Sequence record: ON287372.1
Reading direction: 5' to 3' (one strand)
DNA length: 64,000 nucleotides
Part shown: positions 1 through 64,000 of the stretch, one piece after another
Layout of the letters: each line of letters begins with the position of its first letter
Numbering within the stretch: the stretch's first letter is position 1
Program-made: the position numbers and the translations under genes
Notes under the pieces: generated by a model
The model's input: only the letters and a program-made list of their open reading frames with translations
The model's database searches: none
Told to the model about the DNA's origin: nothing

Positions 1-1640
1 CCAATCCAAGTCACATGCTCTACTTTAGAAGGCAAAGCATCTTCCACGCGACCGATTTGCTCAATGCCCAAATACGGAGTATTCGGTGGCATGTATGCAA
101 AGATCCGATCATCGTAGACCGACATGACGTGTTCCTTACGTCTTTTCTCGTTCCAGTTCTGCTGAACGATCTTGTTGTAATACAGCGGAGTACCTGCCGC
201 ATAGAAGGTCATCAGTAGATCGAATGCCCCCATTGTATCGCCCGCATCAACAAGACGACGAACCCCTCTCTCAACTTCTTCAGCCTTATAGTTCATGTAA
301 TGCTCGAACAAGACTGATGGGTTCATACGGTTGATTGTACTGAGGCCATCGCCAACGAAATCGCAGACGGTACCGTCAGGATAACGTGGCATCTCAGAAC
401 GCGGTTTGATACGACAGATTACACCTTTACCGCCATAACGGTTGGTCAGTTTGAAACCGATCGTTGGGACGATATCGTACATGAACTTGATCGTGATACG
501 CACAGTTGGGATTGGCGTATTCTTGTAACGATAACGGTGTTTGCCCGACTTCGTGTACTGGAAAATACGAGAGTCGGTGATGAAGCGGTGCAGAGCACGA
601 GACAACCGAGGCTTCCCACGGCTACGAGTTTTGATCAGCTGATATGCAGCATCCACTTGCTTGTGGAACTTCTGCTTAGCTTTCCAGAACTTCTCCAGGT
701 AGTCAGACTCATTAGGACCCGCTGCCTCGAATACCGGCATCTTATCCGTGTTGTCACCATCACTACTCCAGATATCAATATCCAGAACCCGCGCATTCAG
801 AGAACCCGCCTCGATGTAATAACGCTCATCGAAGAAGTGATCGACGTTGGACATTGCGTCTTCAGTCATCTCTACTGCGCCCAGGATATCGTCGTAATCG
901 CGAAGTGATGCAATCAGTCCATCCGGACGGATCTTATCACCAGGACCAGGGAATGGGATATACGCGCCATCATTGCCGTATGTATTAGTCAGATACTTAC
1001 CTTTCGGTACGTTAATGACAATCTCACCATAGCCTGTAGTAGTGTTTTCCTCACACCACTCCTGAGACACCATGAAGCCATCTTCGGTCACATAGTGCGA
1101 AGACATGAACGCCGACTTAGTTGGAGTACCGTAGATATAGATGCCTTCTTCAGTAACCCCTGGACTACGGGTCAGCCATGTGTTCGCTTGCAGTACACTA
1201 CCTGCTTGAGTACGGAACATCGCTTCATCGTTAAGATCGAACTCGAAACCAAAGTTATTGTGATGGGAACAATACTTCGTGACTTCGATCAGGTCGTACT
1301 CTTGTTTCGCCACGTTATAGACGAACAGATAACGTGTTGGGTTATATTTGAAACTGCGCTCTCCAAAACCCACATTGTATTTGTCAATGGCAGCAATGAC
1401 TTCTACCGCCTCATCCACCTTCACACCGAAAGTATATTTAGCGTATTCCTGCTCCACGCCGGTAAAGAAACGATCCCGACGCATTCCCTTAGTTAATAGC
1501 TTCTGCTGAATCTGAGAACCCAACATCACCAAACGACTAGGCGATGTACATGGAGCATACGGAGCCAGGTTAGTTGCAGTACCAGCCAATCTTACATCTA
1601 CCTGACCTTGCTCAAGCTCTAACATCGAATATTCAGTCAT
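1..1640 (-). CDS. non-virion RNA polymerase beta-like subunit, C-terminal half (phiKZ gp71-73-like); runs off the left edge of the window
   Basis: Not in the ORF track because no stop lies in the window. Hand translation from ATG 1640 (MTEYSMLELEQGQ...) stays open to base 1. It contains EDG (VTEDGF) and GFKLTNRYGGKGV...RMN, matching the beta GDKxxxRHGxKG and RMN motifs. An early-promoter motif lies upstream. Confidence 0.9.
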   Translation of the reverse strand, partial: MTEYSMLELEQGQVDVRLAGTATNLAPYAPCTSPSRLVMLGSQIQQKLLTKGMRRDRFFTGVEQEYAKYTFGVKVDEAVEVIAAIDKYNVGFGERSFKYNPTRYLFVYNVAKQEYDLIEVTKYCSHHNNFGFEFDLNDEAMFRTQAGSVLQANTWLTRSPGVTEEGIYIYGTPTKSAFMSSHYVTEDGFMVSQEWCEENTTTGYGEIVINVPKGKYLTNTYGNDGAYIPFPGPGDKIRPDGLIASLRDYDDILGAVEMTEDAMSNVDHFFDERYYIEAGSLNARVLDIDIWSSDGDNTDKMPVFEAAGPNESDYLEKFWKAKQKFHKQVDAAYQLIKTRSRGKPRLSRALHRFITDSRIFQYTKSGKHRYRYKNTPIPTVRITIKFMYDIVPTIGFKLTNRYGGKGVICRIKPRSEMPRYPDGTVCDFVGDGLSTINRMNPSVLFEHYMNYKAEEVERGVRRLVDAGDTMGAFDLLMTFYAAGTPLYYNKIVQQNWNEKRRKEHVMSVYDDRIFAYMPPNTPYLGIEQIGRVEDALPSKVEHVTWI

Positions 1641-1724
1641 TCTGCCCTCTATGGAATAGTGGATAATAAGAGGTGTTGGTTTTTTACCAACACCTACGTT
1701 TTGTTTTGAACTACCTTTCATTAA

Positions 1725-1742
1725 GGTAATATATACATGAAA
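1725..1742 (-). promoter_or_regulatory. phiKZ-type early promoter
   Basis: Minus strand TTTCATGTATATATTACC, upstream of the beta subunit. Confidence 0.75.
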
Positions 1743-1760
1743 TCATTTTAGGAATTCATC

Positions 1761-2108
1761 ATGGCAACTAACTTAATTGATGCAATGAATAATCCTGGGC
1801 AACCGGAGTATTACAGCCGTGGCTTTTACAATATCGTAGAAGATCACCTACAATGGCTACAAGACCCGATTAACTCTAACATGTACAAAGTTAGCGGGAT
1901 GGAGGCTCATCGTTACTACGGGCGTTTCTACGCGTATTTACGCGATGTGGTAGGGGCAAACAAACCAGAGTATTACTACACCATCTTGCGTGTTAACAAC
2001 ATGACTTCACCGATGCAATTCGATGAGAATTGGCATGAAGTTTTAATCCCTAAGGATGGGAAGATTGACACACTGATGGAAAAATATTTAGCGTTTAAAG
2101 CTGGCTAA
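1761..2108 (+). CDS. conserved hypothetical protein, possibly virion/baseplate (LysM- or T4 gp53-like)
   Basis: 115 aa with a good RBS (AGGA). The YYTILRVNNMTSPMQF...LIP segment resembles gp53/LysM-type wedge proteins, but the likeness is weak. Confidence 0.45.
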   Translation: MATNLIDAMNNPGQPEYYSRGFYNIVEDHLQWLQDPINSNMYKVSGMEAHRYYGRFYAYLRDVVGANKPEYYYTILRVNNMTSPMQFDENWHEVLIPKDGKIDTLMEKYLAFKAG

Positions 2109-2176
2109 CAAATCAAGTGTTGGCGCCGTAAAATACGACCTGTTGACGTAAAAAATAAATAGCCTAAGCATAGGTC

Positions 2177-2202
2177 CCCTCCCTGCCTAATGGCAGGGAG
2201 GG
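2177..2202. terminator. intrinsic terminator between convergent genes
   Basis: CCCTCCCTGCC-TAAT-GGCAGGGAGGG, an 11-bp stem. Confidence 0.7.
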
Positions 2203-2207
2203 CTATG

Positions 2208-2417
2208 TCAGAACAGGCTAAGTATTTCTGCCTCGGTGTAGTTAGAGAATTGCTGGACTTCTTCAACTGAGATATCCAGAACAGCGGCAATAGTTTCATC
2301 GTCAATTGATTTCTCTTTTGCGACTTTAACTTGGCGCCACAGGGAAAGCTCGGCGATTTCTCCGTATTGCAGTATAGCTTCCTTTACGATACCGTAAACT
2401 TCTTTACAAGCAGACAT
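2208..2417 (-). CDS. small protein with C-terminal HTH-like segment
   Basis: RBS GAGG favours the ATG at 2417 (MSACKE). DETIAAVLDISVEEVQQ looks like a helix-turn-helix. Confidence 0.5.
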   Translation of the reverse strand: MSACKEVYGIVKEAILQYGEIAELSLWRQVKVAKEKSIDDETIAAVLDISVEEVQQFSNYTEAEILSLF

Positions 2418-2437
2418 AGTTACCTCAGACAAAATAG

Positions 2438-2461
2438 AGAGGAGGGTTTTACCCCTCCTCT
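2438..2461 (-). terminator. intrinsic terminator
   Basis: AGAGGAGGG/CCCTCCTCT stem with a U-tract on the minus strand. Confidence 0.7.
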
Positions 2462-2471
2462 TATGGTTTAC

Positions 2472-3752
2472 TTACCAACGACGGCGAGAACGACCTGCGT
2501 TATCAAACCAGTCTTCGTCGTTTCCTCGGCGATCGTCACGTCGGTCATCCCGACGATCATCACGTCCGAAACGATCGTAGTCACGGTCGTCACGACGGCG
2601 ATCACTGTAGCGATCATCACGATCGCGACTAAAGCGATCTTCACGACGATAGTCGCGATCATTTCCGCGACCAGACCGGCTACGCCAATCAACAGCTCTT
2701 TCTTCCTGGCGTGGTTCTTCCTGACGGATGAAGCGGTTGCCTTCGTCACGGGTACGAAGGATGCTAGTCCGGCCAGCAGAGACATCACGACGGAGAGTAC
2801 GACGCTCTTCACGTTTCACCTTTTCTTCTTGACGCGACTTCATGTCAGCCAACTCATCTTCGTTGGCGTCACCGATATTGCCATCCAGCGGCGGGATATC
2901 GTTTTTGTAGTCGTTCAGATCAGCCATGTTCTTCACCCAGTTGGTCTGGATGATACAATCTTCCAGTTCGGTGAAGTCTTCGCAGAACACTTTGGTGACC
3001 TTGTTCAGGTCTTTCGCCAGCAGCGAGAACGCCATCATCAGAGAATGGAAGTTCGGCGCTACCTGGGAACGGCTACCGTAAGAATAGTCGTCCATAGACG
3101 TGTCGATGTTCGGGAAGATACGACGCATGACTTTGAAGAAAGTGCTGCGGTCGCGGACCAGGAATGGAACGTCGAAGATTTTCTTCTCTGGAGAATGCTC
3201 TTCGTCCATGATCGGGAACGTGGTGGTGCAGACGCGAGGATACTCCTCGCCTTTCCACAGGCCGCTACGTTTAACGAACATGTTGACCAGGGCATACTGA
3301 CCTTTGAAGTCAACCTTCTCCTGGATCAGCTTCTGAACTGCAGCCAGAGTTTTCTTCGTTACATCCGGCACGTCGCGCAGATACTCGCGTTGTTCCGGAG
3401 TCAGCTTCGGATGCTTGTCAGTATCCAGCGCCAGGGTGAAGATGAAGTTCAGCAGAGTACAGGTCACGCGATACACGCGGTTAGATACCGCCAGCGCCAG
3501 ACGCTCTTGTACTTCCGACTTCTTACGACGCACGTTCTCAGACAGAGGATGGAACGGGATCTGCGTATCCCACTGAGGATCTTTCAACCATTCTTCGGTT
3601 GGGATGATCAGTGTCTTCTCACGCAGAGTGAACGGGGTTTTCACCCCGGCCTCGTTCAGTTCAACGTGCATCTTCGAGTTTACATCGAAGCCCAGGGACT
3701 TCATGATTTCGACGTAGATGGTCGTCAGTTTCTTTTTGTTCACTTCACTCAT
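2472..3752 (-). CDS. conserved jumbo-phage protein (phiKZ gp70 position) with Arg/Asp-rich low-complexity tail
   Basis: 426 aa. It follows the PicA-like gene and precedes the beta subunit. The C-terminal ~115 aa are RD/RE repeats. Confidence 0.7.
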   Translation of the reverse strand: MSEVNKKKLTTIYVEIMKSLGFDVNSKMHVELNEAGVKTPFTLREKTLIIPTEEWLKDPQWDTQIPFHPLSENVRRKKSEVQERLALAVSNRVYRVTCTLLNFIFTLALDTDKHPKLTPEQREYLRDVPDVTKKTLAAVQKLIQEKVDFKGQYALVNMFVKRSGLWKGEEYPRVCTTTFPIMDEEHSPEKKIFDVPFLVRDRSTFFKVMRRIFPNIDTSMDDYSYGSRSQVAPNFHSLMMAFSLLAKDLNKVTKVFCEDFTELEDCIIQTNWVKNMADLNDYKNDIPPLDGNIGDANEDELADMKSRQEEKVKREERRTLRRDVSAGRTSILRTRDEGNRFIRQEEPRQEERAVDWRSRSGRGNDRDYRREDRFSRDRDDRYSDRRRDDRDYDRFGRDDRRDDRRDDRRGNDEDWFDNAGRSRRRW

Positions 3753-3780
3753 TTCACAGTACTCTCTTTTTCAAATTGGA

Positions 3781-5274
3781 TTAATAACCGTCGCGCTCAA
3801 AGTAGTCACGAGTAGGTTCATCATCTGGCGCACGCATCTGATCAACGATATCGTCGATGATGTTACCCAGGTCGTTACCGATTTTATTAGCCTGATCGTA
3901 ATCTGGCGTTTTCATCGGAGAAGTCAGACCATCGCAGAAGCATGGTGCTACGAACTCTTCAGACTCTTCGCCTTCGATAGACAGCTCGATTTTGATATCA
4001 GTGATTACTGAACAGTCGATCTGAATATCGATCAACATCTGGCTGTTGCGTGAAACGACTTCGCCTACCTGCAGGATCAGAAGTTCTTCCAGCGGGCCGC
4101 GATACGGCTCAATGTTCATCCCCGGTACCATTGGACGAGCATCCATCAGGATTGCACGCATAGTACCATCCAGCGTATCGTTGGTAATCTGAATTACCGC
4201 ATCGCAGATGAAGTGTTGCATCATCAACGCCGGTACAGATTGCGCAATGATAGACGCAGCTACAGTGTTACGGTCAGAACCTTTCCAGTCACGACCACGA
4301 CCACGTTCATACCCAGTGTAACCACGCTTACGCACTTCACCGGAATCGATGAAGCGAGTTACGCCTTCATCCCAATCAGTGCAGTCAGCCAGTTCACGCA
4401 GCGTAATGGAGCCGCTCTGGCCAAAGTCACAGCTGGACAGGAAATCCAGGAACAGTGTGTTTGCACCGATATCAGAAGGCATAGTTGCTGCCGCTGCATG
4501 TTCTGCTGGAGTCAGCTCTTCGGATGCGAAACGAGATTCCGGATTGAAGTCGGACTGAGTGGAAGTTTCCGACATCACGCCGGCACGCAGAACGCGAGAC
4601 AGATAGTTGGACGCGTTGTTATCGGTACGACGACCCAGTTTAATTTCACCACCCAGATCACCGCGTACATCGATGATTTCATCACCGCCACCCAGGAAAC
4701 GAGTTTGTTCCGCTACCGAACGATTGTTGAAGATATCGTTTGGACGAAGCAGACGTTCTGGTTCCTCAAAGCCCAGGCGACGAGTACGAGTATCGCGCAG
4801 TGCATTTGGACGAATGATGTAGTCATTGCTCTCAATACGAGAACGACGAGAACGACCACGACCGGTGCTGAAAGTTGTATCTGCGATTGTGGTTGAGTTG
4901 TTAACGAACAACATCATGTCATCATCCAGATGACCACTTACGCGAGATACGCCGTTATGATCGGTATAGCCAGTCAGAACCTGACGTTTGCTACGACCGT
5001 TATAGTCTTCGATCAGTACGGTAATGATGAAACTGAGGCGACGTTCACCCCAGCCGCCTGGGATTACAACTTCGCCACGATGACGAGATTGCATCGTGAT
5101 AGCAGAACCCACAGAACGGGACAATGCAGTTGCAGACAAGTTACGACCACCGTCGGTATGACGCATCAGGTCACTCGCAACACCCCCATCGAAATGAGTA
5201 TCGAAAGAACGAGAGTACTGATCATCGTAGTTTGAAGATTCGAAGAAGATTGCGCTGATAACTTGAGGTTTCAT
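3781..5274 (-). CDS. putative nuclear-import factor PicA/Imp1-like protein (phiKZ gp69 position)
   Basis: 497 aa. Assigned by gene order only: it directly follows the gp68-like gene in the chimallin-nvRNAP block. No diagnostic motif was recognised. Confidence 0.55.
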   Translation of the reverse strand: MKPQVISAIFFESSNYDDQYSRSFDTHFDGGVASDLMRHTDGGRNLSATALSRSVGSAITMQSRHRGEVVIPGGWGERRLSFIITVLIEDYNGRSKRQVLTGYTDHNGVSRVSGHLDDDMMLFVNNSTTIADTTFSTGRGRSRRSRIESNDYIIRPNALRDTRTRRLGFEEPERLLRPNDIFNNRSVAEQTRFLGGGDEIIDVRGDLGGEIKLGRRTDNNASNYLSRVLRAGVMSETSTQSDFNPESRFASEELTPAEHAAAATMPSDIGANTLFLDFLSSCDFGQSGSITLRELADCTDWDEGVTRFIDSGEVRKRGYTGYERGRGRDWKGSDRNTVAASIIAQSVPALMMQHFICDAVIQITNDTLDGTMRAILMDARPMVPGMNIEPYRGPLEELLILQVGEVVSRNSQMLIDIQIDCSVITDIKIELSIEGEESEEFVAPCFCDGLTSPMKTPDYDQANKIGNDLGNIIDDIVDQMRAPDDEPTRDYFERDGY

Positions 5275-5303
5275 GAATTGCCTTTCCTTTTAGTCGATTT
5301 CTT

Positions 5304-6821
5304 TTACAAGCCAACGTGGCCGTTTAATGCGAAGATGAATTCTACGAGGATGATACGGATATCGCTTGGGATTACCATACCGCCTTCACGCATGACCATC
5401 TTGGATTCCGCTGCGATGACATCGTCAACATCACGGTACCAATAATGACCAGCGAACTTTGTGGTTAATGTTTCGATTGCAATCGTACCTGGATCTTTCA
5501 GAGCGGTCTTAGAGCCGGTTCCTGTTTTCACCTGGCGGCGATATTTGTAGATAGTTGCCAAGATCGTTTTGTGATGCTCTTTGATCTGCTCACTACCGGA
5601 AATGGTATTGCAAGGCTCCCCGCGGTCAGCACCTAACAGATCAGCCAGAGTCGCAAACCCTTTCTGATACAGATAAGTCTGAGCCACCGAAATCATGTTA
5701 ATCGCACCGGTACGATCGGTGTGAGGCATGGCTCGGGTCGGGTTTATTTTTGACAGCGCCAGAGCGGCTAACTTCACTTGCTCTTCAGTTGGGTTGAAAT
5801 ACTTACGCAGTGAGTTACGACGCACCAGACGTTTCAACAACGCTTGGTCGATATCGTTAATCAGACGCCGGCCCATCAATACTGCATCAGATGCCGAATA
5901 GTCAAACTCAATTCGCGTACCGTCACTGATACGTTCCTTTGGCTTATAGCTTTCTGCCGTAGAGGAGTTGTCTTCCTCATTACCATTCGCCGACGTAAAG
6001 GTTTTTGCTCGCACATCACCTTTCTTACGGTTTTGGTCAGGATTCAGCTTAGCCCGAGTTTGAGCCCAGAGCGTAGAGATCAGGTTGACCGTCTGGGATT
6101 TGTCTGCGTCATCGTTGTGCGATACGCAAGCAGAAGCCAAACGTTCTACCGTCATCAGGCTGAAGATCCATTCTGGCATATCCAACGTCCCGATACCTTC
6201 CAGGATGTTGCGCATGCCCGGATCATTATCCGATGCGATATAGTCGACGAATACACGGAACCGTTGGAATGGCGCGCAGTCTTCAATGCCACTACGCTGC
6301 AGCAATGCCATCGAAACAACTTCCTGTTGGTTCTCACGCAACCCCAGTTTGACCATCGTGTACTCAGACCAGATCGGACAGAGGAACTTCATGATCACTG
6401 ACAACGATGTCAGCTGACGATAGTCGTCACGCAGATACGTTTGTTCAGGACGATCACGCTCATCCATTTCGTCTTTCAGATTATCCGGAAAACGAATGTT
6501 AGAACGAGTCCGTACCCAATGATCTACCAGCTCCAATGGATGGAACTTAGCGATCTTGATGACTTCCTTGTTGATGATACTGAACAGCACGTTTGGATCA
6601 AACACGACACCGAGAACATCTCGGATATTCCGGAAGGATTGGAAGATCGCAGCCTGCTCTTCTTCAGGACGCCACCGCCAATATTCATTAATATCCCGGA
6701 ACATTTCAGCACTTACCTTTTTGTAATAGCGCATGTCCCAGACCAATGGTTCCTCACCGGGATGACCCATCAAGACGAGCTTTTGTTTCTCATCAATCTC
6801 CGGATCAAAATAGATTTCCAT
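5304..6821 (-). CDS. putative nvRNAP specificity subunit (phiKZ gp68-like)
   Basis: 505 aa helical protein. Size and position (two genes before the gp70-like gene and the beta subunit) match gp68. An early-promoter motif lies immediately upstream. Confidence 0.65.
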   Translation of the reverse strand: MEIYFDPEIDEKQKLVLMGHPGEEPLVWDMRYYKKVSAEMFRDINEYWRWRPEEEQAAIFQSFRNIRDVLGVVFDPNVLFSIINKEVIKIAKFHPLELVDHWVRTRSNIRFPDNLKDEMDERDRPEQTYLRDDYRQLTSLSVIMKFLCPIWSEYTMVKLGLRENQQEVVSMALLQRSGIEDCAPFQRFRVFVDYIASDNDPGMRNILEGIGTLDMPEWIFSLMTVERLASACVSHNDDADKSQTVNLISTLWAQTRAKLNPDQNRKKGDVRAKTFTSANGNEEDNSSTAESYKPKERISDGTRIEFDYSASDAVLMGRRLINDIDQALLKRLVRRNSLRKYFNPTEEQVKLAALALSKINPTRAMPHTDRTGAINMISVAQTYLYQKGFATLADLLGADRGEPCNTISGSEQIKEHHKTILATIYKYRRQVKTGTGSKTALKDPGTIAIETLTTKFAGHYWYRDVDDVIAAESKMVMREGGMVIPSDIRIILVEFIFALNGHVGL

Positions 6822-6858
6822 GAAGTCTCCTTTAGACCTTTTAGGTTGCTAACATTAA

Positions 6859-6876
6859 GGTAATATATACGTGAAA
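6859..6876 (-). promoter_or_regulatory. phiKZ-type early promoter
   Basis: TTTCACGTATATATTACC, upstream of the gp68-like and PicA-like genes. Confidence 0.75.
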
Positions 6877-6924
6877 AATAGTAGAGACTGCTGGAGGCAA
6901 CACGCCTCCAGCAGCTTTACCGTA

Positions 6925-7719
6925 TTACCACGGAATGTCGTTATCGAAGCCACCGCCGCCTGCAGGGGCGGAAGGTTGTTGTTGTTGGCCGCCACCGGAG
7001 TTGTTGTTCCAGTTATTGCCGCCGCCGTTACCACCACCATTTCCGCCCCATGAATTTCCACCGCCTTGGCGGCCTTGGTTCTGGCTGAAGCGTTGTTGGT
7101 TGGCGCGTTTCTTCGCTTCCTTTGCCTGTTCCAGTTCTGGGGCATCCAGATAGCTGCTGAGCAGGAAGTGGTTGATGTGGGATTCCCACATGTTAGCACG
7201 AGCGATCGCGAAGATCTTGCTGGTAGTACCGTTGTCGAATACTTCACCGGCACGGTTACGGATAACCGTCATACGAGGCGCGTTGAAGTAGAACTTCACG
7301 TTGTCGCGGCCTTTCTGGGTGATACCGATGAATACGCCTTCCTGGTCTTTACCGACGACGATCATGAATTCGGTTTCTGGACGATCCAGTTTTTTACCGA
7401 ACATGAAAGTAGTCATCGTTTCCATTTTGACCATGCCGTCAGGGATCTGATCTTCCGCAACCATGCGGATAGCTTGGCACAGTGCGTTGAACTGAACCAG
7501 GTTAGGGAAGAAGTCGATCTTACCGTCTTTGCCGCCTTTACGAAGGTTTACACCCATTTGGATTTCACGAACTTTTTCTTCGTGGTTGTAGCGGAAGTCG
7601 ATAAACAGGAACGGCTCTTTGCCGTCGCTGTTTTGAGTTGCTGGAGCAAACAGGCGACATGCCCAATCATCAAGTGCGCGCTCACGACGACCCAGGCTGT
7701 AAGACTTTTGTTCTGCCAT
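6925..7719 (-). CDS. putative single-stranded DNA-binding protein
   Basis: 264 aa with a beta-rich core, a Gly/Asn/Gln linker and an acidic C-terminus GFDNDIPW, like the SSB tail DDDIPF. Confidence 0.65.
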   Translation of the reverse strand: MAEQKSYSLGRRERALDDWACRLFAPATQNSDGKEPFLFIDFRYNHEEKVREIQMGVNLRKGGKDGKIDFFPNLVQFNALCQAIRMVAEDQIPDGMVKMETMTTFMFGKKLDRPETEFMIVVGKDQEGVFIGITQKGRDNVKFYFNAPRMTVIRNRAGEVFDNGTTSKIFAIARANMWESHINHFLLSSYLDAPELEQAKEAKKRANQQRFSQNQGRQGGGNSWGGNGGGNGGGNNWNNNSGGGQQQQPSAPAGGGGFDNDIPW

Positions 7720-7794
7720 TTTGGTAAACCCTTAATATTCGGTTTGAAGATAATTTGTAAAGTTGGCTCATATCTCTAGAGCCGGCGTAAAATC

Positions 7795-8634
7795 CTACTT
7801 GAGAGCTTCTCTGAGCGTCTCTACGATAGATCTGTCAGGTATCCATTGGATGTTCTGACGAATCTTTTCCATCGTTGTCATTGGCGACCATTTGTACTTA
7901 ATGGCCGTGTCAATAACTGCTCGACGGATAGCAATTGGCATACGCAAGAACTGCGTAGGACCATCACCGAATACCTGGATCGTGAATTCATTGAAAGGCA
8001 TCATCTTAAGATTCTTCCCTTCCGTGAGTTTACTGTTCCATTGCGACTTAGACTTAATAGTACCTGTATGCGACTCCAATAACCGGAGCTGGGTAAACTT
8101 AGTACGAGAAAGTAAGTCTACAGGGTAGTTGGTGATAATGAGGGCCTTGGTAGGTTCCCCACGTAATTCCGATCCCTTATCCCATTCAATAGATTGGGAA
8201 TCATCACGAGCCAATACCAAGTCAATGGTTTTGTTCATGAAGGCATCGTATTGTTTTTGGAATGGCGTGTTCGGTACACGGATAAACGCCTTAGGGAAGC
8301 GGCGTAATAGATCGGCATATTCACGATGATACAACTGAAGATGTTCGATCTTACCGCTGGCAAATCGCTGGATATACTGAACTTCTTCAATTAACGTAGA
8401 AGCAATTGCTTCGGGCGTCAACAAAGAGCGTTTAGTGTTCTCCACCGATTCGTAGATGTTACGATACAACGTACGGATGTTAATCCATAATGCGCCATAA
8501 CGATCACTGTACTCCTTACCACCCACACCGGTTGTGCCGGCCTTATTGGCCAGCGCTTCGATTGCCAGGGAAGTCCCTATAGAAATCGGAAGTTCCCCGA
8601 CTGCTCGCTGAGCGAGAACGTCGTATGCATTCAT
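7795..8634 (-). CDS. conserved protein, possible 5'-3' exonuclease/PIN-like fold
   Basis: 279 aa with conserved-looking acidic motifs (VDLL, LLESHTG, FGD). It ends in TAG. The fold call is tentative. Confidence 0.45.
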   Translation of the reverse strand: MNAYDVLAQRAVGELPISIGTSLAIEALANKAGTTGVGGKEYSDRYGALWINIRTLYRNIYESVENTKRSLLTPEAIASTLIEEVQYIQRFASGKIEHLQLYHREYADLLRRFPKAFIRVPNTPFQKQYDAFMNKTIDLVLARDDSQSIEWDKGSELRGEPTKALIITNYPVDLLSRTKFTQLRLLESHTGTIKSKSQWNSKLTEGKNLKMMPFNEFTIQVFGDGPTQFLRMPIAIRRAVIDTAIKYKWSPMTTMEKIRQNIQWIPDRSIVETLREALK

Positions 8635-9047
8635 GATTTCTTCATCTTCATTTTTATCAGCTTATTGAGCAGCGGAGTTACCGCAGCAGTTACTGACAGG
8701 ATGATCGCCATGTTTGGGATGCTAATAGCTGTACTCGAGCCAACCAAATCCAATCCCAAGTTAATAAACCAAAGGCCTGCGGAAATGCCCAGGTAAGTCA
8801 TCATACCCGATACAAACGCACCCAAGTCTCGTTCATCTATACCGTCAACATTTTCCATAGTCCAATAGGCCCAATGAACTACTAGACCAATGCCACCCGC
8901 AATGATCATTACACCAGCACCTCCGGTGAATGACCAGAAGGTCAGTTTAGCGATCAGACCGATAGCTGGTGAAGCTAACATCACCAACAAATAAGCAACC
9001 GAGTTCTCGGCTGAAATCTCGAAGCAATCCTTAAGTTTTTGTTTCAA
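8631..9047 (-). CDS. integral membrane protein (about 4 TM helices)
   Basis: 138 aa with four hydrophobic stretches. It has 4-nt overlaps with both neighbours. Confidence 0.7.
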   Translation of the reverse strand: MKQKLKDCFEISAENSVAYLLVMLASPAIGLIAKLTFWSFTGGAGVMIIAGGIGLVVHWAYWTMENVDGIDERDLGAFVSGMMTYLGISAGLWFINLGLDLVGSSTAISIPNMAIILSVTAAVTPLLNKLIKMKMKKS

Positions 9048-10168
9048 AGCAGTGCCCTCACCAAATCTAAATAATCATCGATCGCTACCGAATCATCACC
9101 TTTATTTCGGCGACGTTTCTCTAGAAGAGAAGTCACGTTCGCACGAGTGATTGGGGTAGCAACATATTTTTGCTGGGAGAAAGCCGTACCGCGATGCATC
9201 GCTTTCACTTTCTTCCCGGTTACCTTTTCCGTGAACTCGATATTATCGTAAAGCGCTTTAACCGCTTCCATAATAGCAAGCTTAGGATCTTCAGGATCGA
9301 ACAAAAGTCTTATCGCTGACCCAGGCTGCCAAGGACCTTCTCCGTCAATAACCTGGAGAACATCGTTGATTTCCATCCCCTGAACATCCAATGTTCGGTA
9401 TACCCGAGCATCGTAGTTGAATTTACGCGTATAGTCGATCTCACGACCATTTGCATAAGTCATCCATACTACGCCCTTATTTTCTTCCTCGCCGTGCCCC
9501 AGGCGTTCCAGAGAGCCTACAGACATTACGTTAAGATAACGTGAATGCGTGTGGATGTGCCCGCTGAATACCGCATAAGTGACTAACTCACTCCAAGCCA
9601 CTGCATCGTGTAAAGAAGGAGAAGGGATTCCCGGTAACTGATACGTAAAGCCGCCATGCATGAATACGAACGCTACTGTTTGTAATCCGCGGGAGTGAAT
9701 CAGATCTTTAGCCTGCTGCAGAGTTACCTCGGCATTAGGTGACCATTCATCCGGCAAGAACAATACGTTGATGTCATGCTTCTCCAAATACTCCACGCAG
9801 AGAGTATCGCGGTAGATAACATTACACCCTAGTTTAAGGATCTCGTTCAACCGAGGGAACATAATGTTCTGACCACGGTCATGTGACTTAGTCCCTTCCA
9901 GAACGATAAGATCGATATCCCATTTAGCACAAAGTACCATAAGGTAAATGGCCGCTTCCTGGGCGAAATATACGTCTGGATCATCCAAAGAAATCAGATG
10001 GTCAGTCCAATCTCCAGTGACTGCAATGATGTCCAGTTGACCTGTTTCTTCATTATCAGGAAATAGGCGACGGATGGCCGCCAACATACGTGGCGACCGT
10101 GTCCGTTTATGGAAAAAGTGAACATCACTGACGAGCCCAATTCGCAGGCCTTTGTCGTCAGATATCAT
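9044..10168 (-). CDS. Mre11/SbcD-like metallophosphoesterase nuclease
   Basis: Calcineurin-like motifs SDVH, TGD, GTKSHD, MHG and SGHIH. The likely start is ATG 10168 (MISDD, 374 aa) rather than the track's 10249. Confidence 0.85.
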   Translation of the reverse strand: MISDDKGLRIGLVSDVHFFHKRTRSPRMLAAIRRLFPDNEETGQLDIIAVTGDWTDHLISLDDPDVYFAQEAAIYLMVLCAKWDIDLIVLEGTKSHDRGQNIMFPRLNEILKLGCNVIYRDTLCVEYLEKHDINVLFLPDEWSPNAEVTLQQAKDLIHSRGLQTVAFVFMHGGFTYQLPGIPSPSLHDAVAWSELVTYAVFSGHIHTHSRYLNVMSVGSLERLGHGEEENKGVVWMTYANGREIDYTRKFNYDARVYRTLDVQGMEINDVLQVIDGEGPWQPGSAIRLLFDPEDPKLAIMEAVKALYDNIEFTEKVTGKKVKAMHRGTAFSQQKYVATPITRANVTSLLEKRRRNKGDDSVAIDDYLDLVRALL

Positions 10169-10727
10169 AGTCGCCTTCTGTATAGAGTTCAACTGTTTGC
10201 GGAGATGCGGCATCGGCAGCAGGTGCATTAACCAGAGCGCCATTTTCATCTTTCAGATAACCGAAGTCCCGAAGGATAACAAACCAGTTAATCTGATAGA
10301 AGCGGTTGATATCCGTTTCCGTACCTTCCGAGTTAGCGATGCCTTCGAACATTTTTTCTTGGGCAGCTTCACCACTGGCCACCAGACGATTGCGGATAGT
10401 TGCAACCATTTGGTTCTGGGTGTTTACCGACATCGGGTTTGCAGTATAACCAGAGTTGATCGTCCCCATGATAGGCGGAACCAACCACTTAGGTTTACCG
10501 GATTCATCGAGTACGTAGACAGGCGTAGAGTAACCGCCAGCCACATCGGCTTCCCAGGCTCTCCAGGCGTTTTTGCGAATGACTTCATCGTCACTGACTA
10601 AACTTGGGAGATAGACCTGTGCAAACTTTTCTTTCTCGATCTGGGCAATAGATGCTTCGCTCCAGTTGAGAATGTCGTCGAGAAAACTGGTGTCTTCTGA
10701 CGGAATAGGAGGTGTAGTGTCAGTCAT
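10158..10727 (-). CDS. hypothetical protein
   Basis: 189-aa acidic ORF overlapping both neighbours in an operon. Confidence 0.7.
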   Translation of the reverse strand: MTDTTPPIPSEDTSFLDDILNWSEASIAQIEKEKFAQVYLPSLVSDDEVIRKNAWRAWEADVAGGYSTPVYVLDESGKPKWLVPPIMGTINSGYTANPMSVNTQNQMVATIRNRLVASGEAAQEKMFEGIANSEGTETDINRFYQINWFVILRDFGYLKDENGALVNAPAADAASPQTVELYTEGDYDI

Positions 10728-11119
10728 CTGTCAAGGATACCTGTAATTTGTTTAACCACGCCATCGAAGTGTTCAATGACCCGAGCAAAGTCGTACCGTA
10801 TACCATCTCTCAGATATCTAATTTTTAACACGACGTTGAAAGTGTCCTTACCTTCAGGCTCTTCCGACGTTGCATCTACACGAACATCGCTGAAATGGCG
10901 GCCGAACAGTTCTGTATATTGTTCTTCCATTTCTTTACAAAGTTCAGTAGGACGTTCGCTGTATTTGCGTACCATGTCGTCCAGGGAAACAATCTTACCG
11001 AAATAGATCTCCGATTGAGATGTCCGACTATAGATACTTTCACCGAATATTTCATCAGCTATGATTGTTGGGTCTTTAGTGTAACCGTACCCGTTTAATG
11101 AGGCATGTACAGTAGCCAT
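10724..11119 (-). CDS. hypothetical protein, possible gp25/GPW-like fold
   Basis: 131 aa. Its helix-then-strands pattern (LFGRHFSDVRVD...NVVLKIRY) recalls gp25-like proteins. Tentative. Confidence 0.5.
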   Translation of the reverse strand: MATVHASLNGYGYTKDPTIIADEIFGESIYSRTSQSEIYFGKIVSLDDMVRKYSERPTELCKEMEEQYTELFGRHFSDVRVDATSEEPEGKDTFNVVLKIRYLRDGIRYDFARVIEHFDGVVKQITGILDR

Positions 11120-11174
11120 TTTTAATCTAGCTCCAATAAAGAAGTTTGCTGTCCATAGAATTCGAACAAAAAAA

Positions 11175-11198
11175 GAAAGGAGGGAAACCCCTCCTTTC
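11175..11198 (-). terminator. intrinsic terminator
   Basis: GAAAGGAGGG-AAAC-CCCTCCTTTC with a long U-tract; nearly identical to 14728-14751. Confidence 0.8.
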
Positions 11199-11208
11199 TC
11201 TTGTGCTC

Positions 11209-11829
11209 TTACAGACGCTCTTTCAATACTGAAGTTGGATCAATGCCCTCTGCGATGCAATCATCGATCACATCCCAAGTTGCCAGAACATCCAGCTGTT
11301 CTTCCATGCTGATTGTCCCAACGCCCGGTACATTACAGCCACCGAAGGTATATTCACTCCACCATTCCCCTTTATCGTTTTGTTGAGCACGGCCATTGGT
11401 CGCCGCACGATAGAAGAAGTCTTCGTAACCTTTACCTTCCAGATCCCAACTACCAGGTTTACTACCCCAGGCTTCAATCGATTGGGTATCGAAACGGTTA
11501 CGGATGAATGGATACGCTAAGATCCAACGACGCATCGCCATCGGGGCTAACGCTACTTCGGTTTGATCATCGAGATACTGAATCACGTCATCGCGATACA
11601 TACCCCGTTTGGCTCGACCCAAGATACGCAACGAGGTGCGAACGGTTTCGTCATACATGGATTCAATCAACCCACGTGTACGTTGTAACCCTTCACGCGC
11701 TCGTGCAGATAATCCCCGGCTATATTCCTCTAACCGAGAATACGAACGCTCTATAGATTCACGATCCGGCATCCCAAATGCAGCTGCACGGAAAGAACGT
11801 TCATCTCCACTAATTATTGAAACTTTCAA
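11209..11829 (-). CDS. conserved hypothetical protein
   Basis: 206 aa. The TTG start abuts the stop of RNAP exon 2. Confidence 0.7.
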   Translation of the reverse strand: MKVSIISGDERSFRAAAFGMPDRESIERSYSRLEEYSRGLSARAREGLQRTRGLIESMYDETVRTSLRILGRAKRGMYRDDVIQYLDDQTEVALAPMAMRRWILAYPFIRNRFDTQSIEAWGSKPGSWDLEGKGYEDFFYRAATNGRAQQNDKGEWWSEYTFGGCNVPGVGTISMEEQLDVLATWDVIDDCIAEGIDPTSVLKERL

Positions 11830-12003
11830 TTACTTTCTCCGGTGAAGGAAGTTGTTTATCGTGGCACGGATCGGAGCACCGAGCGCCATGTTGTTGTTCA
11901 GCGAGTGCGGTTTGTTCAGATCGAACGTACCGGTATGCGGAGCCAACTTGCGAACGCGGTGATAGTCTGCCTTACTCAGGATCGGCATCCCGCCCAACAT
12001 ATC
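11830..12003 (-). CDS. exon 2 of nvRNAP beta'-like N-terminal subunit
   Basis: Not in the track. It reads DMLGGMPILSKADYHRVRKLAPHTGTFDLNKPHSLNNNMALGAPIRATINNFLHRRK*. Its first codon GAT supplies the last Asp of DFDGD. It is preceded by the intron's terminal G. Confidence 0.88.
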   Translation of the reverse strand, partial: DMLGGMPILSKADYHRVRKLAPHTGTFDLNKPHSLNNNMALGAPIRATINNFLHRRK

Positions 12004-13413
12004 CTTTTAAATTCCGCTCTCCTAAGAGAGTTTTCTTGTTTGAACACGATGACGAATTCTACCGCCCTGGACGGCTGTAGGTTCGTTTTATTTCCATTAT
12101 GCTGTCCGTGTTATCGGTATAAGTGAAAACCATACCTTCAAGCACTCGCAGCGTATTTTTAACTAATATCGTCGTTACCGCTTTCTTACTTAAACCTACT
12201 TCTTTGTAGAATGCACTGGCTGATGGGAATGTCTTCTCTCTGCCAGTTGATATCTCAAACGCATATACTTCACGACTGCCGTAATTCATTAGTCGTTCCA
12301 ATCGATCTGTTGCAAGTGTGCTGAATTCTTCCTCAGCATAGGTCACTCGGTATTTTCGATAAATAAGCGATCCCTTACTTCGATTTCGTAGCGAAACATT
12401 GACCAGCTTAGAAGTAAGGCCTTTATCTCGACATAGGTCGGATATAGACTTATATTCGGTTATCTCGTTGCTCGTCACGTCAAGTAGTTTAACCGCTCGC
12501 TTAGGCTTCCTGCCCTCGGAGTCTCGTTCAACTATTGACGCTTTCTTAAAGCCATGGGGAACGCGATCGTTTGTTGAGGCAAACTTAACTTTCCAACCAT
12601 TGAACCAACCACCAACACGAATCAAATCCCAGATATCTAAGGGATCTAGTCCAGTGTAGGCCGAACAATCGAAGACATTACGGAACGACACTCTTTCACC
12701 ATTCCACCCGTAGGCGAATATGTTGTCAAAGCTGGTACCGCCACCGAATATTGCGTAATGAATTGCATTCTCTTTAAGGGTTACCCACTCGAGATTTGAA
12801 TAGTGAGGATTACTCTTATCTAAATCACGATGGTTAACTACCATCTTCGTGAAGAAGGGTTCAGGATCGATATACGCCGCGGCCACTAATCGGTGTACAC
12901 CAAACGTTCTCCACACCCCATCGATTGGTATCGACGCAGTAGGATAGCCATCTCCATTCAGATACTGCTTTGAGATCTTCCCAGTCGAATCCTTGATGTC
13001 GCCATATGGGCTAATCATAAAACTTGGAGACGCTGGTATTGGTACCCAGTTCAAAATTCCTCCATTGTAAATCGTGTTCAAACGCCTGTTCGTTACGCAG
13101 GCCGATCTTACTGTCCAGGCAAGATCACGCGACCCTCTCGGACCGCCAGACTATATCTTCACTTGAATCGTTCAAGTGCTCCCCATTTTGACCCTCACTC
13201 GAGTGGTCTACTCTACTCACTACGTTTACCACATCCGTGTTACGTGCTTTCGATAGTCGTTGAACCTTCTCCATTTTACAGGAGCTTGGATGCTGATTGT
13301 CTCTATTAGATTGTTTTCAAGCATTCACGCTTACCGTTTCCAGTTACGTTGTAGCCAATCTACCTAGCAAGAGTTCCCAGCAGTTAAAGGAGTTTTACGA
13401 CAGCAATATACTT
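12004..13413 (-). mobile_element. group I self-splicing intron (1410 nt) with internal HNH endonuclease gene
   Basis: 5' exon ends in U (GACGGU) and pairs with IGS GCUGUC, giving a U.G at the splice site. P-like AACTGCTGGGAA, Q AATCAGCA, R GTTCAACGACTA and S AAGATATAGTCT are present. The last base is G. P10 UAUAUU/GAUAUG is possible. Confidence 0.92.
12059..13081 (-). CDS. intron-encoded HNH homing endonuclease
   Basis: 340 aa with VHRLVAAAY...VVNHRDLDKSNPHYSNLEWVTLKEN (HNH). The C-terminal region has repeats resembling NUMOD1/IENR1 DNA-binding modules. It sits after the S element. Confidence 0.9.
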   Translation of the reverse strand: MNTIYNGGILNWVPIPASPSFMISPYGDIKDSTGKISKQYLNGDGYPTASIPIDGVWRTFGVHRLVAAAYIDPEPFFTKMVVNHRDLDKSNPHYSNLEWVTLKENAIHYAIFGGGTSFDNIFAYGWNGERVSFRNVFDCSAYTGLDPLDIWDLIRVGGWFNGWKVKFASTNDRVPHGFKKASIVERDSEGRKPKRAVKLLDVTSNEITEYKSISDLCRDKGLTSKLVNVSLRNRSKGSLIYRKYRVTYAEEEFSTLATDRLERLMNYGSREVYAFEISTGREKTFPSASAFYKEVGLSKKAVTTILVKNTLRVLEGMVFTYTDNTDSIMEIKRTYSRPGR

Positions 13414-14691
13414 ACCGTCGAAGTCACAGTTTGGTGCACGTAATACCAGCAGCGATAGGCCGATAGTGTTATCGTGAACATCCCGTTTGATCTTGGTGAC
13501 GAACAGGTTTTGGATTGAACGTAAGTTCAACGTTGGGTTACGACCCAGGAGCTGAGGAAGCCCTCGTTTACCACCGATGGTAGTGAACGGAGACTCATCA
13601 ATCAACTCATCCAACAATGTTGAGATAAGCGGATTGTATTTACCTACCGAAGAAATCAGCAGGTCTTCAGAATCCTGTATCGTGAATCCACGACGAACCA
13701 GTTTACCGATGAGGTGAGTGTGATAGACGCCTAATGCAATCCCCCAAGGCATGTGCATCTCTTCGTAATCGTGAGAGCCAGCGATAGAGGTTACAACGCC
13801 ACGATATGTCGGACCAGTACGTGAGCCATAAATCTGCTTACGGAACCAGCCTTCCTTTTTACCCAAGATGTTTTTGTCGATATACTCACGATACTTCGCC
13901 AGCATCATCAGTGCACGGAATACGTGATATTCCTTCGTGACCTGATAGCGCGGCTCGTCTTTACCGACCAGGCTATAAATAGCACGGGCTGCATCGACTA
14001 CATCTGCGTAACCTTCTGCACAGAACCGAGTTTTATTACTCAGCTCGGTAATGATGGAACGACGAGATGGTAACGGGAGTACCGTCGGGAATAGAAGCTC
14101 CCTGAACTTATCGAAATACACCAGCGCTTCATTGCGGTTTGCTGACGGCTTGAAGATCTTGCTGTCTACCATGGCGCTGAGAATATCGTCGAAGTGTTCG
14201 ATGAAGTGGTTATACCCACGTGGGATATTCAGTTCTTTGAACCGACGGAATGTCGCACTGGTTTCGTTACCTGGCTTATACTTCGTGTTACACAGCCATT
14301 CGATTGCCGAGAAGTTCTCTTGGGTGAAGTTCTTCAACAGCATAACCAGAGCATTGATACGGATGAACGCATGAACTCCGTTTGGAGCACGCAGCCATAC
14401 AGAAGATTTAAACCCTCGATCGATTGGGCTCATCACTTCAGTCTGACATTTTGGACATACCGTGTTGGGGATATCGGGATCGTTCGATGAATTATACCGA
14501 CCATGAGTGTGGCCACACTCACAAGCAGGTAATGTTTCAATGAAGTCGTCGCTATACTCAGTCATGGTCAGTTCTTTTACTGGATCCGTGCCTTCGTAAT
14601 GAGCGGGGTCGATATCATTGAGGATGATTGGCGGACGAGGCAGAGCAGCAATATCCCTGTCGTAATCCGGATTTAACAGATAAACACCCAA
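13414..14691 (-). CDS. exon 1 of nvRNAP beta'-like N-terminal subunit (phiKZ gp55-like)
   Basis: Zn-binding CECG...CPKC, RNPTL and APNCDFDG. The track's C-terminus KYIAVVKLL is intron sequence. The spliced product is 483 aa. Confidence 0.9.
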
Positions 14692-14727
14692 TTACATTCC
14701 CCTCTTTTCTGAAAAGATAGAAAAAAA

Positions 14728-14751
14728 GAAAGGAGGGAAAACCCTCCTTTC
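14728..14751 (-). terminator. intrinsic terminator after chimallin
   Basis: GAAAGGAGGG-AAAA-CCCTCCTTTC with a U-tract. Confidence 0.8.
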
Positions 14752-14795
14752 TCACCCCTTGCGGGATTGATCAATTACTCACTAAACCGGAAGGC

Positions 14796-16616
14796 TTAGA
14801 AGTAATCGCTACGGCCATTACCGCGCATGCGGAACGCTTTACCGGCGTAACCGGAAGTTGCGTACTGGGATTGGAAACCACGACGGAAACGAGTATCCTG
14901 GTAGATACCGTCAGCCTGGGTAACCATGCCCACTTTCTCTGCGGCGTTGGTCAGCGCGAACAGCCACTGGGTGTTAATCAGTACTGGTACGCCGTGACCG
15001 GTGATGCGGTAGCTACCGCCGGTGAACTGATCGATGATCTCTTCCATTTTCGCCAGGCGAACTTCGATTGGCAGAGAAGAGTCGTTCTGGCAACGATCCC
15101 AGTCCTGAACCATACGCGGATCTTTCTTGCCGAAGGCAGTCACGATTGCGTAGTAGTCGATCTCGGTCAGAGAACGGATCTGGCCGCGGTCGTCAGTCCA
15201 GTCACCCAGCAGGATGACACGGTCTTGGCGTTCGCCGATGTCCAGAGGTTTGACGCGGTTCAGTTCCAGCTGAGCGCTGAACTCGTTATCAGTCAGGTTA
15301 TCGCCAGCGATTACCAGCATGTCCGCGTAAGTATCGCGGTTAGCGTTCATCGGGTCGGTTGCCTGCAGCAGCAGTTTCTGCTGTTGGGTGGTGATACCGG
15401 TTTCATCGATCAGGACGGTGACGAAGTTCTGATCCGGCTGAATAACAACATCAGTCAGGTCAGCCCACTCAACGTCATCCAGAACGTCTGGTACGTCTTT
15501 GAACTCTTCGTCCAGTTCGTAGGTCAGAGCGACCGGGGTACGCAGTTTGGCGTTATCGCCAGCAGGTTTCAGACCAGCGGTCAGAACGTTTTCGTTGATC
15601 AGGACAGGGATCTGAGCCAGCGCCAAGCACAGGTGCTCCGGAGAAGCTTCGTGCTTCATGTGGGTGATGACCAGATTTTTGCCGTAGATCTGACGAGCTT
15701 CGTCTTCTTCGCGCTGAGAACGGTAGCGAGAACGACGGGACTGACCGTCCGGGCGGCCCAGGTAGGTGACGTCAACGAAACCTTCGATGGTTGCGATGTC
15801 CATTGCGCCTTCAGCGTTTTCCAGTGCGTTAGAAACACGGTTACGCTGGCCTTTGGTTGCCAGGGATACTTCTACGGACAGATCGCGACGACGCGGACGC
15901 TCAGTGATTTCGTCGTGCGCATCACCTTGGTTGTAGATGACGCGAGAAACGAATTCGCTGCGCTGTGCATCGATTGCAGCGCCCAGGTTGAAGTGCTCGG
16001 TACGCAGCATGTTGCCCAGGTAGCCGAATACCGCGTTCACGGCGCTGATGATCAGATCTTCGCATTTCGCTTCGGTCAGCTGTGCGTTGGTGATTGCCAC
16101 CGCGCCCATCTGAACGATGTCGCCGGCCAGGTCAGGAGCTTTACGGCCGATGATTTCTGCCAGCTTGATCTGATACGCGTCGGTGAACTGATCGTTCGCT
16201 ACTGCGGAGTACTGACGTTCGCTACGGTTGCCGACTTCAACGGATTGCTTAGGCAGAGCCTGGCCACCGGTGAACAGCAGAGTCAGAGCGCAGGTAGTTG
16301 CGATGCCGCCGGTAACAGCTTTACCTACGACTACTGCCGCGTCCAGTTTCATTTTGGTTTCGCCGGAAGTTGCCGGGATAACCGCCCAGGTCAGTTGACC
16401 GCCAGCAGACAGGGCTGCTTTGTTCGCGTCGTGGTAAGCGTTGAAACGCTCGATGAAAGTGGTCAGCTCGTTACCAGATACGCCGGCTTGAACCAGTTGG
16501 CCGCTTTCGAAGATGTCCGTGTTCAGGCGACGCTGAGAATGCTGTTGATTACCCTTTGGTGCTGCAGCACGTGGAGAGTCTTGGGTTTCGTTAACGTTGT
16601 TGTCGGTCAAAGCCAT
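14796..16616 (-). CDS. chmA: chimallin, major phage nuclear shell protein
   Basis: 606 aa from ATG 16616 (RBS AAGGAG). It lies between the beta' gene and the DNA polymerase block, has high-expression codon bias, disordered termini and a chimallin-like LGDWTD...RSLTEIDY segment. Confidence 0.85.
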   Translation of the reverse strand: MALTDNNVNETQDSPRAAAPKGNQQHSQRRLNTDIFESGQLVQAGVSGNELTTFIERFNAYHDANKAALSAGGQLTWAVIPATSGETKMKLDAAVVVGKAVTGGIATTCALTLLFTGGQALPKQSVEVGNRSERQYSAVANDQFTDAYQIKLAEIIGRKAPDLAGDIVQMGAVAITNAQLTEAKCEDLIISAVNAVFGYLGNMLRTEHFNLGAAIDAQRSEFVSRVIYNQGDAHDEITERPRRRDLSVEVSLATKGQRNRVSNALENAEGAMDIATIEGFVDVTYLGRPDGQSRRSRYRSQREEDEARQIYGKNLVITHMKHEASPEHLCLALAQIPVLINENVLTAGLKPAGDNAKLRTPVALTYELDEEFKDVPDVLDDVEWADLTDVVIQPDQNFVTVLIDETGITTQQQKLLLQATDPMNANRDTYADMLVIAGDNLTDNEFSAQLELNRVKPLDIGERQDRVILLGDWTDDRGQIRSLTEIDYYAIVTAFGKKDPRMVQDWDRCQNDSSLPIEVRLAKMEEIIDQFTGGSYRITGHGVPVLINTQWLFALTNAAEKVGMVTQADGIYQDTRFRRGFQSQYATSGYAGKAFRMRGNGRSDYF

Positions 16617-16704
16617 TTTGTTGCTCCTTAAAAGCACAGTTGTTTTTTCATTGCAATGAAAGTAATTGGTTGAAGAAAGAACCACTATGGTTATCTTCAT
16701 AGTA

Positions 16705-16721
16705 GGAATATAGACGTGAAA
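16705..16721 (-). promoter_or_regulatory. early promoter variant upstream of chimallin
   Basis: TTTCACGTCTATATTCC, one change in the core. Confidence 0.65.
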
Positions 16722-16906
16722 AAAGTTTCATTTTGCCTATACTGCCTATAAATTGACTCGAACACCGTTTGGCGTTCAAGAATAGTTTGTACATATAATA
16801 GATTATACGTACCAAGCAACAATTCCGAAACGGAATAGCTACTTTTACATATCTAATGGATCGTATGTAAAAAATTACCTAACTCAATTTACCCATGAGG
16901 TAAACG

Positions 16907-18004
16907 ATGATCGAAATATTCAAAGACCTAAGGGTAGACAACATCAGGCAATACACGCCGGGTGCCATGACTCTCCTCAGGAACAATGCTCAGTCCAATC
17001 TTGTTCGTACTAAGTACTGGTACCGTAAATCTGTACACGCCGTAGAGTCAGACCATATTCTGGTTCAGGTACTCCAGCATATCTCGGCTAACTACGCTGG
17101 TAATGATGAAGACTTCTATTACCAAGTTAATAGTCAGTCAGATAAAATCATTCGTGCCCTGGGACTGAACAATGAAGTCCAGCGTTCCGGTGCCATGAGG
17201 AAGAACTCTTTCTTCCCTAAGAACGTCCGTGAGTTTATCATCTGCATCAAACGCCGCTATCCATCGAATTTGGACGTGACAGACATCTGGATGGATCTCG
17301 AGCCTATAAAGGTTATTTCCCATCCCTTTACTGATTTGACGATGCAGACTCGTAACGGAGAGGATTTCTCTGTAGGTAAAGCCGGTGCCTTCCTGGAGCT
17401 CGATATTGGACTGCTAGCGCTCCAGTATGTTAAATGGAAAGCTACGGTACAGGCATATAGCGAAGTCAAGCCTATCGTCACTCAGTTCGTTTATCAATAT
17501 CCGTTGGTGAACATGATCTCCAGTGATATCGATGTAAGCTTCTTTAACCGCTTGGCAGCAAAATGGGAAAATAAACCCATGGTCAGCCAACCCAAACGAA
17601 TTGGGTTAGCCGCCGTAGATTTGAATGGACCTGCTGATCATGTTATTGCTGAATTGACTCAGAAGCTTTCTGCTGCTAACCGGGACTTCCTGTCCCTCCC
17701 TGCGCAGATCCCATTGATCTTCTTGGACAACTTGTCACAGAAGCTCAACATTCCGGATGTGTTCTTTAACCGTCAAAACCTCGGTCTTTATACCCTTGCA
17801 TATTTCCGCTATCTAGCGTTCTTAGCTTGGGCAGGTAAAGAGACAAAGACGCAAAACAATACGCGTGTTGCTCAATACCTGGAACGACTGTACCAACGGT
17901 TAAAGAATGGTAACTACTTCTCCGGGATCGACGGAGTGGACGCTAATCGAACTCTTCAGCTACTTGAGTCCGAAGTGCTGATTCCACTTGGTCTACATCC
18001 ATAA
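16907..18004 (+). CDS. conserved jumbo-phage protein divergent from chimallin
   Basis: 365 aa, RBS GAGG, TATG late-type motif upstream. The position is conserved in phiKZ-like phages. Confidence 0.75.
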   Translation: MIEIFKDLRVDNIRQYTPGAMTLLRNNAQSNLVRTKYWYRKSVHAVESDHILVQVLQHISANYAGNDEDFYYQVNSQSDKIIRALGLNNEVQRSGAMRKNSFFPKNVREFIICIKRRYPSNLDVTDIWMDLEPIKVISHPFTDLTMQTRNGEDFSVGKAGAFLELDIGLLALQYVKWKATVQAYSEVKPIVTQFVYQYPLVNMISSDIDVSFFNRLAAKWENKPMVSQPKRIGLAAVDLNGPADHVIAELTQKLSAANRDFLSLPAQIPLIFLDNLSQKLNIPDVFFNRQNLGLYTLAYFRYLAFLAWAGKETKTQNNTRVAQYLERLYQRLKNGNYFSGIDGVDANRTLQLLESEVLIPLGLHP

Positions 18005-20171
18005 AGGCAGTGTCACGATCAATGTGGTCGAAGATGAGACGAGTCTGGTTGCTATCGAACAGATAGTAGTCCAGGCTCTCCATCACCAGATACATCGGGC
18101 TCATTGCTGAACCGATAATCTTACGTACGTCGATTGCATCCAGAATCTCTTCTGGGATGCCCATGGAGATAATGATACTCTCCGGCAACAGCAGTCGACC
18201 TACGTATCCTTTCCCTTTAGACGCTAACCATTTACGGAAGCGGTCTGCCATCTCCTGATCTTTCCATGAATTCAACCAGTTCTCTGTCTTCTTCTTGGTG
18301 TCATGCATAATGCTAAATGACAACGCAGAATACGGAGGTGGTTCGATCATCCCATATTTCGGCCCAAACACTTCTTGCCACAACTCGTAGTTAAGGTAAG
18401 GAGAGTTCTCTCCCTCGTAACCATCTTCCTCTTTTACACGAGCAGCTTTCAGGTAAGTTACTTCCCCATTACGAACTGAATCGTAAATGGAGTATTCCCA
18501 GCGAGCTATCCAGCGCAGATAACGAGAGAGATTAATCTTCTTATCGGCAGTTGCCAAGTCTGTGATTTCCTCGATGATTCTATCAAGGTCAGCACGCACC
18601 CCAGCCGGTGAGTTAGAGGCAATTAACTCCACACCTTTCTTCTCACGTTTATACTTCTTAAAGATTACCCCCTCTTGTACCGCCATGTTAGCAAAGTAGT
18701 GCTTAGCACGAGACGTAAGAGTAAAGATAGGGAACAGGTATTCGTTCTTCATTGAGAGACGGAATACTTCTTTAGGCTCTACAACACCTATGTTACCTGC
18801 CAAGCTAGCTAGGTTGTGTGTTGTGGTTTGAGATACAATGAAGCCCATAGATTCGGCTATGATGATGTTCTCATGGTTCACGCGGTTGTGGCCAGAGTAC
18901 CATTGTACCCAATCCTGTACCGTAAAGATTGCGGAGTCGGTATCTGAACCTACGCCACTACGACGGATGGAATGAGGGAAATCACAAGTCAGGAACGGAA
19001 TGTTCTTAGACATGAAGAAGACGTTGATGATTTCCTTATACTTGTCCAGCTTCTGGTAGATCTGTTTGCACGTTGTGCCCATCAGACCAAAGCCTTCACG
19101 TTGACTCACTTCCTCGTAGTCATCCCAAAGATCCTCTTCCAAGAGAATGTGTGGGAACATAACTTTCATCTGTGCGATGGTGTCATCATCTACGTGTTTC
19201 AACCACGCTTCATGATCAGGGTCGATCTCAGTAGCTGGAGTAACCAGACCAGAAATGAAGTCACGTACTAACGGTTCGTTGTATTTACGTAGGTGGTAAA
19301 GGTCGCCAGTATAAACAATACCAGCACGCTCTATATCTGTACAGCCCTCTACGTACTTACGAATTGTACGGTGAGCTGGTGAGTTAGGGTTACCGCGACC
19401 CCAATAAAGGTCACTGCCCCAACGGATAACTTCCATAACTTCATCCACTGTCGGGATATGGAGGTTATGTTTCACTACCGCCTCTTCCACTTCGTCCCAA
19501 TTACTCAGGCTGAGGATACTACTGATGTTGTTCATGACAACTTCAGGTTTCCAGTAGTGACGGTTACCGGACAACAGACGATCGTCATTGGAGTTAGCAC
19601 TACCGTTAGCAATACGACAGCATGAGGTCAACACAGGGTGAGTACTGCGGTCATGTAACGGGCTGTGCTCAGAACGGTGGTTACCTGAGATGGCGTTGTT
19701 CAGGATCTTTTTGTTGTTCTGGTTGTTCTTGTGGAACGTAGCTTTAAATCCGTTACCTTTACGCTCGGCTTCAAACATCAAGTGTTTCTCAGCGGAACGT
19801 TTACTCAAGTTTCCCTTGATGTATTCCGAAAGCAAAGATTGTTTAATGTGCGGAGGTAGCACGGTAGTGAAAGTCGGCGCCAACAACCAGCCGTTAGTTG
19901 TTACGGTTTCGATGTATTTCGTGAAAGGTACGGCACGAGGTTTTTGATCCAGCTCGTCATCGCGTTCCAGGAGTAAGAAATCCGGGTCTTTCATCTTGTT
20001 TGGGCCGTTGAACAACTCTTCACGTACAAAGGCCTCACACTGCTCCATAGGCATACCAGTGGACTTATGAAGCATTAATGTATTCTGTTCGATGTATCCA
20101 GTGATAACATCGATGTTGCGTTTGTAATGGGACGCCGGACGGTTAAACGGGTTATTGATATCAGCGGACAT
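17943..20171 (-). CDS. family B DNA polymerase, polymerase-domain subunit (phiKZ gp50-like)
   Basis: 742 aa with motif B KKILNNAISG, motif C GSDTDS, RAKHY and KGVE. No exonuclease motifs or DxxSLYP were seen, consistent with the split polymerase of this group. Confidence 0.88.
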   Translation of the reverse strand: MSADINNPFNRPASHYKRNIDVITGYIEQNTLMLHKSTGMPMEQCEAFVREELFNGPNKMKDPDFLLLERDDELDQKPRAVPFTKYIETVTTNGWLLAPTFTTVLPPHIKQSLLSEYIKGNLSKRSAEKHLMFEAERKGNGFKATFHKNNQNNKKILNNAISGNHRSEHSPLHDRSTHPVLTSCCRIANGSANSNDDRLLSGNRHYWKPEVVMNNISSILSLSNWDEVEEAVVKHNLHIPTVDEVMEVIRWGSDLYWGRGNPNSPAHRTIRKYVEGCTDIERAGIVYTGDLYHLRKYNEPLVRDFISGLVTPATEIDPDHEAWLKHVDDDTIAQMKVMFPHILLEEDLWDDYEEVSQREGFGLMGTTCKQIYQKLDKYKEIINVFFMSKNIPFLTCDFPHSIRRSGVGSDTDSAIFTVQDWVQWYSGHNRVNHENIIIAESMGFIVSQTTTHNLASLAGNIGVVEPKEVFRLSMKNEYLFPIFTLTSRAKHYFANMAVQEGVIFKKYKREKKGVELIASNSPAGVRADLDRIIEEITDLATADKKINLSRYLRWIARWEYSIYDSVRNGEVTYLKAARVKEEDGYEGENSPYLNYELWQEVFGPKYGMIEPPPYSALSFSIMHDTKKKTENWLNSWKDQEMADRFRKWLASKGKGYVGRLLLPESIIISMGIPEEILDAIDVRKIIGSAMSPMYLVMESLDYYLFDSNQTRLIFDHIDRDTAFMDVDQVESALRTQVAEEFD

Positions 20172-20289
20172 GATAATCCCTTTTCTCTTTTTAAACTTTC
20201 ATCTATACCATCGTAACACGACGTAAAAAGAAAAAAGAACAGCAGATAATAAACCTCCTCCTACCCGTTAAGGTAGGAGGAGGGATATG

Positions 20290-20718
20290 TCAGCGTTGAG
20301 TAATCTCGAAATTACTGAACCCGGCTGCAGAAAGTGCTAAGCGAACTTTCTCTTGATCTTCCGGTGCAGTATTCGGGATAGTCACGTAGGTATTGACCAC
20401 CTCAATGACTTTGATCGTTTCGACTTTGATCCACGGCAAACCGATAACCGTTTCGTCGCCATTCTCTAACGTAATGACAAGCCATTTATAGCCGGCCGGG
20501 TCATTCGGCGCCTGACCAGTTGGGAGCATGTTGTAAACTTTAGCATGCTCTGCAGCTGCGTCAATGTTGAAGCGCGGGGTATTTTTGAATGAGATCAAAT
20601 CCGTTGGTACGCAGTTACGGAAGATATCTCCGTAAAGTGCTACCGGGTAAATCTGGAAGGTTACGCGATCACCCAGGTTAAACTTACCCAAGATGTTTTT
20701 GCCACCTGTATCGGCCAT
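20290..20718 (-). CDS. conserved hypothetical protein
   Basis: Likely start ATG 20718 (MADTGG, RBS GGAG, TGATG overlap); 142 aa. Confidence 0.7.
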   Translation of the reverse strand: MADTGGKNILGKFNLGDRVTFQIYPVALYGDIFRNCVPTDLISFKNTPRFNIDAAAEHAKVYNMLPTGQAPNDPAGYKWLVITLENGDETVIGLPWIKVETIKVIEVVNTYVTIPNTAPEDQEKVRLALSAAGFSNFEITQR

Positions 20719-21092
20719 CAGCTTTTTCTCCATTTGAGAGTAATTAAGAGCTCGCAAGAATTCATAACATCTAGACTCACGAAATCAAAATCTCCATCAA
20801 GTAAACTAAGATGGGCATCAGAGACTACGAGAGTTCTAAAGAAGTTAATGACCGGTAGGCTGGATTCGACTAACCAATCGAAACACGGGCTCTCCCCAGG
20901 TTCCAGAGAAAGGAATTCTACATACCGAGATTCGATTGCTCGGATAGCTTCATCCCTTACGAAAATGGGATCGATCTCAGTATCAACCCCAGCTTCTTGG
21001 TTTTCATTCTTAATGCGTTCAGTTATAGCGTCTACGTATTCCCCAATTACGACGGGGAGATATACGCTGCTCAGGTAGGTTTTTAGAATCAT
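20718..21092 (-). CDS. small acidic protein, array member 10
   Basis: 124 aa with a C-terminal beta-hairpin (LDVMNSCELLITLKW). Confidence 0.65.
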   Translation of the reverse strand: MILKTYLSSVYLPVVIGEYVDAITERIKNENQEAGVDTEIDPIFVRDEAIRAIESRYVEFLSLEPGESPCFDWLVESSLPVINFFRTLVVSDAHLSLLDGDFDFVSLDVMNSCELLITLKWRKS

Positions 21093-21468
21093 TTATCAGG
21101 TATCTCATCGCTATGGATTTAGTCAACCCGAGTATGGTGAAGTTATCAATGAAGGAAGCGTCTTTAATCACTTCCATACATTGCCGCATCAGAACTTGAG
21201 TCAGCTCATTCCTAAGTAGTTCTCGCTGCTCCTCGATAACTTCCAGGGCAGCTTCCATTTTATCTTTGGTGTCAGTGAAAATATACTGCCGCATACTGCT
21301 TTGCGATGACCCGCCGCTCAAGATGTCCTCTAAGATGCAATGAGTAATCCCTTCGCGACTGACGTATACCGTGTCTTCAATAGACTCCACAACGCTACAT
21401 AAGTTATCGAGAGCTCTCAGGTAGTCGGCAACGCAGACCACAACGATCCTTGCTGTTCTACTCACCAA
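21019..21468 (-). CDS. small acidic protein, array member 9
   Basis: 149 aa with an N-terminal strand RIVVVCVAD. Confidence 0.65.
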   Translation of the reverse strand: MVSRTARIVVVCVADYLRALDNLCSVVESIEDTVYVSREGITHCILEDILSGGSSQSSMRQYIFTDTKDKMEAALEVIEEQRELLRNELTQVLMRQCMEVIKDASFIDNFTILGLTKSIAMRYLINDSKNLPEQRISPRRNWGIRRRYN

Positions 21469-21902
21469 ACCTCCCGATCGTAATCAATGAACTGAACACT
21501 GAACGTATGGCCGCGAACGAATGCCCTGGAGATCTGAATCTTATCCAGAGGGATCCTTGTTCTATTTACAGCCGACTCTATCTCGCTATCTAAATTACGA
21601 GCGAAATCAGAAATGATCGTCATGTAAACTTGGACATCGCGTTCAATATTCTCGTATAGATAATCAGGGGAGTCCTGATTAAGTTCGTTATACCCGAACA
21701 GATCTTCCAGGCTATCTTGCAAGTTATCGAATGCGCTTCCATTCGGATGGATGTAGTAATCCAAAGACAGTTGCGCTGATAACTTTAACAAGTCCTCTAT
21801 GGTTATCTCCGGAGCATGGTGCTGGACGAAATACCGCATCGAGGTTACGTCCCAGCCCTTTATCTCGAATAATACATTAGAGGTAAAGTTACGATTAATC
21901 AT
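21462..21902 (-). CDS. small acidic protein, array member 8
   Basis: 146 aa with a C-terminal hairpin ISRAFVRGHTFSVQF. Confidence 0.65.
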   Translation of the reverse strand: MINRNFTSNVLFEIKGWDVTSMRYFVQHHAPEITIEDLLKLSAQLSLDYYIHPNGSAFDNLQDSLEDLFGYNELNQDSPDYLYENIERDVQVYMTIISDFARNLDSEIESAVNRTRIPLDKIQISRAFVRGHTFSVQFIDYDREVW

Positions 21903-22306
21903 GATTTCTCCAATGTCAATCTGAAGTACGACTGACTGAAGTCAATTGTTGATACGGAATACTCTCCTACCAAACCCCTGGACAGGATAGCATTAGCATA
22001 GAACTTTTGGAACAGGCCGTAAAAATTTAAGGCATCTGCCATCCAGTTGTTCATATCCCAGTTATCTTTACTGAAGTGGGGGTTGCGGATAATCCCGATG
22101 ATGTCGGAGAGTTCCTTCAATATCTCTTTAGGGGGAGTGGATGCAGTAATGGAATTAACCGCTCCCTCGATAAGTAACTTAGGTGCTCCAATTACTCCCC
22201 AGTCCTTACTGAGACTAGTAAAGAGGTCGTGAACTTCCCCTCTGTACTCGAGAAACAGTATGATTCTCTTTGAAAGCCTCCCAGGCCGGTTTCTTAAATC
22301 TGACAT
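21899..22306 (-). CDS. small protein, array member 7
   Basis: 135 aa, RBS AGGA, C-terminal STIDFSQSYFRLTLEK. Confidence 0.65.
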   Translation of the reverse strand: MSDLRNRPGRLSKRIILFLEYRGEVHDLFTSLSKDWGVIGAPKLLIEGAVNSITASTPPKEILKELSDIIGIIRNPHFSKDNWDMNNWMADALNFYGLFQKFYANAILSRGLVGEYSVSTIDFSQSYFRLTLEKS

Positions 22307-22790
22307 AGAGAGTTCCTAAGGTTAGATCGACTTCGAACATTATATCTTCTATAGAATCAATAACGCCGAAGTAATCCGTCGTTCGACTCCCCAATCGCTT
22401 AGACATGTTTTGTATCAGTAAATAGACGTGAGCTCGGTGCTTTTCATAATCACTTTCCTCACGTAAATTAGCTTTGGTCGCAGAGCGTTCTACTAATACC
22501 TCAAGTTCATTGACGATTTGGAAGCGTAAACGCATGTCAAATATCGAGGTCCCATCCGATTTAATTTCATAGGTCATGGCATAGAGGAAAGCAACACGAA
22601 CACAATCTGTCACGGAGAGTCCGTAAGGACTCGCCATGACTTTGAATAGATTGAGCAGGTTCGAGATGTCAACAATATGCACTGACCGATAACGTTCTTG
22701 TTTTGAAGTCAAGGTGCCAGTTTCCTTCGAAAAGATGTGAAGATAGCCCGGTATAGTTAACGATCTGAGTTTTAAAATAACTACGTACAT
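22215..22790 (-). CDS. small protein, array member 6
   Basis: Up to 191 aa; the true start is probably an internal TTG near 22693. It contains SVHIVDIS and EVDLTLGTLYVRFK. Confidence 0.6.
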   Translation of the reverse strand: MYVVILKLRSLTIPGYLHIFSKETGTLTSKQERYRSVHIVDISNLLNLFKVMASPYGLSVTDCVRVAFLYAMTYEIKSDGTSIFDMRLRFQIVNELEVLVERSATKANLREESDYEKHRAHVYLLIQNMSKRLGSRTTDYFGVIDSIEDIMFEVDLTLGTLYVRFKKPAWEAFKENHTVSRVQRGSSRPLY

Positions 22791-23016
22791 CTGCTACGAT
22801 GCACTCGAACGTCATGTGGTCAATCCCGAACATCCCGAGATCATCTGCAAGCTCGTCCATACGCTCCTCAAAGAGCGCAGGTTCCATCGTATTCGCCAAC
22901 AGATACTTGAGATGCACCTCTACGTTTAGGGAGTTCTTAGCCTCTGGATCGACTTCATCCAAAAGGCGTGTGTACTTAGCCCGTAAAGTTTCAATTGGTA
23001 TCAACCATGTTTTCAT
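22669..23016 (-). CDS. small acidic protein, array member 5
   Basis: 115 aa: MKTWLIPIE...WHLDFKTRTLSVSAY. Confidence 0.65.
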   Translation of the reverse strand: MKTWLIPIETLRAKYTRLLDEVDPEAKNSLNVEVHLKYLLANTMEPALFEERMDELADDLGMFGIDHMTFECIVADVRSYFKTQIVNYTGLSSHLFEGNWHLDFKTRTLSVSAYC

Positions 23017-23019
23017 ACC

Positions 23020-23499
23020 TTACCCATTTCGTTTATGGTAGTCGTATATCCGGTAGTCCCCGTGGCTACGTAAAAGGAATGTGGTCGGAGTTGATTTCTC
23101 GTACTCGAGATATTCCCAACTCAAGTCTAACCCGATTGAGGTAAGTACAGTACGAACCCTTACCTCAAACATGTCAACTACCTCGCGGAAGAATTCCCCA
23201 GACATCTCATCAGTTGCCTGTTCCTCGCCGTAGTCATCTATAAAGACGCCCTCAGGATCGTAGTCAACGAACCAACGACGTATCTCTTCGATGTCATCCC
23301 AATACTCAGGAGAACCAAACCGCCGCTCCTTCTGAATAATGTTCCAGATGATGCGCGCCGTGGTTTCCTGTAATTCATTAAGGGTGATGGCAGGGTTGAT
23401 TCGATCTTTAAACTCCGGGAATTGACGGATGTAAGTCCTTATTGAATTCAGTAAGAACCCAGTTAACCCATAGCTGTCCACGACAACAAGCTTACCCAT
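23020..23499 (-). CDS. small acidic protein, array member 4
   Basis: 159 aa: MGKLVVVDS...YEKSTPTTFLLRSHG. Confidence 0.7.
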   Translation of the reverse strand: MGKLVVVDSYGLTGFLLNSIRTYIRQFPEFKDRINPAITLNELQETTARIIWNIIQKERRFGSPEYWDDIEEIRRWFVDYDPEGVFIDDYGEEQATDEMSGEFFREVVDMFEVRVRTVLTSIGLDLSWEYLEYEKSTPTTFLLRSHGDYRIYDYHKRNG

Positions 23500-23508
23500 T
23501 GTAACCCT

Positions 23509-23925
23509 CTATTCCATAACTGAGATGTCGTAGTAATGAAGTAACACGGTATCGATAGACACCGTAGGATCGTGATAGTCTCGGGTAACAGAACTCATGA
23601 GCTTACCCATGCTTCCGATAGCCGATTCAATTAAGTGAATACCTACAGGGTCGACGAACATTTCATTTAAGAATGCCATCTCTACTTCCCGCTTATCCAG
23701 GTAGTCACCTAACTCATCATCTTCCTCTTCGTAAACCTCAACATGATCGTTGTAATAATGTTCGCTAAAAGAACACAGCCGACTAGAATGGGAATCGTAA
23801 AGCCCAGTCCAGATCGCCGTGTTAACCATCGAATACAAGAACCTATATTTGAACTCTAGGTCAGGTAGTCGTTTTAATATCCCGTGTACTGCTGCTGGGT
23901 AGTCGAGCCTGAATACTCTTTCCAT
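23509..23925 (-). CDS. small acidic protein, array member 3
   Basis: 138 aa starting MERVFRLDY, RBS GGAG. Confidence 0.65.
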   Translation of the reverse strand: MERVFRLDYPAAVHGILKRLPDLEFKYRFLYSMVNTAIWTGLYDSHSSRLCSFSEHYYNDHVEVYEEEDDELGDYLDKREVEMAFLNEMFVDPVGIHLIESAIGSMGKLMSSVTRDYHDPTVSIDTVLLHYYDISVME

Positions 23926-24245
23926 GATTTACTCCAAGGAATAGCATCTGGATTACGGTCGTAAAACTCATCGTTATCTACGTACAATGCAAGTCTGCCA
24001 TACGCAGCCAATTTAACCTCCGTTACCTCTAGGAGATTGTAGATCGGTTCGAATCGCCACAGCCGCCTAACTACCTCAGCTAACTTTCTGTTAGCATTGT
24101 CCGGATATACCGGGTTGGTTATTAAGATATTGTTGTCTTTCGTAATGCAATAGCTGAAGATTTCAATTAAGTCCTCTTGACTCAGTTCTGGGTCAATTTT
24201 GGTTGCGATAGATATCATGGAGTTGATATCGTAAAGGATAATCAT
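23874..24245 (-). CDS. small acidic protein, array member 2
   Basis: 123 aa: MIILYDIN...VKLAAYGRLALYVD. Confidence 0.65.
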   Translation of the reverse strand: MIILYDINSMISIATKIDPELSQEDLIEIFSYCITKDNNILITNPVYPDNANRKLAEVVRRLWRFEPIYNLLEVTEVKLAAYGRLALYVDNDEFYDRNPDAIPWSKSWKEYSGSTTQQQYTGY

Positions 24246-24634
24246 AACCGCTCCATTAAGGAAAGTCTGAATTCCCTTCTGTTGAAGGTGATATCTCCAA
24301 TCAGTAAATGATCGTAACTGGAGAACTGCTCTAAGAAATATTCGGTCAGTATATCTTCATGATTACAGACGTTATCGAATATCTCAAAGAGCATCGTATC
24401 GTAGTCTACCGAATTCCTGCCCGGTAATACATGCGCTACTCGTGGTAGTACATCCTTACCCTCCTTAATCACCCAGGAGTACAACTGTTCTGCCCAACCG
24501 TAGTCTCCTGTCCCCCACCACGCAGAAAGCGTGAGTTGGAAGAGAACATTCTCGCTGACTAAGTAAGGGTAAGGTCTAGTGATCGATAACATGAACAAAG
24601 GAACATTACCAATCACTAAAGTTTCTCTAGCCAT
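24242..24634 (-). CDS. small acidic protein, array member 1
   Basis: 130 aa: MARETLVIGNVPLF...ITFNRREFRLSLME. It is the first gene after an early-promoter motif. Confidence 0.7.
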   Translation of the reverse strand: MARETLVIGNVPLFMLSITRPYPYLVSENVLFQLTLSAWWGTGDYGWAEQLYSWVIKEGKDVLPRVAHVLPGRNSVDYDTMLFEIFDNVCNHEDILTEYFLEQFSSYDHLLIGDITFNRREFRLSLMERL

Positions 24635-24757
24635 AATTGTTCCTGTAATCCACCAGATTCAATTTAGAGCCAAATGTACAGTATCTTCCTTCATTATAAG
24701 TGAAAGCGCCGTACAATTTGATACAGTAAGTTTTAGGGTTATTTCCCTTACATGTTA

Positions 24758-24774
24758 GTAATATAGTTCTGAAA
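24758..24774 (-). promoter_or_regulatory. early promoter upstream of the ten-gene array
   Basis: TTTCAGAACTATATTAC. Confidence 0.72.
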
Positions 24775-24789
24775 TCATTTCGATAAAAT

Positions 24790-25110
24790 AACAAAACATA
24801 TCCCTCCCCGACGACCGTTTTAAGGTCGCCGAGGGGGAATGCTACGGAAGGAAGACGCTACAGCGTTCAATCGTTCAACGTTTGTTTGCAGATCTATAGT
24901 GCGGTATATCTTGTTTATGGCCGAATATCAATAGTCAGCCGTATCACGGAACTTAATCCGCCGGGGGTTGGTCTTCTTCAGACCTTTTCCAAATTGTTAA
25001 ACTAAGCGGGGTTTTAATCCCGCTCAGAGTTTTATCCGAATCCAAGCGCAGGGTTAGCTGCCGAAGATCAAGATTGAACTGCTTTGAAAACCAATGGATG
25101 TTTTCTACAT
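24790..25110 (-). ncRNA. candidate structured non-coding RNA downstream of phuZ
   Basis: About 320 nt with no RBS-led ORF and at least six hairpins. It has a TATGTA motif at the 5' end and a long GC stem plus U-tract at the 3' end. Confidence 0.4.
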
Positions 25111-25114
25111 ATAA

Positions 25115-26077
25115 TTAGGAGAAAAACATTCCGTCGTCTTCGGACTGGTTGTTGTTCTTCATTACTGAAGAGGTCAGCTTTTCGCGAGACGCTTTACGAC
25201 GATCGTAATCTTCACGAATTGTTTTCAATTCGCCCATCAGGCTATCCAGACCATGGGTATAGATAGAGAAGTAGATCGAACCTTTACCGGCTTCAACGCG
25301 GTTACCGTAGGCGTTGTAATCGGCAGGGATAGTACCTTCGCTACGGTAGTCGTCACCGTGCAGTTCAGCTACAGAGATCGGAGATTCGATTTCCAGAGCT
25401 TCATTACGGTCTTCAGTGATGTCCAGCAGGCAGAGCTGAGGATTCACTTTAGCGCCAGCGCTAGGGCGTGCCCAGTTCAGTACGTCTGCGCTATCCAGGC
25501 CGTGGTGAGTACCGGAATACAGATCCAGAACCCAACGCATGCCCATCAGCATGTTGAGATCAACTTCGGCGTTACGTACGTTGTTACCATTGGTATCGTA
25601 GTACATGACGCTGGATACGTTTTGCTTACGTGCCATGGAATCGATCGAGTAGATCGTGTCCAGGGTGTTGCCGGTGGTTTTGCCGCTCTCAGTAGAGCCG
25701 ACCACGAACATCAGTACCGCTTTGTTTTGCGCCCACAGCGCTTCTGCAATCTTCAGTGCGAACACTGAGCCGGTACCGCCGGAGGCAGAGAACACCAGGA
25801 TGTTCAGATCGGATGGTTTGTGTGACAGCAGAACGTCGTCTACTGCACGGGCGATCAGCGGATAGTTAACGGAACGCTCTTTACCCGAACCGTCTACGCC
25901 TTCCAGAACATAACAGGTCTTCGGATCGTAGCGGCCGTTGAAGTTGGATTTACTGCTGTCAACAAAGGCAGCATTAACGTATGCCAGACCGCTCAGGTCT
26001 TGTCCCAGGAGGCGGTTTACCAGATCGATACCAGCACCGCCACAACCGTAGATAGATACGCTATTACGAGTTTGCAT
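25115..26077 (-). CDS. phuZ: phage tubulin PhuZ
   Basis: 320 aa with GCGGAG, DGSGKER and the tubulin signature SASGGTGS. Confidence 0.93.
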   Translation of the reverse strand: MQTRNSVSIYGCGGAGIDLVNRLLGQDLSGLAYVNAAFVDSSKSNFNGRYDPKTCYVLEGVDGSGKERSVNYPLIARAVDDVLLSHKPSDLNILVFSASGGTGSVFALKIAEALWAQNKAVLMFVVGSTESGKTTGNTLDTIYSIDSMARKQNVSSVMYYDTNGNNVRNAEVDLNMLMGMRWVLDLYSGTHHGLDSADVLNWARPSAGAKVNPQLCLLDITEDRNEALEIESPISVAELHGDDYRSEGTIPADYNAYGNRVEAGKGSIYFSIYTHGLDSLMGELKTIREDYDRRKASREKLTSSVMKNNNQSEDDGMFFS

Positions 26078-26183
26078 ATTTCCTCACTTGAGTTATGAAA
26101 AAAGCACGTTACCTGTGTAATTCTTACACATCTTCAGACGTGATGTAAAAAATAACCTGACGGATACTACTAGGAGGTAGTCC

Positions 26184-27017
26184 ATGTCAATCTTACATAA
26201 AGTCATCAAGGATATTCGATTCGAGATCCCAACGGATGTACTCGAAATCGCATTCCTCGGAAGACGAGGCAGGGAACGTTTATCTCCAGGGTCACTTGAC
26301 TGGGAAGTCCGTAACAAGGTCATCGATGCCAAGGTTAGACCTGACTGTGATCTGCTCGGCGCATTAGAGATCAACATCCCCCTACGTCAAGCTGAGATCA
26401 TTAACGACCCATCTGGAGACTATCGTACTGTAGTACGTATCCCTAAGTTTTTGACTCAGGGCCGTACTATCGTTGAAGCATTGTACTTCAACTACACGTA
26501 CAACTTGGGTGCACAAACCATGATCGGCGGTACGTTGAACAACGACTATTCGATGAACAACTGTGGTAACTCTCAGTTGATGAACTACGCATCTAAGATC
26601 CTTACCTCCGCCGCCCCAGGTGGTCTTACAGGTTCCGCAGCAGTAACCCTGATTGGTGAGAACACCATTATGATTACTGACTACATGGGATCTGTCAAAC
26701 AAGGTTCTATTACCTGTCGCGTTTCCCATGACGCTGACATGAATACCTTGCCACCCAGGGCTGTTCCACAATTCGTACAACTCTGTGTATATGCAACTAA
26801 GGCGTGGATCTACAATAACGTCAAAGTTAAGTTAAACCAGGGTTATTTGGAAGGCGGTTCTGAGATGCCGGTTATCCAGGAATTCGTTGATGGGTACTCA
26901 GATGCAGCTGAGCTGTATAAAGAGTACTTCAGAGAAGAATGGACAGCTGTTCAGATGATGTCTGATAACGCTGCGCATGGGAACTACCTCCGAAATCTCA
27001 TCGGCGGACTATTCTAA
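26184..27017 (+). CDS. conserved putative virion protein (possible neck/head-tail connector)
   Basis: 277 aa, RBS AGGAGG. It is on the plus strand like other late genes here. The C-terminus is weakly like T4 gp13. Confidence 0.55.
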   Translation: MSILHKVIKDIRFEIPTDVLEIAFLGRRGRERLSPGSLDWEVRNKVIDAKVRPDCDLLGALEINIPLRQAEIINDPSGDYRTVVRIPKFLTQGRTIVEALYFNYTYNLGAQTMIGGTLNNDYSMNNCGNSQLMNYASKILTSAAPGGLTGSAAVTLIGENTIMITDYMGSVKQGSITCRVSHDADMNTLPPRAVPQFVQLCVYATKAWIYNNVKVKLNQGYLEGGSEMPVIQEFVDGYSDAAELYKEYFREEWTAVQMMSDNAAHGNYLRNLIGGLF

Positions 27018-27023
27018 TATCAC

Positions 27024-27049
27024 AGGTAGGAGGGAAATCCCTCCTACCT
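27024..27049. terminator. terminator between convergent genes
   Basis: AGGTAGGAGGG-AAAT-CCCTCCTACCT. Confidence 0.75.
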
Positions 27050-27057
27050 ATTACGTA

Positions 27058-27864
27058 TTAGTGGACAACTCTAACAAAGTGCTCTTCAGGAATTTCGAAG
27101 TCGTACTCCATTCCACTCGGATCGGTCAAAGTGGCCGGGAGATAACCTTCTTCCATATCGCCGATATCGGCAGTCGAAAGCTTAACTGTTCCCGTTGCGA
27201 AGGTATAATCACTTATCCCCTGGCACTGGGTAATCCAAATCATGCACGTAATACAGTTCATGACTTCTTCGTCATCGCGACGATGGTACCCGTAAAGGTT
27301 GTAGATGAAGTTCTGCTGAGTGCTCAGGTCGTAGATAGTTACGATAACGTCACCATCTTTAACCGGATGATCTTCATCGACTACGTGTACACAGATCTTC
27401 TCGTTGTTCGCTTTATCGAGGAGATTCATTTCATGGCGATCTACACGATGAATGGAGAAATCTAATTCCTCATCATCGGCCAGGATTTGATAGTCAGCCA
27501 CACAGCCATCTTCATCCAATTGAGGTATGGCAACTATGGATCCGTACTCGTAACGGTAGATGTCATCGATCAGACTGACTTTATTAACCTGGAACACGCC
27601 CAATACACGCCAGTCTGTAGACTTACGTGAACCCGCATTCATTAACGCTTTAATAATTTTCTCAACGTCAGCCGTTTCATTAAACGGTATTTCCAATCCC
27701 AGGGGTACTGATAGCAAGATAGGGCAGGTAGTCCCTTCTGCATACAGATCAATTAACAGGGAGCCCGGTGTAACCATTTCAGGCGTGAACGATAGCATGA
27801 GAGTCATAGCCGGTTTAGTATCTTCCGCAGTGGACTCAGGTACAGCTGATGTAACTTGTTCCAT
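27058..27864 (-). CDS. hypothetical acidic protein
   Basis: Likely start ATG 27864 (MEQVTS, RBS AGGAG); 268 aa. Confidence 0.7.
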   Translation of the reverse strand: MEQVTSAVPESTAEDTKPAMTLMLSFTPEMVTPGSLLIDLYAEGTTCPILLSVPLGLEIPFNETADVEKIIKALMNAGSRKSTDWRVLGVFQVNKVSLIDDIYRYEYGSIVAIPQLDEDGCVADYQILADDEELDFSIHRVDRHEMNLLDKANNEKICVHVVDEDHPVKDGDVIVTIYDLSTQQNFIYNLYGYHRRDDEEVMNCITCMIWITQCQGISDYTFATGTVKLSTADIGDMEEGYLPATLTDPSGMEYDFEIPEEHFVRVVH

Positions 27865-27943
27865 GGGCACTCCTGACAAAAAGAAAAAAGCGATAACAGA
27901 AAGAAAAACCTCTGCACACAAAGTGTGCAGAGGCTATCATTTT

Positions 27944-28402
27944 TTACTCTTCAGGCTCTGGTGTTTGGAATGTAAAATACTTAATGAACTCTACGAGTCC
28001 TTCTTTCGATGCCTCAGACAGACCTACTTTGCTCAGAGTCTCGTTAAAGATCTCAGTGACCTCACCATCCCACGTACTGATGAAGCTACTATTAAGAACA
28101 AAGTGGTTAATCTCGTTGTAAACCGAATAGGAAGGTTTACCCCAGAATACGCCTCGGAACATCAAATTGTAATGGCTCTTCAGATCTTCTTCGATCAGAT
28201 TCAGCATAGGACGAATGGGTAATTTACGTCCTGCCTGAGTGCGGGTAATACGATAGACTTGCAATCCGTCCTTAGTACCTACTATCAAGCAATGGCGAGC
28301 TACCGATGAACGACGCGCAATGTTCAACACCACGTCGTTGTTATCGTCGATCACTGAAACGTTCTGAACAATACCTTCAGAAAGTTTAACGGTGACTTTC
28401 AT
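27944..28402 (-). CDS. hypothetical protein
   Basis: 152 aa, RBS GGAG, 4-nt overlap with the upstream gene. Confidence 0.65.
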   Translation of the reverse strand: MKVTVKLSEGIVQNVSVIDDNNDVVLNIARRSSVARHCLIVGTKDGLQVYRITRTQAGRKLPIRPMLNLIEEDLKSHYNLMFRGVFWGKPSYSVYNEINHFVLNSSFISTWDGEVTEIFNETLSKVGLSEASKEGLVEFIKYFTFQTPEPEE

Positions 28403-28758
28403 CCACGTCTCCCTTTACAAACCGTATAACAGTAATAGCTATACCCTGTCTCGGAGCTTGTTGATATTTTGAAGTCTCCACTCGTTGTGGCGCTAATACG
28501 ACCGCAACGATAACAGCGACAAAGCGTTTGGGATTTAGGCGCAAATGCACCTAAGAGTTCTTTATTTTTTACACTTCGTTTTTCGAGTGCTTCGGTACGA
28601 CAGGTTTCCTTTACCTCAGCAGCAGGCTTAATAGCTTTGATTACCGGCTTCACTTTTTGGAAGCAGTTGCAACCATTACATTCAGCATGCTCCTGGCCGT
28701 CGCGAATGAATTGAGACAAATCGAAGGTTACGTTACAGATCACACATTGTTTGCGCAT
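28399..28758 (-). CDS. zinc-finger protein
   Basis: 119 aa with CVIC, CNGCNC, CYRC and CYTVC clusters; RBS GAGGAG. Confidence 0.7.
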   Translation of the reverse strand: MRKQCVICNVTFDLSQFIRDGQEHAECNGCNCFQKVKPVIKAIKPAAEVKETCRTEALEKRSVKNKELLGAFAPKSQTLCRCYRCGRISATTSGDFKISTSSETGYSYYCYTVCKGRRG

Positions 28759-28829
28759 GGAGATATACTCCTCAAAATAAAGGGTGTTTTGGTGCAGGAG
28801 GAATTCCCCCTACACCGTACGAGTAGCGA

Positions 28830-29429
28830 TTAAACTTGATTCCAGGTGTTTTGCATCAGGTCACTAATTGTAGACTTAACACGGTCATTGTAGACCCCTG
28901 GTGGGTTAATCAGGTTGGCAATCGTAATGCCGGTTTGCGGGAGCTTAGCCAACAACTGTAAGAGCTTAGCATCGGTAACCCCTTCTTCCGGAACGTTGAT
29001 GTCCAGTTTAACCCAATCGCCGAAGTCTTTCGATTCTTTTTCAACGAACCAATCGAGATCAGCATCAAACCCATCGAGTTTAAAACAGTAACGCCGCTTA
29101 TGATAAACGCGCTCACCAAATGGTAAAGCGAGTTCGTATTCTTCTTCACTGACTTGGAACTCACGCTCCAAACAACGAGAAGTCATGTCGCCGGATTTAC
29201 CTGGGAAGCGATATTTGGTAGCGCACTCAAAAAGAACACCTGAGGATACGCTAGCCTCTACAGCTTCTGTACGACGTACGCGGTTAGTCAGACGTAAGCC
29301 TGTATCCGCAGTAGTCTGTATCTCCGACTGAGTGATGATGAGATAGTTTTGAGTTTCCAACAGAACCTGCCGAGTTTCGGGAGTAATCTGAAAGAAAAAC
29401 GCTACCTCATTCTCATTACTTTTAGCCAT
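28830..29429 (-). CDS. CYTH-like (triphosphate tunnel metalloenzyme) protein
   Basis: 199 aa with an N-terminal ENE, then ITQ, RVRR, TKYR, LEREF, KRRY and DLDWF, the usual CYTH strand pattern. Confidence 0.6.
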   Translation of the reverse strand: MAKSNENEVAFFFQITPETRQVLLETQNYLIITQSEIQTTADTGLRLTNRVRRTEAVEASVSSGVLFECATKYRFPGKSGDMTSRCLEREFQVSEEEYELALPFGERVYHKRRYCFKLDGFDADLDWFVEKESKDFGDWVKLDINVPEEGVTDAKLLQLLAKLPQTGITIANLINPPGVYNDRVKSTISDLMQNTWNQV

Positions 29430-29519
29430 GAGAATTCTCTCTTAGTTGATTAACTTCGAATCCTTTACGGAAAGAATCCGGTACATACACTACGACGTAG
29501 AGATTATTTTTTACGTCAC

Positions 29520-30098
29520 TTAGTTAAGGAATATCTTTTTGAATTCTGAACGCATACAGCCAACAGGGTAGATTAAGTCAGCGCATTTGACAAAGAAATC
29601 GCTGAGTTCTGTACCCTTATGGATAACGCCATAATCTTCTTTAGTATCCGAGAATGATAACCACCAATCTTCATCTTCATCGAATTGGCGCAGTAAAGGA
29701 TGATCGTGGATATAACGCAGGCCTTCGATGTAACATGTATCGAAGTGCAGACTATCTTCCAAGATGAAGGTATGAAGGAATAGGGAATCGCTGAAGTCTT
29801 CATTTGGTACTTTAAGATCCTTCCTAACTACTTTATACCCGTAAACATCCTGCATATAGGCAGTAACGAATAATGCACAGGGTAGGCAAATGCCGCGTAA
29901 AGGATCAATGTCGAAGAGATCTACGTGATCGGTGATGTTAATCAGCGCAGCCGTATGGATGTGCTCTTCTGGCAAGTCGGTTTCAAATTGGTGGAATAGG
30001 GCAATACCGCCATGATCACTAATGACTCGAGACGGCTCCACTTCAGTACGGTATGTTTCATGTATGGTACGGAAAGCGTGTTTAATTGAATCTTTCAT
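29520..30098 (-). CDS. hypothetical protein, possible Cys-His-Asp (transglutaminase/papain-like) fold
   Basis: 192 aa with GICLPCALF...LHTFI...FDT spacing typical of such a triad. Confidence 0.5.
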   Translation of the reverse strand: MKDSIKHAFRTIHETYRTEVEPSRVISDHGGIALFHQFETDLPEEHIHTAALINITDHVDLFDIDPLRGICLPCALFVTAYMQDVYGYKVVRKDLKVPNEDFSDSLFLHTFILEDSLHFDTCYIEGLRYIHDHPLLRQFDEDEDWWLSFSDTKEDYGVIHKGTELSDFFVKCADLIYPVGCMRSEFKKIFLN

Positions 30099-30159
30099 GA
30101 TTACTCCGATATACGGGTATAAAACGCCTAGGGAATTCCCTAGGCGAGTATGACGTTAT

Positions 30160-30768
30160 TTAGGCGTTGATGTCACGTAAAACAGCGTTGACTTCATTAC
30201 GCATAGCTTGAGCCAATTCTTGGTAGTTGTAAGGATAACCACCTTCGGGTATGATCCGGGTAAAGGTGACCGTCTTAGTTGGTCGGAAGTGACCTTCACC
30301 AAAGTCGAATGTTGCACTCAGCTTTTGAAAGACCTGATACTTGGAGTTAGTGCTAAGTTCGAAACGCACTACTCTAATAGCAAAGTCATCAGTGGCCACT
30401 TGGATCAATTTAGCAACTTCTTTCGCCACGTGGGGGATATTCAGGCGACCCTCATTGGAAATGATCAGGCGTTTGAAGGTATCGAGATAAACTTCCCCGA
30501 CTATGTGAGTAGTGCTGATTGTACGAAGGGCGTCTGCAATAGCAGAGGGAACCGTTTTCTTCCAGTAGTTAGCACCACCGAAGTTTTCGTAGTAATGCAG
30601 GATATAAGCCCGCTCGAGTACGAAGGTCAGCGGCAGTTTCACTGAAGTGAAGGAAACTTGCACAGCGCCATCGATACGAATGACATAGTGGTGACGACCA
30701 ACATCCACGCTGCGTGATTCAACGTTTACTGAGCCGGAGTTAAATACCTGGATATAATCAGTTTTCAT
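30160..30768 (-). CDS. hypothetical protein
   Basis: 202-aa ORF with RBS, in the accessory operon. Confidence 0.65.
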   Translation of the reverse strand: MKTDYIQVFNSGSVNVESRSVDVGRHHYVIRIDGAVQVSFTSVKLPLTFVLERAYILHYYENFGGANYWKKTVPSAIADALRTISTTHIVGEVYLDTFKRLIISNEGRLNIPHVAKEVAKLIQVATDDFAIRVVRFELSTNSKYQVFQKLSATFDFGEGHFRPTKTVTFTRIIPEGGYPYNYQELAQAMRNEVNAVLRDINA

Positions 30769-30774
30769 TTTCAG

Positions 30775-31299
30775 TTATCCTTTTGCACGAGACATGTTTT
30801 GTTTAAGTTCACGAGGATTGAATGCCGACGCGAATACGTCGAACATCAATGCATCATAAAGCGTTGCTCGGTTAGTCGGGTTGAGGTAAGGTACCGGACG
30901 ACCTGCGGCCTCTACGATAGCCTTGAAAAGGTCATCATCGTAGGTTGGTTTATAATCCAGTTCGATCACCGAAGCGTTCTTGCCGCAGAAGCTTTGTACG
31001 AATTTAGGGAATTCTTTATCTTCTTCGACGTAATACGGGAGGTCGGAATAAATGACCATCTTTGGCGGGACGCCATGTTTCTGAACATGCTGCCACACTT
31101 TGTACAGCTCACTACCTTCGATAGTCTTTTGATGCTCTTTAGGGAGCTTCTTATCTACCGCAGAGTTATAAACCTGAATGCCCCGTACGTTGAAACGGAA
31201 CTCTCCTTTGACGATATTAGCCGTAACAATAACGCCATCTTCTTTCTTGGAGACACGTTCAATCAAACCGCATGGATAAGTCAGGGAATACTGAATCAT
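30775..31299 (-). CDS. hypothetical protein
   Basis: 174-aa ORF with RBS AGGA. Confidence 0.65.
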   Translation of the reverse strand: MIQYSLTYPCGLIERVSKKEDGVIVTANIVKGEFRFNVRGIQVYNSAVDKKLPKEHQKTIEGSELYKVWQHVQKHGVPPKMVIYSDLPYYVEEDKEFPKFVQSFCGKNASVIELDYKPTYDDDLFKAIVEAAGRPVPYLNPTNRATLYDALMFDVFASAFNPRELKQNMSRAKG

Positions 31300-31409
31300 T
31301 TCTTTTTCCTTGTTTTAACAAAATAGTGAATAGAACCCTTTCCTTCTAGAACACCTAGAAGGAAAGGGGGTTTACTCTCGCCATGGTTACTTCGTCATTC
31401 CCGGAACGC

Positions 31410-32078
31410 TTAAGTTGCGTCAGCTAAGTTTAGGGGGAGTTGATGTTTGTAGGCCAACAGAACGACTTCGCTGCGATAAGCCTGTCGATGACTGTTAACT
31501 TTCTGATGAACGTATTGCTTGAAACCGGCTACAGTACGAGCACGCCCTTTATCGTAAAAGAACGCTTTATTGCTTCGTGCAGCTCCAGGCGCTACGGAAG
31601 ATGCGTAACGGTTATTACGCGCTTTGAGGATCTTGGCTGCGTCTCCAGGCCCGAGTAGGTGTGCCATGTAGATTTCTTCAATGCCGACTTTACGGTGAAG
31701 TTGCGACTCAAGATATCGTTGATTTTCCTTGATGTATTCCGCAGCCATCAAAGCGTTGGCTCGCGGGTTTTGTTTACTGGTACCAGGTTTGATACCGTAC
31801 TGTTTACCGTAGCGTTTAACCATTACCCGCCACGTACGATCGGTAAAACCAAACAACCCAGCAGCAGAGCTGGAACGGTTATGTCGGTTTTGACCCATAG
31901 TTGATTCGATGCTGGCCAAGATGACCAGATCCATCATGTTTACGTCCGCACGTTTGGACGTAGAGAGCAAGACGGTTTTGTGCTTATTCCAACCGGCCTG
32001 GTTCACGGATACAGATGCGGTTGCTGGGAAACTGAATGTTACCAAGCAAAGGACAAGAGTCCAGAATACCATGCGCAT
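31410..32078 (-). CDS. SLT-family lytic transglycosylase with N-terminal signal peptide
   Basis: 222 aa with catalytic IES and AAGLFGF...TW, IYMAHLLG. The hydrophobic N-terminus ends in PATA|SV. Confidence 0.8.
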   Translation of the reverse strand: MRMVFWTLVLCLVTFSFPATASVSVNQAGWNKHKTVLLSTSKRADVNMMDLVILASIESTMGQNRHNRSSSAAGLFGFTDRTWRVMVKRYGKQYGIKPGTSKQNPRANALMAAEYIKENQRYLESQLHRKVGIEEIYMAHLLGPGDAAKILKARNNRYASSVAPGAARSNKAFFYDKGRARTVAGFKQYVHQKVNSHRQAYRSEVVLLAYKHQLPLNLADAT

Positions 32079-32197
32079 GTTCGTTTTTCCTCAAGTAGTC
32101 GTTGATAACGATTACCTTGGCGAGAGGAGAGTGTTACCACTTCGCGTTAATACCTCCTGTACAAAAAGAGGGAGTGAACTCCCTCATTTCAGTTAAA

Positions 32198-32845
32198 TTA
32201 GTGAGTGGTCGGTTTTTCCATGGATGGGAAAACGTACGACACGCGGGCTGAGGTTGGGTTAGACATCGCCATCTCAGCGTCGACGAATGTAACAGCTACA
32301 CCGCTGTTATCTTCAGTACGGCTGACGCTGGCCGCTGGAGCACCAATACTCAGTTGTGCCAGAGTGATACTGAATGCATACAAAGCTTCGGAAGGATTCA
32401 GTGGACGACGCTGCGCCGGCTGAGTCAGGTTGGTGGAAGAGGTATAGATCACGCCCTGGTTATTTACCCACCAGGCCAATGTGGTACGCTCGTTACCTTC
32501 CAGCAGCGCAGTGATAGTGCGGTTTGCACTGACCATGATAGAGACACGGAAAGTTTCAGGGAAGGTCGCCAACAGTTCGAACAGTTCCCAGGACAGGTTA
32601 GGGTAATGTTCTTTAGCCGCTTCGTCCAACTCTTCAATCGAGTTAGCGCAGCCGAATTGAGCCATCGGGTTTTGGAACACGACCGGATCTTTGGTGAAGC
32701 CAAAGGATGGGTTGAAGGTTTCCATGTCCGGACGCTGGGTGCCGCTTGGATCTACAACATCGATATCAACCACACGGAGAATCTGCTCTTCTACAACGAG
32801 CTTACCCATGTTCAGGATCTGAGTTGCTTTACGAGTATCGGACAT
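32198..32845 (-). CDS. hypothetical protein
   Basis: 215 aa, RBS AAGGA, high-expression-type codon use. Confidence 0.7.
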   Translation of the reverse strand: MSDTRKATQILNMGKLVVEEQILRVVDIDVVDPSGTQRPDMETFNPSFGFTKDPVVFQNPMAQFGCANSIEELDEAAKEHYPNLSWELFELLATFPETFRVSIMVSANRTITALLEGNERTTLAWWVNNQGVIYTSSTNLTQPAQRRPLNPSEALYAFSITLAQLSIGAPAASVSRTEDNSGVAVTFVDAEMAMSNPTSARVSYVFPSMEKPTTH

Positions 32846-32978
32846 CTTAATCTGTTCCTTTTTAAGTTTAGTCTAGCATAATCGCTATACCATGATGAGG
32901 TAGCGTCAAAAAATAAAAGAATAAACCCAGCCCATTCCCTAGGGTATTAATCCTAGAGAGTGAGCCGAGTCTTTTTAA

Positions 32979-33326
32979 TTAGTACAGGGTACCGATTGTA
33001 TCAACGCCAGCTGCCGCAGCACCTGCGTTATCCAGGAATACGAAACGAACGAATTCAGTATCCTGCCAGCCAATACGAACGGTAAACATCAGAACTTGAC
33101 CGAACATCACGCTCGGTACCATCTTCAACTTAGCCGTAGTGTCGTATTTACCCAACACGTAATCACCTTCGATCGCCGCACTTACCATCAGACCTAAGCC
33201 ATTGGTAAAGATCTGCATCATGGCAGATGAGATTGCCATAGTTTTCTCTTTAGTCTCTGGGCCACCGATAGTCAATGCGTTCAGCTCTTCGATAGATTTA
33301 TCGATCACTGCTTGGTTTCTTTCCAT
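32979..33326 (-). CDS. hypothetical protein
   Basis: 115-aa ORF followed by a terminator-like hairpin. Confidence 0.65.
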   Translation of the reverse strand: MERNQAVIDKSIEELNALTIGGPETKEKTMAISSAMMQIFTNGLGLMVSAAIEGDYVLGKYDTTAKLKMVPSVMFGQVLMFTVRIGWQDTEFVRFVFLDNAGAAAAGVDTIGTLY

Positions 33327-33538
33327 CTTTTAATCATCTCTTCGTGAGTTACATTCACATTAAATCGGGTAGGGTTTAGAGTACTCATGTACTCTAATGG
33401 AATTCCCTTCATCCTTTCAGTCTTCGGTCATTCTCCCCTAATAGTCACAGGCTCCGCCGTGACCCCTCTTTCGAGATGTCTTGTGTGCTTTTAGCACACT
33501 ATAACACCTGCCGTAAAAAAAGAATTAAAGAGAGTGGT

Positions 33539-33970
33539 TTACCACGACTTCAATGCGTTTTTCAGTTTGTCGTAAACGTGGTTAGGGATTTCATTCCGGT
33601 ACTTTTCAATCACGGCCTGAATCTCTTCCTGAGGCTTCTTCGGCTTAAACATCGTCACCCCAAACTTAATAGATACCCATTCACTATCTTCGTAACGAGA
33701 TAATGCCTTGATGATATCCTGCACTGCCTTAGGCAAACTACCAAAGTCAGACCTGGCTTTGGAAACCAGGATCAACTGACGCAGAGGATGCGCGTTAATG
33801 ACTTCACGGAGCAATGAGATGTTAACCTGGCCATTGTGACCAATAATCTCATCGGGTAAGTTAGGCCATGTACGCAGCCCTAATTGGGAGAAGAACTCCT
33901 TTATAGCCAAACGTGATTCCAGACCACGATGTTCATCGCTAACAGCCATTATGGGCTCCTTATTTACCAA
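33539..33970 (-). CDS. hypothetical protein
   Basis: Up to 143 aa; the start may be the internal MAVSDEH (RBS AGGAG). Confidence 0.65.
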   Translation of the reverse strand: MVNKEPIMAVSDEHRGLESRLAIKEFFSQLGLRTWPNLPDEIIGHNGQVNISLLREVINAHPLRQLILVSKARSDFGSLPKAVQDIIKALSRYEDSEWVSIKFGVTMFKPKKPQEEIQAVIEKYRNEIPNHVYDKLKNALKSW

Positions 33971-34280
33971 CGATAGTTTCTACGTTGTAACAACCAACAA
34001 TACGATCCAAGACGGTTTGAATACCTTCACGGATCAACCCTGGGTATTGGAGAGTATCCTCATCCATCTTACCGAATGATACCCAGATGAAAAGATCTTT
34101 ACGCTCACCAAAGAAAGAGAAGCGAACAAAGCCGGTGGCTTCGTCTTTAGTGATATGGATGTGCTGCTGAACTTTTTGAATTTCACTCAGCGGGATAACT
34201 ACGGTGCCGTCCAACTTAGTACGAATGATGGTCTTTTTGTAGTCAGCAACAACGATTGAATCGAAGAAATAATTGTCCAT
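33960..34280 (-). CDS. hypothetical protein
   Basis: 106 aa, RBS AAGGA. Confidence 0.65.
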   Translation of the reverse strand: MDNYFFDSIVVADYKKTIIRTKLDGTVVIPLSEIQKVQQHIHITKDEATGFVRFSFFGERKDLFIWVSFGKMDEDTLQYPGLIREGIQTVLDRIVGCYNVETIVGK

Positions 34281-34344
34281 TTTAAATTCCTTTCATTTGG
34301 AGAAAATAAGCAGAGAGAGCCGTAGCTCTCTCCAATAGTTTTTA

Positions 34345-34722
34345 TTAACGGATTACTGGCAGACGACGAATGCGTTCGATAGTGAAGCTTACAGACGCTT
34401 TATTACGTGTTTCTAAACGATGACGCAACTCGCCCAATAAGCGAATGACATCTAAGCGACTGAGACTGTAAACGATCTCAGTTTTGTAAAGGAACTTCCA
34501 AGCAGGCCAGAATGAAGCACTACTGAATTCTAATACCTGGCCCACAGCGTCTTGTACGCGATCACGCATCGCGCCGTTATCGAAGTTGACAAACTGTACC
34601 GATGTTTCAACCAACGCTTCCAGAGTCTTTACAGCGCGTTTCATTTCAGAGTAACTGAAGTCGATAGTGTTGTGGTAAGTACGACCTTCGATATGGCTAA
34701 GCATAGTTTCCATAGTGCTCAT
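34345..34722 (-). CDS. hypothetical protein
   Basis: 125-aa ORF in operon context. Confidence 0.6.
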   Translation of the reverse strand: MSTMETMLSHIEGRTYHNTIDFSYSEMKRAVKTLEALVETSVQFVNFDNGAMRDRVQDAVGQVLEFSSASFWPAWKFLYKTEIVYSLSRLDVIRLLGELRHRLETRNKASVSFTIERIRRLPVIR

Positions 34723-34735
34723 TTTAGGCTTCTCT

Positions 34736-35086
34736 TTATTTTACGAAGTTTACGATAGGTTGGTATTTGATGATAGAACGGGTCATGACGACCGGGTACG
34801 CACCTTTCTCTTGAGCTCGGATCAAAGCAGCGCGCAGACGAGAGATTTCGGTACGGGTCAGGATCCAGTTGTAACCACCGGCCTGTTGCAGGAACCAGTT
34901 CTGACCCACGTCGATTTTGATAACGTAGAGCTCAGCCGGCTGCTTGGTGATTTCTTCGATATTACGGATCATCTTTTTGATTTTGCCTTTACGGCTGAGA
35001 TACATCGGATGATTGTACGGCGCAGATGCACGATCGAATTCCGGGTTAGCTTCGATTTGTTTCAAGATTGCATTGACATTGGACAT
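34736..35086 (-). CDS. hypothetical protein
   Basis: 116 aa, RBS GAGGA. Confidence 0.65.
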   Translation of the reverse strand: MSNVNAILKQIEANPEFDRASAPYNHPMYLSRKGKIKKMIRNIEEITKQPAELYVIKIDVGQNWFLQQAGGYNWILTRTEISRLRAALIRAQEKGAYPVVMTRSIIKYQPIVNFVK

Positions 35087-35099
35087 GATGATTCCTCAA

Positions 35100-35867
35100 T
35101 TAATTATCGTAGTTGTAACGGATGGATTTCTGAGATCCTTTCAAGGAGTACTCAGGAGAAAGTGATTTGTTAATGTAACGAGAATAGAGGGGCTCTGAAG
35201 CCACTCTTCCTGAGAAAGCTTTTCTCGTGCTTTCTTTAGCAGCGTCAACGACGTTTCTTAAACGGTACAGTTCAGGGAAGTTTTCTGGTGTAGCAGGTTT
35301 CCAGTAGTCTACTTCATAAACGCCACGTACGATACCATTAGCCACTGCAAGCACAACCTTGGCCTTCATAGCCCGATTGATGTTTATTGGCCAGGAGAAC
35401 CGCACAACGTCGTAGGTATCCATTTTCCCGTAACTGTTGTTGATCTTGATGATCAGTACATCGTCTTCCAGAACAGCTTCCTCAGCCCCGTATTGGATCT
35501 GAGCTTCTTGCGCAGTGATAATACCGAACTTGTTACCGTGTCCTTTCACTGCGTTAGTCAAATTAGGGTAAACGTTAATCAGAGCCGATTCTACCGCAAA
35601 GGCTTCTGTTTCATCGCGAAGGTTGTAGGACACAATCCCGTGCCCTACTTCCAAGCCCGCTTCATGAATTTGCCTAATCGTTTCCAGTTTGACTGAGAGA
35701 GTGCCCCCTTCCTTAGCTTTGAGCTGATCATTAACGTGCGCGAAAATGCGATTACCACAACCCTTACCCACGTAGAATACTTCGTCGTTGTTCAACGGGT
35801 TGGTAAGAATGTAAACGTACCAACCAAGACTCTCAATGACTTCAGGGGTGAACTTGTTAATGACCAT
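35100..35867 (-). CDS. LEM-3-like GIY-YIG nuclease domain protein
   Basis: 255 aa with WYVYIL...FYVGKG.GNR.FAH, EAFAVESALI and LTN, the GIY-YIG motif order of the LEM-3-like group. Confidence 0.82.
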   Translation of the reverse strand: MVINKFTPEVIESLGWYVYILTNPLNNDEVFYVGKGCGNRIFAHVNDQLKAKEGGTLSVKLETIRQIHEAGLEVGHGIVSYNLRDETEAFAVESALINVYPNLTNAVKGHGNKFGIITAQEAQIQYGAEEAVLEDDVLIIKINNSYGKMDTYDVVRFSWPININRAMKAKVVLAVANGIVRGVYEVDYWKPATPENFPELYRLRNVVDAAKESTRKAFSGRVASEPLYSRYINKSLSPEYSLKGSQKSIRYNYDN

Positions 35868-35902
35868 TGTAGTTTCCTTACTCTTCGAATTCGGCAGTGA
35901 TT

Positions 35903-36337
35903 TTAAATACGTACGATCGCGTGGGTAGCGTTAGTTTTAGCTGCAACAGCGTAAACGACTTCGTGACCTTTGTATTTGGCTTCGAGGTTACGGATGACGG
36001 AAGGAAAGTCTTTGCCGCCATTGCTGTTTTGAGCTTCGATCTTGGAAGCGACTTCCAAGGTCATGCCTTTGAACTGGAAGCCGAAGCCCAGGTCAGTTTT
36101 GTAGAAGACGATCCCATGGTTGCGCTCCAGATCCTGCAGCAGCATCCATTTGATTTCGCCCTTGGAGTTGAAACCCAGATCCTGCAACTGAGAGTACAGT
36201 GGCAGGTATTCGGTTTCCAACAGGATTTGTGGTTCCCGGCCGAACATCGCTACTTCGTGAGCCAATGCCTGAACCAGACCAGCGATACGTGCAGCAGTGA
36301 TAGAACGAGTTTGTTTTTCAGTGAAGTTGATAGCCAT
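35903..36337 (-). CDS. hypothetical protein
   Basis: 144 aa, RBS GAGG. Confidence 0.7.
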   Translation of the reverse strand: MAINFTEKQTRSITAARIAGLVQALAHEVAMFGREPQILLETEYLPLYSQLQDLGFNSKGEIKWMLLQDLERNHGIVFYKTDLGFGFQFKGMTLEVASKIEAQNSNGGKDFPSVIRNLEAKYKGHEVVYAVAAKTNATHAIVRI

Positions 36338-36379
36338 GATAAGTACCTCTTTAAATGATTGGATTTAGGATTATTACGC

Positions 36380-36745
36380 TTATTCGGTTACTTGCGCCTT
36401 CAGCTGATATAGATTCATGAGAATCGTACCCAGTAAAGAAGCGATAGTTAACCAAGTGTTAAAGGTAGGTAGACCTGCCAGAGATAAGCGAGCAGCGTCG
36501 GTTAATAAATCTTTAAGTTCGGTTAAATGGTGAAAGATAAGGTATAACTGATCAGTTGTCTCCGACTTATCGGATATCGGCCGCAAGAGATCACCATGAA
36601 CGATTTCCAACACCTCGTTAACTCGCCGTTTGATGACATTAGCTTCTTCGTCGTTAGGTAAGTACGGGATGTTCTTTAAGTAGGATTGTACTTCTTTTAA
36701 TCCATCTGTTATCTTTCCGAACTCTTCGATAGTTTTCATACTCAC
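36380..36745 (-). CDS. hypothetical helical protein
   Basis: 121 aa with an amphipathic helical pattern. Confidence 0.65.
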   Translation of the reverse strand: MSMKTIEEFGKITDGLKEVQSYLKNIPYLPNDEEANVIKRRVNEVLEIVHGDLLRPISDKSETTDQLYLIFHHLTELKDLLTDAARLSLAGLPTFNTWLTIASLLGTILMNLYQLKAQVTE

Positions 36746-36760
36746 CCCTTTATTAGTGAG

Positions 36761-37093
36761 TTATAGTTTTTCGAGCTGATCTTCGATTTGATCGTCGAGG
36801 AAATGAATTGCTCGGATTAACTTAGAGGAGTTATCTTCCCCTAACATCTTGCTGCAATAGAACGCAGTGTTTGTAGCCCAGCTATAAAGCTGATGGTGAT
36901 TGGCACTGAGCAACAGTCGAGCGTAGTCGTTGTCGAAATCACGGATGATGATATCAGCAATACCCACTGTAACTGTACGGACCGTTAAAAATGCGTGCTT
37001 ACGCGATTCGTCATTATTGAGCGAAACAGAACCCACTACTTTACGAAGTTCTTCGAGACGAACCTTTGCATCCAAGATTGTATTGAGGGCCAT
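36761..37093 (-). CDS. hypothetical helical protein
   Basis: 110 aa, TAATG-coupled to the upstream microprotein. Confidence 0.65.
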   Translation of the reverse strand: MALNTILDAKVRLEELRKVVGSVSLNNDESRKHAFLTVRTVTVGIADIIIRDFDNDYARLLLSANHHQLYSWATNTAFYCSKMLGEDNSSKLIRAIHFLDDQIEDQLEKL

Positions 37094-37233
37094 TAGTTGA
37101 CCCCCATAGTACGCATGAAGATAACAACTCGACGACTTGTGCCTTTACCAGGCCCTTTCTTTACTTTGTGAGCAAGTCGGACATAGTAGCCGATAATAGT
37201 GTCGCCGTCAAAGTCACCTTGTAGAATTGACAT
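37093..37233 (-). CDS. 46-aa microprotein containing DFDGD
   Basis: Below the track's size cutoff. MSILQGDFDGDTIIGYYVRLAHKVKKGPGKGTSRRVVIFMRTMGVN*. RBS AGGAG, early-promoter-like motif about 60 nt upstream, TAATG overlap with the next gene. Confidence 0.7.
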   Translation of the reverse strand: MSILQGDFDGDTIIGYYVRLAHKVKKGPGKGTSRRVVIFMRTMGVN

Positions 37234-37290
37234 GATAAATCTCCTAATTAATAATTAAAGTTTACCCATTACTTCTGGATATTCGCCGAG

Positions 37291-37307
37291 GTTATATAGA
37301 CTTGAAA
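37291..37307 (-). promoter_or_regulatory. early promoter variant
   Basis: TTTCAAGTCTATATAAC, upstream of the DFDGD microprotein operon. Confidence 0.6.
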
Positions 37308-37365
37308 TTTGTTTGAAAACGGTTGGTATGTAACTTTTTGACCTATTATTGAAAGGGCCCTGTCC

Positions 37366-38613
37366 GTGGAAATTAAACAGCTCTTCGACTCGACTTATCA
37401 GCACATCTCCTTTGACCAAGCTCTGGCTAAGAAGATCAACACGTTTGTTCGTGTATTCATGAACAAGGGTGAGCACTCCGCGTTCTTTGGCTCTGGTCTG
37501 TTGGCCGCACACAAAGTTCGTTGGACAATGACCGAACTTAAAGATTGGTTTGATAACATCGCAGTCACCGATATGGATACACTGAAGATCAATATCGATA
37601 ACCTCGACAACATCGATCCAAACCACATCGTTACTACCGATGCCTTTAACTTGACAACCGTGTACTTTGTCCACCGGGTATTGACCAGTCCAAAACTGAA
37701 TCCGGCGCAGCGTACAGCGTGTGCAATCGATATCATTCGCGTTCTGCACTTCAAGTTCATCTGCGGCATCCTTACTCAGTACTTCCCTTACGGTACCGAT
37801 CCTCAGATCGCTCTACGTACTTACGAGGCGATGTCGTTTAAGTACGACCTGAAGCAGTATAAGACCTGGGCTAAGTTGATTGAAGAACGTGCCAAGTCAA
37901 TTATCGCCACCAACGGTATTCATTACGAAACGTTTGTTCGTTTCAATGATGACGATGATGTCAAGTATATCTTGTCGGATATCCAGACACGTATTCGCGT
38001 AGTGATCAAAACGCTGACCGCACTTTACTACCAGGTAAAAGAAGCCGGTGATCGAGTCATCGCAACGTCTACGATGGTGGAGGTAGATGGTTCGCTGGAA
38101 GTTCGCGATATCAAACGCCTGTTCCCAATGTACCGTCGATACATCAACGAAACGATCACCGATACAGCTTCATTCGTGAAGCCTGAGCTCGTTGACTTGA
38201 TTGCCAAGACTAACCCTAGTCTTCAGCCTAAGTTGTTGACCGAGACGCTGACGTTCATCTCCACCATGTATTCTAAGCCGCAGGGTAAGAAGGTGAAGGA
38301 GTTCGTTGAGCGTACCTTAGAGTATTCATTCGACTTTATCCATGGTCGTGGGATTAACCCACAGAACCTTGCTGAGCTGATCTCTGGGTTGAAAGGGGTT
38401 ATCAACGCATCGCGTAACAAAGAGCCTGATGTCATGTATCTCCGTACTAACGGCGATAACATCGTACGTAAAGCAACTGGCCGTAATCCGCCAACTCCAG
38501 TTTCATCTGAACGCACAGGGGTCATCCTCTACATCGTTCTGCGTACAGTGACTATGAAGTACTATCAGTCTGGTGGTTCATCTCGTTCCCGTACTGGTAT
38601 TAAGCCAGCTTAA
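37366..38613 (+). CDS. conserved putative virion structural protein
   Basis: 415 aa on the plus strand with a TATGTA motif upstream, near the terminase. Confidence 0.65.
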   Translation: MEIKQLFDSTYQHISFDQALAKKINTFVRVFMNKGEHSAFFGSGLLAAHKVRWTMTELKDWFDNIAVTDMDTLKINIDNLDNIDPNHIVTTDAFNLTTVYFVHRVLTSPKLNPAQRTACAIDIIRVLHFKFICGILTQYFPYGTDPQIALRTYEAMSFKYDLKQYKTWAKLIEERAKSIIATNGIHYETFVRFNDDDDVKYILSDIQTRIRVVIKTLTALYYQVKEAGDRVIATSTMVEVDGSLEVRDIKRLFPMYRRYINETITDTASFVKPELVDLIAKTNPSLQPKLLTETLTFISTMYSKPQGKKVKEFVERTLEYSFDFIHGRGINPQNLAELISGLKGVINASRNKEPDVMYLRTNGDNIVRKATGRNPPTPVSSERTGVILYIVLRTVTMKYYQSGGSSRSRTGIKPA

Positions 38614-38661
38614 AAACACAAAAAAAAAAGAAAGGGCGCGAAGCCCTTTCTTTTGTGACGT

Positions 38662-39738
38662 TTAGACGTCAGTGTATTCGATGAAACGCAAATAACCGCG
38701 CAGGAAACTTTCTACCAGCAGTGGTTCCAGGAAAGGAATTTCATTCAACCCAAATCCATTAACCCGGTATGTCCATTTAACGTGCTTACGAATATCGCAG
38801 GTGTTATCTGGACGAATACCTTTCACCAGATGGCCAATTTCACCGATGGTTGAGTTGAGCGTCCAGCGATCTTCTAAGCGATCGTAGTTAACATCGGTGG
38901 CGAAGATCTCTCCTTCGAGCTCAACGCTTTCCAAAGACGTCTGGGTGATGTCTGCTACTGCTCGACGCATGTAGCTTTCAACCTGGCCGATCTTAGGCTG
39001 GTTACCATCGATGTGATATCCAAATGGTTTACCGTACAGCGTACCGACGTAGAAACCTTCGCAGCTGTCTTTCTCGTTAGGACGGTTGATCAGTTTCAGT
39101 ACGAGGTCTGAAGTGGTATCGAAGAACAGAGCAACGTTAGGCAAGAACTGATACTCACCACGACGTTGACAGATCGCCTTATGCGCCCAGTTCAAATCGA
39201 ATTGGGTCTTGAGGTAATCTTTAAACAGCTCACCGAGTTCCTGTTTCCAACTACGTCCAGTGAACGGACCACGCCAGTTACCGAAGTCTTCGTTCATTGC
39301 ACCTTCAGCAATGCGATTACCAGCCGCCGTTAAGAAGCGACGATTGCCGTCGATCTTGAAACGAATCTTTTCAAAGAATTCGAACGTTACACCCTTAGGT
39401 GTATTTCTTTTCAGGAGACGCTTAATCTCCTTGCGGCTTATTGAATAACCAGAAGGTATACCCAAATACCAAATACTGGATTCACCACGCTCAGTAATAA
39501 CGACGATCTCTGTTTCTGAATCCAGAGGACGTTCCTTACGAAGCACGGCAATGATATCCATGTTATCTTTCATGACGTACAACTCATGAAGCTTGTAAAC
39601 GGAATAGCGACTCTTTTCACGAGTAACAAATTTATCAAAATTCATAACAGACATAATCTTCTCCTCAAATGGTTTCATAGGTATTTTGGAATGGTGTAAA
39701 ATAGGAGTAGTGACCGAAGCCACTACTCGAACTATCAT
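38662..39738 (-). CDS. hypothetical protein
   Basis: Up to 358 aa; the real start is probably internal (MKPFEEK or MSVMNFD). An early-promoter motif is at 39743. Confidence 0.65.
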   Translation of the reverse strand: MIVRVVASVTTPILHHSKIPMKPFEEKIMSVMNFDKFVTREKSRYSVYKLHELYVMKDNMDIIAVLRKERPLDSETEIVVITERGESSIWYLGIPSGYSISRKEIKRLLKRNTPKGVTFEFFEKIRFKIDGNRRFLTAAGNRIAEGAMNEDFGNWRGPFTGRSWKQELGELFKDYLKTQFDLNWAHKAICQRRGEYQFLPNVALFFDTTSDLVLKLINRPNEKDSCEGFYVGTLYGKPFGYHIDGNQPKIGQVESYMRRAVADITQTSLESVELEGEIFATDVNYDRLEDRWTLNSTIGEIGHLVKGIRPDNTCDIRKHVKWTYRVNGFGLNEIPFLEPLLVESFLRGYLRFIEYTDV

Positions 39739-39742
39739 TAAG

Positions 39743-39759
39743 GTAATATAGATCTCAAT
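39743..39759 (-). promoter_or_regulatory. early promoter
   Basis: ATTGAGATCTATATTAC; the core is exact and the upstream box is degenerate. Confidence 0.6.
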
Positions 39760-39768
39760 ATAACTGGA

Positions 39769-41883
39769 TTAGTAATAACTGTCGTAGACCTTACGACGAC
39801 GCTCATCGTTGATCTCTTCAATCTTACCAGAGATGTTAACCGAATCGATACCCATCTCAGACAGCATTTCACTTAGGTGGGTAATACGCTTCTCGTAACG
39901 GATTGCCAATGCAGGACTGTCCGCATTCTTGAGTTGTTCCAACGTACCTTCAATCTGACGTTGTAGTGCCTCAATATCCATGTGGCGTTGCTCTTCTTCT
40001 TTCGACATACCAGATGTCTCCAGAGCTCGAGTCATTACACGGCGTGCATCAATCCCGTAGTAGTCCAAGTTACGACCGTATACGCACAGCCAAACGCTCA
40101 GTAACCATGCGATGACGGTGTCATCATGTTTGCCTGAAGCGTGGTCGACACGACCATTCTTAGACACTAGTCCTGTTATTTCGGAGATCAGTACTTTATC
40201 GTGCACGCGACTCGCACCTTTCTTACCAGCAATCTGAAGAATTTCGTTGTAGAGAGTACGACGAGTTGTGGTACCAGTACAAAAACCAAATTTCGTTTTA
40301 CGACGAATGTAGAACGAGTCATCGCGATGATCCATCGCCCCTTTTATTTCCTGGAATGCGATACGGTCACTGTCAGCCTCGTCTACGATGGTGTTGAAAA
40401 TACGAGTGAACGGATCGATGCCGTCTTTGTGCAGCATGATACACAGGTAGTCGATAAAGGTTTGACCGGTTGATTTACGTTCAGGAATAAAGACTGACTT
40501 AGGATAACGGACTAACATCTGATGGAGGAACTCGGCGTACTTAGGAATAAGCGCCTCGTTAATGACCGAAGTACCTAGTACTGACAAATCATACGGGTCA
40601 GTGAAGATGAGCGTCAAGGCATCGTTACCGCCGCCTTCGGAGGTATCGGCCCCCACAATCATCTGAAGGTTAGGTCTACGTTCCTCTAACTCTTCTTTAC
40701 TCAAATACCAGTGGATTACGTAACCACCTGAGAATACCTCAGAGTAATCCGAATAACGCTGACTTGCAACGATCTGAGCCAGAATACCTTTATCTAATGG
40801 GTTATTAGCACCACCGGAAGTCCAGATGTTAAAGAAGTCACGGTCAGCCTCAGGACCATCAGCTTGGGCACGAGCCATGTTATCGTAATGCTCGCGGTCA
40901 CTAACGCCAACCTGAGTATGCGACCAGGTACCATTGATCAGAACCTGACGACCTTTACAAGCCAGTTTAACCATCCCTTCCAGTTCATCCTGACTACCGG
41001 CATCCAAGAAGTGTTCAGTCCAAGGAGCAGCCTCAGTCCACATCTTGTAGATGAACTCACCATCACGGTCAGTTTGTTCACCTGCGGTTGTAGTCATGAT
41101 AGTACCGTATGGCATACCACGGTCACGCGCTGCTTTGATCGCGGCGTTCATGCCTGGCATTGCTGCGGTGTATGCAACTTTGATGTGGGTAATGAATGGG
41201 GCTTCGTCCCAGCCTACGGTAGGGGAGGTGTTACCACGACCAACTTTGTTAGCACCGGCAGGGTCAGAACGAGATACTGCAACCGCCAACAGGTTTTGAC
41301 GCACGTTATACGTTGCCTTGTCCCCTGCGATAGTATCGGTCTTATCCGTGATAGTCATGTACGGAGGTAACAATTCACGAATCTGACGAACCTTGGTTGT
41401 AGTTTCGCTACGGAGTTCATCGGACTTAGTTACCAGAGAGATACGGGTCTTACGGTACTTGATGTACAGCAACCAGCTATACAGAGCATAAGACGAAATT
41501 GATTTACCAGTCTGACGGGGCTGAATCAACAAGTAAGCGACGTGATTCATGTACGACCAGATCAATGACATGTTCGCACGGTTAGCACGGAACAAATCAC
41601 CACCGTCACCAGCCGGGTTAGGAATGAGCATGCATTCCCGTAGGTAATACCAGATGTTGTATTCTGCCTCTAACTTAACATCAGCTTTTTGCTTATCGGT
41701 TAAGTTCGGGTCATGTGGGTCGACGTGCTCTAATTCTGGGTTGAGCAGTGCTAGAGGCCACCAACAGTTCTCAATGTCCATCTTTTGCAATACGCCCACG
41801 AATCGCTTAAACGATTTATTTTTTGTACTGATGTGGGGAATTGCACTGGGGAACTTATCCCAATCTGATTTGTGAAGTATCAT
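39769..41883 (-). CDS. terL: terminase large subunit
   Basis: 704 aa with Walker A QPRQTGKS, Walker B VGWDE, nuclease IVGADTSEG and C-terminal HDDTVIAW. Confidence 0.93.
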   Translation of the reverse strand: MILHKSDWDKFPSAIPHISTKNKSFKRFVGVLQKMDIENCWWPLALLNPELEHVDPHDPNLTDKQKADVKLEAEYNIWYYLRECMLIPNPAGDGGDLFRANRANMSLIWSYMNHVAYLLIQPRQTGKSISSYALYSWLLYIKYRKTRISLVTKSDELRSETTTKVRQIRELLPPYMTITDKTDTIAGDKATYNVRQNLLAVAVSRSDPAGANKVGRGNTSPTVGWDEAPFITHIKVAYTAAMPGMNAAIKAARDRGMPYGTIMTTTAGEQTDRDGEFIYKMWTEAAPWTEHFLDAGSQDELEGMVKLACKGRQVLINGTWSHTQVGVSDREHYDNMARAQADGPEADRDFFNIWTSGGANNPLDKGILAQIVASQRYSDYSEVFSGGYVIHWYLSKEELEERRPNLQMIVGADTSEGGGNDALTLIFTDPYDLSVLGTSVINEALIPKYAEFLHQMLVRYPKSVFIPERKSTGQTFIDYLCIMLHKDGIDPFTRIFNTIVDEADSDRIAFQEIKGAMDHRDDSFYIRRKTKFGFCTGTTTRRTLYNEILQIAGKKGASRVHDKVLISEITGLVSKNGRVDHASGKHDDTVIAWLLSVWLCVYGRNLDYYGIDARRVMTRALETSGMSKEEEQRHMDIEALQRQIEGTLEQLKNADSPALAIRYEKRITHLSEMLSEMGIDSVNISGKIEEINDERRRKVYDSYY

Positions 41884-42026
41884 CTTATTGCTCCATAAAC
41901 GTTTGGCTTTAATAGTTAATACTGAGCAAACCAGCTCAGCAAATAGGCGTATAGCCTCTATAGGGCCTCACAATAAGACAAAATAAAGAGAGGACACCCT
42001 AAGGTGCCCTCTCGGTTTATAATCGA

Positions 42027-43748
42027 TTACGGAAGGTTCTGACGAATAATCAGGCCACTGGTACCCAATTGCAAATCGACATCGTCGACTTCTTTGATCC
42101 AGTGAACTGCCGCCAACTCGCCAACTTTACCGCCAGTCGGGATAGTGAATGGACGGTTCCAATCAGAGATCGGACGACGAACACGCATACTATCTACAAC
42201 GATAACGAAGTGAGTAGGTTCTGGTGGCGCTGTCTCATTGCTGCTATCGTAGAGTGGGTGCGTACGATAGTAGATGCGATCCAGCCATTCTTCCATCGTT
42301 TTAGCCTGCCCTGCGATATCGACACTCCAGTTCTGAGAGCTCACGAACTTCAGACGACATTCCAAACTGCCGCCGTAGTCTTCGTCACCATCTTCGAAGT
42401 TAACGAACCATGGAGTACCGTCATCGGTCACGCCATCCTTAATCAGAGAGATAACGTTCTTCTGAGTATGGCGATACGGTTGGAAGCTAGGGTCGACACG
42501 AGACAAGTCAACACTGAACTGCATGTGTTGTTTAAGCCCGTATGCTTTTGGATCCCAGGTCGCTGAGCTCGGCGCAATCTCGATCAGGTTAGTGACATCG
42601 TACATCGAGAGGCGATCCAACGAGTGCAGCCAGTAACGCAGACGATAACCGTTGTTTGCATCTACCCAATAAGGGTACATGAACAGCTTAACCGCAAACG
42701 CATTACGTACAGCTACAGTTTCGATGGTGTAGCGAACTGCTACAACGCCGTTAGCCGAAGTATTCGTACCAGAGTAACTCTCAGTACTATCCAGCTGATA
42801 GAACAACGTCAGCGGGTTCTCACGACCAACTTCAGTGGATACGTACTCACGGAAACCAGAGAGTTTGATTTTGGAATCATCAATCGGTTTCAGAGGAGAC
42901 ACAGTACCATCACTGTAAGTTACACGACAACCCAGGTCAATCGAATCCATCAATGCCTGAGAAGGAATCAACAGACGGGTTTTATCCGTAGGAGACATGT
43001 AACTGGAAACCAGCTCAATGGAGTTGATCTCACGTTGCGCTGTGTTGTTCTGGCGAATGATGCCGGAATCGATTGCACGCATCAGAACTTTAGAAGTTGG
43101 TAACCCTTCAGCACTGTAGCAAACAACCATTACAGATTCGCCCTGTTTGATTGGACGTTTAGACCAACCTTCCAGAGGAACTTTGTAATCCGCATTACCC
43201 GCAATGTCGTTAACCTTAACCAGGTCAATTGTGTCACCGTGGTAGTTGCCAGATTGATCGTACCAGGCAGACAGCACTTCTGGGTTAGAGGTGATATCTT
43301 CACCGGCATAGACACGTACGTTGATTGCACTCTTAGAGTAGTAGTGCAACAAACTATCAAAGCTCATGCGAGGAGGGTTGACAGTAGAATCCACGTAGAT
43401 GAAGTAACCGGATTGCGGATAACGAGGACCCACACCCAGGAGTTTATCGGCGGCACCAGAGCCTTCGCTAGTTGGCGGAGTGTAATCTACCAACTTAGAG
43501 AGCAGGGTGGATTGGTCGACTTCAGAAACCAGATAGTCACCAGTTTCCGGGTCGAATACCTTGTCGCCTTTATTAGGGACGTAACGACCGATGTTACCTG
43601 CCCCGATGTTTGCACGCCCACGGTAAATTTCAGAGATGTTCCAATAGTGCCAAAGACCCTTTGGATTCCAAACCGGGACATCGCCCGGCGTGGTATCCGT
43701 AAGTCCTGTAACGTAAGGCACGTTGCCATTCGTTTTCAAGACAGTCAT
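42027..43748 (-). CDS. putative virion tail/baseplate protein (phiKZ gp26 position)
   Basis: 573 aa, beta-rich, between the terminase and the sheath genes. Confidence 0.65.
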   Translation of the reverse strand: MTVLKTNGNVPYVTGLTDTTPGDVPVWNPKGLWHYWNISEIYRGRANIGAGNIGRYVPNKGDKVFDPETGDYLVSEVDQSTLLSKLVDYTPPTSEGSGAADKLLGVGPRYPQSGYFIYVDSTVNPPRMSFDSLLHYYSKSAINVRVYAGEDITSNPEVLSAWYDQSGNYHGDTIDLVKVNDIAGNADYKVPLEGWSKRPIKQGESVMVVCYSAEGLPTSKVLMRAIDSGIIRQNNTAQREINSIELVSSYMSPTDKTRLLIPSQALMDSIDLGCRVTYSDGTVSPLKPIDDSKIKLSGFREYVSTEVGRENPLTLFYQLDSTESYSGTNTSANGVVAVRYTIETVAVRNAFAVKLFMYPYWVDANNGYRLRYWLHSLDRLSMYDVTNLIEIAPSSATWDPKAYGLKQHMQFSVDLSRVDPSFQPYRHTQKNVISLIKDGVTDDGTPWFVNFEDGDEDYGGSLECRLKFVSSQNWSVDIAGQAKTMEEWLDRIYYRTHPLYDSSNETAPPEPTHFVIVVDSMRVRRPISDWNRPFTIPTGGKVGELAAVHWIKEVDDVDLQLGTSGLIIRQNLP

Positions 43749-46312
43749 ACTTTATTGTCCTTGAGGATGAAGAAGTTATTTAGGGCGAGCTTGCCGCGTA
43801 AGTAAACCTGATTGACCTCTTCAAAGAATTGCCACGTATTCAAATCGATTTCTAACATCCCATCGAATGGGTGGCAATCAATCCGCAGATAGTTCTCATT
43901 CAGCGTGCTACGACATGGGTCAATGTTCAGATAGTCGAGGTACTGATTGATTACGTTGGCTAACGTAACACGATCTTTTGGATTAGAAGGAGGCGTCAAT
44001 GTACCCAGGTTGATTTCATAGTAGAGGCGAGTGATCAGCGGACTGAACAGCCGATAATGTTCTTTAATCGGGTTCGGGCCTTCTACCTTGATCTCAGGGT
44101 ACTTCAACGTCATGTAATCACTTAAACGTTTATCGCTTTCTTCCCCACGAGCTTTCAGTATTGCGTTGTCAGCTGTAGAGATACCAAACAGTGGGACGTA
44201 CATGGTCATTTCAGAATACGCAGTCCCATTTGGAACTTCAATGATCCCTGGGTTATCGACGTTCTCAGCAAATGGCAGTTCACTTGCTAATGCGATTTTC
44301 CCATCTACGACACAGCGCATGACCTTATCGTCACGTACATCGAAGCGTCCATTCAGGCTAAGAATGCCTTGGTAAGCAAACCCAGCATCGTCAGGCTTAC
44401 GACGCTTAACGGTTGGCGTTTCCCAGCCCATGCCACGGATAGTGAATCGCTGAGTGTCACCTGGGATATTGTACCGAGGTGTCAACACCGTGACCACCGG
44501 CCACTCCACTACGTAGTCCAGCCCTTCAATCAGAGAATGACTGCCCTGGAAGATATCCAGTACCTCCGGTTTAATCGGAAGAGCCGTGCCGAGCTGTTTA
44601 GAGTGGGTAATGGTAAACCGCATGATGCCATCGGATGGATTAACATCCTGGGTATAGCAGAGGAAATATTGGTTAGACAACACCAAGCCTGTGTTACGTG
44701 ACTTAACGTGAACCCAGCTGACTTTCCCAGTAGGACTGATCATGTAATCAGTACCCTCTACTGCCGGACGCCATGCCTCTGTTATAACACCGTTTTTAAT
44801 CGGGCTGACAAAGAAGTAGTACTGGTATTGATCACCCATCTGGAAATCATCATTAGACGGATTCCAGCGGAGGTCTTTAGTTCCCTGACCCTGAATCATT
44901 TCGACCAAGCCCGTCCCTTCAAACTTAGTGAAGAAACGTTCACTATACCCGTCGAAGCTCCAACCCAAGAACTCACCGCTACGAGTGTATTCAAAGAAGG
45001 TGCCGCCTTGCTGAATCCCGAATGGAACTGAAGACCAGTCGCCATTGGTATCTTCCTTGACGGTAACCGGGCTATCGGCAAAGAGTTTAGCGAGAGCGTT
45101 GTACCCGTAAGCATTCATGACATCAGTCGCAGTGAAGGTAGCATACTGGTCACGCATGATAGCGGTGTACATGGAGGATTCAAGATTCTCAACTTTCCAC
45201 TCAGGGATCGTTGCATCAATACCTAACATCGCACGCAGGATATCCATATCAGGTAAACGATACAGAGTCTGAATGCGATTGACTTCATTAATCAGTGGAC
45301 GCTGATATCCGCTATCGCGGAGGTGAAGTCGGATGTAGAAGTTATCGCGAGTAGTCCAGTTGTCCATCACGTAGTTATAAATGTAACCAGTCGGGATGGA
45401 GTAATCAGCATGGGTAACCATGCGCATGGAGTCTTCGCGGTTACGTTGATAGTACCGGCCAATCAGACGGTCGTTACCATTACCTGTTTTGGCATAGAGG
45501 TAGATATCAATGTCGTCCCGATAATAGATCATCTCTTCGTGAGAGTTCTTACTCGGGTGTAACAAATACTTTTTCGTTTTATCCAAGGTAGAAGTGAACT
45601 CAGGGAGGGACGTCAACTTGAAGTCAACGATCCTTGTGACAGCACTGTCATAAATCCACTCTACCAAATCGCCTGTAATCAACGTAGCCGGGTTTAAATC
45701 GTCTACCCATACCCCATTGACGAAAACATTAACGATACCGCGCTTCTTGCGCCATGCTCGTATTTCGTCACGCCACTTTTTACTGTCGTTGGAAGTACGG
45801 TACTCACCACCGCCGTATGCGACTTTAGTTTCGATGTTTGCGGAACGAACAGAAGAGAAGAACGCATTGTTGTAAATGCGGAGGTACAGATTCTCTTCAT
45901 CCAGATCCCAACGAGACTTATACAGCTTAACCGCGATAACTAAGTTATCATTGTTAGTACGCAATACGTAACTGGTGAAGGTTGGAATACGTTGACCATC
46001 GTTCAGATACAGATCGGTGATTAAGTTACCCGTTTCAGACCAAGCACTCAACTGGAACCAAACATTCCGTTGATCCGGCAAGTTGGTACGCCAGCTGCTG
46101 TTGTTACCAATCTGATAAACGTGGTAGAACTCATCTTTAGTAGGCAGAGGTGTGTCCGTCCATTGAATCAGGACAGATTGCAAACCGCCACCATCACGAC
46201 TGATCCGAGTCAGGTTAAGGATAACCTGGCGATCTTGAAAAGGTGCGCACCAAAGGTTAGTGCGCGCATGGTCGAGTAGAAAACGTTCAGTAATACTATT
46301 CATGTCGCGCAC
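43745..46312 (-). CDS. putative virion tail/baseplate protein (phiKZ gp27 position)
   Basis: 855 aa; assigned by gene order. Confidence 0.65.
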   Translation of the reverse strand: MRDMNSITERFLLDHARTNLWCAPFQDRQVILNLTRISRDGGGLQSVLIQWTDTPLPTKDEFYHVYQIGNNSSWRTNLPDQRNVWFQLSAWSETGNLITDLYLNDGQRIPTFTSYVLRTNNDNLVIAVKLYKSRWDLDEENLYLRIYNNAFFSSVRSANIETKVAYGGGEYRTSNDSKKWRDEIRAWRKKRGIVNVFVNGVWVDDLNPATLITGDLVEWIYDSAVTRIVDFKLTSLPEFTSTLDKTKKYLLHPSKNSHEEMIYYRDDIDIYLYAKTGNGNDRLIGRYYQRNREDSMRMVTHADYSIPTGYIYNYVMDNWTTRDNFYIRLHLRDSGYQRPLINEVNRIQTLYRLPDMDILRAMLGIDATIPEWKVENLESSMYTAIMRDQYATFTATDVMNAYGYNALAKLFADSPVTVKEDTNGDWSSVPFGIQQGGTFFEYTRSGEFLGWSFDGYSERFFTKFEGTGLVEMIQGQGTKDLRWNPSNDDFQMGDQYQYYFFVSPIKNGVITEAWRPAVEGTDYMISPTGKVSWVHVKSRNTGLVLSNQYFLCYTQDVNPSDGIMRFTITHSKQLGTALPIKPEVLDIFQGSHSLIEGLDYVVEWPVVTVLTPRYNIPGDTQRFTIRGMGWETPTVKRRKPDDAGFAYQGILSLNGRFDVRDDKVMRCVVDGKIALASELPFAENVDNPGIIEVPNGTAYSEMTMYVPLFGISTADNAILKARGEESDKRLSDYMTLKYPEIKVEGPNPIKEHYRLFSPLITRLYYEINLGTLTPPSNPKDRVTLANVINQYLDYLNIDPCRSTLNENYLRIDCHPFDGMLEIDLNTWQFFEEVNQVYLRGKLALNNFFILKDNKV

Positions 46313-46319
46313 CTTGGGA

Positions 46320-47255
46320 TTAAACGATTTTCAATTCACGAATCAAACCATCGATACGCTGGCAATAAGCCTGGGCACCCAGGTTACGACCTTCGCGTTC
46401 GATCAACTGACTCAGTGCAGCTTTACGAGCCAGGCGGTCAGTAGTACCGGTATAAACCATTGAGACGAATGCCGGCGGGAATTCCAGAGAGGCAGCCAAC
46501 ACTTCTTTAGTATCAGCAGAACCAAACCAACCGGTACCAGTCATTGCCCACAGGACACGACGGTCAATGCCACTCAGTGCAACAGTGCCGCTGTTCTTAA
46601 CCAGGGCGATGTTACAGAAGTCGTCCAAGTTAGCTAAATAAGGAAGCGGAGCTAGCCAGTCGATGACTTTCTGTGCAGGAAGACGCAATGCGCGAGCAAT
46701 ACGTACGGCCAACATCTTGTTAGAGTCGGCAGTAAAGTCTTCCTTATTTAAGTGCAGGCACATGTAGTAGTAAGCCGCAAATACCTGGACACGAGGAGAA
46801 CTTTCTTCGTTCAGGTTGAAACGGCTACGGAGCAGACCACCGATCCAACGAGCAAAGATAACAATCGGTACGTCACCGGCGAACAGCAGAGGACGTCCAC
46901 CGAATTTATCCCAATGCATTTCCAGCAGTGCGCGACGAGTAAAGTGACCTACAGTCCCTTCGTTAGAAAGGATAGGGCGACCATTACCAGCGTCACGCAG
47001 TTGGCTACGATAAGGACGCAGATCGATCACGTAGAAAGGAGCTTCACTTGCGCCAGCTTGCACTTTCATCAAATGGAAGAAAGTCGGGATCATGTCAGTA
47101 CGTGCGCTCTTTTCAACCAGGCAGTACAGATCCGGAATTCCAGGGATCAGATCAGCAGTCAGAGTACCTTCTGCTTTCGCTACCAACAGGCGGCCGGGCA
47201 AAGTACCCTGATAGTAGATACTTCCAGCGGTAGTATCGTAGGTTCGTTTGAACAT
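46320..47255 (-). CDS. putative virion protein (phiKZ gp28 position)
   Basis: 311 aa, divergent from the sheath gene; assigned by gene order. Confidence 0.6.
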   Translation of the reverse strand: MFKRTYDTTAGSIYYQGTLPGRLLVAKAEGTLTADLIPGIPDLYCLVEKSARTDMIPTFFHLMKVQAGASEAPFYVIDLRPYRSQLRDAGNGRPILSNEGTVGHFTRRALLEMHWDKFGGRPLLFAGDVPIVIFARWIGGLLRSRFNLNEESSPRVQVFAAYYYMCLHLNKEDFTADSNKMLAVRIARALRLPAQKVIDWLAPLPYLANLDDFCNIALVKNSGTVALSGIDRRVLWAMTGTGWFGSADTKEVLAASLEFPPAFVSMVYTGTTDRLARKAALSQLIEREGRNLGAQAYCQRIDGLIRELKIV

Positions 47256-47319
47256 TTCTACTCTCCAAATGTTTCACTTAGGCTTAAATGCTTATTATGA
47301 CACGTAATGTAACACGTGA

Positions 47320-47329
47320 TATGTACATA
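47320..47329. promoter_or_regulatory. palindromic pair of TATG late-promoter motifs
   Basis: TATGTACATA lies between the divergent gp28-like and sheath genes. Confidence 0.55.
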
Positions 47330-47364
47330 CTTACGTAAGATCACTCTGTATACGGAGCAACACC

Positions 47365-49443
47365 ATGTCTGAGCAAATCACCAGCTCTACTCCCAATATT
47401 TATTATCGGGGTACTCGGGACACGTCCTATCAGCGTACTACAGGGGCAGCAACTACACTGCCTCTGCACCGCCCTTTGATTCCGTTTTTCTCACGGAAAG
47501 GGCCAACTACGCCGATGTGGATCGACCCTAACAAGTTCGAAGACATCTTCGGTTCCGAAGCTGTTGACCTGAACTCCCCTTACGCAACTCACTCTACGCC
47601 ATTCGTTATCGAAGCACGTAAAGCGGGCAACCAATTCCTGGCAATGCGTGTCGAGCCGGAAGATATCCCAGACGAAGCTACTCTCGGTTTGTCCGTTGAC
47701 TGGATGAAGAAAGATCTTCCGGACTACAAACGTGACGAAGAAGGTCGTTTCCTCCTGGATGAGCACGGTCAGAAAATCCCAGCTGGTACTACCACTGCTG
47801 GTATCCTGATGTCCTTCGTCTTCGGTCCGATTCCAGTAGACGCTAATTCCAAACAAACTATGTTCGGTCAGCGTGAAAAAACAGAAGGTAACCTGGGCGA
47901 CGACACCGTCGGTAAATCTCAGATCCTGCCTCTGGTAGACTGGATTGCTCGTGACAAATCTTCTCTGGGCTCGAATACCGCTCTGCGTATCTGGGCGCCA
48001 ACTACTCAGTCGCGTCAGGCCGCAGATTCCGATCTGCAGACTCGCGTCAAGTCTTTCCTGTATCGCTTCCAGATGCTGGTTCGCGATAACGCACTGACTT
48101 CTCCGACTATCCTGGAGACTCTGTCTCAGGAATCTTCGGCTCTGGTCAGTCTGGGCAAAGACACCATCGACCGTGAAACCGGGATCGTTTACGATTTCGA
48201 AGAGCGTATCGATAGTCGTTATAACGACAGCGATCCGTCCACCTGGTTGGAATCTCCGATTGCCAAACCGCACCTGTATCAGGCGAACGTGGACTTGCTG
48301 CTGAAGGAAATCCAGGCACTGGAATCTGCAGTTAACCAGGCTGTTTCGGCAGACCCGGATGACCTGTACGAAATCAACCTGTTCGGCGCGCAGACCGTTG
48401 AAGGTGTTCCGTACCACGCAGTTCAGATCCAACCTGTTTCTGAAGGCGGCACCGTGCTGTCTGAAAACGCAACCTTCTACATGCAAGGCGGCGGTGATGG
48501 TACTCTGGGCAACGTATCCTTTAACAAGGCCGTCGGTAAAATCCTGAGCAACCTGACCAGCAACACCGGTATCAACCTGAGCAACATGGCTCGTTATCCG
48601 TTCAACGCATTCTGGGATTCGGGTTATGACCTGGATACCAAACAGCTCATCCCGGCAATCATCGGCTTCCGTGCTGATACCTGGATCAGCTTGTGTACAC
48701 AGGATATCAGCCGCCCGAACAACACCAACGAAGAAGAAGAGTCCATCGCTCTTTCTCTGTTGACTCGCGTTCAGCAATTCCCTGATTCTACCGATTTCGC
48801 GACTCCGGCATTCCGTGGTCAGATCGTAGGTCAGTGCGGTGAATACACCGGTACTACCCGTAAGATCCGTGTTCCTCTGAACCTGGATCGGTTCGCAGCA
48901 ATGTGCTCTTATGCCGGTGCTGCTAATGGCGTACTGAAATCTGAAAATGCGATCGACGACGGTGCAAACCGTATCGTTCAAGTCGTCAAAAACGTTTCCA
49001 ACCTGGACAAGTCCTGGCGTGTTAAACGCCGCCAATGGGCGAGCGGTCTGGTATACGTAGAAGACTACGATACTCTGTCCCAGTTCTACCCTGGCCAACA
49101 GAGCTTCTACTCCGAACCTGGTTCGGTACTGAAGTCTTCGATGACTGGTCTGCTGGTTGCCAACATCAACCGCTTCGGCTTTGATGCATGGCGTGACCTG
49201 TCGGGTAATGCGAAGTTGACCGACGATCAGCTGCTGGAACGTACCGAGAAGATCGTTACTGACCGCGGCGCTAACGCATTTGACAACCGTCTGCGTTACG
49301 TTCCTCATGCACAGATCACCGACGGTGACCGTGAACGCGGTTACAGCTGGTCGCTGCGTGTTGACTTCGGTGCAAACCACATGCGCACCGTTCTGGACAT
49401 GTCGTCCGTAGCTTATAGTGCCGAGGAGTTAGCGAATGGCTAA
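47365..49443 (+). CDS. contractile tail sheath protein
   Basis: 692 aa starting PNIYYRGTRD.S and RKGP. It has a sheath-like C-terminal domain (WDSGY...K), strong codon bias and the gp29 position. Confidence 0.85.
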   Translation: MSEQITSSTPNIYYRGTRDTSYQRTTGAATTLPLHRPLIPFFSRKGPTTPMWIDPNKFEDIFGSEAVDLNSPYATHSTPFVIEARKAGNQFLAMRVEPEDIPDEATLGLSVDWMKKDLPDYKRDEEGRFLLDEHGQKIPAGTTTAGILMSFVFGPIPVDANSKQTMFGQREKTEGNLGDDTVGKSQILPLVDWIARDKSSLGSNTALRIWAPTTQSRQAADSDLQTRVKSFLYRFQMLVRDNALTSPTILETLSQESSALVSLGKDTIDRETGIVYDFEERIDSRYNDSDPSTWLESPIAKPHLYQANVDLLLKEIQALESAVNQAVSADPDDLYEINLFGAQTVEGVPYHAVQIQPVSEGGTVLSENATFYMQGGGDGTLGNVSFNKAVGKILSNLTSNTGINLSNMARYPFNAFWDSGYDLDTKQLIPAIIGFRADTWISLCTQDISRPNNTNEEEESIALSLLTRVQQFPDSTDFATPAFRGQIVGQCGEYTGTTRKIRVPLNLDRFAAMCSYAGAANGVLKSENAIDDGANRIVQVVKNVSNLDKSWRVKRRQWASGLVYVEDYDTLSQFYPGQQSFYSEPGSVLKSSMTGLLVANINRFGFDAWRDLSGNAKLTDDQLLERTEKIVTDRGANAFDNRLRYVPHAQITDGDRERGYSWSLRVDFGANHMRTVLDMSSVAYSAEELANG

Positions 49444-50305
49444 GAAAGATCCAAATACCATTCTCCCTTCCAACACAGCGTACGCTAACGGGTCCTTTGG
49501 GCCCGTAACCAACCTGCCTAACTCGGGCATGATGGGTTACGCTCCTGATTTCCGCTACTACCATGGCGCTGCCGATTACACGCGCCGTCCGGTAATCCCA
49601 TTCCTGTTGGAGTGCCCTGCTGCATTCCTGGATACGGATGACCCGGCTAAATGGCAAGCGGCTCTGAAGGCTCTGATCGAACTGCACCCGCGTTCTATCT
49701 CTGGCCTGGATCAGTCGTTGGATGTCGAGTACGTCGAAAACCCATTCGGCGGTTCTGGTGAAATGATGCAGTCTCTGGCCAAAGTTCGTCGCGCTCGTTC
49801 TGTTCCTCAGTTTGAGTGGGTAGAGAAGATCGGTCGTCCGGTCTTGAACTTCTGGCAACGCTACATCATCTACTTCCTGGGTAACCCAGAGAGTAACGTT
49901 CCTGGTATCATCTCCAAGGGTAACATCACCCCTGGTACCAGCTACCCTGACTACACTGCGTTCACTGTGCTCTTCGTTGAGCCGGATGCATCTCAGCGTT
50001 TCTGCCAGGAAGCATGGTTGGTAACTAACATGATGCCAATGCAAGGTCCACGTAATGAAGGTAGTCGTGACATCACCGCTACCCCTGAGTCTGTTACCCA
50101 CTCGATTACCTTCACTGGTATTCAGCAGGTAGGTGACGGCGTTCGTAAACTGGGTCAGCAGTTCCTGGATCGCGCCAGCCAAACTGGTATCGACATCAAC
50201 ACTCGTCCTGCATTCCTGCAATCGCAAGAAGCTGACGTTGCTGCTGCCGACACTGGTTACGTTGAGTGGATGAAGAAAATGTCTAAAGGTGGCTTAGGCG
50301 CCTAA
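49436..50305 (+). CDS. tail tube protein
   Basis: 289 aa overlapping the sheath stop, with LVTNMMP...EGSRD...SITFTG as in phiKZ gp30-type tubes. Confidence 0.8.
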   Translation: MAKKDPNTILPSNTAYANGSFGPVTNLPNSGMMGYAPDFRYYHGAADYTRRPVIPFLLECPAAFLDTDDPAKWQAALKALIELHPRSISGLDQSLDVEYVENPFGGSGEMMQSLAKVRRARSVPQFEWVEKIGRPVLNFWQRYIIYFLGNPESNVPGIISKGNITPGTSYPDYTAFTVLFVEPDASQRFCQEAWLVTNMMPMQGPRNEGSRDITATPESVTHSITFTGIQQVGDGVRKLGQQFLDRASQTGIDINTRPAFLQSQEADVAAADTGYVEWMKKMSKGGLGA

Positions 50306-50360
50306 ACGACAAAATAAAATAATAGACTGGGGCATTGCGCCCCAGTCTATGCTTGCTCGA

Positions 50361-50486
50361 TTACTTCTTAGGGCCAAATTTAACGAATGCAATAGCACCT
50401 GATATCCCAACTAAAACAGCCAAGATAACTACGGAGGTAATCAAGACCTCGGCTGCTGTTATAGTGATAACTATCTCAGCATTCAT
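50361..50486 (-). CDS. 41-aa single-pass membrane microprotein
   Basis: Not in the track. MNAEIVITITAAEVLITSVVILAVLVGISGAIAFVKFGPKK*, RBS-like AGGGG, 18 nt after the muramidase stop. Confidence 0.6.
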   Translation of the reverse strand: MNAEIVITITAAEVLITSVVILAVLVGISGAIAFVKFGPKK

Positions 50487-50503
50487 ACGTCACCCCTACG
50501 AGG

Positions 50504-51175
50504 TTACGCGATCTTCTTACGGTTCTTGATCAGAAGACCTTCACCGTACATTTTCCAAATGGTAGCACCCACTTCAGCACGGGTAATCTTACCGTCTTTG
50601 TTTACGTCAAGGCCACGGTTTTGCTCGTAGGCTTTAGCTTGACTAGGAACGTTTTTGTCCCACATAATGTAGGTGTTAGGTTTGGTAACACCAACCGGCC
50701 ACAGGATACGCATGTAGCAGGAAGTCAGATCGTACAGTTTACCAGTGTAAGGTTTGAAGTACTTGTAAACGCAATCCAGCTGCTGTACAGCAGTCATTGC
50801 CAGTAACTGAGCCTTAGTTACACCGATGTCCTGCATCGCCATAGAGCCAAACTGACACAAACCCCAGTAAGATGCCCCTGCACCATTTTGAATAGTCGGA
50901 GAAAACGTTCTCCCGGTTTCGAATGCCATGCAAGACATCAACCAACCGCCATCGTCATTTTGTTGCAAGTCTTTAGCAATCTTGGCAGTCTTAGTAACGA
51001 ACTCGTCGCTGACATTACGATTACCCGACCAGGCGATACCATACTGCTTATAAGATGCTTCCAAAGCAGCCTGTGAGTTTTTACCCCAGATACCGTCAGC
51101 AGTACCTGCATTAAAGCCAGCGGCGTTCAGTGACTCTTGTAGAGCCTTAGCTGTAGGCTTGTCAAATTCCATCAT
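50504..51175 (-). CDS. modular muramidase: peptidoglycan-binding domain plus lysozyme/SLT-like domain (endolysin candidate)
   Basis: 223 aa with LQESLNAAGF.AG.ADGIWGKNS (PG_binding_1), catalytic AFETG, YWGLCQF and DVNKDGKIT. Confidence 0.8.
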   Translation of the reverse strand: MMEFDKPTAKALQESLNAAGFNAGTADGIWGKNSQAALEASYKQYGIAWSGNRNVSDEFVTKTAKIAKDLQQNDDGGWLMSCMAFETGRTFSPTIQNGAGASYWGLCQFGSMAMQDIGVTKAQLLAMTAVQQLDCVYKYFKPYTGKLYDLTSCYMRILWPVGVTKPNTYIMWDKNVPSQAKAYEQNRGLDVNKDGKITRAEVGATIWKMYGEGLLIKNRKKIA

Positions 51176-51251
51176 GATTATTTACCTCAAAAAAAAGAAA
51201 GTAAGAGTAGGCATACTAAGTGGACAACCCGTTAAGGTTGTCCACTCTATG

Positions 51252-51929
51252 TTATCGCGTAAGCATTTCTTCAATTTCTTCGCAACTTAATCCTTTATCC
51301 AACAGATGCCTAACCCTATCCCAACGGAAACCGATTGATTCACAGAACTCAGCTGCTGACATTTCTCTTCCGCGGTAAGTTACCCATCTGGTATTGCGAC
51401 GATTACGACATTGTTCTTTGGCAGTAGCCCAACGACAATTATCGGGAGAGTAATCTTTATCAGAATCAATACGTTCAATCGAATACCCTTTACCGGGTTT
51501 ATAGCCCATATCAGCAAAGAAGTTCTCGAATGATTCCAACCATCGATCACAAACTCGTATTCCCCTACCGCCATACCACGGGTATGCATCGACTTTATTG
51601 TCATAGCACCGAGTGATCATGTTGTGGTAGGTTAAATACTCTGTAGTATCTGTCATTCCGTGACTAGTGTTTCTTTTAATACATTTATCTCTTGAAGTCT
51701 CGCTATGGAGACAACCGCATGACCTGGCATTACCTGATTCCAGACTATGCTTACTGTCTGTAAATTCATTGCCGCAGTCACATACACAAAGATATTCTCG
51801 CCACCCACTTTTACCAACTACGGGGATCAAAACCACCAATCTACCAAATCTTGTCCCTTGCGGTATTAAGGGGTACCGATCTATATTACCCAGATTAGGG
51901 TATTTGTGGAATTCTTCTTCTATCTACAT
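51252..51929 (-). pseudogene. free-standing HNH-type endonuclease with in-frame TAG at codon 2
   Basis: RBS GGAG, then ATG 51929, TAG, and an open frame through GTRFGRLVV, CVCDCG, RSCGC and SIERIDSDKDYSPDNCRWAT..Q.RNRR. The track starts it at TTG 51839. Confidence 0.7.
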
Positions 51930-51984
51930 AAGTTTAATCTCCAAATGTACAAAACAAATTGAGGATCAAAAGACCCTCAATTTA

Positions 51985-52001
51985 GTAATATATACATGAG
52001 G
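51985..52001 (-). promoter_or_regulatory. early promoter upstream of the free-standing HNH gene
   Basis: CCTCATGTATATATTAC. Confidence 0.65.
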
Positions 52002-52020
52002 CAAATTCGATACTTAAAGA

Positions 52021-52653
52021 TCAATACCCAACTTTACTGACGATGTAATCGCAAGTCATCTTCTGTACGTCAGCGAAAGTCTCAGCACGGCGATAACCTT
52101 GCAGTTCAGAGTTCCACGGACGATTAACCAGGACAACATTGTCAGAACCAGCATTTCCATTACTCCAATGAGGACGATCATCGAAGAGAAGGAAAGGTAG
52201 GTCAGTTTGAGTTTTCAGCCACGCTTCTTTATCTGGGTGAACATCCGGATCCAAAGCAACGCCTTCTAAGACGATACCGTGTTTCTGGAAGTTATCCAGC
52301 GTATACTCCATACCACGTTTGTGATAACCACGGTGAGTAACGAAGATGTGCCCAACTTCAGGATAAGCGAATTCCATGAACCGTAGCCACTCAGGGAACT
52401 TTTCCCAACCTGGACACAGTTTACCATCCCGCATGAAGAAAGCATCTTCCAATGCATCCATCAGACGTTCGCCTTCAACACCCTTACGACCGAGACGATT
52501 ACCCCAGACGTATTGAGCATTGTATTTTTCATTGATCCAATTGACGAGAGCATGTTCAGTATCGAATACCGTGTCGTCCAGATCCCAGACGATCAGCAGT
52601 TTATACTGAGGTGCCATCATCAGATTAGATGGCGATGTATTCTGGTGCTGCAT
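52021..52653 (-). CDS. HAD-family 5'(3')-deoxyribonucleotidase-like protein
   Basis: 210 aa with motif I WDLDDT, FVTHR, K and LFDDRP. Confidence 0.8.
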   Translation of the reverse strand: MQHQNTSPSNLMMAPQYKLLIVWDLDDTVFDTEHALVNWINEKYNAQYVWGNRLGRKGVEGERLMDALEDAFFMRDGKLCPGWEKFPEWLRFMEFAYPEVGHIFVTHRGYHKRGMEYTLDNFQKHGIVLEGVALDPDVHPDKEAWLKTQTDLPFLLFDDRPHWSNGNAGSDNVVLVNRPWNSELQGYRRAETFADVQKMTCDYIVSKVGY

Positions 52654-52667
52654 TGACTCTCCTGTTA

Positions 52668-52943
52668 TTAACCCATACGTTTACGGAGTTTACGAGCGTT
52701 ATTCTCAACCGCATTAATCAATGCGATCTTGAGACTGACTAACTGCTCCCGAGTAGCAATGAACCTGACTGCTTCACCAGAGGTGAAACGAAGGTCGAGG
52801 AACCAAGCTCCAATTAAGCCACGACGGAATACGTTACCGACGCTGAGGATCTTGTCTGCCATAACTACAGTATTACTGTTTTTGTCCTTAACGATGAAAG
52901 AAGTCTCATCTGAGTTAAGGGCCATAAAGATGTCTTTTTGCAT
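52668..52943 (-). CDS. small protein, PH-like repeat family
   Basis: 91 aa: VVMADKILSV...WFLDLRFTSGE...helix. Confidence 0.6.
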   Translation of the reverse strand: MQKDIFMALNSDETSFIVKDKNSNTVVMADKILSVGNVFRRGLIGAWFLDLRFTSGEAVRFIATREQLVSLKIALINAVENNARKLRKRMG

Positions 52944-52964
52944 ACTAGGACTCTGCTGTGATTA

Positions 52965-53474
52965 TTACGCTAGCAGCTTAGCCTGAATTTCCTTGTTAAC
53001 GATATCCAAGAAATCCACCCGTGCACTGACTAATCTGATAACTTGCCGATTACCGTAACCGATGATCAACTGATCACCCAAATGCTTTACAGTTTCGAGT
53101 CCATCTCTGTGGATGATAACTGTATTACTACCCCACTTGACGGAAAGATATTTTCCATCAGCATAATATTTCACTGTTGGCGAGATACCGTCATTAACGA
53201 ACCCCGACACATTTCTCACCCAGCCCTTCCAGCTTTCAATAGCCAGCTTAGTGAATTCGCTGTACTCTACGAATTCAGACTGGTCGACTTGGATGATCTG
53301 TTGGAAACCAGTGTTGTCAGTAAAGACTACAGTAGACCGATATCCGAACGTATTGGGCTTATTAATCTCAATATTTGCCAAGGTATCGAAATCCACCAAT
53401 AACGTCTTACCTGCATATTGCAGTATCCGTTTGGACCCCCCACAGGACTCCATCAGCAATTCATTCATTCGCAC
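52965..53474 (-). CDS. protein with two putative PH-like units
   Basis: 169 aa with two strand-rich units, each ending in a helix. Confidence 0.55.
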   Translation of the reverse strand: MRMNELLMESCGGSKRILQYAGKTLLVDFDTLANIEINKPNTFGYRSTVVFTDNTGFQQIIQVDQSEFVEYSEFTKLAIESWKGWVRNVSGFVNDGISPTVKYYADGKYLSVKWGSNTVIIHRDGLETVKHLGDQLIIGYGNRQVIRLVSARVDFLDIVNKEIQAKLLA

Positions 53475-54394
53475 ACCTTAGCGATAATCTGGTCGTAGGT
53501 TAACAGTTCAGTAGACCGGCCACCGGCAGCATCGGCATGACCACCACCCAGGAAACGCTTCCCTGCAAATGAAGCCAAACCTGACCCAGCACGAGAACGG
53601 AAACTGAACCCCATGCCCTTACCGCTAATAGAAGTACCGATCACGAGATCAACTCGAGGGTTCTTCTCCATAATTTGGGAGGCGGTTTCAGAAATGAAGA
53701 TATGCGGGCAGTTCAGTACAGCGATTGTAGTATCGACAGTACCGCGAGGACCCTTGATAGTCTGACCACGATACCACCAGGTAGCCTTAGTCATGAACCA
53801 TTCGATCTGTTGATCACGAGCCTTAACCAATACATCAGCTTTAGCTGTAATCTCATCGATACCCGCTTGATCTTTAGTCTCCATGACTTTGATGAATGGA
53901 GGGAAGATCACGGAAGGTTCGCCCTTAGCCAAGAACGTAGCGAAGTACTCGTGGTACTTACGCATGTCTGGAGTGAGGCGCCACAGATCACGCAGCTCTA
54001 CCAGTTTTACGATAGGCGGCATTTCTTCGCCTGGGTGCAGGTAGTTCCATGCCAACCCAGCACCGGAGTGATCCATGTCGAAAGCGATGTAGTCGCCTTC
54101 ACGCAGAAACTCATTGCCGTGTACTGCACGATCGGCTGAGTCTTTATGGTGATCCAGAACGATACAACGATCGGTTTTCTGCCAATTAGCAGTAGTCCAT
54201 TCGGTATCCGGGAAGAAGTCAACGAAGAAAACAGTTTTGCCTTCCACGTTAAACGTATTAGGTCGACCATAGTTGATCGCGATATACTCAGCATTTGGGT
54301 ACCGGGTATACATTAGCGCTGCTGCTGCAAAACCATCCATGCAGCTATCATGATAGAAGACAACTACTTTATTAGAATCTGCTGGGTATTCCAT
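53465..54394 (-). CDS. DHH/DHHA1-family phosphoesterase
   Basis: 309 aa with YHDSCMDG, FVDF, VLDHH, SFRS and GGGHADAAG. Confidence 0.85.
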   Translation of the reverse strand: MEYPADSNKVVVFYHDSCMDGFAAAALMYTRYPNAEYIAINYGRPNTFNVEGKTVFFVDFFPDTEWTTANWQKTDRCIVLDHHKDSADRAVHGNEFLREGDYIAFDMDHSGAGLAWNYLHPGEEMPPIVKLVELRDLWRLTPDMRKYHEYFATFLAKGEPSVIFPPFIKVMETKDQAGIDEITAKADVLVKARDQQIEWFMTKATWWYRGQTIKGPRGTVDTTIAVLNCPHIFISETASQIMEKNPRVDLVIGTSISGKGMGFSFRSRAGSGLASFAGKRFLGGGHADAAGGRSTELLTYDQIIAKVCE

Positions 54395-54684
54395 TATACG
54401 GGTTCTCCAATGACCGAACTGATTTTATTAAGATTAGAAAGAATCTCTTCGCGAGTCTTTCCAAAGTTTCCGATAGGAGTAAAACGACGAGTCTCGCCGT
54501 TCTTAAGTTTAAGATCGAATAACCACTGCGAGAAAGGACCAGTACCGCTACGAGTCAATTGACCGATTTCAGCAATGTCCGCCACAGCGATAAAGTCCAT
54601 CTCAAGTGAAATAACTTGAGTAACTAACAAAGACGAATCTGATGAGATCTCGCCTTCAGGTAAATTGATAAACGGCATAGTCAC
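54394..54684 (-). CDS. small protein, PH-like repeat family
   Basis: 96 aa: FIAVADIAEI...WLFDLKLKNGE...helix. Confidence 0.6.
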   Translation of the reverse strand: MTMPFINLPEGEISSDSSLLVTQVISLEMDFIAVADIAEIGQLTRSGTGPFSQWLFDLKLKNGETRRFTPIGNFGKTREEILSNLNKISSVIGEPV

Positions 54685-54783
54685 CTCAGATGTTAATGAA
54701 CATGAACCAAAGACCTAACAAAAAAGAAACAATACCACAACCGATGAAGGCGCCTCCTAAGAGGCAACCTTTGATTAATCGTT

Positions 54784-56817
<2,034 letters not shown>

Positions 56818-56843
56818 CTATGCGTAATTAATCAATCTGATAC

Positions 56844-57131
56844 TCAACCTCTTTTGAGGTCGCGCTCTGAAGGAATAATGATTGGACGTTTGAAGTGCGT
56901 CATGGTAATCGTATTAATGATTGCCAGAGCATTGTGCGGTTCTTTAGCCACAGCTTTACAAACGTCTTTCGGATAGCTGTAAGGTACGCGCTTCTCTACA
57001 AGTAACGCAGTACCCATAACCTTCGATGGACTACCGTGGTTAACTTTATAACTGATCGCGATAGTCATGAGAACATCCATGAAACAACGAAGTTCATCCA
57101 TACTTGTAGCTTGATTCGTTGGAAGTGACAT
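56844..57131 (-). CDS. hypothetical protein
   Basis: 95 aa, RBS GGAGG. Confidence 0.6.
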   Translation of the reverse strand: MSLPTNQATSMDELRCFMDVLMTIAISYKVNHGSPSKVMGTALLVEKRVPYSYPKDVCKAVAKEPHNALAIINTITMTHFKRPIIIPSERDLKRG

Positions 57132-57168
57132 TCCCCCTCCTTAAGAAAATAGGAGTGAGGCTTTCGCC

Positions 57169-57360
57169 TCACTGAATTGTGTTACGTTTATTGAGCTTAG
57201 AAGAGAATAACTTTTCGATCAGCGGAATCCGAATAGCCTTAGGTAATACTACACCTAACTTAGCTTCCAGCTTCGCAATATCAGTTAATGTCTCTTCCAT
57301 AACTACGCCCGATTCGGTCACGGGTTTGTAGTCATCAGGTACTATGGATAATACGCCCAT
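57169..57360 (-). CDS. hypothetical protein
   Basis: 63 aa, RBS GAGG. Confidence 0.55.
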   Translation of the reverse strand: MGVLSIVPDDYKPVTESGVVMEETLTDIAKLEAKLGVVLPKAIRIPLIEKLFSSKLNKRNTIQ

Positions 57361-57365
57361 CTTAG

Positions 57366-57782
57366 TTACCTCAAGAATTCAATTTCTAACCGGCCCCCAC
57401 TTACCTTAGCTTTGAACCGGTCACGACAACTTACTTCATCGAGTCCATTCGCTTTTGCAGTATTGATCAATGCAGGTAGTCGGTTGTTTACCAGAGTACA
57501 GTGCACGATCTCTTCCCAACGATCTACAATGGTTTGCATTTCCCCTTCACTAAGAGCACTGGCTTCATATTCCCAATAAAGGAAATCCTGAACTGCCATA
57601 GAGAAGTTTTCATCACGATCGGATTCTGTATCCCAGTCGTTAGAAAGTAGGTACGCGATACCTTGCAGTATACCATTCGCAACATCGTTGATATCAAGGC
57701 GATATGCATTAGCATATACCCTGAAGAAAATAGGAACGTCCCCGAGTACGAGGACGCGTTTGCTAGGCTTAGTAAAACGCAT
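57366..57782 (-). CDS. small acidic protein resembling array member 1 (24242-24634)
   Basis: 138 aa: KRVLVLGDVPIFF versus RETLVIGNVPLFM, with a C-terminal hairpin KVSGGRLEIEFL. Confidence 0.65.
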   Translation of the reverse strand: MRFTKPSKRVLVLGDVPIFFRVYANAYRLDINDVANGILQGIAYLLSNDWDTESDRDENFSMAVQDFLYWEYEASALSEGEMQTIVDRWEEIVHCTLVNNRLPALINTAKANGLDEVSCRDRFKAKVSGGRLEIEFLR

Positions 57783-57791
57783 ACTTCACCT

Positions 57792-58082
57792 TTAGTTAAG
57801 AGACAGAGTACCTTCCATCAGATCATGAGGGCGGTGCTTCTGCAGAGCCACTACGACTGAGCGCAGCGGTTGAGGGGAGATCTGGATGACTTGCATCAGA
57901 TCGCGAACAGGAAGGGTCAGTGCCCGGCTACGGATAGAAGAAGCACAATTCTTCAATGCCTGGTTGTTGGCAGGGTTGTTGTAGTTGCACAACTGCAACG
58001 TGATCAAAGCATCGGAGAGCTCTTCTTTTTCTACAGTGTTCATGTTCATCATTGCTTCCTCTATTTTAGTAGTGTCTGACAT
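57792..58082 (-). CDS. hypothetical protein
   Basis: 96-aa helical ORF. Confidence 0.6.
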   Translation of the reverse strand: MSDTTKIEEAMMNMNTVEKEELSDALITLQLCNYNNPANNQALKNCASSIRSRALTLPVRDLMQVIQISPQPLRSVVVALQKHRPHDLMEGTLSLN

Positions 58083-58116
58083 AATTGGGTTTCCCCTGGT
58101 GAAAATTAAACGACAG

Positions 58117-58488
58117 TTAGAACTTAAAGTCGAAAGTCACTAACCCTGGAGCATCTTGGTCAATCGACCCATCTTTTATAAACACGTCATTATTACGACG
58201 TGGACGAATTGAGAACTTGACGTTACTGTTCAGGCGCAACAACACATCAGGATCCAGTATCGTCACATCGGCCATCAGTTTCATGTCGGACGTTGTGAAG
58301 TTACTCAATTGATGAGTTGGGTTTTTGATCTGATAGAAGCGATCACGATCCTGAGTAACGAAGACAGGATTGGTTTCGCCAATGACCGCTTTCCGTTTAT
58401 TCAAAGCACGAGCAATGCGATCCAAGTCACCCTGACGCCAGAAAGAAGGAACATCGAGTTTAACGCGTTTTAAAGATGGAGTAGTCAT
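58117..58488 (-). CDS. short protein resembling a T4 gp21-type prohead-protease fold
   Basis: 123 aa: IGETNP...PTHQL...ADVTIL...FSIRP aligns loosely with GELxHP...SH...GxxxIL...SSRG. Confidence 0.45.
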   Translation of the reverse strand: MTTPSLKRVKLDVPSFWRQGDLDRIARALNKRKAVIGETNPVFVTQDRDRFYQIKNPTHQLSNFTTSDMKLMADVTILDPDVLLRLNSNVKFSIRPRRNNDVFIKDGSIDQDAPGLVTFDFKF

Positions 58489-58577
58489 GAAGGAAAGTCT
58501 CTCTAAACTAAATTTGATAATAGTAGAGAGTAGGAAAACCTACTCTCCATTTAACCGATTTATTCGATTACACTAAA

Positions 58578-58594
58578 GTAATATAGACCTGAAA
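58578..58594 (-). promoter_or_regulatory. early promoter
   Basis: TTTCAGGTCTATATTAC, upstream of 58488. Confidence 0.72.
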
Positions 58595-58600
58595 TTATCT

Positions 58601-58792
58601 TCAGATCTTGCAGCCTTCGCAGTCGCCATCATCGACGAAGTCTTCACCGGATTCAGCGCGTTCATTATTGCGCTCAGCAACAGCATCGAAGTCAACGCCA
58701 TCGAAAAGGGAATCAAGCGGATCCCCTGCCTGATCTGGTTTGGTGGTTGATTCTGCATCGGGTTTGAAGTACTGGGATAAATCTTTAGACAT
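58601..58792 (-). CDS. 63-aa acidic protein ending in a ribonucleotide-reductase-like Cys tail
   Basis: C-terminus DDGDCEGCKI*. Confidence 0.65.
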   Translation of the reverse strand: MSKDLSQYFKPDAESTTKPDQAGDPLDSLFDGVDFDAVAERNNERAESGEDFVDDGDCEGCKI

Positions 58793-58803
58793 GCGGGAAA
58801 GCC

Positions 58804-58941
58804 TTAGTGCTGAGGGTTAGCCAAGATGGTCATTAAACCATCAACGATACCATAAGACTGTGAACAACTGGTCACGGTAACCAGGGATTCTTTGTCCGAT
58901 TCTACGATCTCAACTGCTTGCGCAGCGGTGTTCTGTTGCAT
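58804..58941 (-). CDS. 45-aa hypothetical microprotein
   Basis: Not in the track. MQQNTAAQAVEIVESDKESL..., RBS AAGGA. Confidence 0.5.
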   Translation of the reverse strand: MQQNTAAQAVEIVESDKESLVTVTSCSQSYGIVDGLMTILANPQH

Positions 58942-59111
58942 TGGATATTCCTTAAACGGAGTGTGGTAGTCTAGTTCTTACTAAACTATTTAGAGGCGAT
59001 TTAAAAATTTAAGGGAACAAAAAAAGAGGGACATCCCTCTGAGTTAATCCCTCCCCGGAGGGAGGGTTTTTTAACGCACTAACTTCCCAGAATCATACTA
59101 TCGAGGGGAAA

Positions 59112-59747
59112 TTATCGCCCCCGACCAGAAGAACGGAAGTTCCTGTTTTTATTGAAGAATTTCCCTGGTTTAACTTTATTGTGGATGGAGCGATTGTTCC
59201 CTGGGATGTTCATTCCCTTAGGCTTAAACATCTTTAGCTGAGGTAACTCAGACTCATCGCGTAAGAGTTCGATCTCTTCAGCTTCGAAGTATTTCTCAAT
59301 TACAGCCGGACAACTAATAGCCCGACCACCACCGAGTAAAATCTGCTCAACTTCAGTCGACTTTATCTCAATGAACTTGGCGAGGAACTCAATACCTCGA
59401 TCCAGTATAGCAACCTTCAATGACTCATTAACTGAGGTCACCTGACCATTGCCTATATCGACACCGCCGTACTCAATGACGTCACCGTTACGTTCAATGA
59501 TCATGAAGCGATAATTAGCGACGTCATGAAGATCTATTGAGCATTCACCCGAGAATTTACTCCGGGCAGTTTCTACTAAAGCCAACAAACGTTTAGCGGC
59601 ATCAACCGGCGTAACACGACCACGTACACGCAACACTACTTTATTAATGTCTACGTTCAATACGTCGTAAAGCGTAGCGCGATCTGTAGCAGGAGGCTGC
59701 TGATCAATAATCCCTTCCTCTACCCCAACGTTCTTTATTTCATGCAT
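59112..59747 (-). CDS. hypothetical protein, possible degenerate Ntn-hydrolase fold, basic tail
   Basis: 211 aa. FMIIERNGDV and AILDRGIEFL loosely match the neighbours. The C-terminus is Arg/Lys-rich. Confidence 0.55.
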   Translation of the reverse strand: MHEIKNVGVEEGIIDQQPPATDRATLYDVLNVDINKVVLRVRGRVTPVDAAKRLLALVETARSKFSGECSIDLHDVANYRFMIIERNGDVIEYGGVDIGNGQVTSVNESLKVAILDRGIEFLAKFIEIKSTEVEQILLGGGRAISCPAVIEKYFEAEEIELLRDESELPQLKMFKPKGMNIPGNNRSIHNKVKPGKFFNKNRNFRSSGRGR

Positions 59748-60223
59748 AAACCTCTTTCCTTCATTTGGGCAACGATCTCATCAATCGTTAAGGTTAAATA
59801 GCTACCAGTGAAAGACGGTACCGTTTTGTGATACCAAGACAATGCTTCTTCTGGAGTGTTTATTAAATGGAATGCTGCTGTGGCCAACTCCTCAGTTTTG
59901 AAGTCTGCTGACCGAACATGACGGAAACCCTTACCGGGAATGAGCCTGACTGAACATAGCTCGCCATCTGGCCCAAAGTTCAAGTCATAAAGCCTGCCAT
60001 TAGGTTTAACTAGCATGCAAGCATGAATAGCTGCGTCAGTACCTTCGAAACTTTCGTCATCTAACTTATCGATAGCATTGAAGCAGAATAATCCATAAGG
60101 CACAACAAAGCCATGACTCGTAAATAAAGAATCCCAGCTCAAAGTAGTGGCATGGTGATTGGCACGTTGAATCTTGGTACTGAAGATGAGTTTATCGTCG
60201 AATACACCAGCGAAGTTATTCAT
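59735..60223 (-). CDS. degenerate HslV/proteasome-beta-like protein
   Basis: 162 aa. The C-terminal LATAAF...TPEEAL...VPSFTGSYLTL aligns with the upstream gene. No N-terminal Thr/Ser. Confidence 0.55.
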   Translation of the reverse strand: MNNFAGVFDDKLIFSTKIQRANHHATTLSWDSLFTSHGFVVPYGLFCFNAIDKLDDESFEGTDAAIHACMLVKPNGRLYDLNFGPDGELCSVRLIPGKGFRHVRSADFKTEELATAAFHLINTPEEALSWYHKTVPSFTGSYLTLTIDEIVAQMKERGLCMK

Positions 60224-60747
60224 TTCTTTTTCCGCAGTCTGATTAAAGAAAGATCTTTAGTGGAGTAGGTTACTACCGTGCCGCCACAGTAAGGGTTCAT
60301 CTGTATAGCGTTACGAACCGATTCTTCCACCGTACAGCCATTCGTAAGAGACATCAGTGCAATTCTAGCCCCAGTGCCCATGGCAAATGGCGTGTCCGTT
60401 ATAATGCGTTCCAGGCCTTCTTTGGTGATGATGTACAAATGCCGTTTCGTCATGAAGCACAAATTACGACCGTCTTCTTCCCTTGTGTAGACCTTAAGAA
60501 TATCCCTAGGTAATTTAGCAACCATCTCACGGTTACTTTCCATGTCTTTAATAGCGGCACTGAAGTAAACATATTCTTGACTGGCATATTTGATACTGAC
60601 ATTATCGCCAATCATGCCCATGACCATGTAGTCATTATGACCGAATAGTTTCAGCATTCCGGCATTACGTTCAAAGTCAGTGTTCTGGGAAATGATACAA
60701 CGCGAGTCAGCGGAAATAACCCCATTATGATAAAGTAAGACAGACAT
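60220..60747 (-). CDS. HslV/proteasome-beta-like Ntn-hydrolase
   Basis: 175 aa: MSVLLYHNGVISADSR, K, AMGTGA, EESV..A...PYCGGTV. Confidence 0.72.
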   Translation of the reverse strand: MSVLLYHNGVISADSRCIISQNTDFERNAGMLKLFGHNDYMVMGMIGDNVSIKYASQEYVYFSAAIKDMESNREMVAKLPRDILKVYTREEDGRNLCFMTKRHLYIITKEGLERIITDTPFAMGTGARIALMSLTNGCTVEESVRNAIQMNPYCGGTVVTYSTKDLSLIRLRKKK

Positions 60748-60813
60748 TTATTTCCCCCCAAGCTAAAAGAAGACAAAAAATAAAGAGAGGGCACTTAGCC
60801 CTCTCTTGTGTTG

Positions 60814-61107
60814 TTAGAACGCATGTTGCGGAGCTTTACAACTACCGCTACCCATGCCGCCCTTACCCTCGTTAACAACCGCTTTCGATTTCTTAACGAT
60901 GCTCGAGAAAGTCCCTTCGGAATCGAAGTAAACCTTATCGCCATCCTTAGGCTTAGAGCCGAAGTCTACGAAAGAGACTTGTTTAGAGATCCCGGACTGG
61001 AAACGCAACTCGAAGTCACGTTTACCTGGAGCGCTTACGATCGCATAGCGACCAACGTCATCGCTCAGCAGGAATTGCAACAGCCCTTTCTCTACGGTAA
61101 ATTTCAT
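60814..61107 (-). CDS. hypothetical protein
   Basis: 97-aa ORF followed by a terminator-like hairpin. Confidence 0.6.
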   Translation of the reverse strand: MKFTVEKGLLQFLLSDDVGRYAIVSAPGKRDFELRFQSGISKQVSFVDFGSKPKDGDKVYFDSEGTFSSIVKKSKAVVNEGKGGMGSGSCKAPQHAF

Positions 61108-61122
61108 AACGCGCCGAGTTCC

Positions 61123-61572
61123 TTAGTTAGTGGTGCAGGATTTGTTGTCTTTGTCGTTGGCGATCTTTTTCAGACCGGCAGTCGAGAAAGAGATTGGTTT
61201 GTGGTTAGGGACGATGAAGGTCACGGTTTTACCCTTAACCTTGGCGGCCTGTTCCCAGAAGTACGTCCAGTTAGCTTCACCCACACGACTCAGAGTAGAG
61301 TTCAGCTGAACTTCTTTACCATCGATTTTGGCAATGATGGTGTAGTTGTCGGTTTCACTGTCGTAGCGAAGGTTGTCAGCGGTATCAATGAACAATGTAC
61401 GAACGCCGTCATTGGATTCATCTGGGCAAGAGAAGTTGACGGAAGAACCGTCAGTGTTGCGCTGGATGATCTCAGTAGTACCCTGAGCCCAGTTACTGGT
61501 CCAGTCACGGGCCATGGTAGCAGAAGAGAACATTGCAACGGACAGAGCGATTACTGCAGTAATTTTTTTCAT
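61123..61572 (-). CDS. secreted/periplasmic protein
   Basis: 149 aa with a classic Sec signal MKKITAVIALSVAMFSSATMA| and two Cys in the mature part. Confidence 0.72.
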   Translation of the reverse strand: MKKITAVIALSVAMFSSATMARDWTSNWAQGTTEIIQRNTDGSSVNFSCPDESNDGVRTLFIDTADNLRYDSETDNYTIIAKIDGKEVQLNSTLSRVGEANWTYFWEQAAKVKGKTVTFIVPNHKPISFSTAGLKKIANDKDNKSCTTN

Positions 61573-61654
61573 GGTATAAAATCCTGGTGTTGGTTTTGGT
61601 TTATAAGTAGAGAGACTGTTTGCCTCTCTACTAGGGGGTTTGTTTACAGACGGT

Positions 61655-62656
61655 TTATTTTTTGGCGATTTCGAGTTTACGATGGATCACCGCTTTGCCG
61701 ATGGAGCCTTCCCATTCGACCAGTACGCTATTGTGTACGCCGGCCACTGCCGCGACATCTGCCAGCCAAGCATGAAGCAGACCTTCATCGGCTTTAGCCG
61801 CCTTAGCGACCTTAACAGACCGGATGCTGACGCCGATAGAGACAGCGCTCAGTAAGGTAGCCAAAGCGCGAGCGCCAGATTGCACCGTACCAGTTTCGCC
61901 CAGGTCCAGGGAGATAGACTTAACCTCAGAACCCAGCGGCGCCAGAGTGTACTTGTCGTTCAGTTTCAGTTCAGCGATAATGGTAGACTTCACGCGTTTA
62001 TTACCGCGCGCCGGCAGTTCACGATCAAGATCTTTCAGCAGATCGATGTCTTCAACTTTCTTCGAAGACTTTTCGACTGGTTGTTTCAGCGCTTTAGGCT
62101 TGATTGCCTTAGCCGCATTAGTAACCTTAGTAGCCTTTCCGCTATTCGGAGCAGTATAACCGAGCTTCGCTAATGCTTCTGCGTTAGCTTTGAACCATTT
62201 ACGGCTAGCTGCTTTAGGCCACAGATTTGCAGCCCCGACTTTAATTGGTTCAGGGAACCCGACCATAGAAAGACCGGCATCGATTACAGTTTTGGACAGT
62301 TTACCTTTTGCCTTAGCCAGCGTATTCAGGCGAGTTCCGGAAATGCCGTATTCGCGGGTCAGCTCGGCAGTAGTGATTGTTTGAACCTGCTTCTTCTCAG
62401 CTACCTTAGCATGGTAGCCCAGCTTAACCAGCGCGTTGTTGTTCAACTTAGCCCAGTTGGACAGCGCACGATTCGACCAGTGGTGCTTACCAGATCTGCC
62501 CAATGGCTTAGGGAAACCGACCAGGCTCAAACCGGCTTCTTTTTCGGCTTTGTTCAACTGTCCGTTCGCCCAGCTACGGAACTTGCGGACAGGTACGTTG
62601 AGGTTGGATGCTGCGGCGTTGGTGTCGAAGAAATCTACTACTTTTGGAGTTGCCAT
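61655..62656 (-). CDS. basic protein with two tandem AlpA/excisionase-like HTH repeats
   Basis: 333 aa with an internal repeat AGLS(L/M)VGFP(K/E)P...W......W...N...L.KLGY and a Lys/Ala-rich linker. Confidence 0.65.
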   Translation of the reverse strand: MATPKVVDFFDTNAAASNLNVPVRKFRSWANGQLNKAEKEAGLSLVGFPKPLGRSGKHHWSNRALSNWAKLNNNALVKLGYHAKVAEKKQVQTITTAELTREYGISGTRLNTLAKAKGKLSKTVIDAGLSMVGFPEPIKVGAANLWPKAASRKWFKANAEALAKLGYTAPNSGKATKVTNAAKAIKPKALKQPVEKSSKKVEDIDLLKDLDRELPARGNKRVKSTIIAELKLNDKYTLAPLGSEVKSISLDLGETGTVQSGARALATLLSAVSIGVSIRSVKVAKAAKADEGLLHAWLADVAAVAGVHNSVLVEWEGSIGKAVIHRKLEIAKK

Positions 62657-62729
62657 GTTTCACTTTCCTTTACTAAGTTGAGTGGTTTGTTAATAAAAGC
62701 ATAATACTCGACGTTAGAGTATTTTTAGA

Positions 62730-63011
62730 TCAGGCTGCTGCCGGTGCCGGAGTAGCCATTGTCTTAATGACTTCTGCAGATACCTTAAACAGCACACCCA
62801 GTGCAATAACTGGAATTACTGAATCGATGCCAAAGATGATGCCCATGGCGATCAAAGCAGTTACGTTGATTACGTAGCCCACCGCTGCATCTTTGTACAC
62901 CTTAGAGGCGATCCAAGAAATCAGCATGACAATGGTAACTACGAAACCTGCAGATGCATTCATGACGAATACAGTCATGATGAACAGGAACATCATCAGC
63001 TTAGTGATCAT
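62730..63011 (-). CDS. small membrane protein
   Basis: 93 aa with 3-4 hydrophobic segments. Confidence 0.7.
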   Translation of the reverse strand: MITKLMMFLFIMTVFVMNASAGFVVTIVMLISWIASKVYKDAAVGYVINVTALIAMGIIFGIDSVIPVIALGVLFKVSAEVIKTMATPAPAAA

Positions 63012-63022
63012 GATAGAACTCC

Positions 63023-63238
63023 TTATACCGGTATTGAAGTACCGAATACCTTGTTGATTAATTTTGCAATCATGGTCAGTGGAACGACAATGAGAGCCGA
63101 GATACTTACTGCAATTGCCAGAAAGGTCAATTCAGCATATTTCTGAACCTTAAGGTCGAAGTCTGACCCCGGTACGACAAAGGTCTGATAGACAGCAACT
63201 ACTAGAACAACTAACATTACTACGATTAATTCAATCAT
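63023..63238 (-). CDS. small membrane protein
   Basis: 71 aa with two TM segments. Confidence 0.7.
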   Translation of the reverse strand: MIELIVVMLVVLVVAVYQTFVVPGSDFDLKVQKYAELTFLAIAVSISALIVVPLTMIAKLINKVFGTSIPV

Positions 63239-63241
63239 TTG

Positions 63242-63403
63242 TTAGTACCTTGAGAATATACCAGGGAACATCAGAGCGTACAACGCACCGAGCATACGAG
63301 AGATCAAGAGATCGAGTACGATGAAGTTTACTAAGGAGAAGCCTTTTTTGTCGAAGACAGCCAGCGCCAGTAGGAACAGGATGACGAGTACTAAGAATTC
63401 CAT
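63242..63403 (-). CDS. 53-aa membrane microprotein
   Basis: Not in the track. MEFLVLVILFLLALAVFDKKGFSLVNFIVLDLLISRMLGALYALMFPGIFSRY*. Confidence 0.6.
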   Translation of the reverse strand: MEFLVLVILFLLALAVFDKKGFSLVNFIVLDLLISRMLGALYALMFPGIFSRY

Positions 63404-63468
63404 TTTGCATTACCTTCTATTAATAAGTTGATTGAGGAGGGTTCATAACGCCCTCCTCTCGGATTGTG

Positions 63469-63942
63469 TTACGCTAATACAGGCTCAGCATCGTCGCCAG
63501 TCATCACCTCCTGGGATGACTCAGCTTTTGCTGCTTTCTTTTTGGCTTTTGGGTTGAGAGTATTGTTCACCACTTCGGCGCCAAAGAGTACGATGGCGGC
63601 AGCGATAGATGAATTGAAGTTTTCGTTAGCACGAGTGATACGGGCTACGAAGAAGTTACTGATCACGTCAATTGCTTTGATGAAGCAGAAGATTGCGCAG
63701 ATCAGCAGGAAGATTTCAGGGAAGGTCAGCAGCAACCAGGTAAAGGTAAAACCGAATACGAAAGAAACGGCTGCGTTAGCGAGATGGCTAACGATCACGG
63801 AATTACGGCGCTGAGATTTAACTGCTTTGATAGCTTTCTCCGCGTCGGCTTCAGCAACGATTTCAACGTTCAGTACTGCAACGTCTTCAGCTTTGATACG
63901 GCGAGTCAGAGAACGGATGAAAGATTTAGCTTTAGTGAACAT
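63469..63942 (-). CDS. membrane protein
   Basis: 157 aa with central hydrophobic helices; RBS GAGGA. Confidence 0.7.
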   Translation of the reverse strand: MFTKAKSFIRSLTRRIKAEDVAVLNVEIVAEADAEKAIKAVKSQRRNSVIVSHLANAAVSFVFGFTFTWLLLTFPEIFLLICAIFCFIKAIDVISNFFVARITRANENFNSSIAAAIVLFGAEVVNNTLNPKAKKKAAKAESSQEVMTGDDAEPVLA

Positions 63943-64000
63943 AATGTATTCCTCAATGGATTGGGTTTATGGGTGGAGTGTGTTTGGAGCGATCTCTTTT

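Follow-up and report, generated by a model that had tools for sequence, protein, structure and literature searches.

A split RNA polymerase gene beside the nuclear shell gene

The window, i.e., the whole 64 kb stretch of the Serratia jumbo phage vB_SmaS-Totoro (ON287372.1) that was analysed, carries a polymerase gene in two pieces; all its features discussed here lie on the minus strand. Exon 1 (14691-13414, 426 codons) ends ...TGT GAC TTC GAC GGT in minus-strand reading, with 13414 as its last base, and so ...NCDFDG at the protein level. The intron, 1410 nt, extends from 13413, the first A after the splice-site U, to its terminal G at 12004. Exon 2 (12003-11830), 57 codons and a stop, opens GAT ATG TTG GGC, the GAT being the codon for the third catalytic Asp, and is open until the stop at 11830-11832. 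Database searches were run on one exon at a time, and the join was assessed from a DNA alignment with the allele of an intronless relative, Moabite, in which the gene is uninterrupted and reads NCDFDG^DMLGG (^ marks an insertion site throughout). The whole 1410-nt insert falls exactly between the Moabite codons GGC and GAT and, because the Moabite allele reads through, the junction is fixed to the nucleotide. The 426 and 57 amino acids of the two exons add up to 483, which is also the length of the Moabite protein. The Mg-binding motif DFDGD is complete only across the join, DFDG closing exon 1 and D opening exon 2. In unspliced RNA the frame would continue past 13414 as AAG TAT ATT and on to a stop, giving a 435-aa ORF with the end NCDFDGKYIAVVKLL that reads DFDGK at the motif.

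All of this had been proposed in the initial annotation, and on minus-strand reading every coordinate of its exon ends and of its intron span, 13413-12004, is confirmed. Its junction, GACGGT^GATATG, which separates the Gly of DFDGD from the third Asp, agrees with the Moabite alignment, its CDFDGD join and 483-aa subunit match the uninterrupted Moabite gene, and the 435-aa ORF bears out an unspliced product with DFDGK and without the third Asp.

What does the gene encode? A Pfam search of both exons gave no match, and the identity came from PHROGs and the PDB. Exon 1 corresponds to positions 1-421 of the 478 in the profile of PHROG 2987, RNA polymerase beta subunit (E 1.9e-140), and exon 2 to positions 422-476. 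Against the structure of phiKZ gp55 (PDB 7OGP_A) exon 1 aligns with E 8e-55, the alignment stopping on DFDG at residue 440, and exon 2 aligns to residues 457-496 (E 8.5e-4) in register with it. The gene immediately upstream matches the nuclear shell protein, PHROG 4795 (E 4.5e-54). The split gene is that for the beta'-N subunit of the non-virion RNA polymerase, of phiKZ gp55 type, and Totoro is a nucleus-forming phage. Between Totoro and Moabite, exon 2 has 22 synonymous and three non-synonymous codon differences, which points to strong purifying selection on it in the reading frame that continues exon 1.

Loss of the third Asp from the unspliced product, the selection on exon 2 and the status of Totoro as a plaque-forming isolate (PMC10070969) together suggest that splicing is essential. 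As the 435-aa product would lack both that Asp and the last 57 residues, splicing would be needed for a working middle/late polymerase; the need for a non-virion polymerase is here carried over to Totoro from phiKZ-type phages, and a second gp55-type gene was not found within the window.

The ribozyme core and its pairings with the exons

A group I covariance scan, suggested in the initial annotation, matches RF00028 of Rfam at 13423-13129. The match covers model positions 1-253, the full length, with 61.5 bits against a gathering score of 50; its E is 1.9e-14 when computed on the region and 3.5e-13 on the window. It is the sole Rfam match in the 64 kb and comprises the core from P1 to P9. P1 with its U.G, the elements P, Q, R and S, P10 and the terminal G, which the same annotation had considered visible, could all be located by Rfam alignment and by pairing. 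The last six exon bases, GACGGU (13414..13419), form the 5′ strand of P1 and pair 6/6 with GCUGUC, with the U.G at the splice-site U, 13414. That GCUGUC is the second half of an internal guide sequence, UAUAUU-GCUGUC (13399..13410), whose first half is the P10 strand and is paired 6/6 with the GAUAUG that opens exon 2, so that both exons are paired with one guide. Element P, the 5′ side of P3/P4, is AACUGCUGGGAAC (13373..13385), aligned to the Rfam consensus AAUUGCGGGAAA; Q is AAUCAGCAUCC (13288..13298); and the two sides of P7, 5′ and 3′, are R, GGUUCAACGACUA (13254..13266), and S, GAAGAUAUAGUCUG (13147..13160), these three likewise placed by the Rfam alignment. After R comes a 66-nt insert that would fit the P7.1/P7.2 extension of subgroup IA, to which the Totoro intron probably belongs. 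Beyond P7, a ViennaRNA cofold of the flanks of the intron's ORF (-55 kcal/mol) predicts three hairpins at 13084..13146, namely P9 (7 bp with a GAGA loop), P9.1 and P9.2, and sequence and fold give a small terminal hairpin, CUCUC-UUAG-GAGAG (12017..12030), 13 nt before the 3′ splice site. The intron closes with the omega G at 12004, and six of six homologous introns end in G.

These elements are conserved, or change together, in other phages. The splice-site U.G is invariant in all six aligned introns and P1 of phiKZ shows compensatory changes; P10 and exon 2 change in step across six lineages (Totoro, Kodama, Miami, HHBS47_1, pEa_SNUABM_54 and Madawaska); and element R is invariant across Totoro, Kodama, Remus and phiKZ. 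RNAalifold on six cores supports P1, P3, P4, P5 and P6; its counts for P7-P8 are left out because MAFFT misaligned Miami and HHBS47_1 there.

The intron-encoded endonuclease

Within the intron lies a gene for a predicted I-HmuI-like HNH homing endonuclease (12059..13054). Its candidate starts are TTG at 13081, which gives the longest ORF, 340 aa, TTG at 13054, and ATG at 13018, the one chosen in GenBank. The likely start is the TTG at 13054, which follows GGAGG (13063-13059) with a spacer of just 4 nt and would give 331 aa; the 340-aa HNH protein of the initial annotation thus stands as an intact HNH ORF, but its length is that of the longest possible reading. Pfam HNH_3 scores 29.8 bits against a cut-off of 24.8, while NUMOD1 (20.8 bits, cut-off 22.8) and I-HmuI_NUMOD-like (16.7 bits, cut-off 27) stay below theirs; PHROG 59 matches with E 6e-34, and I-HmuI itself (PDB 1U3E) with E 3.6e-10, together with a weak C-terminal alignment to its residues 127-170. 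In an alignment with gp210 of PhiPA3, gp56 of phiKZ and three others, N74, H75, N87, N96 and H99 are invariant, and the N/H/N/H catalytic columns are likewise unchanged, the counterpart of gp210 H82 among them.

The gene is flanked by the arms of a perfect 13-bp inverted repeat (13071..13083 and 12038..12050), which stand 1020 nt apart and, when paired, would loop it out. By analogy with I-HmuI and PhiPA3 gp210 the enzyme should nick intronless alleles and so drive gene conversion, i.e., homing. Of the 24 bases around the site, six differ between the Moabite allele and the joined Totoro exons, so that this allele may or may not be cut.

Relatives with and without the intron

Three states of the site exist among the relatives of Totoro: intronless, occupied by a 296-nt intron that lacks an ORF (Kodama, BUCT660, 2050HW and Yaphecito), and occupied by an endonuclease-bearing intron. 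The intron core of Totoro and Kodama shares a 190-nt identical run, yet their exons are only 85% identical, and the identical run also holds for the four ORF-less phages as a set. In those four, 6-7 synonymous changes lie within the terminal 31 nt of exon 1 and four within the initial 12 nt of exon 2, vs 0-4 per 60 nt elsewhere, and such clustering of exon changes at the site reads as a conversion tract, a population signature of mobility. Since close relatives carry the same core without the ORF, the endonuclease would not be required for splicing.

Comparison with known systems

The type of system is already known, as the initial annotation had held, and its exact site is shared by AR9, Madawaska, Miami, HHBS47_1 and pEa_SNUABM_54. 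The precedents named in that annotation were others, and both need adjustment. One was phiKZ gp55, the orthologous gene, which adjoins the nuclear shell (chimallin) gene as in Totoro. It does have a group I intron (Rfam, 75.6 bits), with an HNH endonuclease, gp56 (gene order gp55, gp56, PHIKZ056.1), that is 20% identical to that of Totoro in the multiple alignment, and the spliced product has been solved as a single chain, 7OGP_A. However, the insertion is 15 nt upstream of that in Totoro, AAT^GCT GAT TTT GAC GGC GAT, between ...KAPN and ADFDGD, and therefore the whole motif is in phiKZ exon 2 and is not cut; in addition, the phiKZ endonuclease gene is 5′ of the ribozyme core and the P1 sequence differs. 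The other was PhiPA3, where a group I intron lies next to the catalytic aspartates of the virion RNA polymerase beta subunit (gp211/209) and encodes gp210, an HNH nicking endonuclease with an experimentally shown competitive effect against phiKZ (Birkholz et al. 2024, Science; PMC11620839). The Totoro enzyme is a distant homologue of gp210, with H82 conserved (E 5e-10; 63% of the query aligned, at 29% identity), but the gene split is a different one, virion beta rather than non-virion beta'. The direct Totoro counterpart of the gp210 intron is a second intron, at ~150.3-152.1 kb of the record, outside the window.

Much closer in position is the intron of Bacillus phage AR9 (g270/g271). It is in the beta'-N gene at the identical site, with GAC TAT GAC GGT before it, a G at its end and GAC after it, i.e., DYDG^D; it has a guide sequence of TTGCCGTC type and encodes an HNH endonuclease. 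The host is Gram-positive and the phage not nucleus-forming, unlike Totoro, and the endonuclease gene is mid-intron, upstream of the R element, whereas that of Totoro is in the P9 periphery. On our own reading P10 of AR9 is weak, 2 bp, against 6/6 in Totoro. Both AR9 g270 and gp113 of Staphylococcus phage Madawaska, where the DFDG^D site is occupied too, are annotated as two-exon joins at the equivalent site, and the solved AR9 subunit (PDB 7S01 chain d) has 426 aa, the length expected from the DYDG^D join. That Madawaska has the same intron with the same endonuclease was considered and rejected, as its endonuclease is unrelated to that of Totoro (best E 0.054).

Introns at the exact DFDG^D site are also present in Klebsiella phage Miami, Pseudomonas phage HHBS47_1 and Erwinia phage pEa_SNUABM_54, with the genes arranged as in Totoro: shell protein, then beta'-N exon 1 with GAC GGT at its end, the core, the HNH gene and a short exon 2. 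Their endonucleases are the closest relatives of that of Totoro (~30% identity over 95-97% of the length), though cores (40-47 bits in Rfam) and endonucleases have diverged strongly. A long-range helix flanking the ORF occurs in two of the three, pEa_SNUABM_54 (10 bp) and HHBS47_1 (9 bp), with sequences that differ from those in Totoro. I-HmuI, from the SPO1 DNA polymerase intron, is likewise phage intron-encoded, and its N-terminal HNH domain and, weakly, its C-terminal helix-turn-helix module align with the Totoro enzyme, which has extra middle modules and about twice the length (331 vs 174 aa).

A megablast search gives ~97% matches of the Totoro intron to Twort-like and Silviavirus introns. 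These hits to Staphylococcus phages at first suggest transfer across phyla, which was rejected; the matches are limited to two short core blocks (33 + 51 nt in our alignment), which sit in an otherwise different intron of a recA-like gene, and are therefore taken as family conservation. An Rfam scan gave this locus in Remus no score at E <= 0.01.

Mechanism and alternatives

We put at roughly 0.93 the probability that a mobile group I intron with an HNH endonuclease splits DFDGD of beta'-N between the Gly and third Asp codons and is spliced out. The guide UAUAUU-GCUGUC would pair with the last six bases of exon 1 to form P1, with U.G at the splice site, and with the first six of exon 2 to form P10; guanosine would start the transesterification, and an attack on the bond that follows the terminal G (12004) would then join GACGGU to GAUAUG. 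The endonuclease gene would meanwhile be held in a loop closed by the 13-bp helix in the P9 periphery. The spliced product would be the 483-aa subunit with intact DFDGD, and an unspliced message would yield the 435-aa product that ends DFDGKYIAVVKLL and is without the third Asp and the last 57 residues.

Would such an intron splice unaided? Some group I introns need protein cofactors, and a genuine intron helped in vivo by a host or phage RNA chaperone, or by the endonuclease acting as a maturase, is the alternative that survives best, though we think it improbable. The putatively autocatalytic Totoro intron is long and has a peripheral loop of 1 kb. Its core, however, is complete and above the Rfam cut-off, and four viable relatives have the same core, including the 190-nt identical run, with no ORF, which makes a maturase role for the endonuclease unnecessary. 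Self-splicing in vitro is known for phage introns that have the P7.1/P7.2 extension, such as those of T4, Twort and SPO1, and this too counts against a need for help.

Much less probable still is that the intron has decayed and no longer splices, leaving a pseudogene or two separately translated fragments. The stand-alone 435-aa CDS in GenBank, and an ATG directly after the GAT that opens exon 2, could be taken that way. Yet neither ORF would hold the third catalytic Asp, the GAT being upstream of that ATG and without a ribosome-binding site; selection keeps exon 2 in the frame of exon 1; P1, P10, the core and the terminal G show no decay and co-vary; and Totoro forms plaques with no second gp55-type gene found in the window. 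The least probable alternative, boundaries shifted by one base, with GG at 13415 closing exon 1 and GGAT at 12004 opening exon 2, would encode the same protein, as a GGG GAT join is still Gly-Asp and comparison with the intronless protein alone therefore does not exclude it, but it would break both group I rules, with G rather than U before the 5′ splice site and A rather than G at the intron end, against a U.G invariant in six homologous introns and a P10 that is 6/6 only in the unshifted register. Across the junction the cDNA would read GACGGTGATATG for the unshifted join and GACGGGGATATG for the shifted one.

Annotation and biological significance

The kind of element described here is already familiar, and nothing about it is new in principle; what is new is the unannotated Totoro case. 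The initial annotation foresaw that automated gene calling would miss exon 2, and in GenBank ON287372.1 the sole features over the locus are the HNH gene and the truncated 435-aa CDS, with none at 12003-11830. The records of 2050HW, BUCT660 and Yaphecito list the two exons as genes of their own, and those of Miami, HHBS47_1 and pEa_SNUABM_54, in which the system is unannotated or entered as separate genes, do likewise for exon 1 and the short exon-2 ORF. Kodama has the same truncated annotation as Totoro; both phages were isolated in July 2019, on one host strain. Proteomes and core-gene sets drawn from these records inherit a broken polymerase subunit.

A speculative extension, to which we give well under even odds, is that GAY-TWY-GAC-GGT^GAY is a homing hotspot of jumbo phages, at which one related intron family may be present in phages of both Gram-positive (AR9, Madawaska) and Gram-negative hosts (Serratia, Klebsiella, Pseudomonas, Erwinia), with unrelated endonuclease genes repeatedly invading different loops of it. 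The Totoro endonuclease might, as part of this, also be a weapon against intronless Moabiteviruses that co-infect its Serratia cell, in the manner of PhiPA3 gp210. On this reading the identical 190-nt core of Totoro and Kodama would be the trace of a very recent natural transfer.

For Moabitevirus itself, all three stages of the homing cycle, empty, endonuclease-bearing and ORF-less, are present at one site within one genus, and with them conversion tracts and a near-identical core between phages with 15% diverged exons. These features, with two of the phages coming from the same host strain, make the genus a convenient natural system for intron homing. In the phage nucleus transcription and splicing are separated from translation, and the same system suits the study of endonuclease-mediated competition inside it.

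An intron at the catalytic boundary of a phage RNA polymerase gene

The anatomy of the intron, its junction, the co-variation of its guide and its signatures in the phage population are shown, and what lies at the catalytic codon boundary of the beta'-N gene is a genuine and well built group I intron that carries a homing endonuclease. Region 11700-14800 matches Serratia phage vB_SmaS-Totoro (ON287372.1; 278,767 bp; genus Moabitevirus) at 100% identity, and window coordinates are record coordinates. This phage, a myovirus, was obtained in July 2019, alongside Kodama, by plaque assay with S. marcescens LVF3 as host, and the paper involved, in which introns go unmentioned, names it vB_SmaM-Totoro (PMC10070969), in conflict with the siphovirus form, vB_SmaS, in GenBank. 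The gene upstream of the split one encodes the nuclear-shell protein (PHROG 4795, E 4.5e-54), which marks Totoro as a jumbo phage of the nucleus-forming kind; its gene order here is that of phiKZ gp54-gp55.

Exons and junction

The minus-strand ORF 14691-13384 reads ...APNCDFDGKYIAVVKLL up to its stop, and within it exon 1 ends with the codons GAC TTC GAC GGT, last base 13414. The last intron base, on the same strand, is the G at 12004, and exon 2 starts GAT ATG TTG GGC at 12003 and is open to a stop at 11830; as the initial annotation had it, GenBank is without any annotation of this exon. Profile and structure searches were run on each exon separately. Exon 1 (426 aa) covers positions 1-421 of the 478 in the PHROG 2987 'RNA polymerase beta subunit' profile (E 1.9e-140) and exon 2 (57 aa) positions 422-476 (E 9e-6), so that the two pieces abut. 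Among solved structures exon 1 matches phiKZ gp55 (7OGP_A, E 8e-55), the alignment stopping on DFDG at residue 440, and residues 17-56 of exon 2 match its residues 457-496 in register. Since 22 synonymous and only 3 non-synonymous codon differences separate the exon 2 of Totoro from that of Moabite, it is evidently translated in this frame.

Could the junction be elsewhere? Moving both boundaries by one base gives an identical protein, but it also leaves G rather than U ahead of the 5' splice site and makes A the last intron base, which breaks group I rules. The boundaries first proposed are the sole ones that satisfy those rules, and in a three-way DNA alignment the entire 1410-nt insert falls exactly between the GGC and GAT codons of the unbroken 483-aa Moabite gene (MK994515), which reads ...NCDFDGDMLGGMPILSK... 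there.

Ribozyme core and splice-site pairings

A group I scan, which the initial annotation had called for, gave a full-model match to Rfam RF00028 at 13423-13129 (-), above the 50-bit cut-off (61.5 bits, E 1.9e-14), and nothing else in the window matched Rfam. In that alignment P1 comes first and is followed, on the minus strand, by P (13385-13373), Q (13298-13288), R (13266-13254) and S (13160-13147); a 66-nt insert 3' of R fits a P7.1/P7.2 extension, suggesting subgroup IA. The P1 guide GCUGUC forms six of six pairs with exon GACGGU, with U.G at the splice site, and the six bases directly 5' of it, UAUAUU, form another six of six (P10) with GAUAUG, the first bases of exon 2. Every element previously read here, from P1 with its U.G to the terminal G, is borne out by the alignment and the pairing check. 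Across five homologous introns the guide co-varies with the exon 2 start, 5-6 of 6 P10 pairs being kept (exon/guide: Kodama GACAUG/UAAGUU, Miami GACACU/CGUGUU, HHBS47_1 GAUUCC/CGAAUU, pEa_SNUABM_54 GACGCU/AGCGUU, Madawaska GAUAUG/UAUAUU), and all end in G. The U.G is invariant in an alignment of six introns, in which the phiKZ P1, of different sequence, is preserved through compensatory changes.

Two core blocks in 13354-13248 (-), aligned over 33 and 51 nt, share 97-100% identity with introns of many Staphylococcus Twort-like and Silviavirus phages. Those introns reside in a gene labelled 'DNA repair protein' and resembling recA, have their own endonuclease and otherwise differ in sequence from Totoro's. 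The Silviavirus remus intron (2501-2654 of the extracted locus) had no Rfam score at E <= 0.01.

Periphery and endonuclease

Three hairpins, P9 (GAGA loop), P9.1 and P9.2, stand 3' of S, and then a perfect 13-bp helix (13083-13071 with 12050-12038) whose 1020-nt loop contains the endonuclease gene; the intron then closes with a small hairpin and its terminal G. The ORF-flanking helices of pEa_SNUABM_54 (10 bp) and HHBS47_1 (9 bp) are unlike it in sequence. The ORF matches Pfam HNH_3 above cut-off and NUMOD1 slightly under it, PHROG 59 (E 6e-34), and I-HmuI (PDB 1U3E, E 3.6e-10, plus a second, weakly aligned segment in the C-terminal module). The N-H...N...N..H columns do not vary when the protein is aligned with PhiPA3 gp210, phiKZ gp56 and three others, and they include the equivalent of gp210 H82, mutation of which abolishes nicking (PMC11620839). 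As homologues start M-x-x-x-I-P-G, the probable start is the TTG at 13054 behind GGAGG (331 aa). The TTG at 13081, which gives the longest ORF, sits within the 13-bp helix, and the GenBank start, ATG 13018, strips the conserved N-terminus (the M-x-W-x-P-I-P stretch of homologues).

The same site in other phages

Three phages encode the nearest relatives of the endonuclease (~30% identity across 95-97% of its length): Klebsiella phage Miami, Pseudomonas phage HHBS47_1 and Erwinia phage pEa_SNUABM_54. Each keeps the Totoro order, in which the shell gene is followed by a beta'-N exon 1 with GAC GGT at its end, then a group I core (Rfam 40-47 bits), an HNH gene and a short exon 2. In the Staphylococcus jumbo phage Madawaska a core akin to Totoro's (78.5% identity, 163 nt aligned) is at GAT TTT GAC GGT^GAT ATG of the virion beta'-N gene, for which the annotation gives a join, with an unrelated endonuclease located in the P1 loop. 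Bacillus phage AR9 g270 (non-virion beta'-N) is an annotated two-exon gene split GAC TAT GAC GGT^GAC, with an HNH gene mid-intron; its DYDG^D join yields 426 aa, the length of the solved subunit. DxDG^D is therefore a known site that introns occupy widely, and endonucleases have been swapped independently of the core. The Miami endonuclease (locus 2489-3463) is without annotation and may be impaired, as in its G-V-H-R-L-V stretch Gln takes the place that the first His has in the others.

That phiKZ gp55 is split by an intron was correctly stated at the outset (PHIKZ055 / gp56 HNH / PHIKZ056.1, Rfam 75.6 bits), but its motif is uncut: the junction, AAT^GCT GAT TTT GAC GGC GAT (NC_004629, locus 14160-15545), is 15 nt upstream of Totoro's, and gp56 lies 5' of the core. 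Two neighbouring sites of one gene thus host different introns. The parallel drawn with PhiPA3 gp210 also needs correcting: gp210 lies within the gene for the virion RNAP beta subunit and has phiKZ gp178 as its nicking target (PMC11620839), and is only a distant homologue of the endonuclease here (E 5e-10). In record region 149263-155457, outside the window, Totoro has a second group I intron, which Rfam places at 150461-150833 (-) with 49 bits (E 2e-12). It interrupts the 'RNA polymerase beta subunit' gene (TOTORO_02210 / 02190) following ...TAT GAC GAT and encodes TOTORO_02200, a 413-aa HNH endonuclease; since this protein matches gp210 with E 2e-25, the intron is the direct counterpart of the published PhiPA3 gp211/210/209 system. 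Kodama carries it too; Moabite gave zero group I matches in Rfam.

Three states and mobility

Within Moabitevirus the site is empty (Moabite, Haymo, vB_ParM-25), holds a 296-nt ORF-less intron (Kodama, with an Rfam score of 57 bits, BUCT660, 2050HW, Yaphecito) or bears the endonuclease (Totoro). Yaphecito is conspecific with Moabite and Haymo (Moabitevirus moabite) and alone of the three has the intron, so its presence is polymorphic within a species. As to annotation, 2050HW, BUCT660 and Yaphecito have the exons as two separate 'RpoBC' CDSs with no join, the latter with a spurious 40-aa CDS inside its intron, and the exon 2 of Kodama, like Totoro's, is absent.

Exon 1 of the ORF-less group is ~99% identical to Moabite's. 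Differences number 6-7 over its last 31 nt and 4 over the first 12 nt of exon 2, every one of them synonymous, where other stretches show 0-4 per 60 nt. The site-nearest changes, TTC GAC GGT^ ... TTG GGC for TTT GAT GGC^ ... CTC GGT in the empty allele, are common to this group and Totoro. Such clustering is what a co-conversion tract should leave, and it supplies the U of the U.G pair, as the empty allele carries C there. The exons of Totoro and Kodama are 85% identical, and a 190-nt run in their intron cores is without a single difference, which argues for lateral intron exchange following their divergence.

The intron RNA would splice itself, and splicing is probably essential, since without it the product is missing the third Mg-binding Asp along with 57 conserved residues, and the phage forms plaques. 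The endonuclease would nick empty alleles and so drive homing. The type of element is already known, and the Totoro copy is a new, unannotated member of it; its gene can now be re-annotated, and the site offers a natural three-state system for homing studies in nucleus-forming phages.

Follow-up and report, generated by a model that had tools for sequence, protein, structure and literature searches.

A tandem array of highly diverged small genes between PhuZ and the DNA polymerase in Serratia phage Totoro, and its possible link to nuclear import

The array and its transcription unit

The window, i.e., the whole stretch of 64,000 nucleotides that was analyzed (record ON287372.1), comes from Serratia phage Totoro, a nucleus-forming jumbo phage. 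Between the tubulin (PhuZ) and DNA polymerase genes lie ten contiguous ORFs on the minus strand (24634 to 20718; genes A to J in Table 1), which encode proteins of 115-191 aa. An original prediction, made from the DNA letters, had described ten contiguous and often overlapping small ORFs here, and its coordinates and sizes hold, with F taken at 165 aa from the annotated TTG start. Neighboring genes are tightly packed and meet in overlaps of 1, 4, 4, 4, 44, 52, 74 and 92 nt or are separated by gaps of 3 and 9 nt. The same prediction placed the ten genes after one promoter. A single promoter motif was indeed found, but the unit contains eleven genes, since an additional gene, K, overlaps the stop codon of J by one base and is itself followed by a strong terminator. 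Because of the promoter motif, the terminators and the coupled junctions, we regard the eleven genes as one transcription unit.

Table 1. Features of the array and its surroundings in the window
Feature	Position	Strand	Properties
PhuZ tubulin (context), upstream anchor of the slot	25115..26077	-	
Terminator-like hairpin with U-rich tail, between PhuZ and array	24792..24846	-	RNA fold -31.7 kcal/mol, z -4.57, 0/200 shuffles as stable
Phage promoter-like motif TATATTAC, sole copy in array	24758..24765	-	enriched in window, position kept
Gene A	24242..24634	-	130 aa, pI 4.7; orthologues in Moabitevirus and Klebsiella Centimanus group; dN/dS 0.17
Gene B	23874..24245	-	123 aa, pI 4.6; orthologues in Moabitevirus and Centimanus group; dN/dS 0.15
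Gene C	23509..23925	-	138 aa; fastest-evolving, 46% identity to Moabite
Gene D	23020..23499	-	159 aa; phiKZ gp43 homologue; modelled fold-family member, pLDDT 78.3, pTM 0.73
Gene E	22669..23016	-	115 aa; orthologue of family adjoining D-like genes in other phages
Gene F	22215..22712	-	165 aa from annotated TTG start; longest ORF starts 22790; fold supported via orthologue
Gene G	21899..22306	-	135 aa; unannotated in record; found only in Moabitevirus; dN/dS 0.13
Gene H	21462..21902	-	146 aa; modelled fold-family member, pLDDT 82.9, pTM 0.78
Gene I	21019..21468	-	148-149 aa; annotated GTG start at 21465
Gene J	20718..21092	-	124 aa; unannotated in record; dN/dS 0.165
Gene K	20290..20718	-	142 aa; SH3-fold protein, phiKZ gp49 homologue; Pfam PF20287, 6e-38
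Intrinsic terminator-like hairpin closing the unit	20254..20283	-	13-pair stem, 8 G-C pairs, then T-run
Divergent family B DNA polymerase (context), downstream anchor of the slot	17943..20171	-	Pfam PF20286, 1e-238
Chimallin, nuclear shell protein (context)	14796..16616	-	32% identity, E 2e-26, to PhiEaH1 nuclear shell protein
Imp1/PicA homologue, core import factor (context)	3781..5274	-	tblastn match to PhiPA3 gene 063, E 5e-18, 92% coverage

The motif TATATTAC lies 3' of the hairpin that follows PhuZ, and no second copy occurs within the array. In the window it is present in 7 copies against 2.0 expected, a count reached in none of 100 shuffles. These copies have common flanks, and in Moabite and 2050HW the array motif occupies the corresponding position. 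The motif, which we take to resemble the phiKZ early consensus, suggests that the promoter may belong to the early class. A literature search with the motif string returned only irrelevant papers.

When compared with their counterparts in Moabite, the ten array proteins show 46-77% amino-acid identity (PhuZ, 89%; K, 87%). Their dN/dS ratios are 0.11-0.22 wherever dS could be estimated, which indicates constraint rather than positive selection. All ten ORFs are real coding genes under purifying selection, including G and J, which carry no annotation in the GenBank record and yet are coding by this measure. The "usually acidic" core that had been described agrees with eight of the ten proteins (pI 4.3-5.9), whereas F and G are basic.

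Sequence divergence and gene order in the slot

Pairwise identity among the ten proteins had been called barely visible; in fact, there is none that can be detected. All-against-all BLASTP of the eleven proteins of the unit gave nothing significant, and both BLASTP and profile-profile scores of the ten among the Totoro families were no higher than those of reversed-sequence controls. Searches of Pfam and PHROGs with the ten were also without a match. Word-indexed searches of large databases with G, D and H returned genus-level relatives only. For H, one 50%-identity cluster was found among 1.84 billion representatives, and a full HMM search with the H alignment recovered this cluster and no other. 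Among billions of proteins, no relative of G or H was found beyond the genus.

Such proteins could be early host-takeover or anti-defense binders, i.e., acidic small proteins built on one scaffold, each of which would neutralize a different host protein and diverge in an arms race. The phage promoter motif ahead of the genes, the acidity of most products, the lower identity to Moabite than that of PhuZ and K, the isolation of G and H, and the empty Pfam and PHROGs searches, which are usual for proteins of this kind, are all consistent with this possibility. However, the dN/dS ratios speak of constraint, and phages of Serratia, Klebsiella, Erwinia, Xanthomonas and Pseudomonas agree in gene order and number, which suits an internal phage function better. 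We consider an anti-defense role somewhat unlikely.

Conservation of the slot was evident in other nucleus-forming phages. The order PhuZ, small genes, polymerase was found in 67 of the 81 loci examined. In 55 loci a gp43-like (D-like) gene is followed by small ORFs, usually five to six (43 of the 55), and then by a gp49-like (K-like) gene, with the D-like gene always upstream of the K-like one. The array genes go unmentioned in the RAY core-genome paper. An iterated HMM of the D family identified one copy in each of 54 loci, phiKZ gp43 included; D matched this HMM with an E value of 6e-27 and phiKZ gp43 with 3e-9, a relationship that applies to D only. The two homologues differ in size, phiKZ gp43 having 357 aa, and D matches only part of it.

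Further links were found at the profile level. E, alone of the ten, belongs to a family that adjoins D-like genes in 18 other loci (hhalign probability 90.7%, E 1.2e-6, 102 of 115 columns; reversed control 0.1%) and, like the members of this family, it directly follows a D-like gene. The D-like and D-adjacent families are only weakly linked by their HMMs. The same D-like/K-like interval harbors a family of tandem paralogues (66 proteins in 29 loci, with up to 4 copies per locus), e.g., in Xanthomonas phage LucasX. Its members resemble the array proteins in position and size and, where they were aligned, show the same N-terminal strand with helices after it. Two paralogue families are connected with a probability of 80.6%, and a link of 51% leads to the D-adjacent family (reversed controls, 3.3% or less). 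Against the tandem paralogue family, the profile probability is only 21% for Totoro F and 7-9% for H, and the remaining Totoro proteins gave no match. When single sequences were compared with three wider families, only D was significant and F and H were marginal, while A, B, C, E, G, I and J did no better than controls. Profile matches to the Klebsiella (Centimanus) group are co-linear and point to positional orthology: F, H and E ranked first and I and J second, each of 284 families.

Since the array adjoins the polymerase in the 67 loci, its products could assist this divergent enzyme in DNA replication as accessory factors. In addition, the last gene of the unit was proposed as a possible polymerase subunit (Iyer et al. 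2021), and the D orthologue of Moabite bears a weak "thymidylate kinase-like" label. However, the unit ends in a strong terminator before the polymerase gene is reached, and the virion atlas (PMC13250141) places phiKZ gp49, the supposed polymerase partner, in the baseplate, where it forms a ring. K matches PF20287 (SH3DP) with 129.6 bits against a cut-off of 25 and PDB 9xqs chain M (PHIKZ049) with 2.7e-15, and none of the ten array proteins matches this Pfam family. K was therefore rejected as a member of the array family and is regarded as an unrelated SH3-fold baseplate protein. A thymidylate kinase was likewise rejected for D, which has no Walker A/P-loop motif in its sequence and no Pfam match. 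A fold search of the PDB with the H model also gave no match, replication proteins included. Taken together, a replication role appears very unlikely.

Predicted structures and the fold family

AlphaFold models of D and H were obtained from very shallow alignments (3 and 2 sequences, respectively; confidence values in Table 1). In both, an N-terminal strand is followed by a helical core and then by a C-terminal hairpin. In these models, the strand and the hairpin probably form one small sheet. The two structures were compared through Foldseek against a viral library of a few hundred thousand targets, which lacks Moabitevirus orthologues of A, B, C, G, I and J. Their top-50 lists have 15 targets in common, nearly all of them from nucleus-forming phages; the resemblance of D and H is read from element order and common targets. 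Nucleus-forming jumbo phages account for 25 of the 30 named targets in the D list and for 24 of the 26 in the H list. Most cross-family TM-scores lie in the range 0.34-0.55.

Five array proteins of PhiEaH1, whose identities were verified, were matched (gp031, gp029, gp028, gp027 and gp026). The H model matched gp029 (W8CZK8), the orthologue of F, with a probability of 1.00 and TM-scores of 0.53/0.55, and F is accordingly placed in the same family as H; E joins because of its profile match to the D-adjacent family. These data support a single fold family that comprises at least D, E, F and H and was seen only in nucleus-forming phages. Three further Foldseek targets (147, 129 and 122 aa) equal LucasX proteins in length.

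The original prediction had proposed a repeated architecture and one expanded family. The architecture was borne out by the D and H models. In a post hoc comparison with 25 control ORFs of the window, the ten had a stronger N-terminal hydrophobic segment (Mann-Whitney p = 0.003), whereas their crude C-terminal hairpin score did not significantly exceed that of the controls (p = 0.09). The family was recovered for four of the ten proteins (D and H by models, E by profile and F by orthologue), with tandem paralogues elsewhere as a parallel, but not at the level of sequence or profile similarity within the ten. For all ten, we infer common descent.

Alternatively, a variable hot spot could have collected ten orphan genes that are unrelated, their architecture being the common look of small alpha/beta proteins. 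This would agree with the missing pairwise and profile similarity, with the hairpin score and with the 176 of 285 slot families that are singletons; moreover, the evidence beyond sequence pattern covers four proteins, and the other six (A, B, C, G, I and J) are candidate members by that pattern. On the other hand, the D and H target lists overlap in 15 of 50 entries, and these are confined to one phage family. The tie of E to the D-adjacent family, the tandem paralogues in the same slot of 29 loci, the nearly constant number of ORFs between the two anchors and the positional orthology across genera also argue against a hot spot. We judge this alternative quite unlikely.

A possible role in nuclear import

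The protein shell of the phage nucleus has no known pore and lets in selected proteins. In phiKZ, Imp2 (orf47) and Imp4 (orf48) are cargo-specific nuclear import factors, and PhiPA3 gp63 has been named as a homologue of Imp1 (Imp paper). The role of Imp2, defined genetically in phiKZ, is the import of one cargo, and Imp2 itself is imported through Imp1. Disruptive insertions are tolerated in neither imp2 nor imp4. That both characterized genes of the phiKZ slot act in import and tolerate no such insertions also counts against anti-defense binders. According to the Imp paper, Imp2 and Imp4 occur only in phages of Pseudomonas.

The original prediction had stated that import factors map upstream of the phiKZ polymerase gene, and this is correct: orf47 and orf48 are located just ahead of gp49 and gp50, the latter being the polymerase gene, i.e., in the slot of the Totoro array. 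As with Imp2, the Totoro genes occur between gp43-like and gp49-like genes upstream of the polymerase, and protein sizes are similar (178 aa in Imp2 and 127 aa in Imp4; 115-165 aa in Totoro). Totoro also encodes the partner, as the 3781-5274 protein is a homologue of Imp1/PicA. In profile comparisons with phiKZ proteins, D matches gp43, whereas no counterpart was found for Imp2 (gp47) or Imp4 (gp48). The Imp2 family reached hhalign probabilities of only 0.05-0.58% with every Totoro family, no Imp2 or Imp4 profile matched any other array family above reversed controls, and neither sequence nor profile homology to Imp4 was seen in the array families. Searching the PDB by sequence with phiKZ gp43, gp47 and gp48 gave no useful match.

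Structural comparison provided weak hints. Imp2 homologues of three phages appeared in the Foldseek lists of both models, with probabilities of 0.25-0.84 and weak TM-scores of 0.21-0.40. These were PhiPA3 gp044 (0.57 with D and 0.25 with H), 201phi2-1 gp79 (0.33 and 0.80) and a 178-aa protein of the phiKZ-like phage SL2 (0.51 and 0.84). On the Imp4 side, the one structural hint was 201phi2-1 gp80, which the H model matched with a probability of 0.41. In contrast to genetically defined Imp2, the Totoro proteins are known from sequence and models.

Because the phiKZ slot holds Imp2 and Imp4 and Totoro encodes Imp1/PicA, a cargo-adaptor role is the most likely one for at least some members of the array, and we consider it plausible; for any individual protein, it is suggested by analogy with phiKZ. 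Our preferred reading, held tentatively, is a PhuZ-polymerase cassette of nucleus-forming phages that encodes one fold family, expanded by tandem duplication, with at least some members serving as cargo adaptors for Imp1/PicA. The cassette, a single unit behind a phage promoter motif, would have been inherited vertically in this slot, and its products would be small, mostly acidic alpha/beta proteins with an N-terminal strand, a helix bundle and a C-terminal hairpin, at least in D, E, F and H. After duplication, fast divergence would have erased sequence similarity while gene order and number were kept. Some members at least may bind one particular cargo protein each and deliver it to Imp1/PicA so that it can enter the nucleus.

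If the syntenic small proteins are structural relatives of Imp2 and Imp4, the known cargo-specific factors, previously thought peculiar to Pseudomonas phages, then adaptor-based selectivity would be a family-wide property, and candidate adaptors could be read from any nucleus-forming phage genome. A broader version, which we regard as doubtful, would make the whole slot in every nucleus-forming phage one ancient, hyper-divergent family of Imp1/PicA cargo adaptors, with five to ten adaptors per phage and Imp2 and Imp4 as its Pseudomonas-phage members. Such a family would be the viral equivalent of a set of adaptors for import receptors.

Whatever the function, the slot is a clear case in which position, number and fold are kept while all sequence similarity is lost, and it should be useful to annotators of jumbo-phage "dark matter". 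The phiKZ head-protein paralogues (gp92-97, 153, 162 and 163; PF12699) likewise form a multi-copy family in a jumbo phage genome. Those are virion proteins whose sequence similarity is still recognizable, whereas the array proteins have lost theirs and are encoded behind a promoter motif taken as early.

Gene content and coding status of the array

The sequence from 20200 to 24800 shows full identity to Serratia phage vB_SmaS-Totoro (ON287372.1), a member of the genus Moabitevirus whose closest relatives, including Moabite, 2050HW and Yaphecito, share ~74% DNA identity with it. The locus bears hallmarks of a nucleus-forming phage, i.e., genes for PhuZ, the DNA polymerase, chimallin and a homologue of the core importer Imp1/PicA. 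The importer homologue matches PhiPA3 gene 063, whose product is an Imp1 homologue according to the Imp paper. The ten minus-strand ORFs of the original prediction (A-J, from 24634 down to 20718) were correctly placed; they occupy the interval between PhuZ and the polymerase (hereafter, the slot). Another series of small same-strand genes is located upstream of PhuZ.

Positions of the array genes and associated features in the window
Feature	Position	Strand	Remark
Imp1/PicA homologue	3781-5274
Chimallin	14796-16616		32% identity, PhiEaH1 nuclear shell protein
DNA polymerase	17943-20171		divergent family B, PF20286
Terminator	20254-20283		strong
K	20290-20718	-	phiKZ gp49 homologue
J	20718-21092	-	unannotated in Totoro record
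I	21019-21468	-
H	21462-21902	-
G	21899-22306	-	unannotated in Totoro record
F	22215-22712	-
E	22669-23016	-
D	23020-23499	-	phiKZ gp43 homologue
C	23509-23925	-
B	23874-24245	-
A	24242-24634	-
Long out-of-frame overlaps	21019-21092; 22215-22306; 22669-22712; 23874-23925		74; 92; 44; 52 nt
TATATTAC upstream of array	24758-24765
Other TATATTAC copies	1726, 6860, 39743, 51882, 51985, 58578
PhuZ	25115-26077		tubulin
Second series of small genes	27058-34280	-

A-J are genuine genes, including G and J, both of which are annotated in Moabite. The ten proteins show 46-77% amino acid identity to their Moabite counterparts, with dN/dS of 0.11-0.22 where synonymous sites are unsaturated; the values for G and J (0.13 and 0.165, respectively) indicate purifying selection. 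The array genes diverge faster than their neighbors PhuZ and K, which are 89% and 87% identical to the Moabite proteins. Genes are tightly packed, with overlaps of 1, 4, 4, 4, 44, 52, 74 and 92 nt and gaps of 3 and 9 nt. At three of the long overlaps, the shared stretch encodes a tail of the upstream protein (B, F or I) that falls past its putative C-terminal hairpin, and the F orthologue of PhiEaH1 terminates directly after the hairpin.

Two annotations of the Moabite locus (L002) deserve comment. A 59-residue gene (6547-6726, plus strand) is annotated antisense to the counterpart of E. This call is probably wrong, because conservation of E extends to PhiEaH1 and the protein matches a family present in 18 loci. 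The D orthologue (6814-7293) is labeled as thymidylate kinase-like, with an HHpred probability of 61; this label was rejected, as D lacks a P-loop, matches no Pfam family and gives no indication of a kinase in its model.

Promoter motif, terminator and the eleventh gene

The array is preceded by a TATATTAC motif, located after a stable hairpin with a U-rich tail. This motif occurs 7 times in the window, compared with 2.0 copies expected, and its copies have common flanks (TGATTTCA-like upstream and CTTAATG-like downstream). It is found at the equivalent position in Moabite and 2050HW, and no further copy was found inside the array. TATATTAC probably represents a promoter class belonging to the phage itself, and we take it to resemble the early promoter consensus of phiKZ. 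Transcription of the unit probably starts from this motif and yields a single message, along which translation would be coupled.

The terminator sits beyond K, and the unit thus closes after the eleventh gene. K matches Pfam SH3DP (6e-38), a domain named "SH3 fold domain associated with phage DNA polymerases", as well as a PDB chain of phiKZ gp49, which the 2026 phiKZ virion atlas assigns to a baseplate ring. Because of these matches K was rejected as a member of the array family, and the lower boundary originally set at J is right. Proximity to the polymerase gene could suggest that the array encodes replication accessories, an argument drawn only from neighborhood; however, a terminator lies between the unit and the polymerase, and the single gene earlier proposed as a polymerase partner encodes a baseplate protein. 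An apparently early unit ends with a baseplate gene that is seemingly translationally coupled to it.

Sequence divergence within an ordered slot

The original prediction, which viewed the array as one expanded family, was partly confirmed: the ORF positions, the genes and the unit were borne out, and the barely visible pairwise identity was not. All-vs-all BLASTP detected no similarity among the ten proteins, and Pfam and PHROGs searches gave no match to any of them. We gathered 81 syntenic loci, in which 721 ORFs between PhuZ and the polymerase were grouped into 285 families; profile-profile comparisons among the Totoro families never rose above reversed-sequence controls. As for the proposed repeated architecture, scoring of the ten ORFs against 25 control ORFs supported the N-terminal hydrophobic segment (p = 0.003, post hoc) and not the hairpin, for which the score was crude (p = 0.09).

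Despite this divergence, the slot is ancient and ordered. In 67 loci, the polymerase is on the same strand as PhuZ, 1.5-8 kb downstream. The only widely conserved slot proteins are D, present as a single copy in each of 54 loci, and K, present in 63 loci, and the D-like gene invariably precedes the K-like gene. In 43 of 55 loci, 5 or 6 ORFs lie between the two; these have no detectable common sequence across lineages, and 176 of the 285 slot families are singletons. When Totoro was compared with the Klebsiella Centimanus group, E, F, H, I and J each had the family at the corresponding position as their first- or second-ranked profile match (of 284 families). Gene order, ORF number and these positional matches point to vertical inheritance with extreme divergence rather than shuffling of unrelated genes. 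A set of anti-defense or host-takeover binders, also raised originally, would account for the acidity, promoter motif and orphan status of the array proteins, but fits less well with an order and number kept across hosts and with purifying selection.

Paralogy within the slot was evident in other phages. One tandem family (66 proteins from 29 loci, and as many as 4 adjacent copies in a locus) always occurs between the D-like and K-like genes. It matches the family preceding D-like genes (80.6% profile probability) and the family directly following them (51%), compared with a maximum of 3.3% for reversed controls. The aligned region comprises the N-terminal strand and subsequent helices, the same succession as originally described for Totoro. 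Totoro E matches the D-adjacent family (90.7%, 102 of 115 residues), and the link between D-like proteins and this family is weak (profile 17%; a single HMM hit, E 0.009), so D and E are not taken as paralogues proven by sequence. Our literature search found no paper treating the PhuZ-polymerase slot as a family.

Structural models and a candidate role in nuclear import

Since sequence searches of billions of proteins revealed no relatives of G and H beyond the genus, structure rather than sequence will be decisive for the family question. AlphaFold models of D and H were built from very thin alignments (3 and 2 sequences; pLDDT 78.3 and 82.9, pTM 0.73 and 0.78, respectively). The D model opens with a strand (3-8) and two helices (9-26, 40-57); beyond an insert predicted with low confidence come a long helix (96-121), a hairpin (129-135/140-148) and a short terminal helix. 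The H model contains a strand (6-12), helices (19-29, 35-51, 56-68 and a long 80-114) and a hairpin (122-130/133-140). Compared by order rather than by direct superposition, the predicted elements succeed one another in the same way in both models. Superpositions on orthologues provide independent support for the models: H aligns with the PhiEaH1 orthologue model in the library at TM 0.79-0.81 despite 15% identity, and D with its Klebsiella orthologue at TM 0.74. A PDB fold search with the H model gave no match (best E-value 0.38).

Foldseek targets assigned to slot genes
Target	Gene	Match	Assignment
PhiEaH1 gp031	D orthologue	D, E 3.6e-6	exact look-up
PhiEaH1 gp029	F orthologue	H, prob 1.00, TM 0.53/0.55	exact look-up
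PhiEaH1 gp028	H orthologue	H, E 1.8e-7; D, prob 0.54	exact look-up
PhiEaH1 gp027	I position	H, prob 0.54	exact look-up
PhiEaH1 gp026	J position	D, prob 0.84	exact look-up
Eowyn gp082	within array	H, prob 0.90	exact look-up
201phi2-1 gp78, gp79, gp80	within array	both, prob 0.33-0.80	identical lengths, consecutive accessions
PhiPA3 gp039	gp43 homologue	D, prob 0.99	named in library
PhiPA3 gp044	Imp2 homologue	D, prob 0.57; H, prob 0.25	named in library

Fifteen targets were common to the best 50 for D and the best 50 for H. Nucleus-forming jumbo phages accounted for 25 of 30 named targets for D and 24 of 26 for H, the exceptions all being of low probability. These common targets, together with the paralogues in the slot of other phages, do not fit a hot spot that collected unrelated orphans, the reading that absence of sequence similarity would favor. 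Support for a single family extends to four of the ten genes (D, E, F and H) and, in other phages, to the entire slot.

Import factors do map upstream of the phiKZ polymerase gene, as the original prediction stated: Imp2 is orf47 and Imp4 is orf48. Both have been described as cargo-specific and confined to Pseudomonas phages, and disruptive transposon insertions are tolerated in neither. They are located between gp43 and gp49, shortly before the polymerase gp50, which is the slot of Totoro E-J. Imp2 homologues of three phages were present in both Foldseek lists (prob 0.25-0.84, TM 0.21-0.40). The suggested profile comparison with phiKZ slot proteins recovered the homology of D to gp43 and no link between Imp2 or Imp4 and the array families. 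Because the TM scores are this low and a sequence-profile link is absent, Totoro proteins are not established members of either the Imp2 or the Imp4 family.

The best-supported guess, from their location, their size, hints from the fold and an Imp1/PicA homologue in Totoro, is that the array proteins may work like Imp2 and Imp4. In phiKZ, cargo recognition involves surface residues of folded proteins and distinct Imp1 interfaces. The Totoro unit would yield a set of small proteins on one scaffold with freely diverged surfaces, and we infer that each adaptor would pair one cargo with one Imp1 interface. Such adaptors would be expected to co-evolve rapidly with their partners while their number is maintained, which fits the array pattern. 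An adaptor function is plausible for the array. The array fold may also occur outside the PhuZ-polymerase array, as a 114-residue Foldseek target from Ea35-70 fits no gene length in the corresponding array of that phage.

Follow-up and report, generated by a model that had tools for sequence, protein, structure and literature searches.

A short gene of a Serratia jumbo phage raises the question of whether the redox-active C-terminal tail of a class I ribonucleotide reductase (RNR) can exist as a protein of its own and, if so, what such a free tail would do for the phage. The tails of class I RNRs are established as the route by which the active site is re-reduced (PMC9669993). The DNA analyzed here, called the window, is the first 64 kb of record ON287372.1, from Serratia phage vB_SmaS-Totoro, and window and record coordinates are identical. 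Totoro belongs to the genus Moabitevirus and has a genome of 278,767 bp. The initial annotation had likened a protein encoded in the window to the tail of the RNR large subunit, NrdA, and had offered as possible roles a reductant shuttle for a tail-less phage RNR, a shuttle for the host RNR, or a decoy for host thioredoxin or glutaredoxin.

The mini-protein and its gene

The mini-protein is encoded on the minus strand at positions 58601 to 58792, stop codon included, and is recorded as hypothetical protein TOTORO_00700. Its 63-residue translation, MSKDLSQYFKPDAESTTKPDQAGDPLDSLFDGVDFDAVAERNNERAESGEDFVDDGDCEGCKI, contains 18 acidic (D+E) versus 6 basic (K+R) residues and has a calculated pI of 4.05, which bears out the earlier description of an acidic open reading frame (ORF) ending in DDGDCEGCKI. 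The protein had also been described as probably disordered, and an AF2 monomer model built from a 33-row alignment fits a largely disordered chain: its confidence was low (mean pLDDT of 65), short helices were placed at residues 25 to 29 and 35 to 47, and the tail was modeled as coil. Sequence alignments delimit a conserved acidic and hydrophobic N-terminal motif, PLDSLFDGVDFDAVA (58676 to 58720, minus strand), for which the family consensus is [FL]D..x[IVF]D[FE]D[AE][VI]. The second of the two modeled helices, residues 35 to 47 (FDAVAERNNERAE; 58652 to 58690, minus strand), is predicted to be a charged helix and carries a conserved '..A[VI]..RN.ER' segment. The chain ends in the tail DDGDCEGCKI (58604 to 58633, minus strand), which by comparison is of the NrdA-type CX2C redox kind and reads C58-E-G-C61-K-I-stop.

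Signals for translation and termination accompany the gene. A candidate ribosome-binding site, AAGG (58802 to 58805, minus strand), lies 9 nt 5' of the ATG and overlaps the stop codon of an upstream small ORF, TOTORO_00710 (58804 to 58941, minus strand). A terminator-like hairpin (58585 to 58608, minus strand) overlaps the stop codon of the mini-protein gene, and a second hairpin with a T-run (59025 to 59040, minus strand) ends the preceding unit, which contains the gene at 59112 to 59747; matching terminators are annotated for both in phage Moabite. TOTORO_00710 encodes 45 amino acids ending in ANPQH and had no match in Pfam, PHROG, or NCBIfam. Its Moabite counterpart, the 52-residue product of gene 320, likewise begins with MQQ and finishes with DGL.TI.ANPQH, and one Cys is conserved between the two. 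Because the same terminator-like pair brackets both genes and the TOTORO_00710 stop codon lies 11 nt before the ATG of TOTORO_00700, the two probably form one transcription unit; the Moabite annotation likewise has an identical two-gene unit between two terminators.

Other genes of the minus strand nearby include a homologue of HslV-family peptidases at 60220 to 60747 (PHROG 1040, E value of 5e-21), the Moabite counterpart of which is annotated as an ATP-dependent protease subunit. Downstream of the mini-protein gene are a gene for a DUF7740 protein (E value of 9e-13) at 57792 to 58082 and one for an NAD-dependent DNA ligase of 660 amino acids, named in the record, at 54784 to 56766.

Database profiles assigned almost nothing to TOTORO_00700. 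It had no Pfam domain at E values up to 0.1, PF13876 included, and no NCBIfam match. A weak match to PHROG 10239 (E value of 7.3e-4, 21 bits) aligned residues 33 to 63 with profile positions 15 to 47 of 47, and related jumbo-phage members matched this profile with E values of 1e-10 and 4e-9. PHROG 10239 is an unannotated family of unknown function, and its link to NrdA had not previously been noted.

Comparison of the tail with NrdA C termini

We compared the mini-protein tail with the C termini of complete NrdA proteins. The E. coli NrdA C-terminal stretch used for comparison was ...DDLVPSIQDDGCESGACKI, and the acidic C terminus with a Cys pair that had been described for this enzyme was verified, its end being ...NTRDGAEDAQDDLVPSIQDDGCESGACKI. 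T4 NrdA ends in ...ADDCAACKL, likewise with CX2C spacing. A scan of IMG/VR DNA with the pattern D-C-E-G-C-K-I-stop found class Ia NrdA genes encoding 752 to 761 amino acids, all PF02867 positive and ending in ...NTRDGAGEEEAEDCEGCKI. These genes belong to T4-like phages of Cronobacter, Enterobacter, and Citrobacter and are annotated as RNR large subunits, and the last 7 residues of the Totoro tail are the same as the C terminus of NrdA from the T4-like Cronobacter and Enterobacter phages. When the family alignment was compared with 14 NrdA C termini using hhalign, the two matched with a probability of 87% (P value of 3.7e-6) over 15 columns, ending exactly at both C termini. Run over whole genomes, the family profile picked out the C terminus of NrdA in 7 genomes; all of these matches were in register, and they fell in open frames of 770 to 821 amino acids with per-genome E values from 6e-4 to 0.05; 7 of the 10 long-ORF matches of this profile were NrdA.

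The tail also tends to follow the NrdA of the genome in which it is found. In three genomes of a second bacterial family (G105, G875, and G911), the chromosomally encoded mini-protein ends in ...DDCAGGACKI and the genome's own NrdA in ...DDGCAGGACKI. The coding DNA of the two tails shows synonymous differences, and their flanking sequences bear no relation to each other, which rules out a recent duplication of the nrdA 3' end in these genomes; since the differences are synonymous, the likeness looks like the product of selection rather than of a fresh copy. In Pantoea-type genomes, NrdA ends in CE[SG]GACKI and the mini-protein in CEGCKI, and the E after the first Cys is common to both. One genome (G177) is an exception to this covariation, its mini-protein ending in CGDSCTI, a CX3C arrangement found in this one member, versus CAGGACKI for its NrdA. 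The spacing of the Cys pair also sets an enteric or phage mini-protein (CX2C) apart from enteric host NrdA (CX4C), and in this respect the host tail is inexactly copied, although CX4C variants do occur within the family (P0027, P0041, L046, L061, and L062). The tail of class Ib NrdE, GCVSCAL, is unlike both the mini-protein and the NrdA tails.

What the mini-proteins share with the NrdA tail (E. coli residues 737 to 761 and the tails of T4 and T4-like phages) is therefore an extreme C-terminal position, an acidic flexible run, a Cys pair whose second member is preceded by G, and K-I (or K-L) as the last two residues. What sets them apart is that no RNR catalytic barrel (PF02867) is attached and that they have an N-terminal motif and a helix of their own. 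These comparisons show that the mini-protein tail is an authentic NrdA-type tail and that the likeness is beyond chance. The proposal of a stand-alone copy of the redox-active tail is thus strongly supported, by the invariant cysteines, the identity with T4-like phage NrdA, the covariation, and the GrxA-type glutaredoxin neighbor described below. Judged in the same way, TOTORO_00700 is a mimic or derivative of the NrdA tail and not an RNR, because it has 63 residues and no Pfam domain and comes from a phage genome that lacks PF02867, PF00268, and PF13597. The N-terminal motif was considered separately as a mimic of the NrdB C-terminal tail, to which its hydrophobic spacing is alike by eye. This candidate was rejected: hhalign found no similarity to six NrdB tails, with 1 column aligned and a P value of 0.06.

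Distribution and conservation of the family

Homologues of TOTORO_00700 with 56% identity occur in Moabite, 2050HW, BUCT660, Kodama, and other phages. A tblastn search of 50,697 phage records for relatives found the protein in the genus Moabitevirus (89 amino acids), in Koutsourovirus of the Autographiviridae (phiKDA1 gp38 and KKP 3828), in Loessnervirus of the Chaseviridae (Y2, SSEM1, Fifi, and French Erwinia phages), and in Rivsvirus (pEa_SNUABM_5 gp034). The Loessnervirus copy is an ORF of 37 to 43 amino acids ahead of the spanin genes and is unannotated in the Y2 RefSeq record, NC_019504. An exhaustive profile search of 1.84 billion representatives yielded 34 clusters at 50% identity, with members of 35 to 98 amino acids, none of which was an RNR. 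A typical member has about 44 amino acids and consists of an acidic hydrophobic motif (e.g., MDLDKFF..vDFDaia), a charged helix (..KN.E[RK]...), and the tail (e.g., DDGDC[ED]GCKI). Genes of nucleotide metabolism, encoding thymidylate synthase or ThyX, dNMP kinase, and dCMP deaminase, are often near the mini-protein genes.

Some members carry additional sequence. Koutsourovirus members (L003:3905-4189, L005:2866-3144, L013 to L015, P0009, and P0010) have an extra N-terminal Cys cluster, MTGKCGADCTNRCSIGACP, with the arrangement CX3CX3CX4C-P, which resembles a set of metal or Fe-S ligands. The product of pEa_SNUABM_5 gp034 (L006:2506-3132) is an extremely acidic protein of 208 amino acids with the module at its end (...DIDEDAIEQKRNGGGEALDDGEADCEGCKI), and its gene lies two genes downstream of that for a predicted dCMP deaminase.

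Members of the family are also encoded by bacterial chromosomes. Such copies are rare: 10 carriers were found among 401 genomes sampled from the order to which Pantoea belongs and 7 among 151 genomes from the second bacterial family, which lies within that order, and 400 further genomes sampled from the class yielded no other credible member, so that members were found only in the order of Pantoea. Their neighbors are unrelated housekeeping genes: yedI, yodC, and dgcQ in Pantoea, glpM and dcuB in Budvicia, and genes for an amidohydrolase, an esterase, or UvrD in the second bacterial family.

The family is thus carried by at least five unrelated phage lineages in addition to bacterial chromosomes. 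Conservation of the terminal CxxC had been put forward as a check of the proposed likeness, and in an alignment of diverse members both Cys residues were invariant (33 of 33), while the final K-I and the G that precedes the second Cys were almost invariant. This conservation indicates that the mini-proteins are a genuine family under selection. A profile search of the family alignment against the PDB returned nothing at E values up to 10, the tail being too short for hmmsearch against full-length chains, and the ESM Atlas contained only unnamed small-protein clusters with scores of 0.85 or less. Our full-text literature search, the coverage of which leaves out most subscription journals and thus leaves room for prior work, found no account of a stand-alone RNR tail; as far as we could find, the mini-protein family is previously undescribed.

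The same tail on other proteins

The tail is not confined to the mini-proteins. In N4-like Erwinia phages (S6 gp048, phiEaP8, Pastis, Tellus, and others; L120, L111, L151, L161, and L165), it is fused to PF13876 proteins of 114 to 126 amino acids. These proteins end in ...ANDLVASLGGDDCEGCKI, which parallels the E. coli NrdA stretch DDLVPSIQDDGCESGACKI over approximately 18 residues and includes an NrdA-like stretch upstream of the cysteines, the whole reading ANDLV[AS].L..DDCEGCKI. Among the tblastn matches listed, PF13876 homologues from Ralstonia and Vibrio phages had alignments that stopped near query residue 100, before reaching the tail. Two further small proteins, of 71 (L119) and 69 (L115) amino acids, also carry it. 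PF13876 is the family of the Acb4 anti-CBASS sponges (bioRxiv 10.1101/2024.12.30.630793), and fusions among counter-defence proteins are common (bioRxiv 10.1101/2025.07.12.664507). The likeness between TOTORO_00700 and the Acb4 family is limited to some Erwinia phage members and to their last 20 or so residues, and TOTORO_00700 itself lacks the PF13876 domain. This distribution shows that the NrdA-like tail behaves as a portable module and that the functional unit is the tail rather than the mini-protein as a whole, because the same tail is found on Acb4-family proteins and on other small scaffolds.

The IMG/VR scan also found approximately 55 proviral loci (e.g., L087, L090, and L092), in records of mostly about 20 to 60 kb, in which a nonacidic frame ends in LVFTYLDCEGCKI or ...PPPLSFRALLVFTYLDCEGCKI. 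These were judged to be unrelated or out of frame; the motif is absent, and only the last 7 residues are common to them and the family.

RNR and redoxin genes of the carrier phages

We searched the phages that carry a free tail for RNR genes. The earlier statement that the window holds no RNR gene proved correct and extends to the whole 278,767-bp Totoro genome. PF02867, PF00268, and PF13597 were absent from Totoro, Moabite, Y2, phiKDA1, and pEa_SNUABM_5, and PF02867 was found neither in the Erwinia jumbo phage AH04 nor in any of another 23 viral records that carry a free tail, of which 15 are at least 98% complete; three NrdA-bearing records used as positive controls in the search of viral records were all detected. 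A look for a phage nrdA lacking its own Cys tail had been suggested, and there is no nrdA anywhere in the Totoro genome. The suggested role as a shuttle for a tail-less phage RNR is therefore refuted, no RNR large subunit having been found in the six named phages or the 23 further records. It follows that only the RNR of the host can be involved. The lack of an RNR in the carriers discriminates only weakly between explanations, because RNR-less phages are common and the base rate is high.

Totoro also has no glutaredoxin or thioredoxin gene, PF00462 and PF00085 both being absent. Conversely, AH04 and three diverged relatives have a glutaredoxin gene that is followed, after 4 nt, by the start of the mini-protein gene. 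The encoded glutaredoxin has 84 to 86 amino acids and an active site of CVFC, CAFC, or CPFC; it passes the cutoff of the NCBIfam GrxA equivalog (NF008401, 90.9 bits versus 84), and its closest solved relative is E. coli glutaredoxin 1 (Grx1; 1EGO and 1GRX). The textbook protein substrate of the Grx1 family is the NrdA tail. In PDB entry 1QFN, Grx1 is found together with a 25-residue chain that is NrdA 737 to 761, and the NrdA tail peptide alone is a Grx1 substrate. In two of the AH04-like jumbo phages, a Tad2-like gene (PF11195; L024:2889-3188 and L025:2545-2844) lies about 3 kb upstream of the glutaredoxin and mini-protein pair, which suggests that this may be a counter-defence neighborhood.

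Modeling of a complex with NrdA

A complex of the Totoro peptide with E. coli NrdA residues 1 to 737, from which NrdA's own tail had been removed, was modeled with the family alignment in three runs and with three controls. The ipSAE values were 0.52, 0.57, and 0.17 (median of 0.52), compared to 0.02 for the best control. Contact agreement between the runs was at least 78% and partner pLDDT at least 53, and no interface was returned. Of 80 solved complexes, 58 reached the pass mark for such models, as did 2 of 110 mismatches; a pass at 0.60 or under was given by only 7 of the 80 solved complexes but by both of the passing mismatches. The model thus lends weak support to a complex between the Totoro peptide and NrdA, and its score could reflect the model's memory of NrdA-peptide structures.

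Possible roles of the free tail

The explanation that we regard as best, and to which we would give about an even chance, is that TOTORO_00700 is a free NrdA redox tail, equipped with a helix and a DFD docking motif, that undergoes thiol exchange with the host NrdA and most likely delivers electrons in trans. Host Grx1 or thioredoxin would reduce the Cys58/Cys61 pair of the peptide exactly as it does that of the NrdA tail, and the reduced peptide would then enter thiol-disulfide exchange at the host NrdA, for which the acidic DFD-type N-terminal motif is a putative docking element. Most likely, electrons would be delivered in trans to the active-site disulfide of NrdA, and dNTP output would rise, to the benefit of a phage wholly reliant on the host RNR. 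We favor electron delivery in trans because class I tails are the route of active-site re-reduction, because the carrier phages depend on the host RNR, and because a phage-supplied glutaredoxin makes sense as the other half of the couple.

The free or fused tail might instead compete for whatever binds the NrdA tail, be it host Grx1 or thioredoxin, the docking site on NrdA, or another host factor, and so inhibit or blind it, possibly as a form of counter-defence. A high-copy acidic mini-protein is a typical form of mimic or decoy. The presence of the same tail, with its NrdA-like upstream stretch, on Acb4-family sponges of N4-like Erwinia phages hints that the role is one of counter-defence and not of metabolism, fusions being common among counter-defence proteins, and the Tad2-like gene about 3 kb from the glutaredoxin and mini-protein pair points the same way. 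Blocking the host RNR or its reductants, however, looks self-defeating for RNR-less phages that need the host enzyme, a phage-encoded GrxA-type partner is more in keeping with a functioning redox couple than with a trap, and the chromosomal copies in Pantoea, Budvicia, and the second bacterial family sit amid housekeeping genes. We know of no defence system that acts on the NrdA tail. On this evidence we hold such competition to be unlikely, yet a serious contender. A broader form of the idea, in which the tail of approximately 20 residues would be a transferable tag that phages of Enterobacterales place on DFD mini-proteins, Acb4-type sponges, and other small proteins as a counter-defence decoy against a host mechanism for the surveillance of, or attack on, the RNR tail or its redoxins, strikes us as improbable.

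Two explanations would deny the NrdA likeness any function. That TOTORO_00700 is a small metal-binding or structural CxxC protein, using Zn, Fe, or an intermolecular disulfide, with a convergent and functionally irrelevant likeness to NrdA, would agree with the frequency of CxxC as a metal ligand pair and with the additional N-terminal cluster of the Koutsourovirus members. The likeness nevertheless exceeds the cysteines, taking in the acidic run, the E or A after the first Cys, the G before the second, the terminal K-I, and an upstream DL[VI]; the tail covaries with the NrdA of its own genome; two Cys residues alone are insufficient for a metal site; and the tail is modeled as coil. We therefore see only a slim chance that this is the answer. 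The identity of the tail with that of T4-like phage NrdA, in carriers without an RNR, would also be expected of a decaying, functionless remnant of an nrdA 3' end left after the loss of phage RNR genes. Such a remnant is hard to reconcile with a gene that has its own start, ribosome-binding site, and terminator, a conserved N-terminal motif absent from NrdA, flanks free of nrdA-like sequence, and invariant cysteines kept across bacterial chromosomes and five or more unrelated phage lineages, and we give it hardly any credence.

Implications for RNR and its phages

Trans-acting delivery of electrons by TOTORO_00700 would have a conceptual precedent in GrcA (YfiD), a stand-alone "spare part" protein that duplicates the glycyl-radical domain at the C terminus of pyruvate formate-lyase and acts on that enzyme in trans. 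The likeness is one of concept only, namely, that a small, separate protein repeats the functional C-terminal portion of a large radical enzyme. GrcA folds into a domain and takes the place of a piece lost by cleavage, whereas the mini-protein is a disordered thiol tail, and the two are unrelated in sequence and structure. Sml1, Spd1, and Hug1 are small disordered regulators of yeast RNR that act on the large subunit, and competition between Sml1 and the CX2C tail of Rnr1 has been reported. These proteins differ from the mini-protein in being eukaryotic inhibitors that have no Cys-pair tail and no sequence similarity to it, and our literature search found no description of a bacterial or phage counterpart.

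Until now, the Cys tail of class I RNR has been regarded as belonging to the enzyme itself. If TOTORO_00700 does act as a free NrdA tail, the last electron-relay step of RNR can be supplied or intercepted by a separate protein of 40 to 60 residues, and old questions become testable: whether the tail can act in trans and whether re-reduction is limiting in vivo. The family would then provide the first small-protein modulator of a bacterial RNR and a functional analogue of the yeast Sml1-type regulators or of GrcA. In addition, the occurrence of the tail on Acb4-family proteins suggests that nucleotide supply and phage counter-defence are connected, and if the tail does serve as a counter-defence tag, the supply of dNTPs would be tied to anti-phage immunity in a new way.
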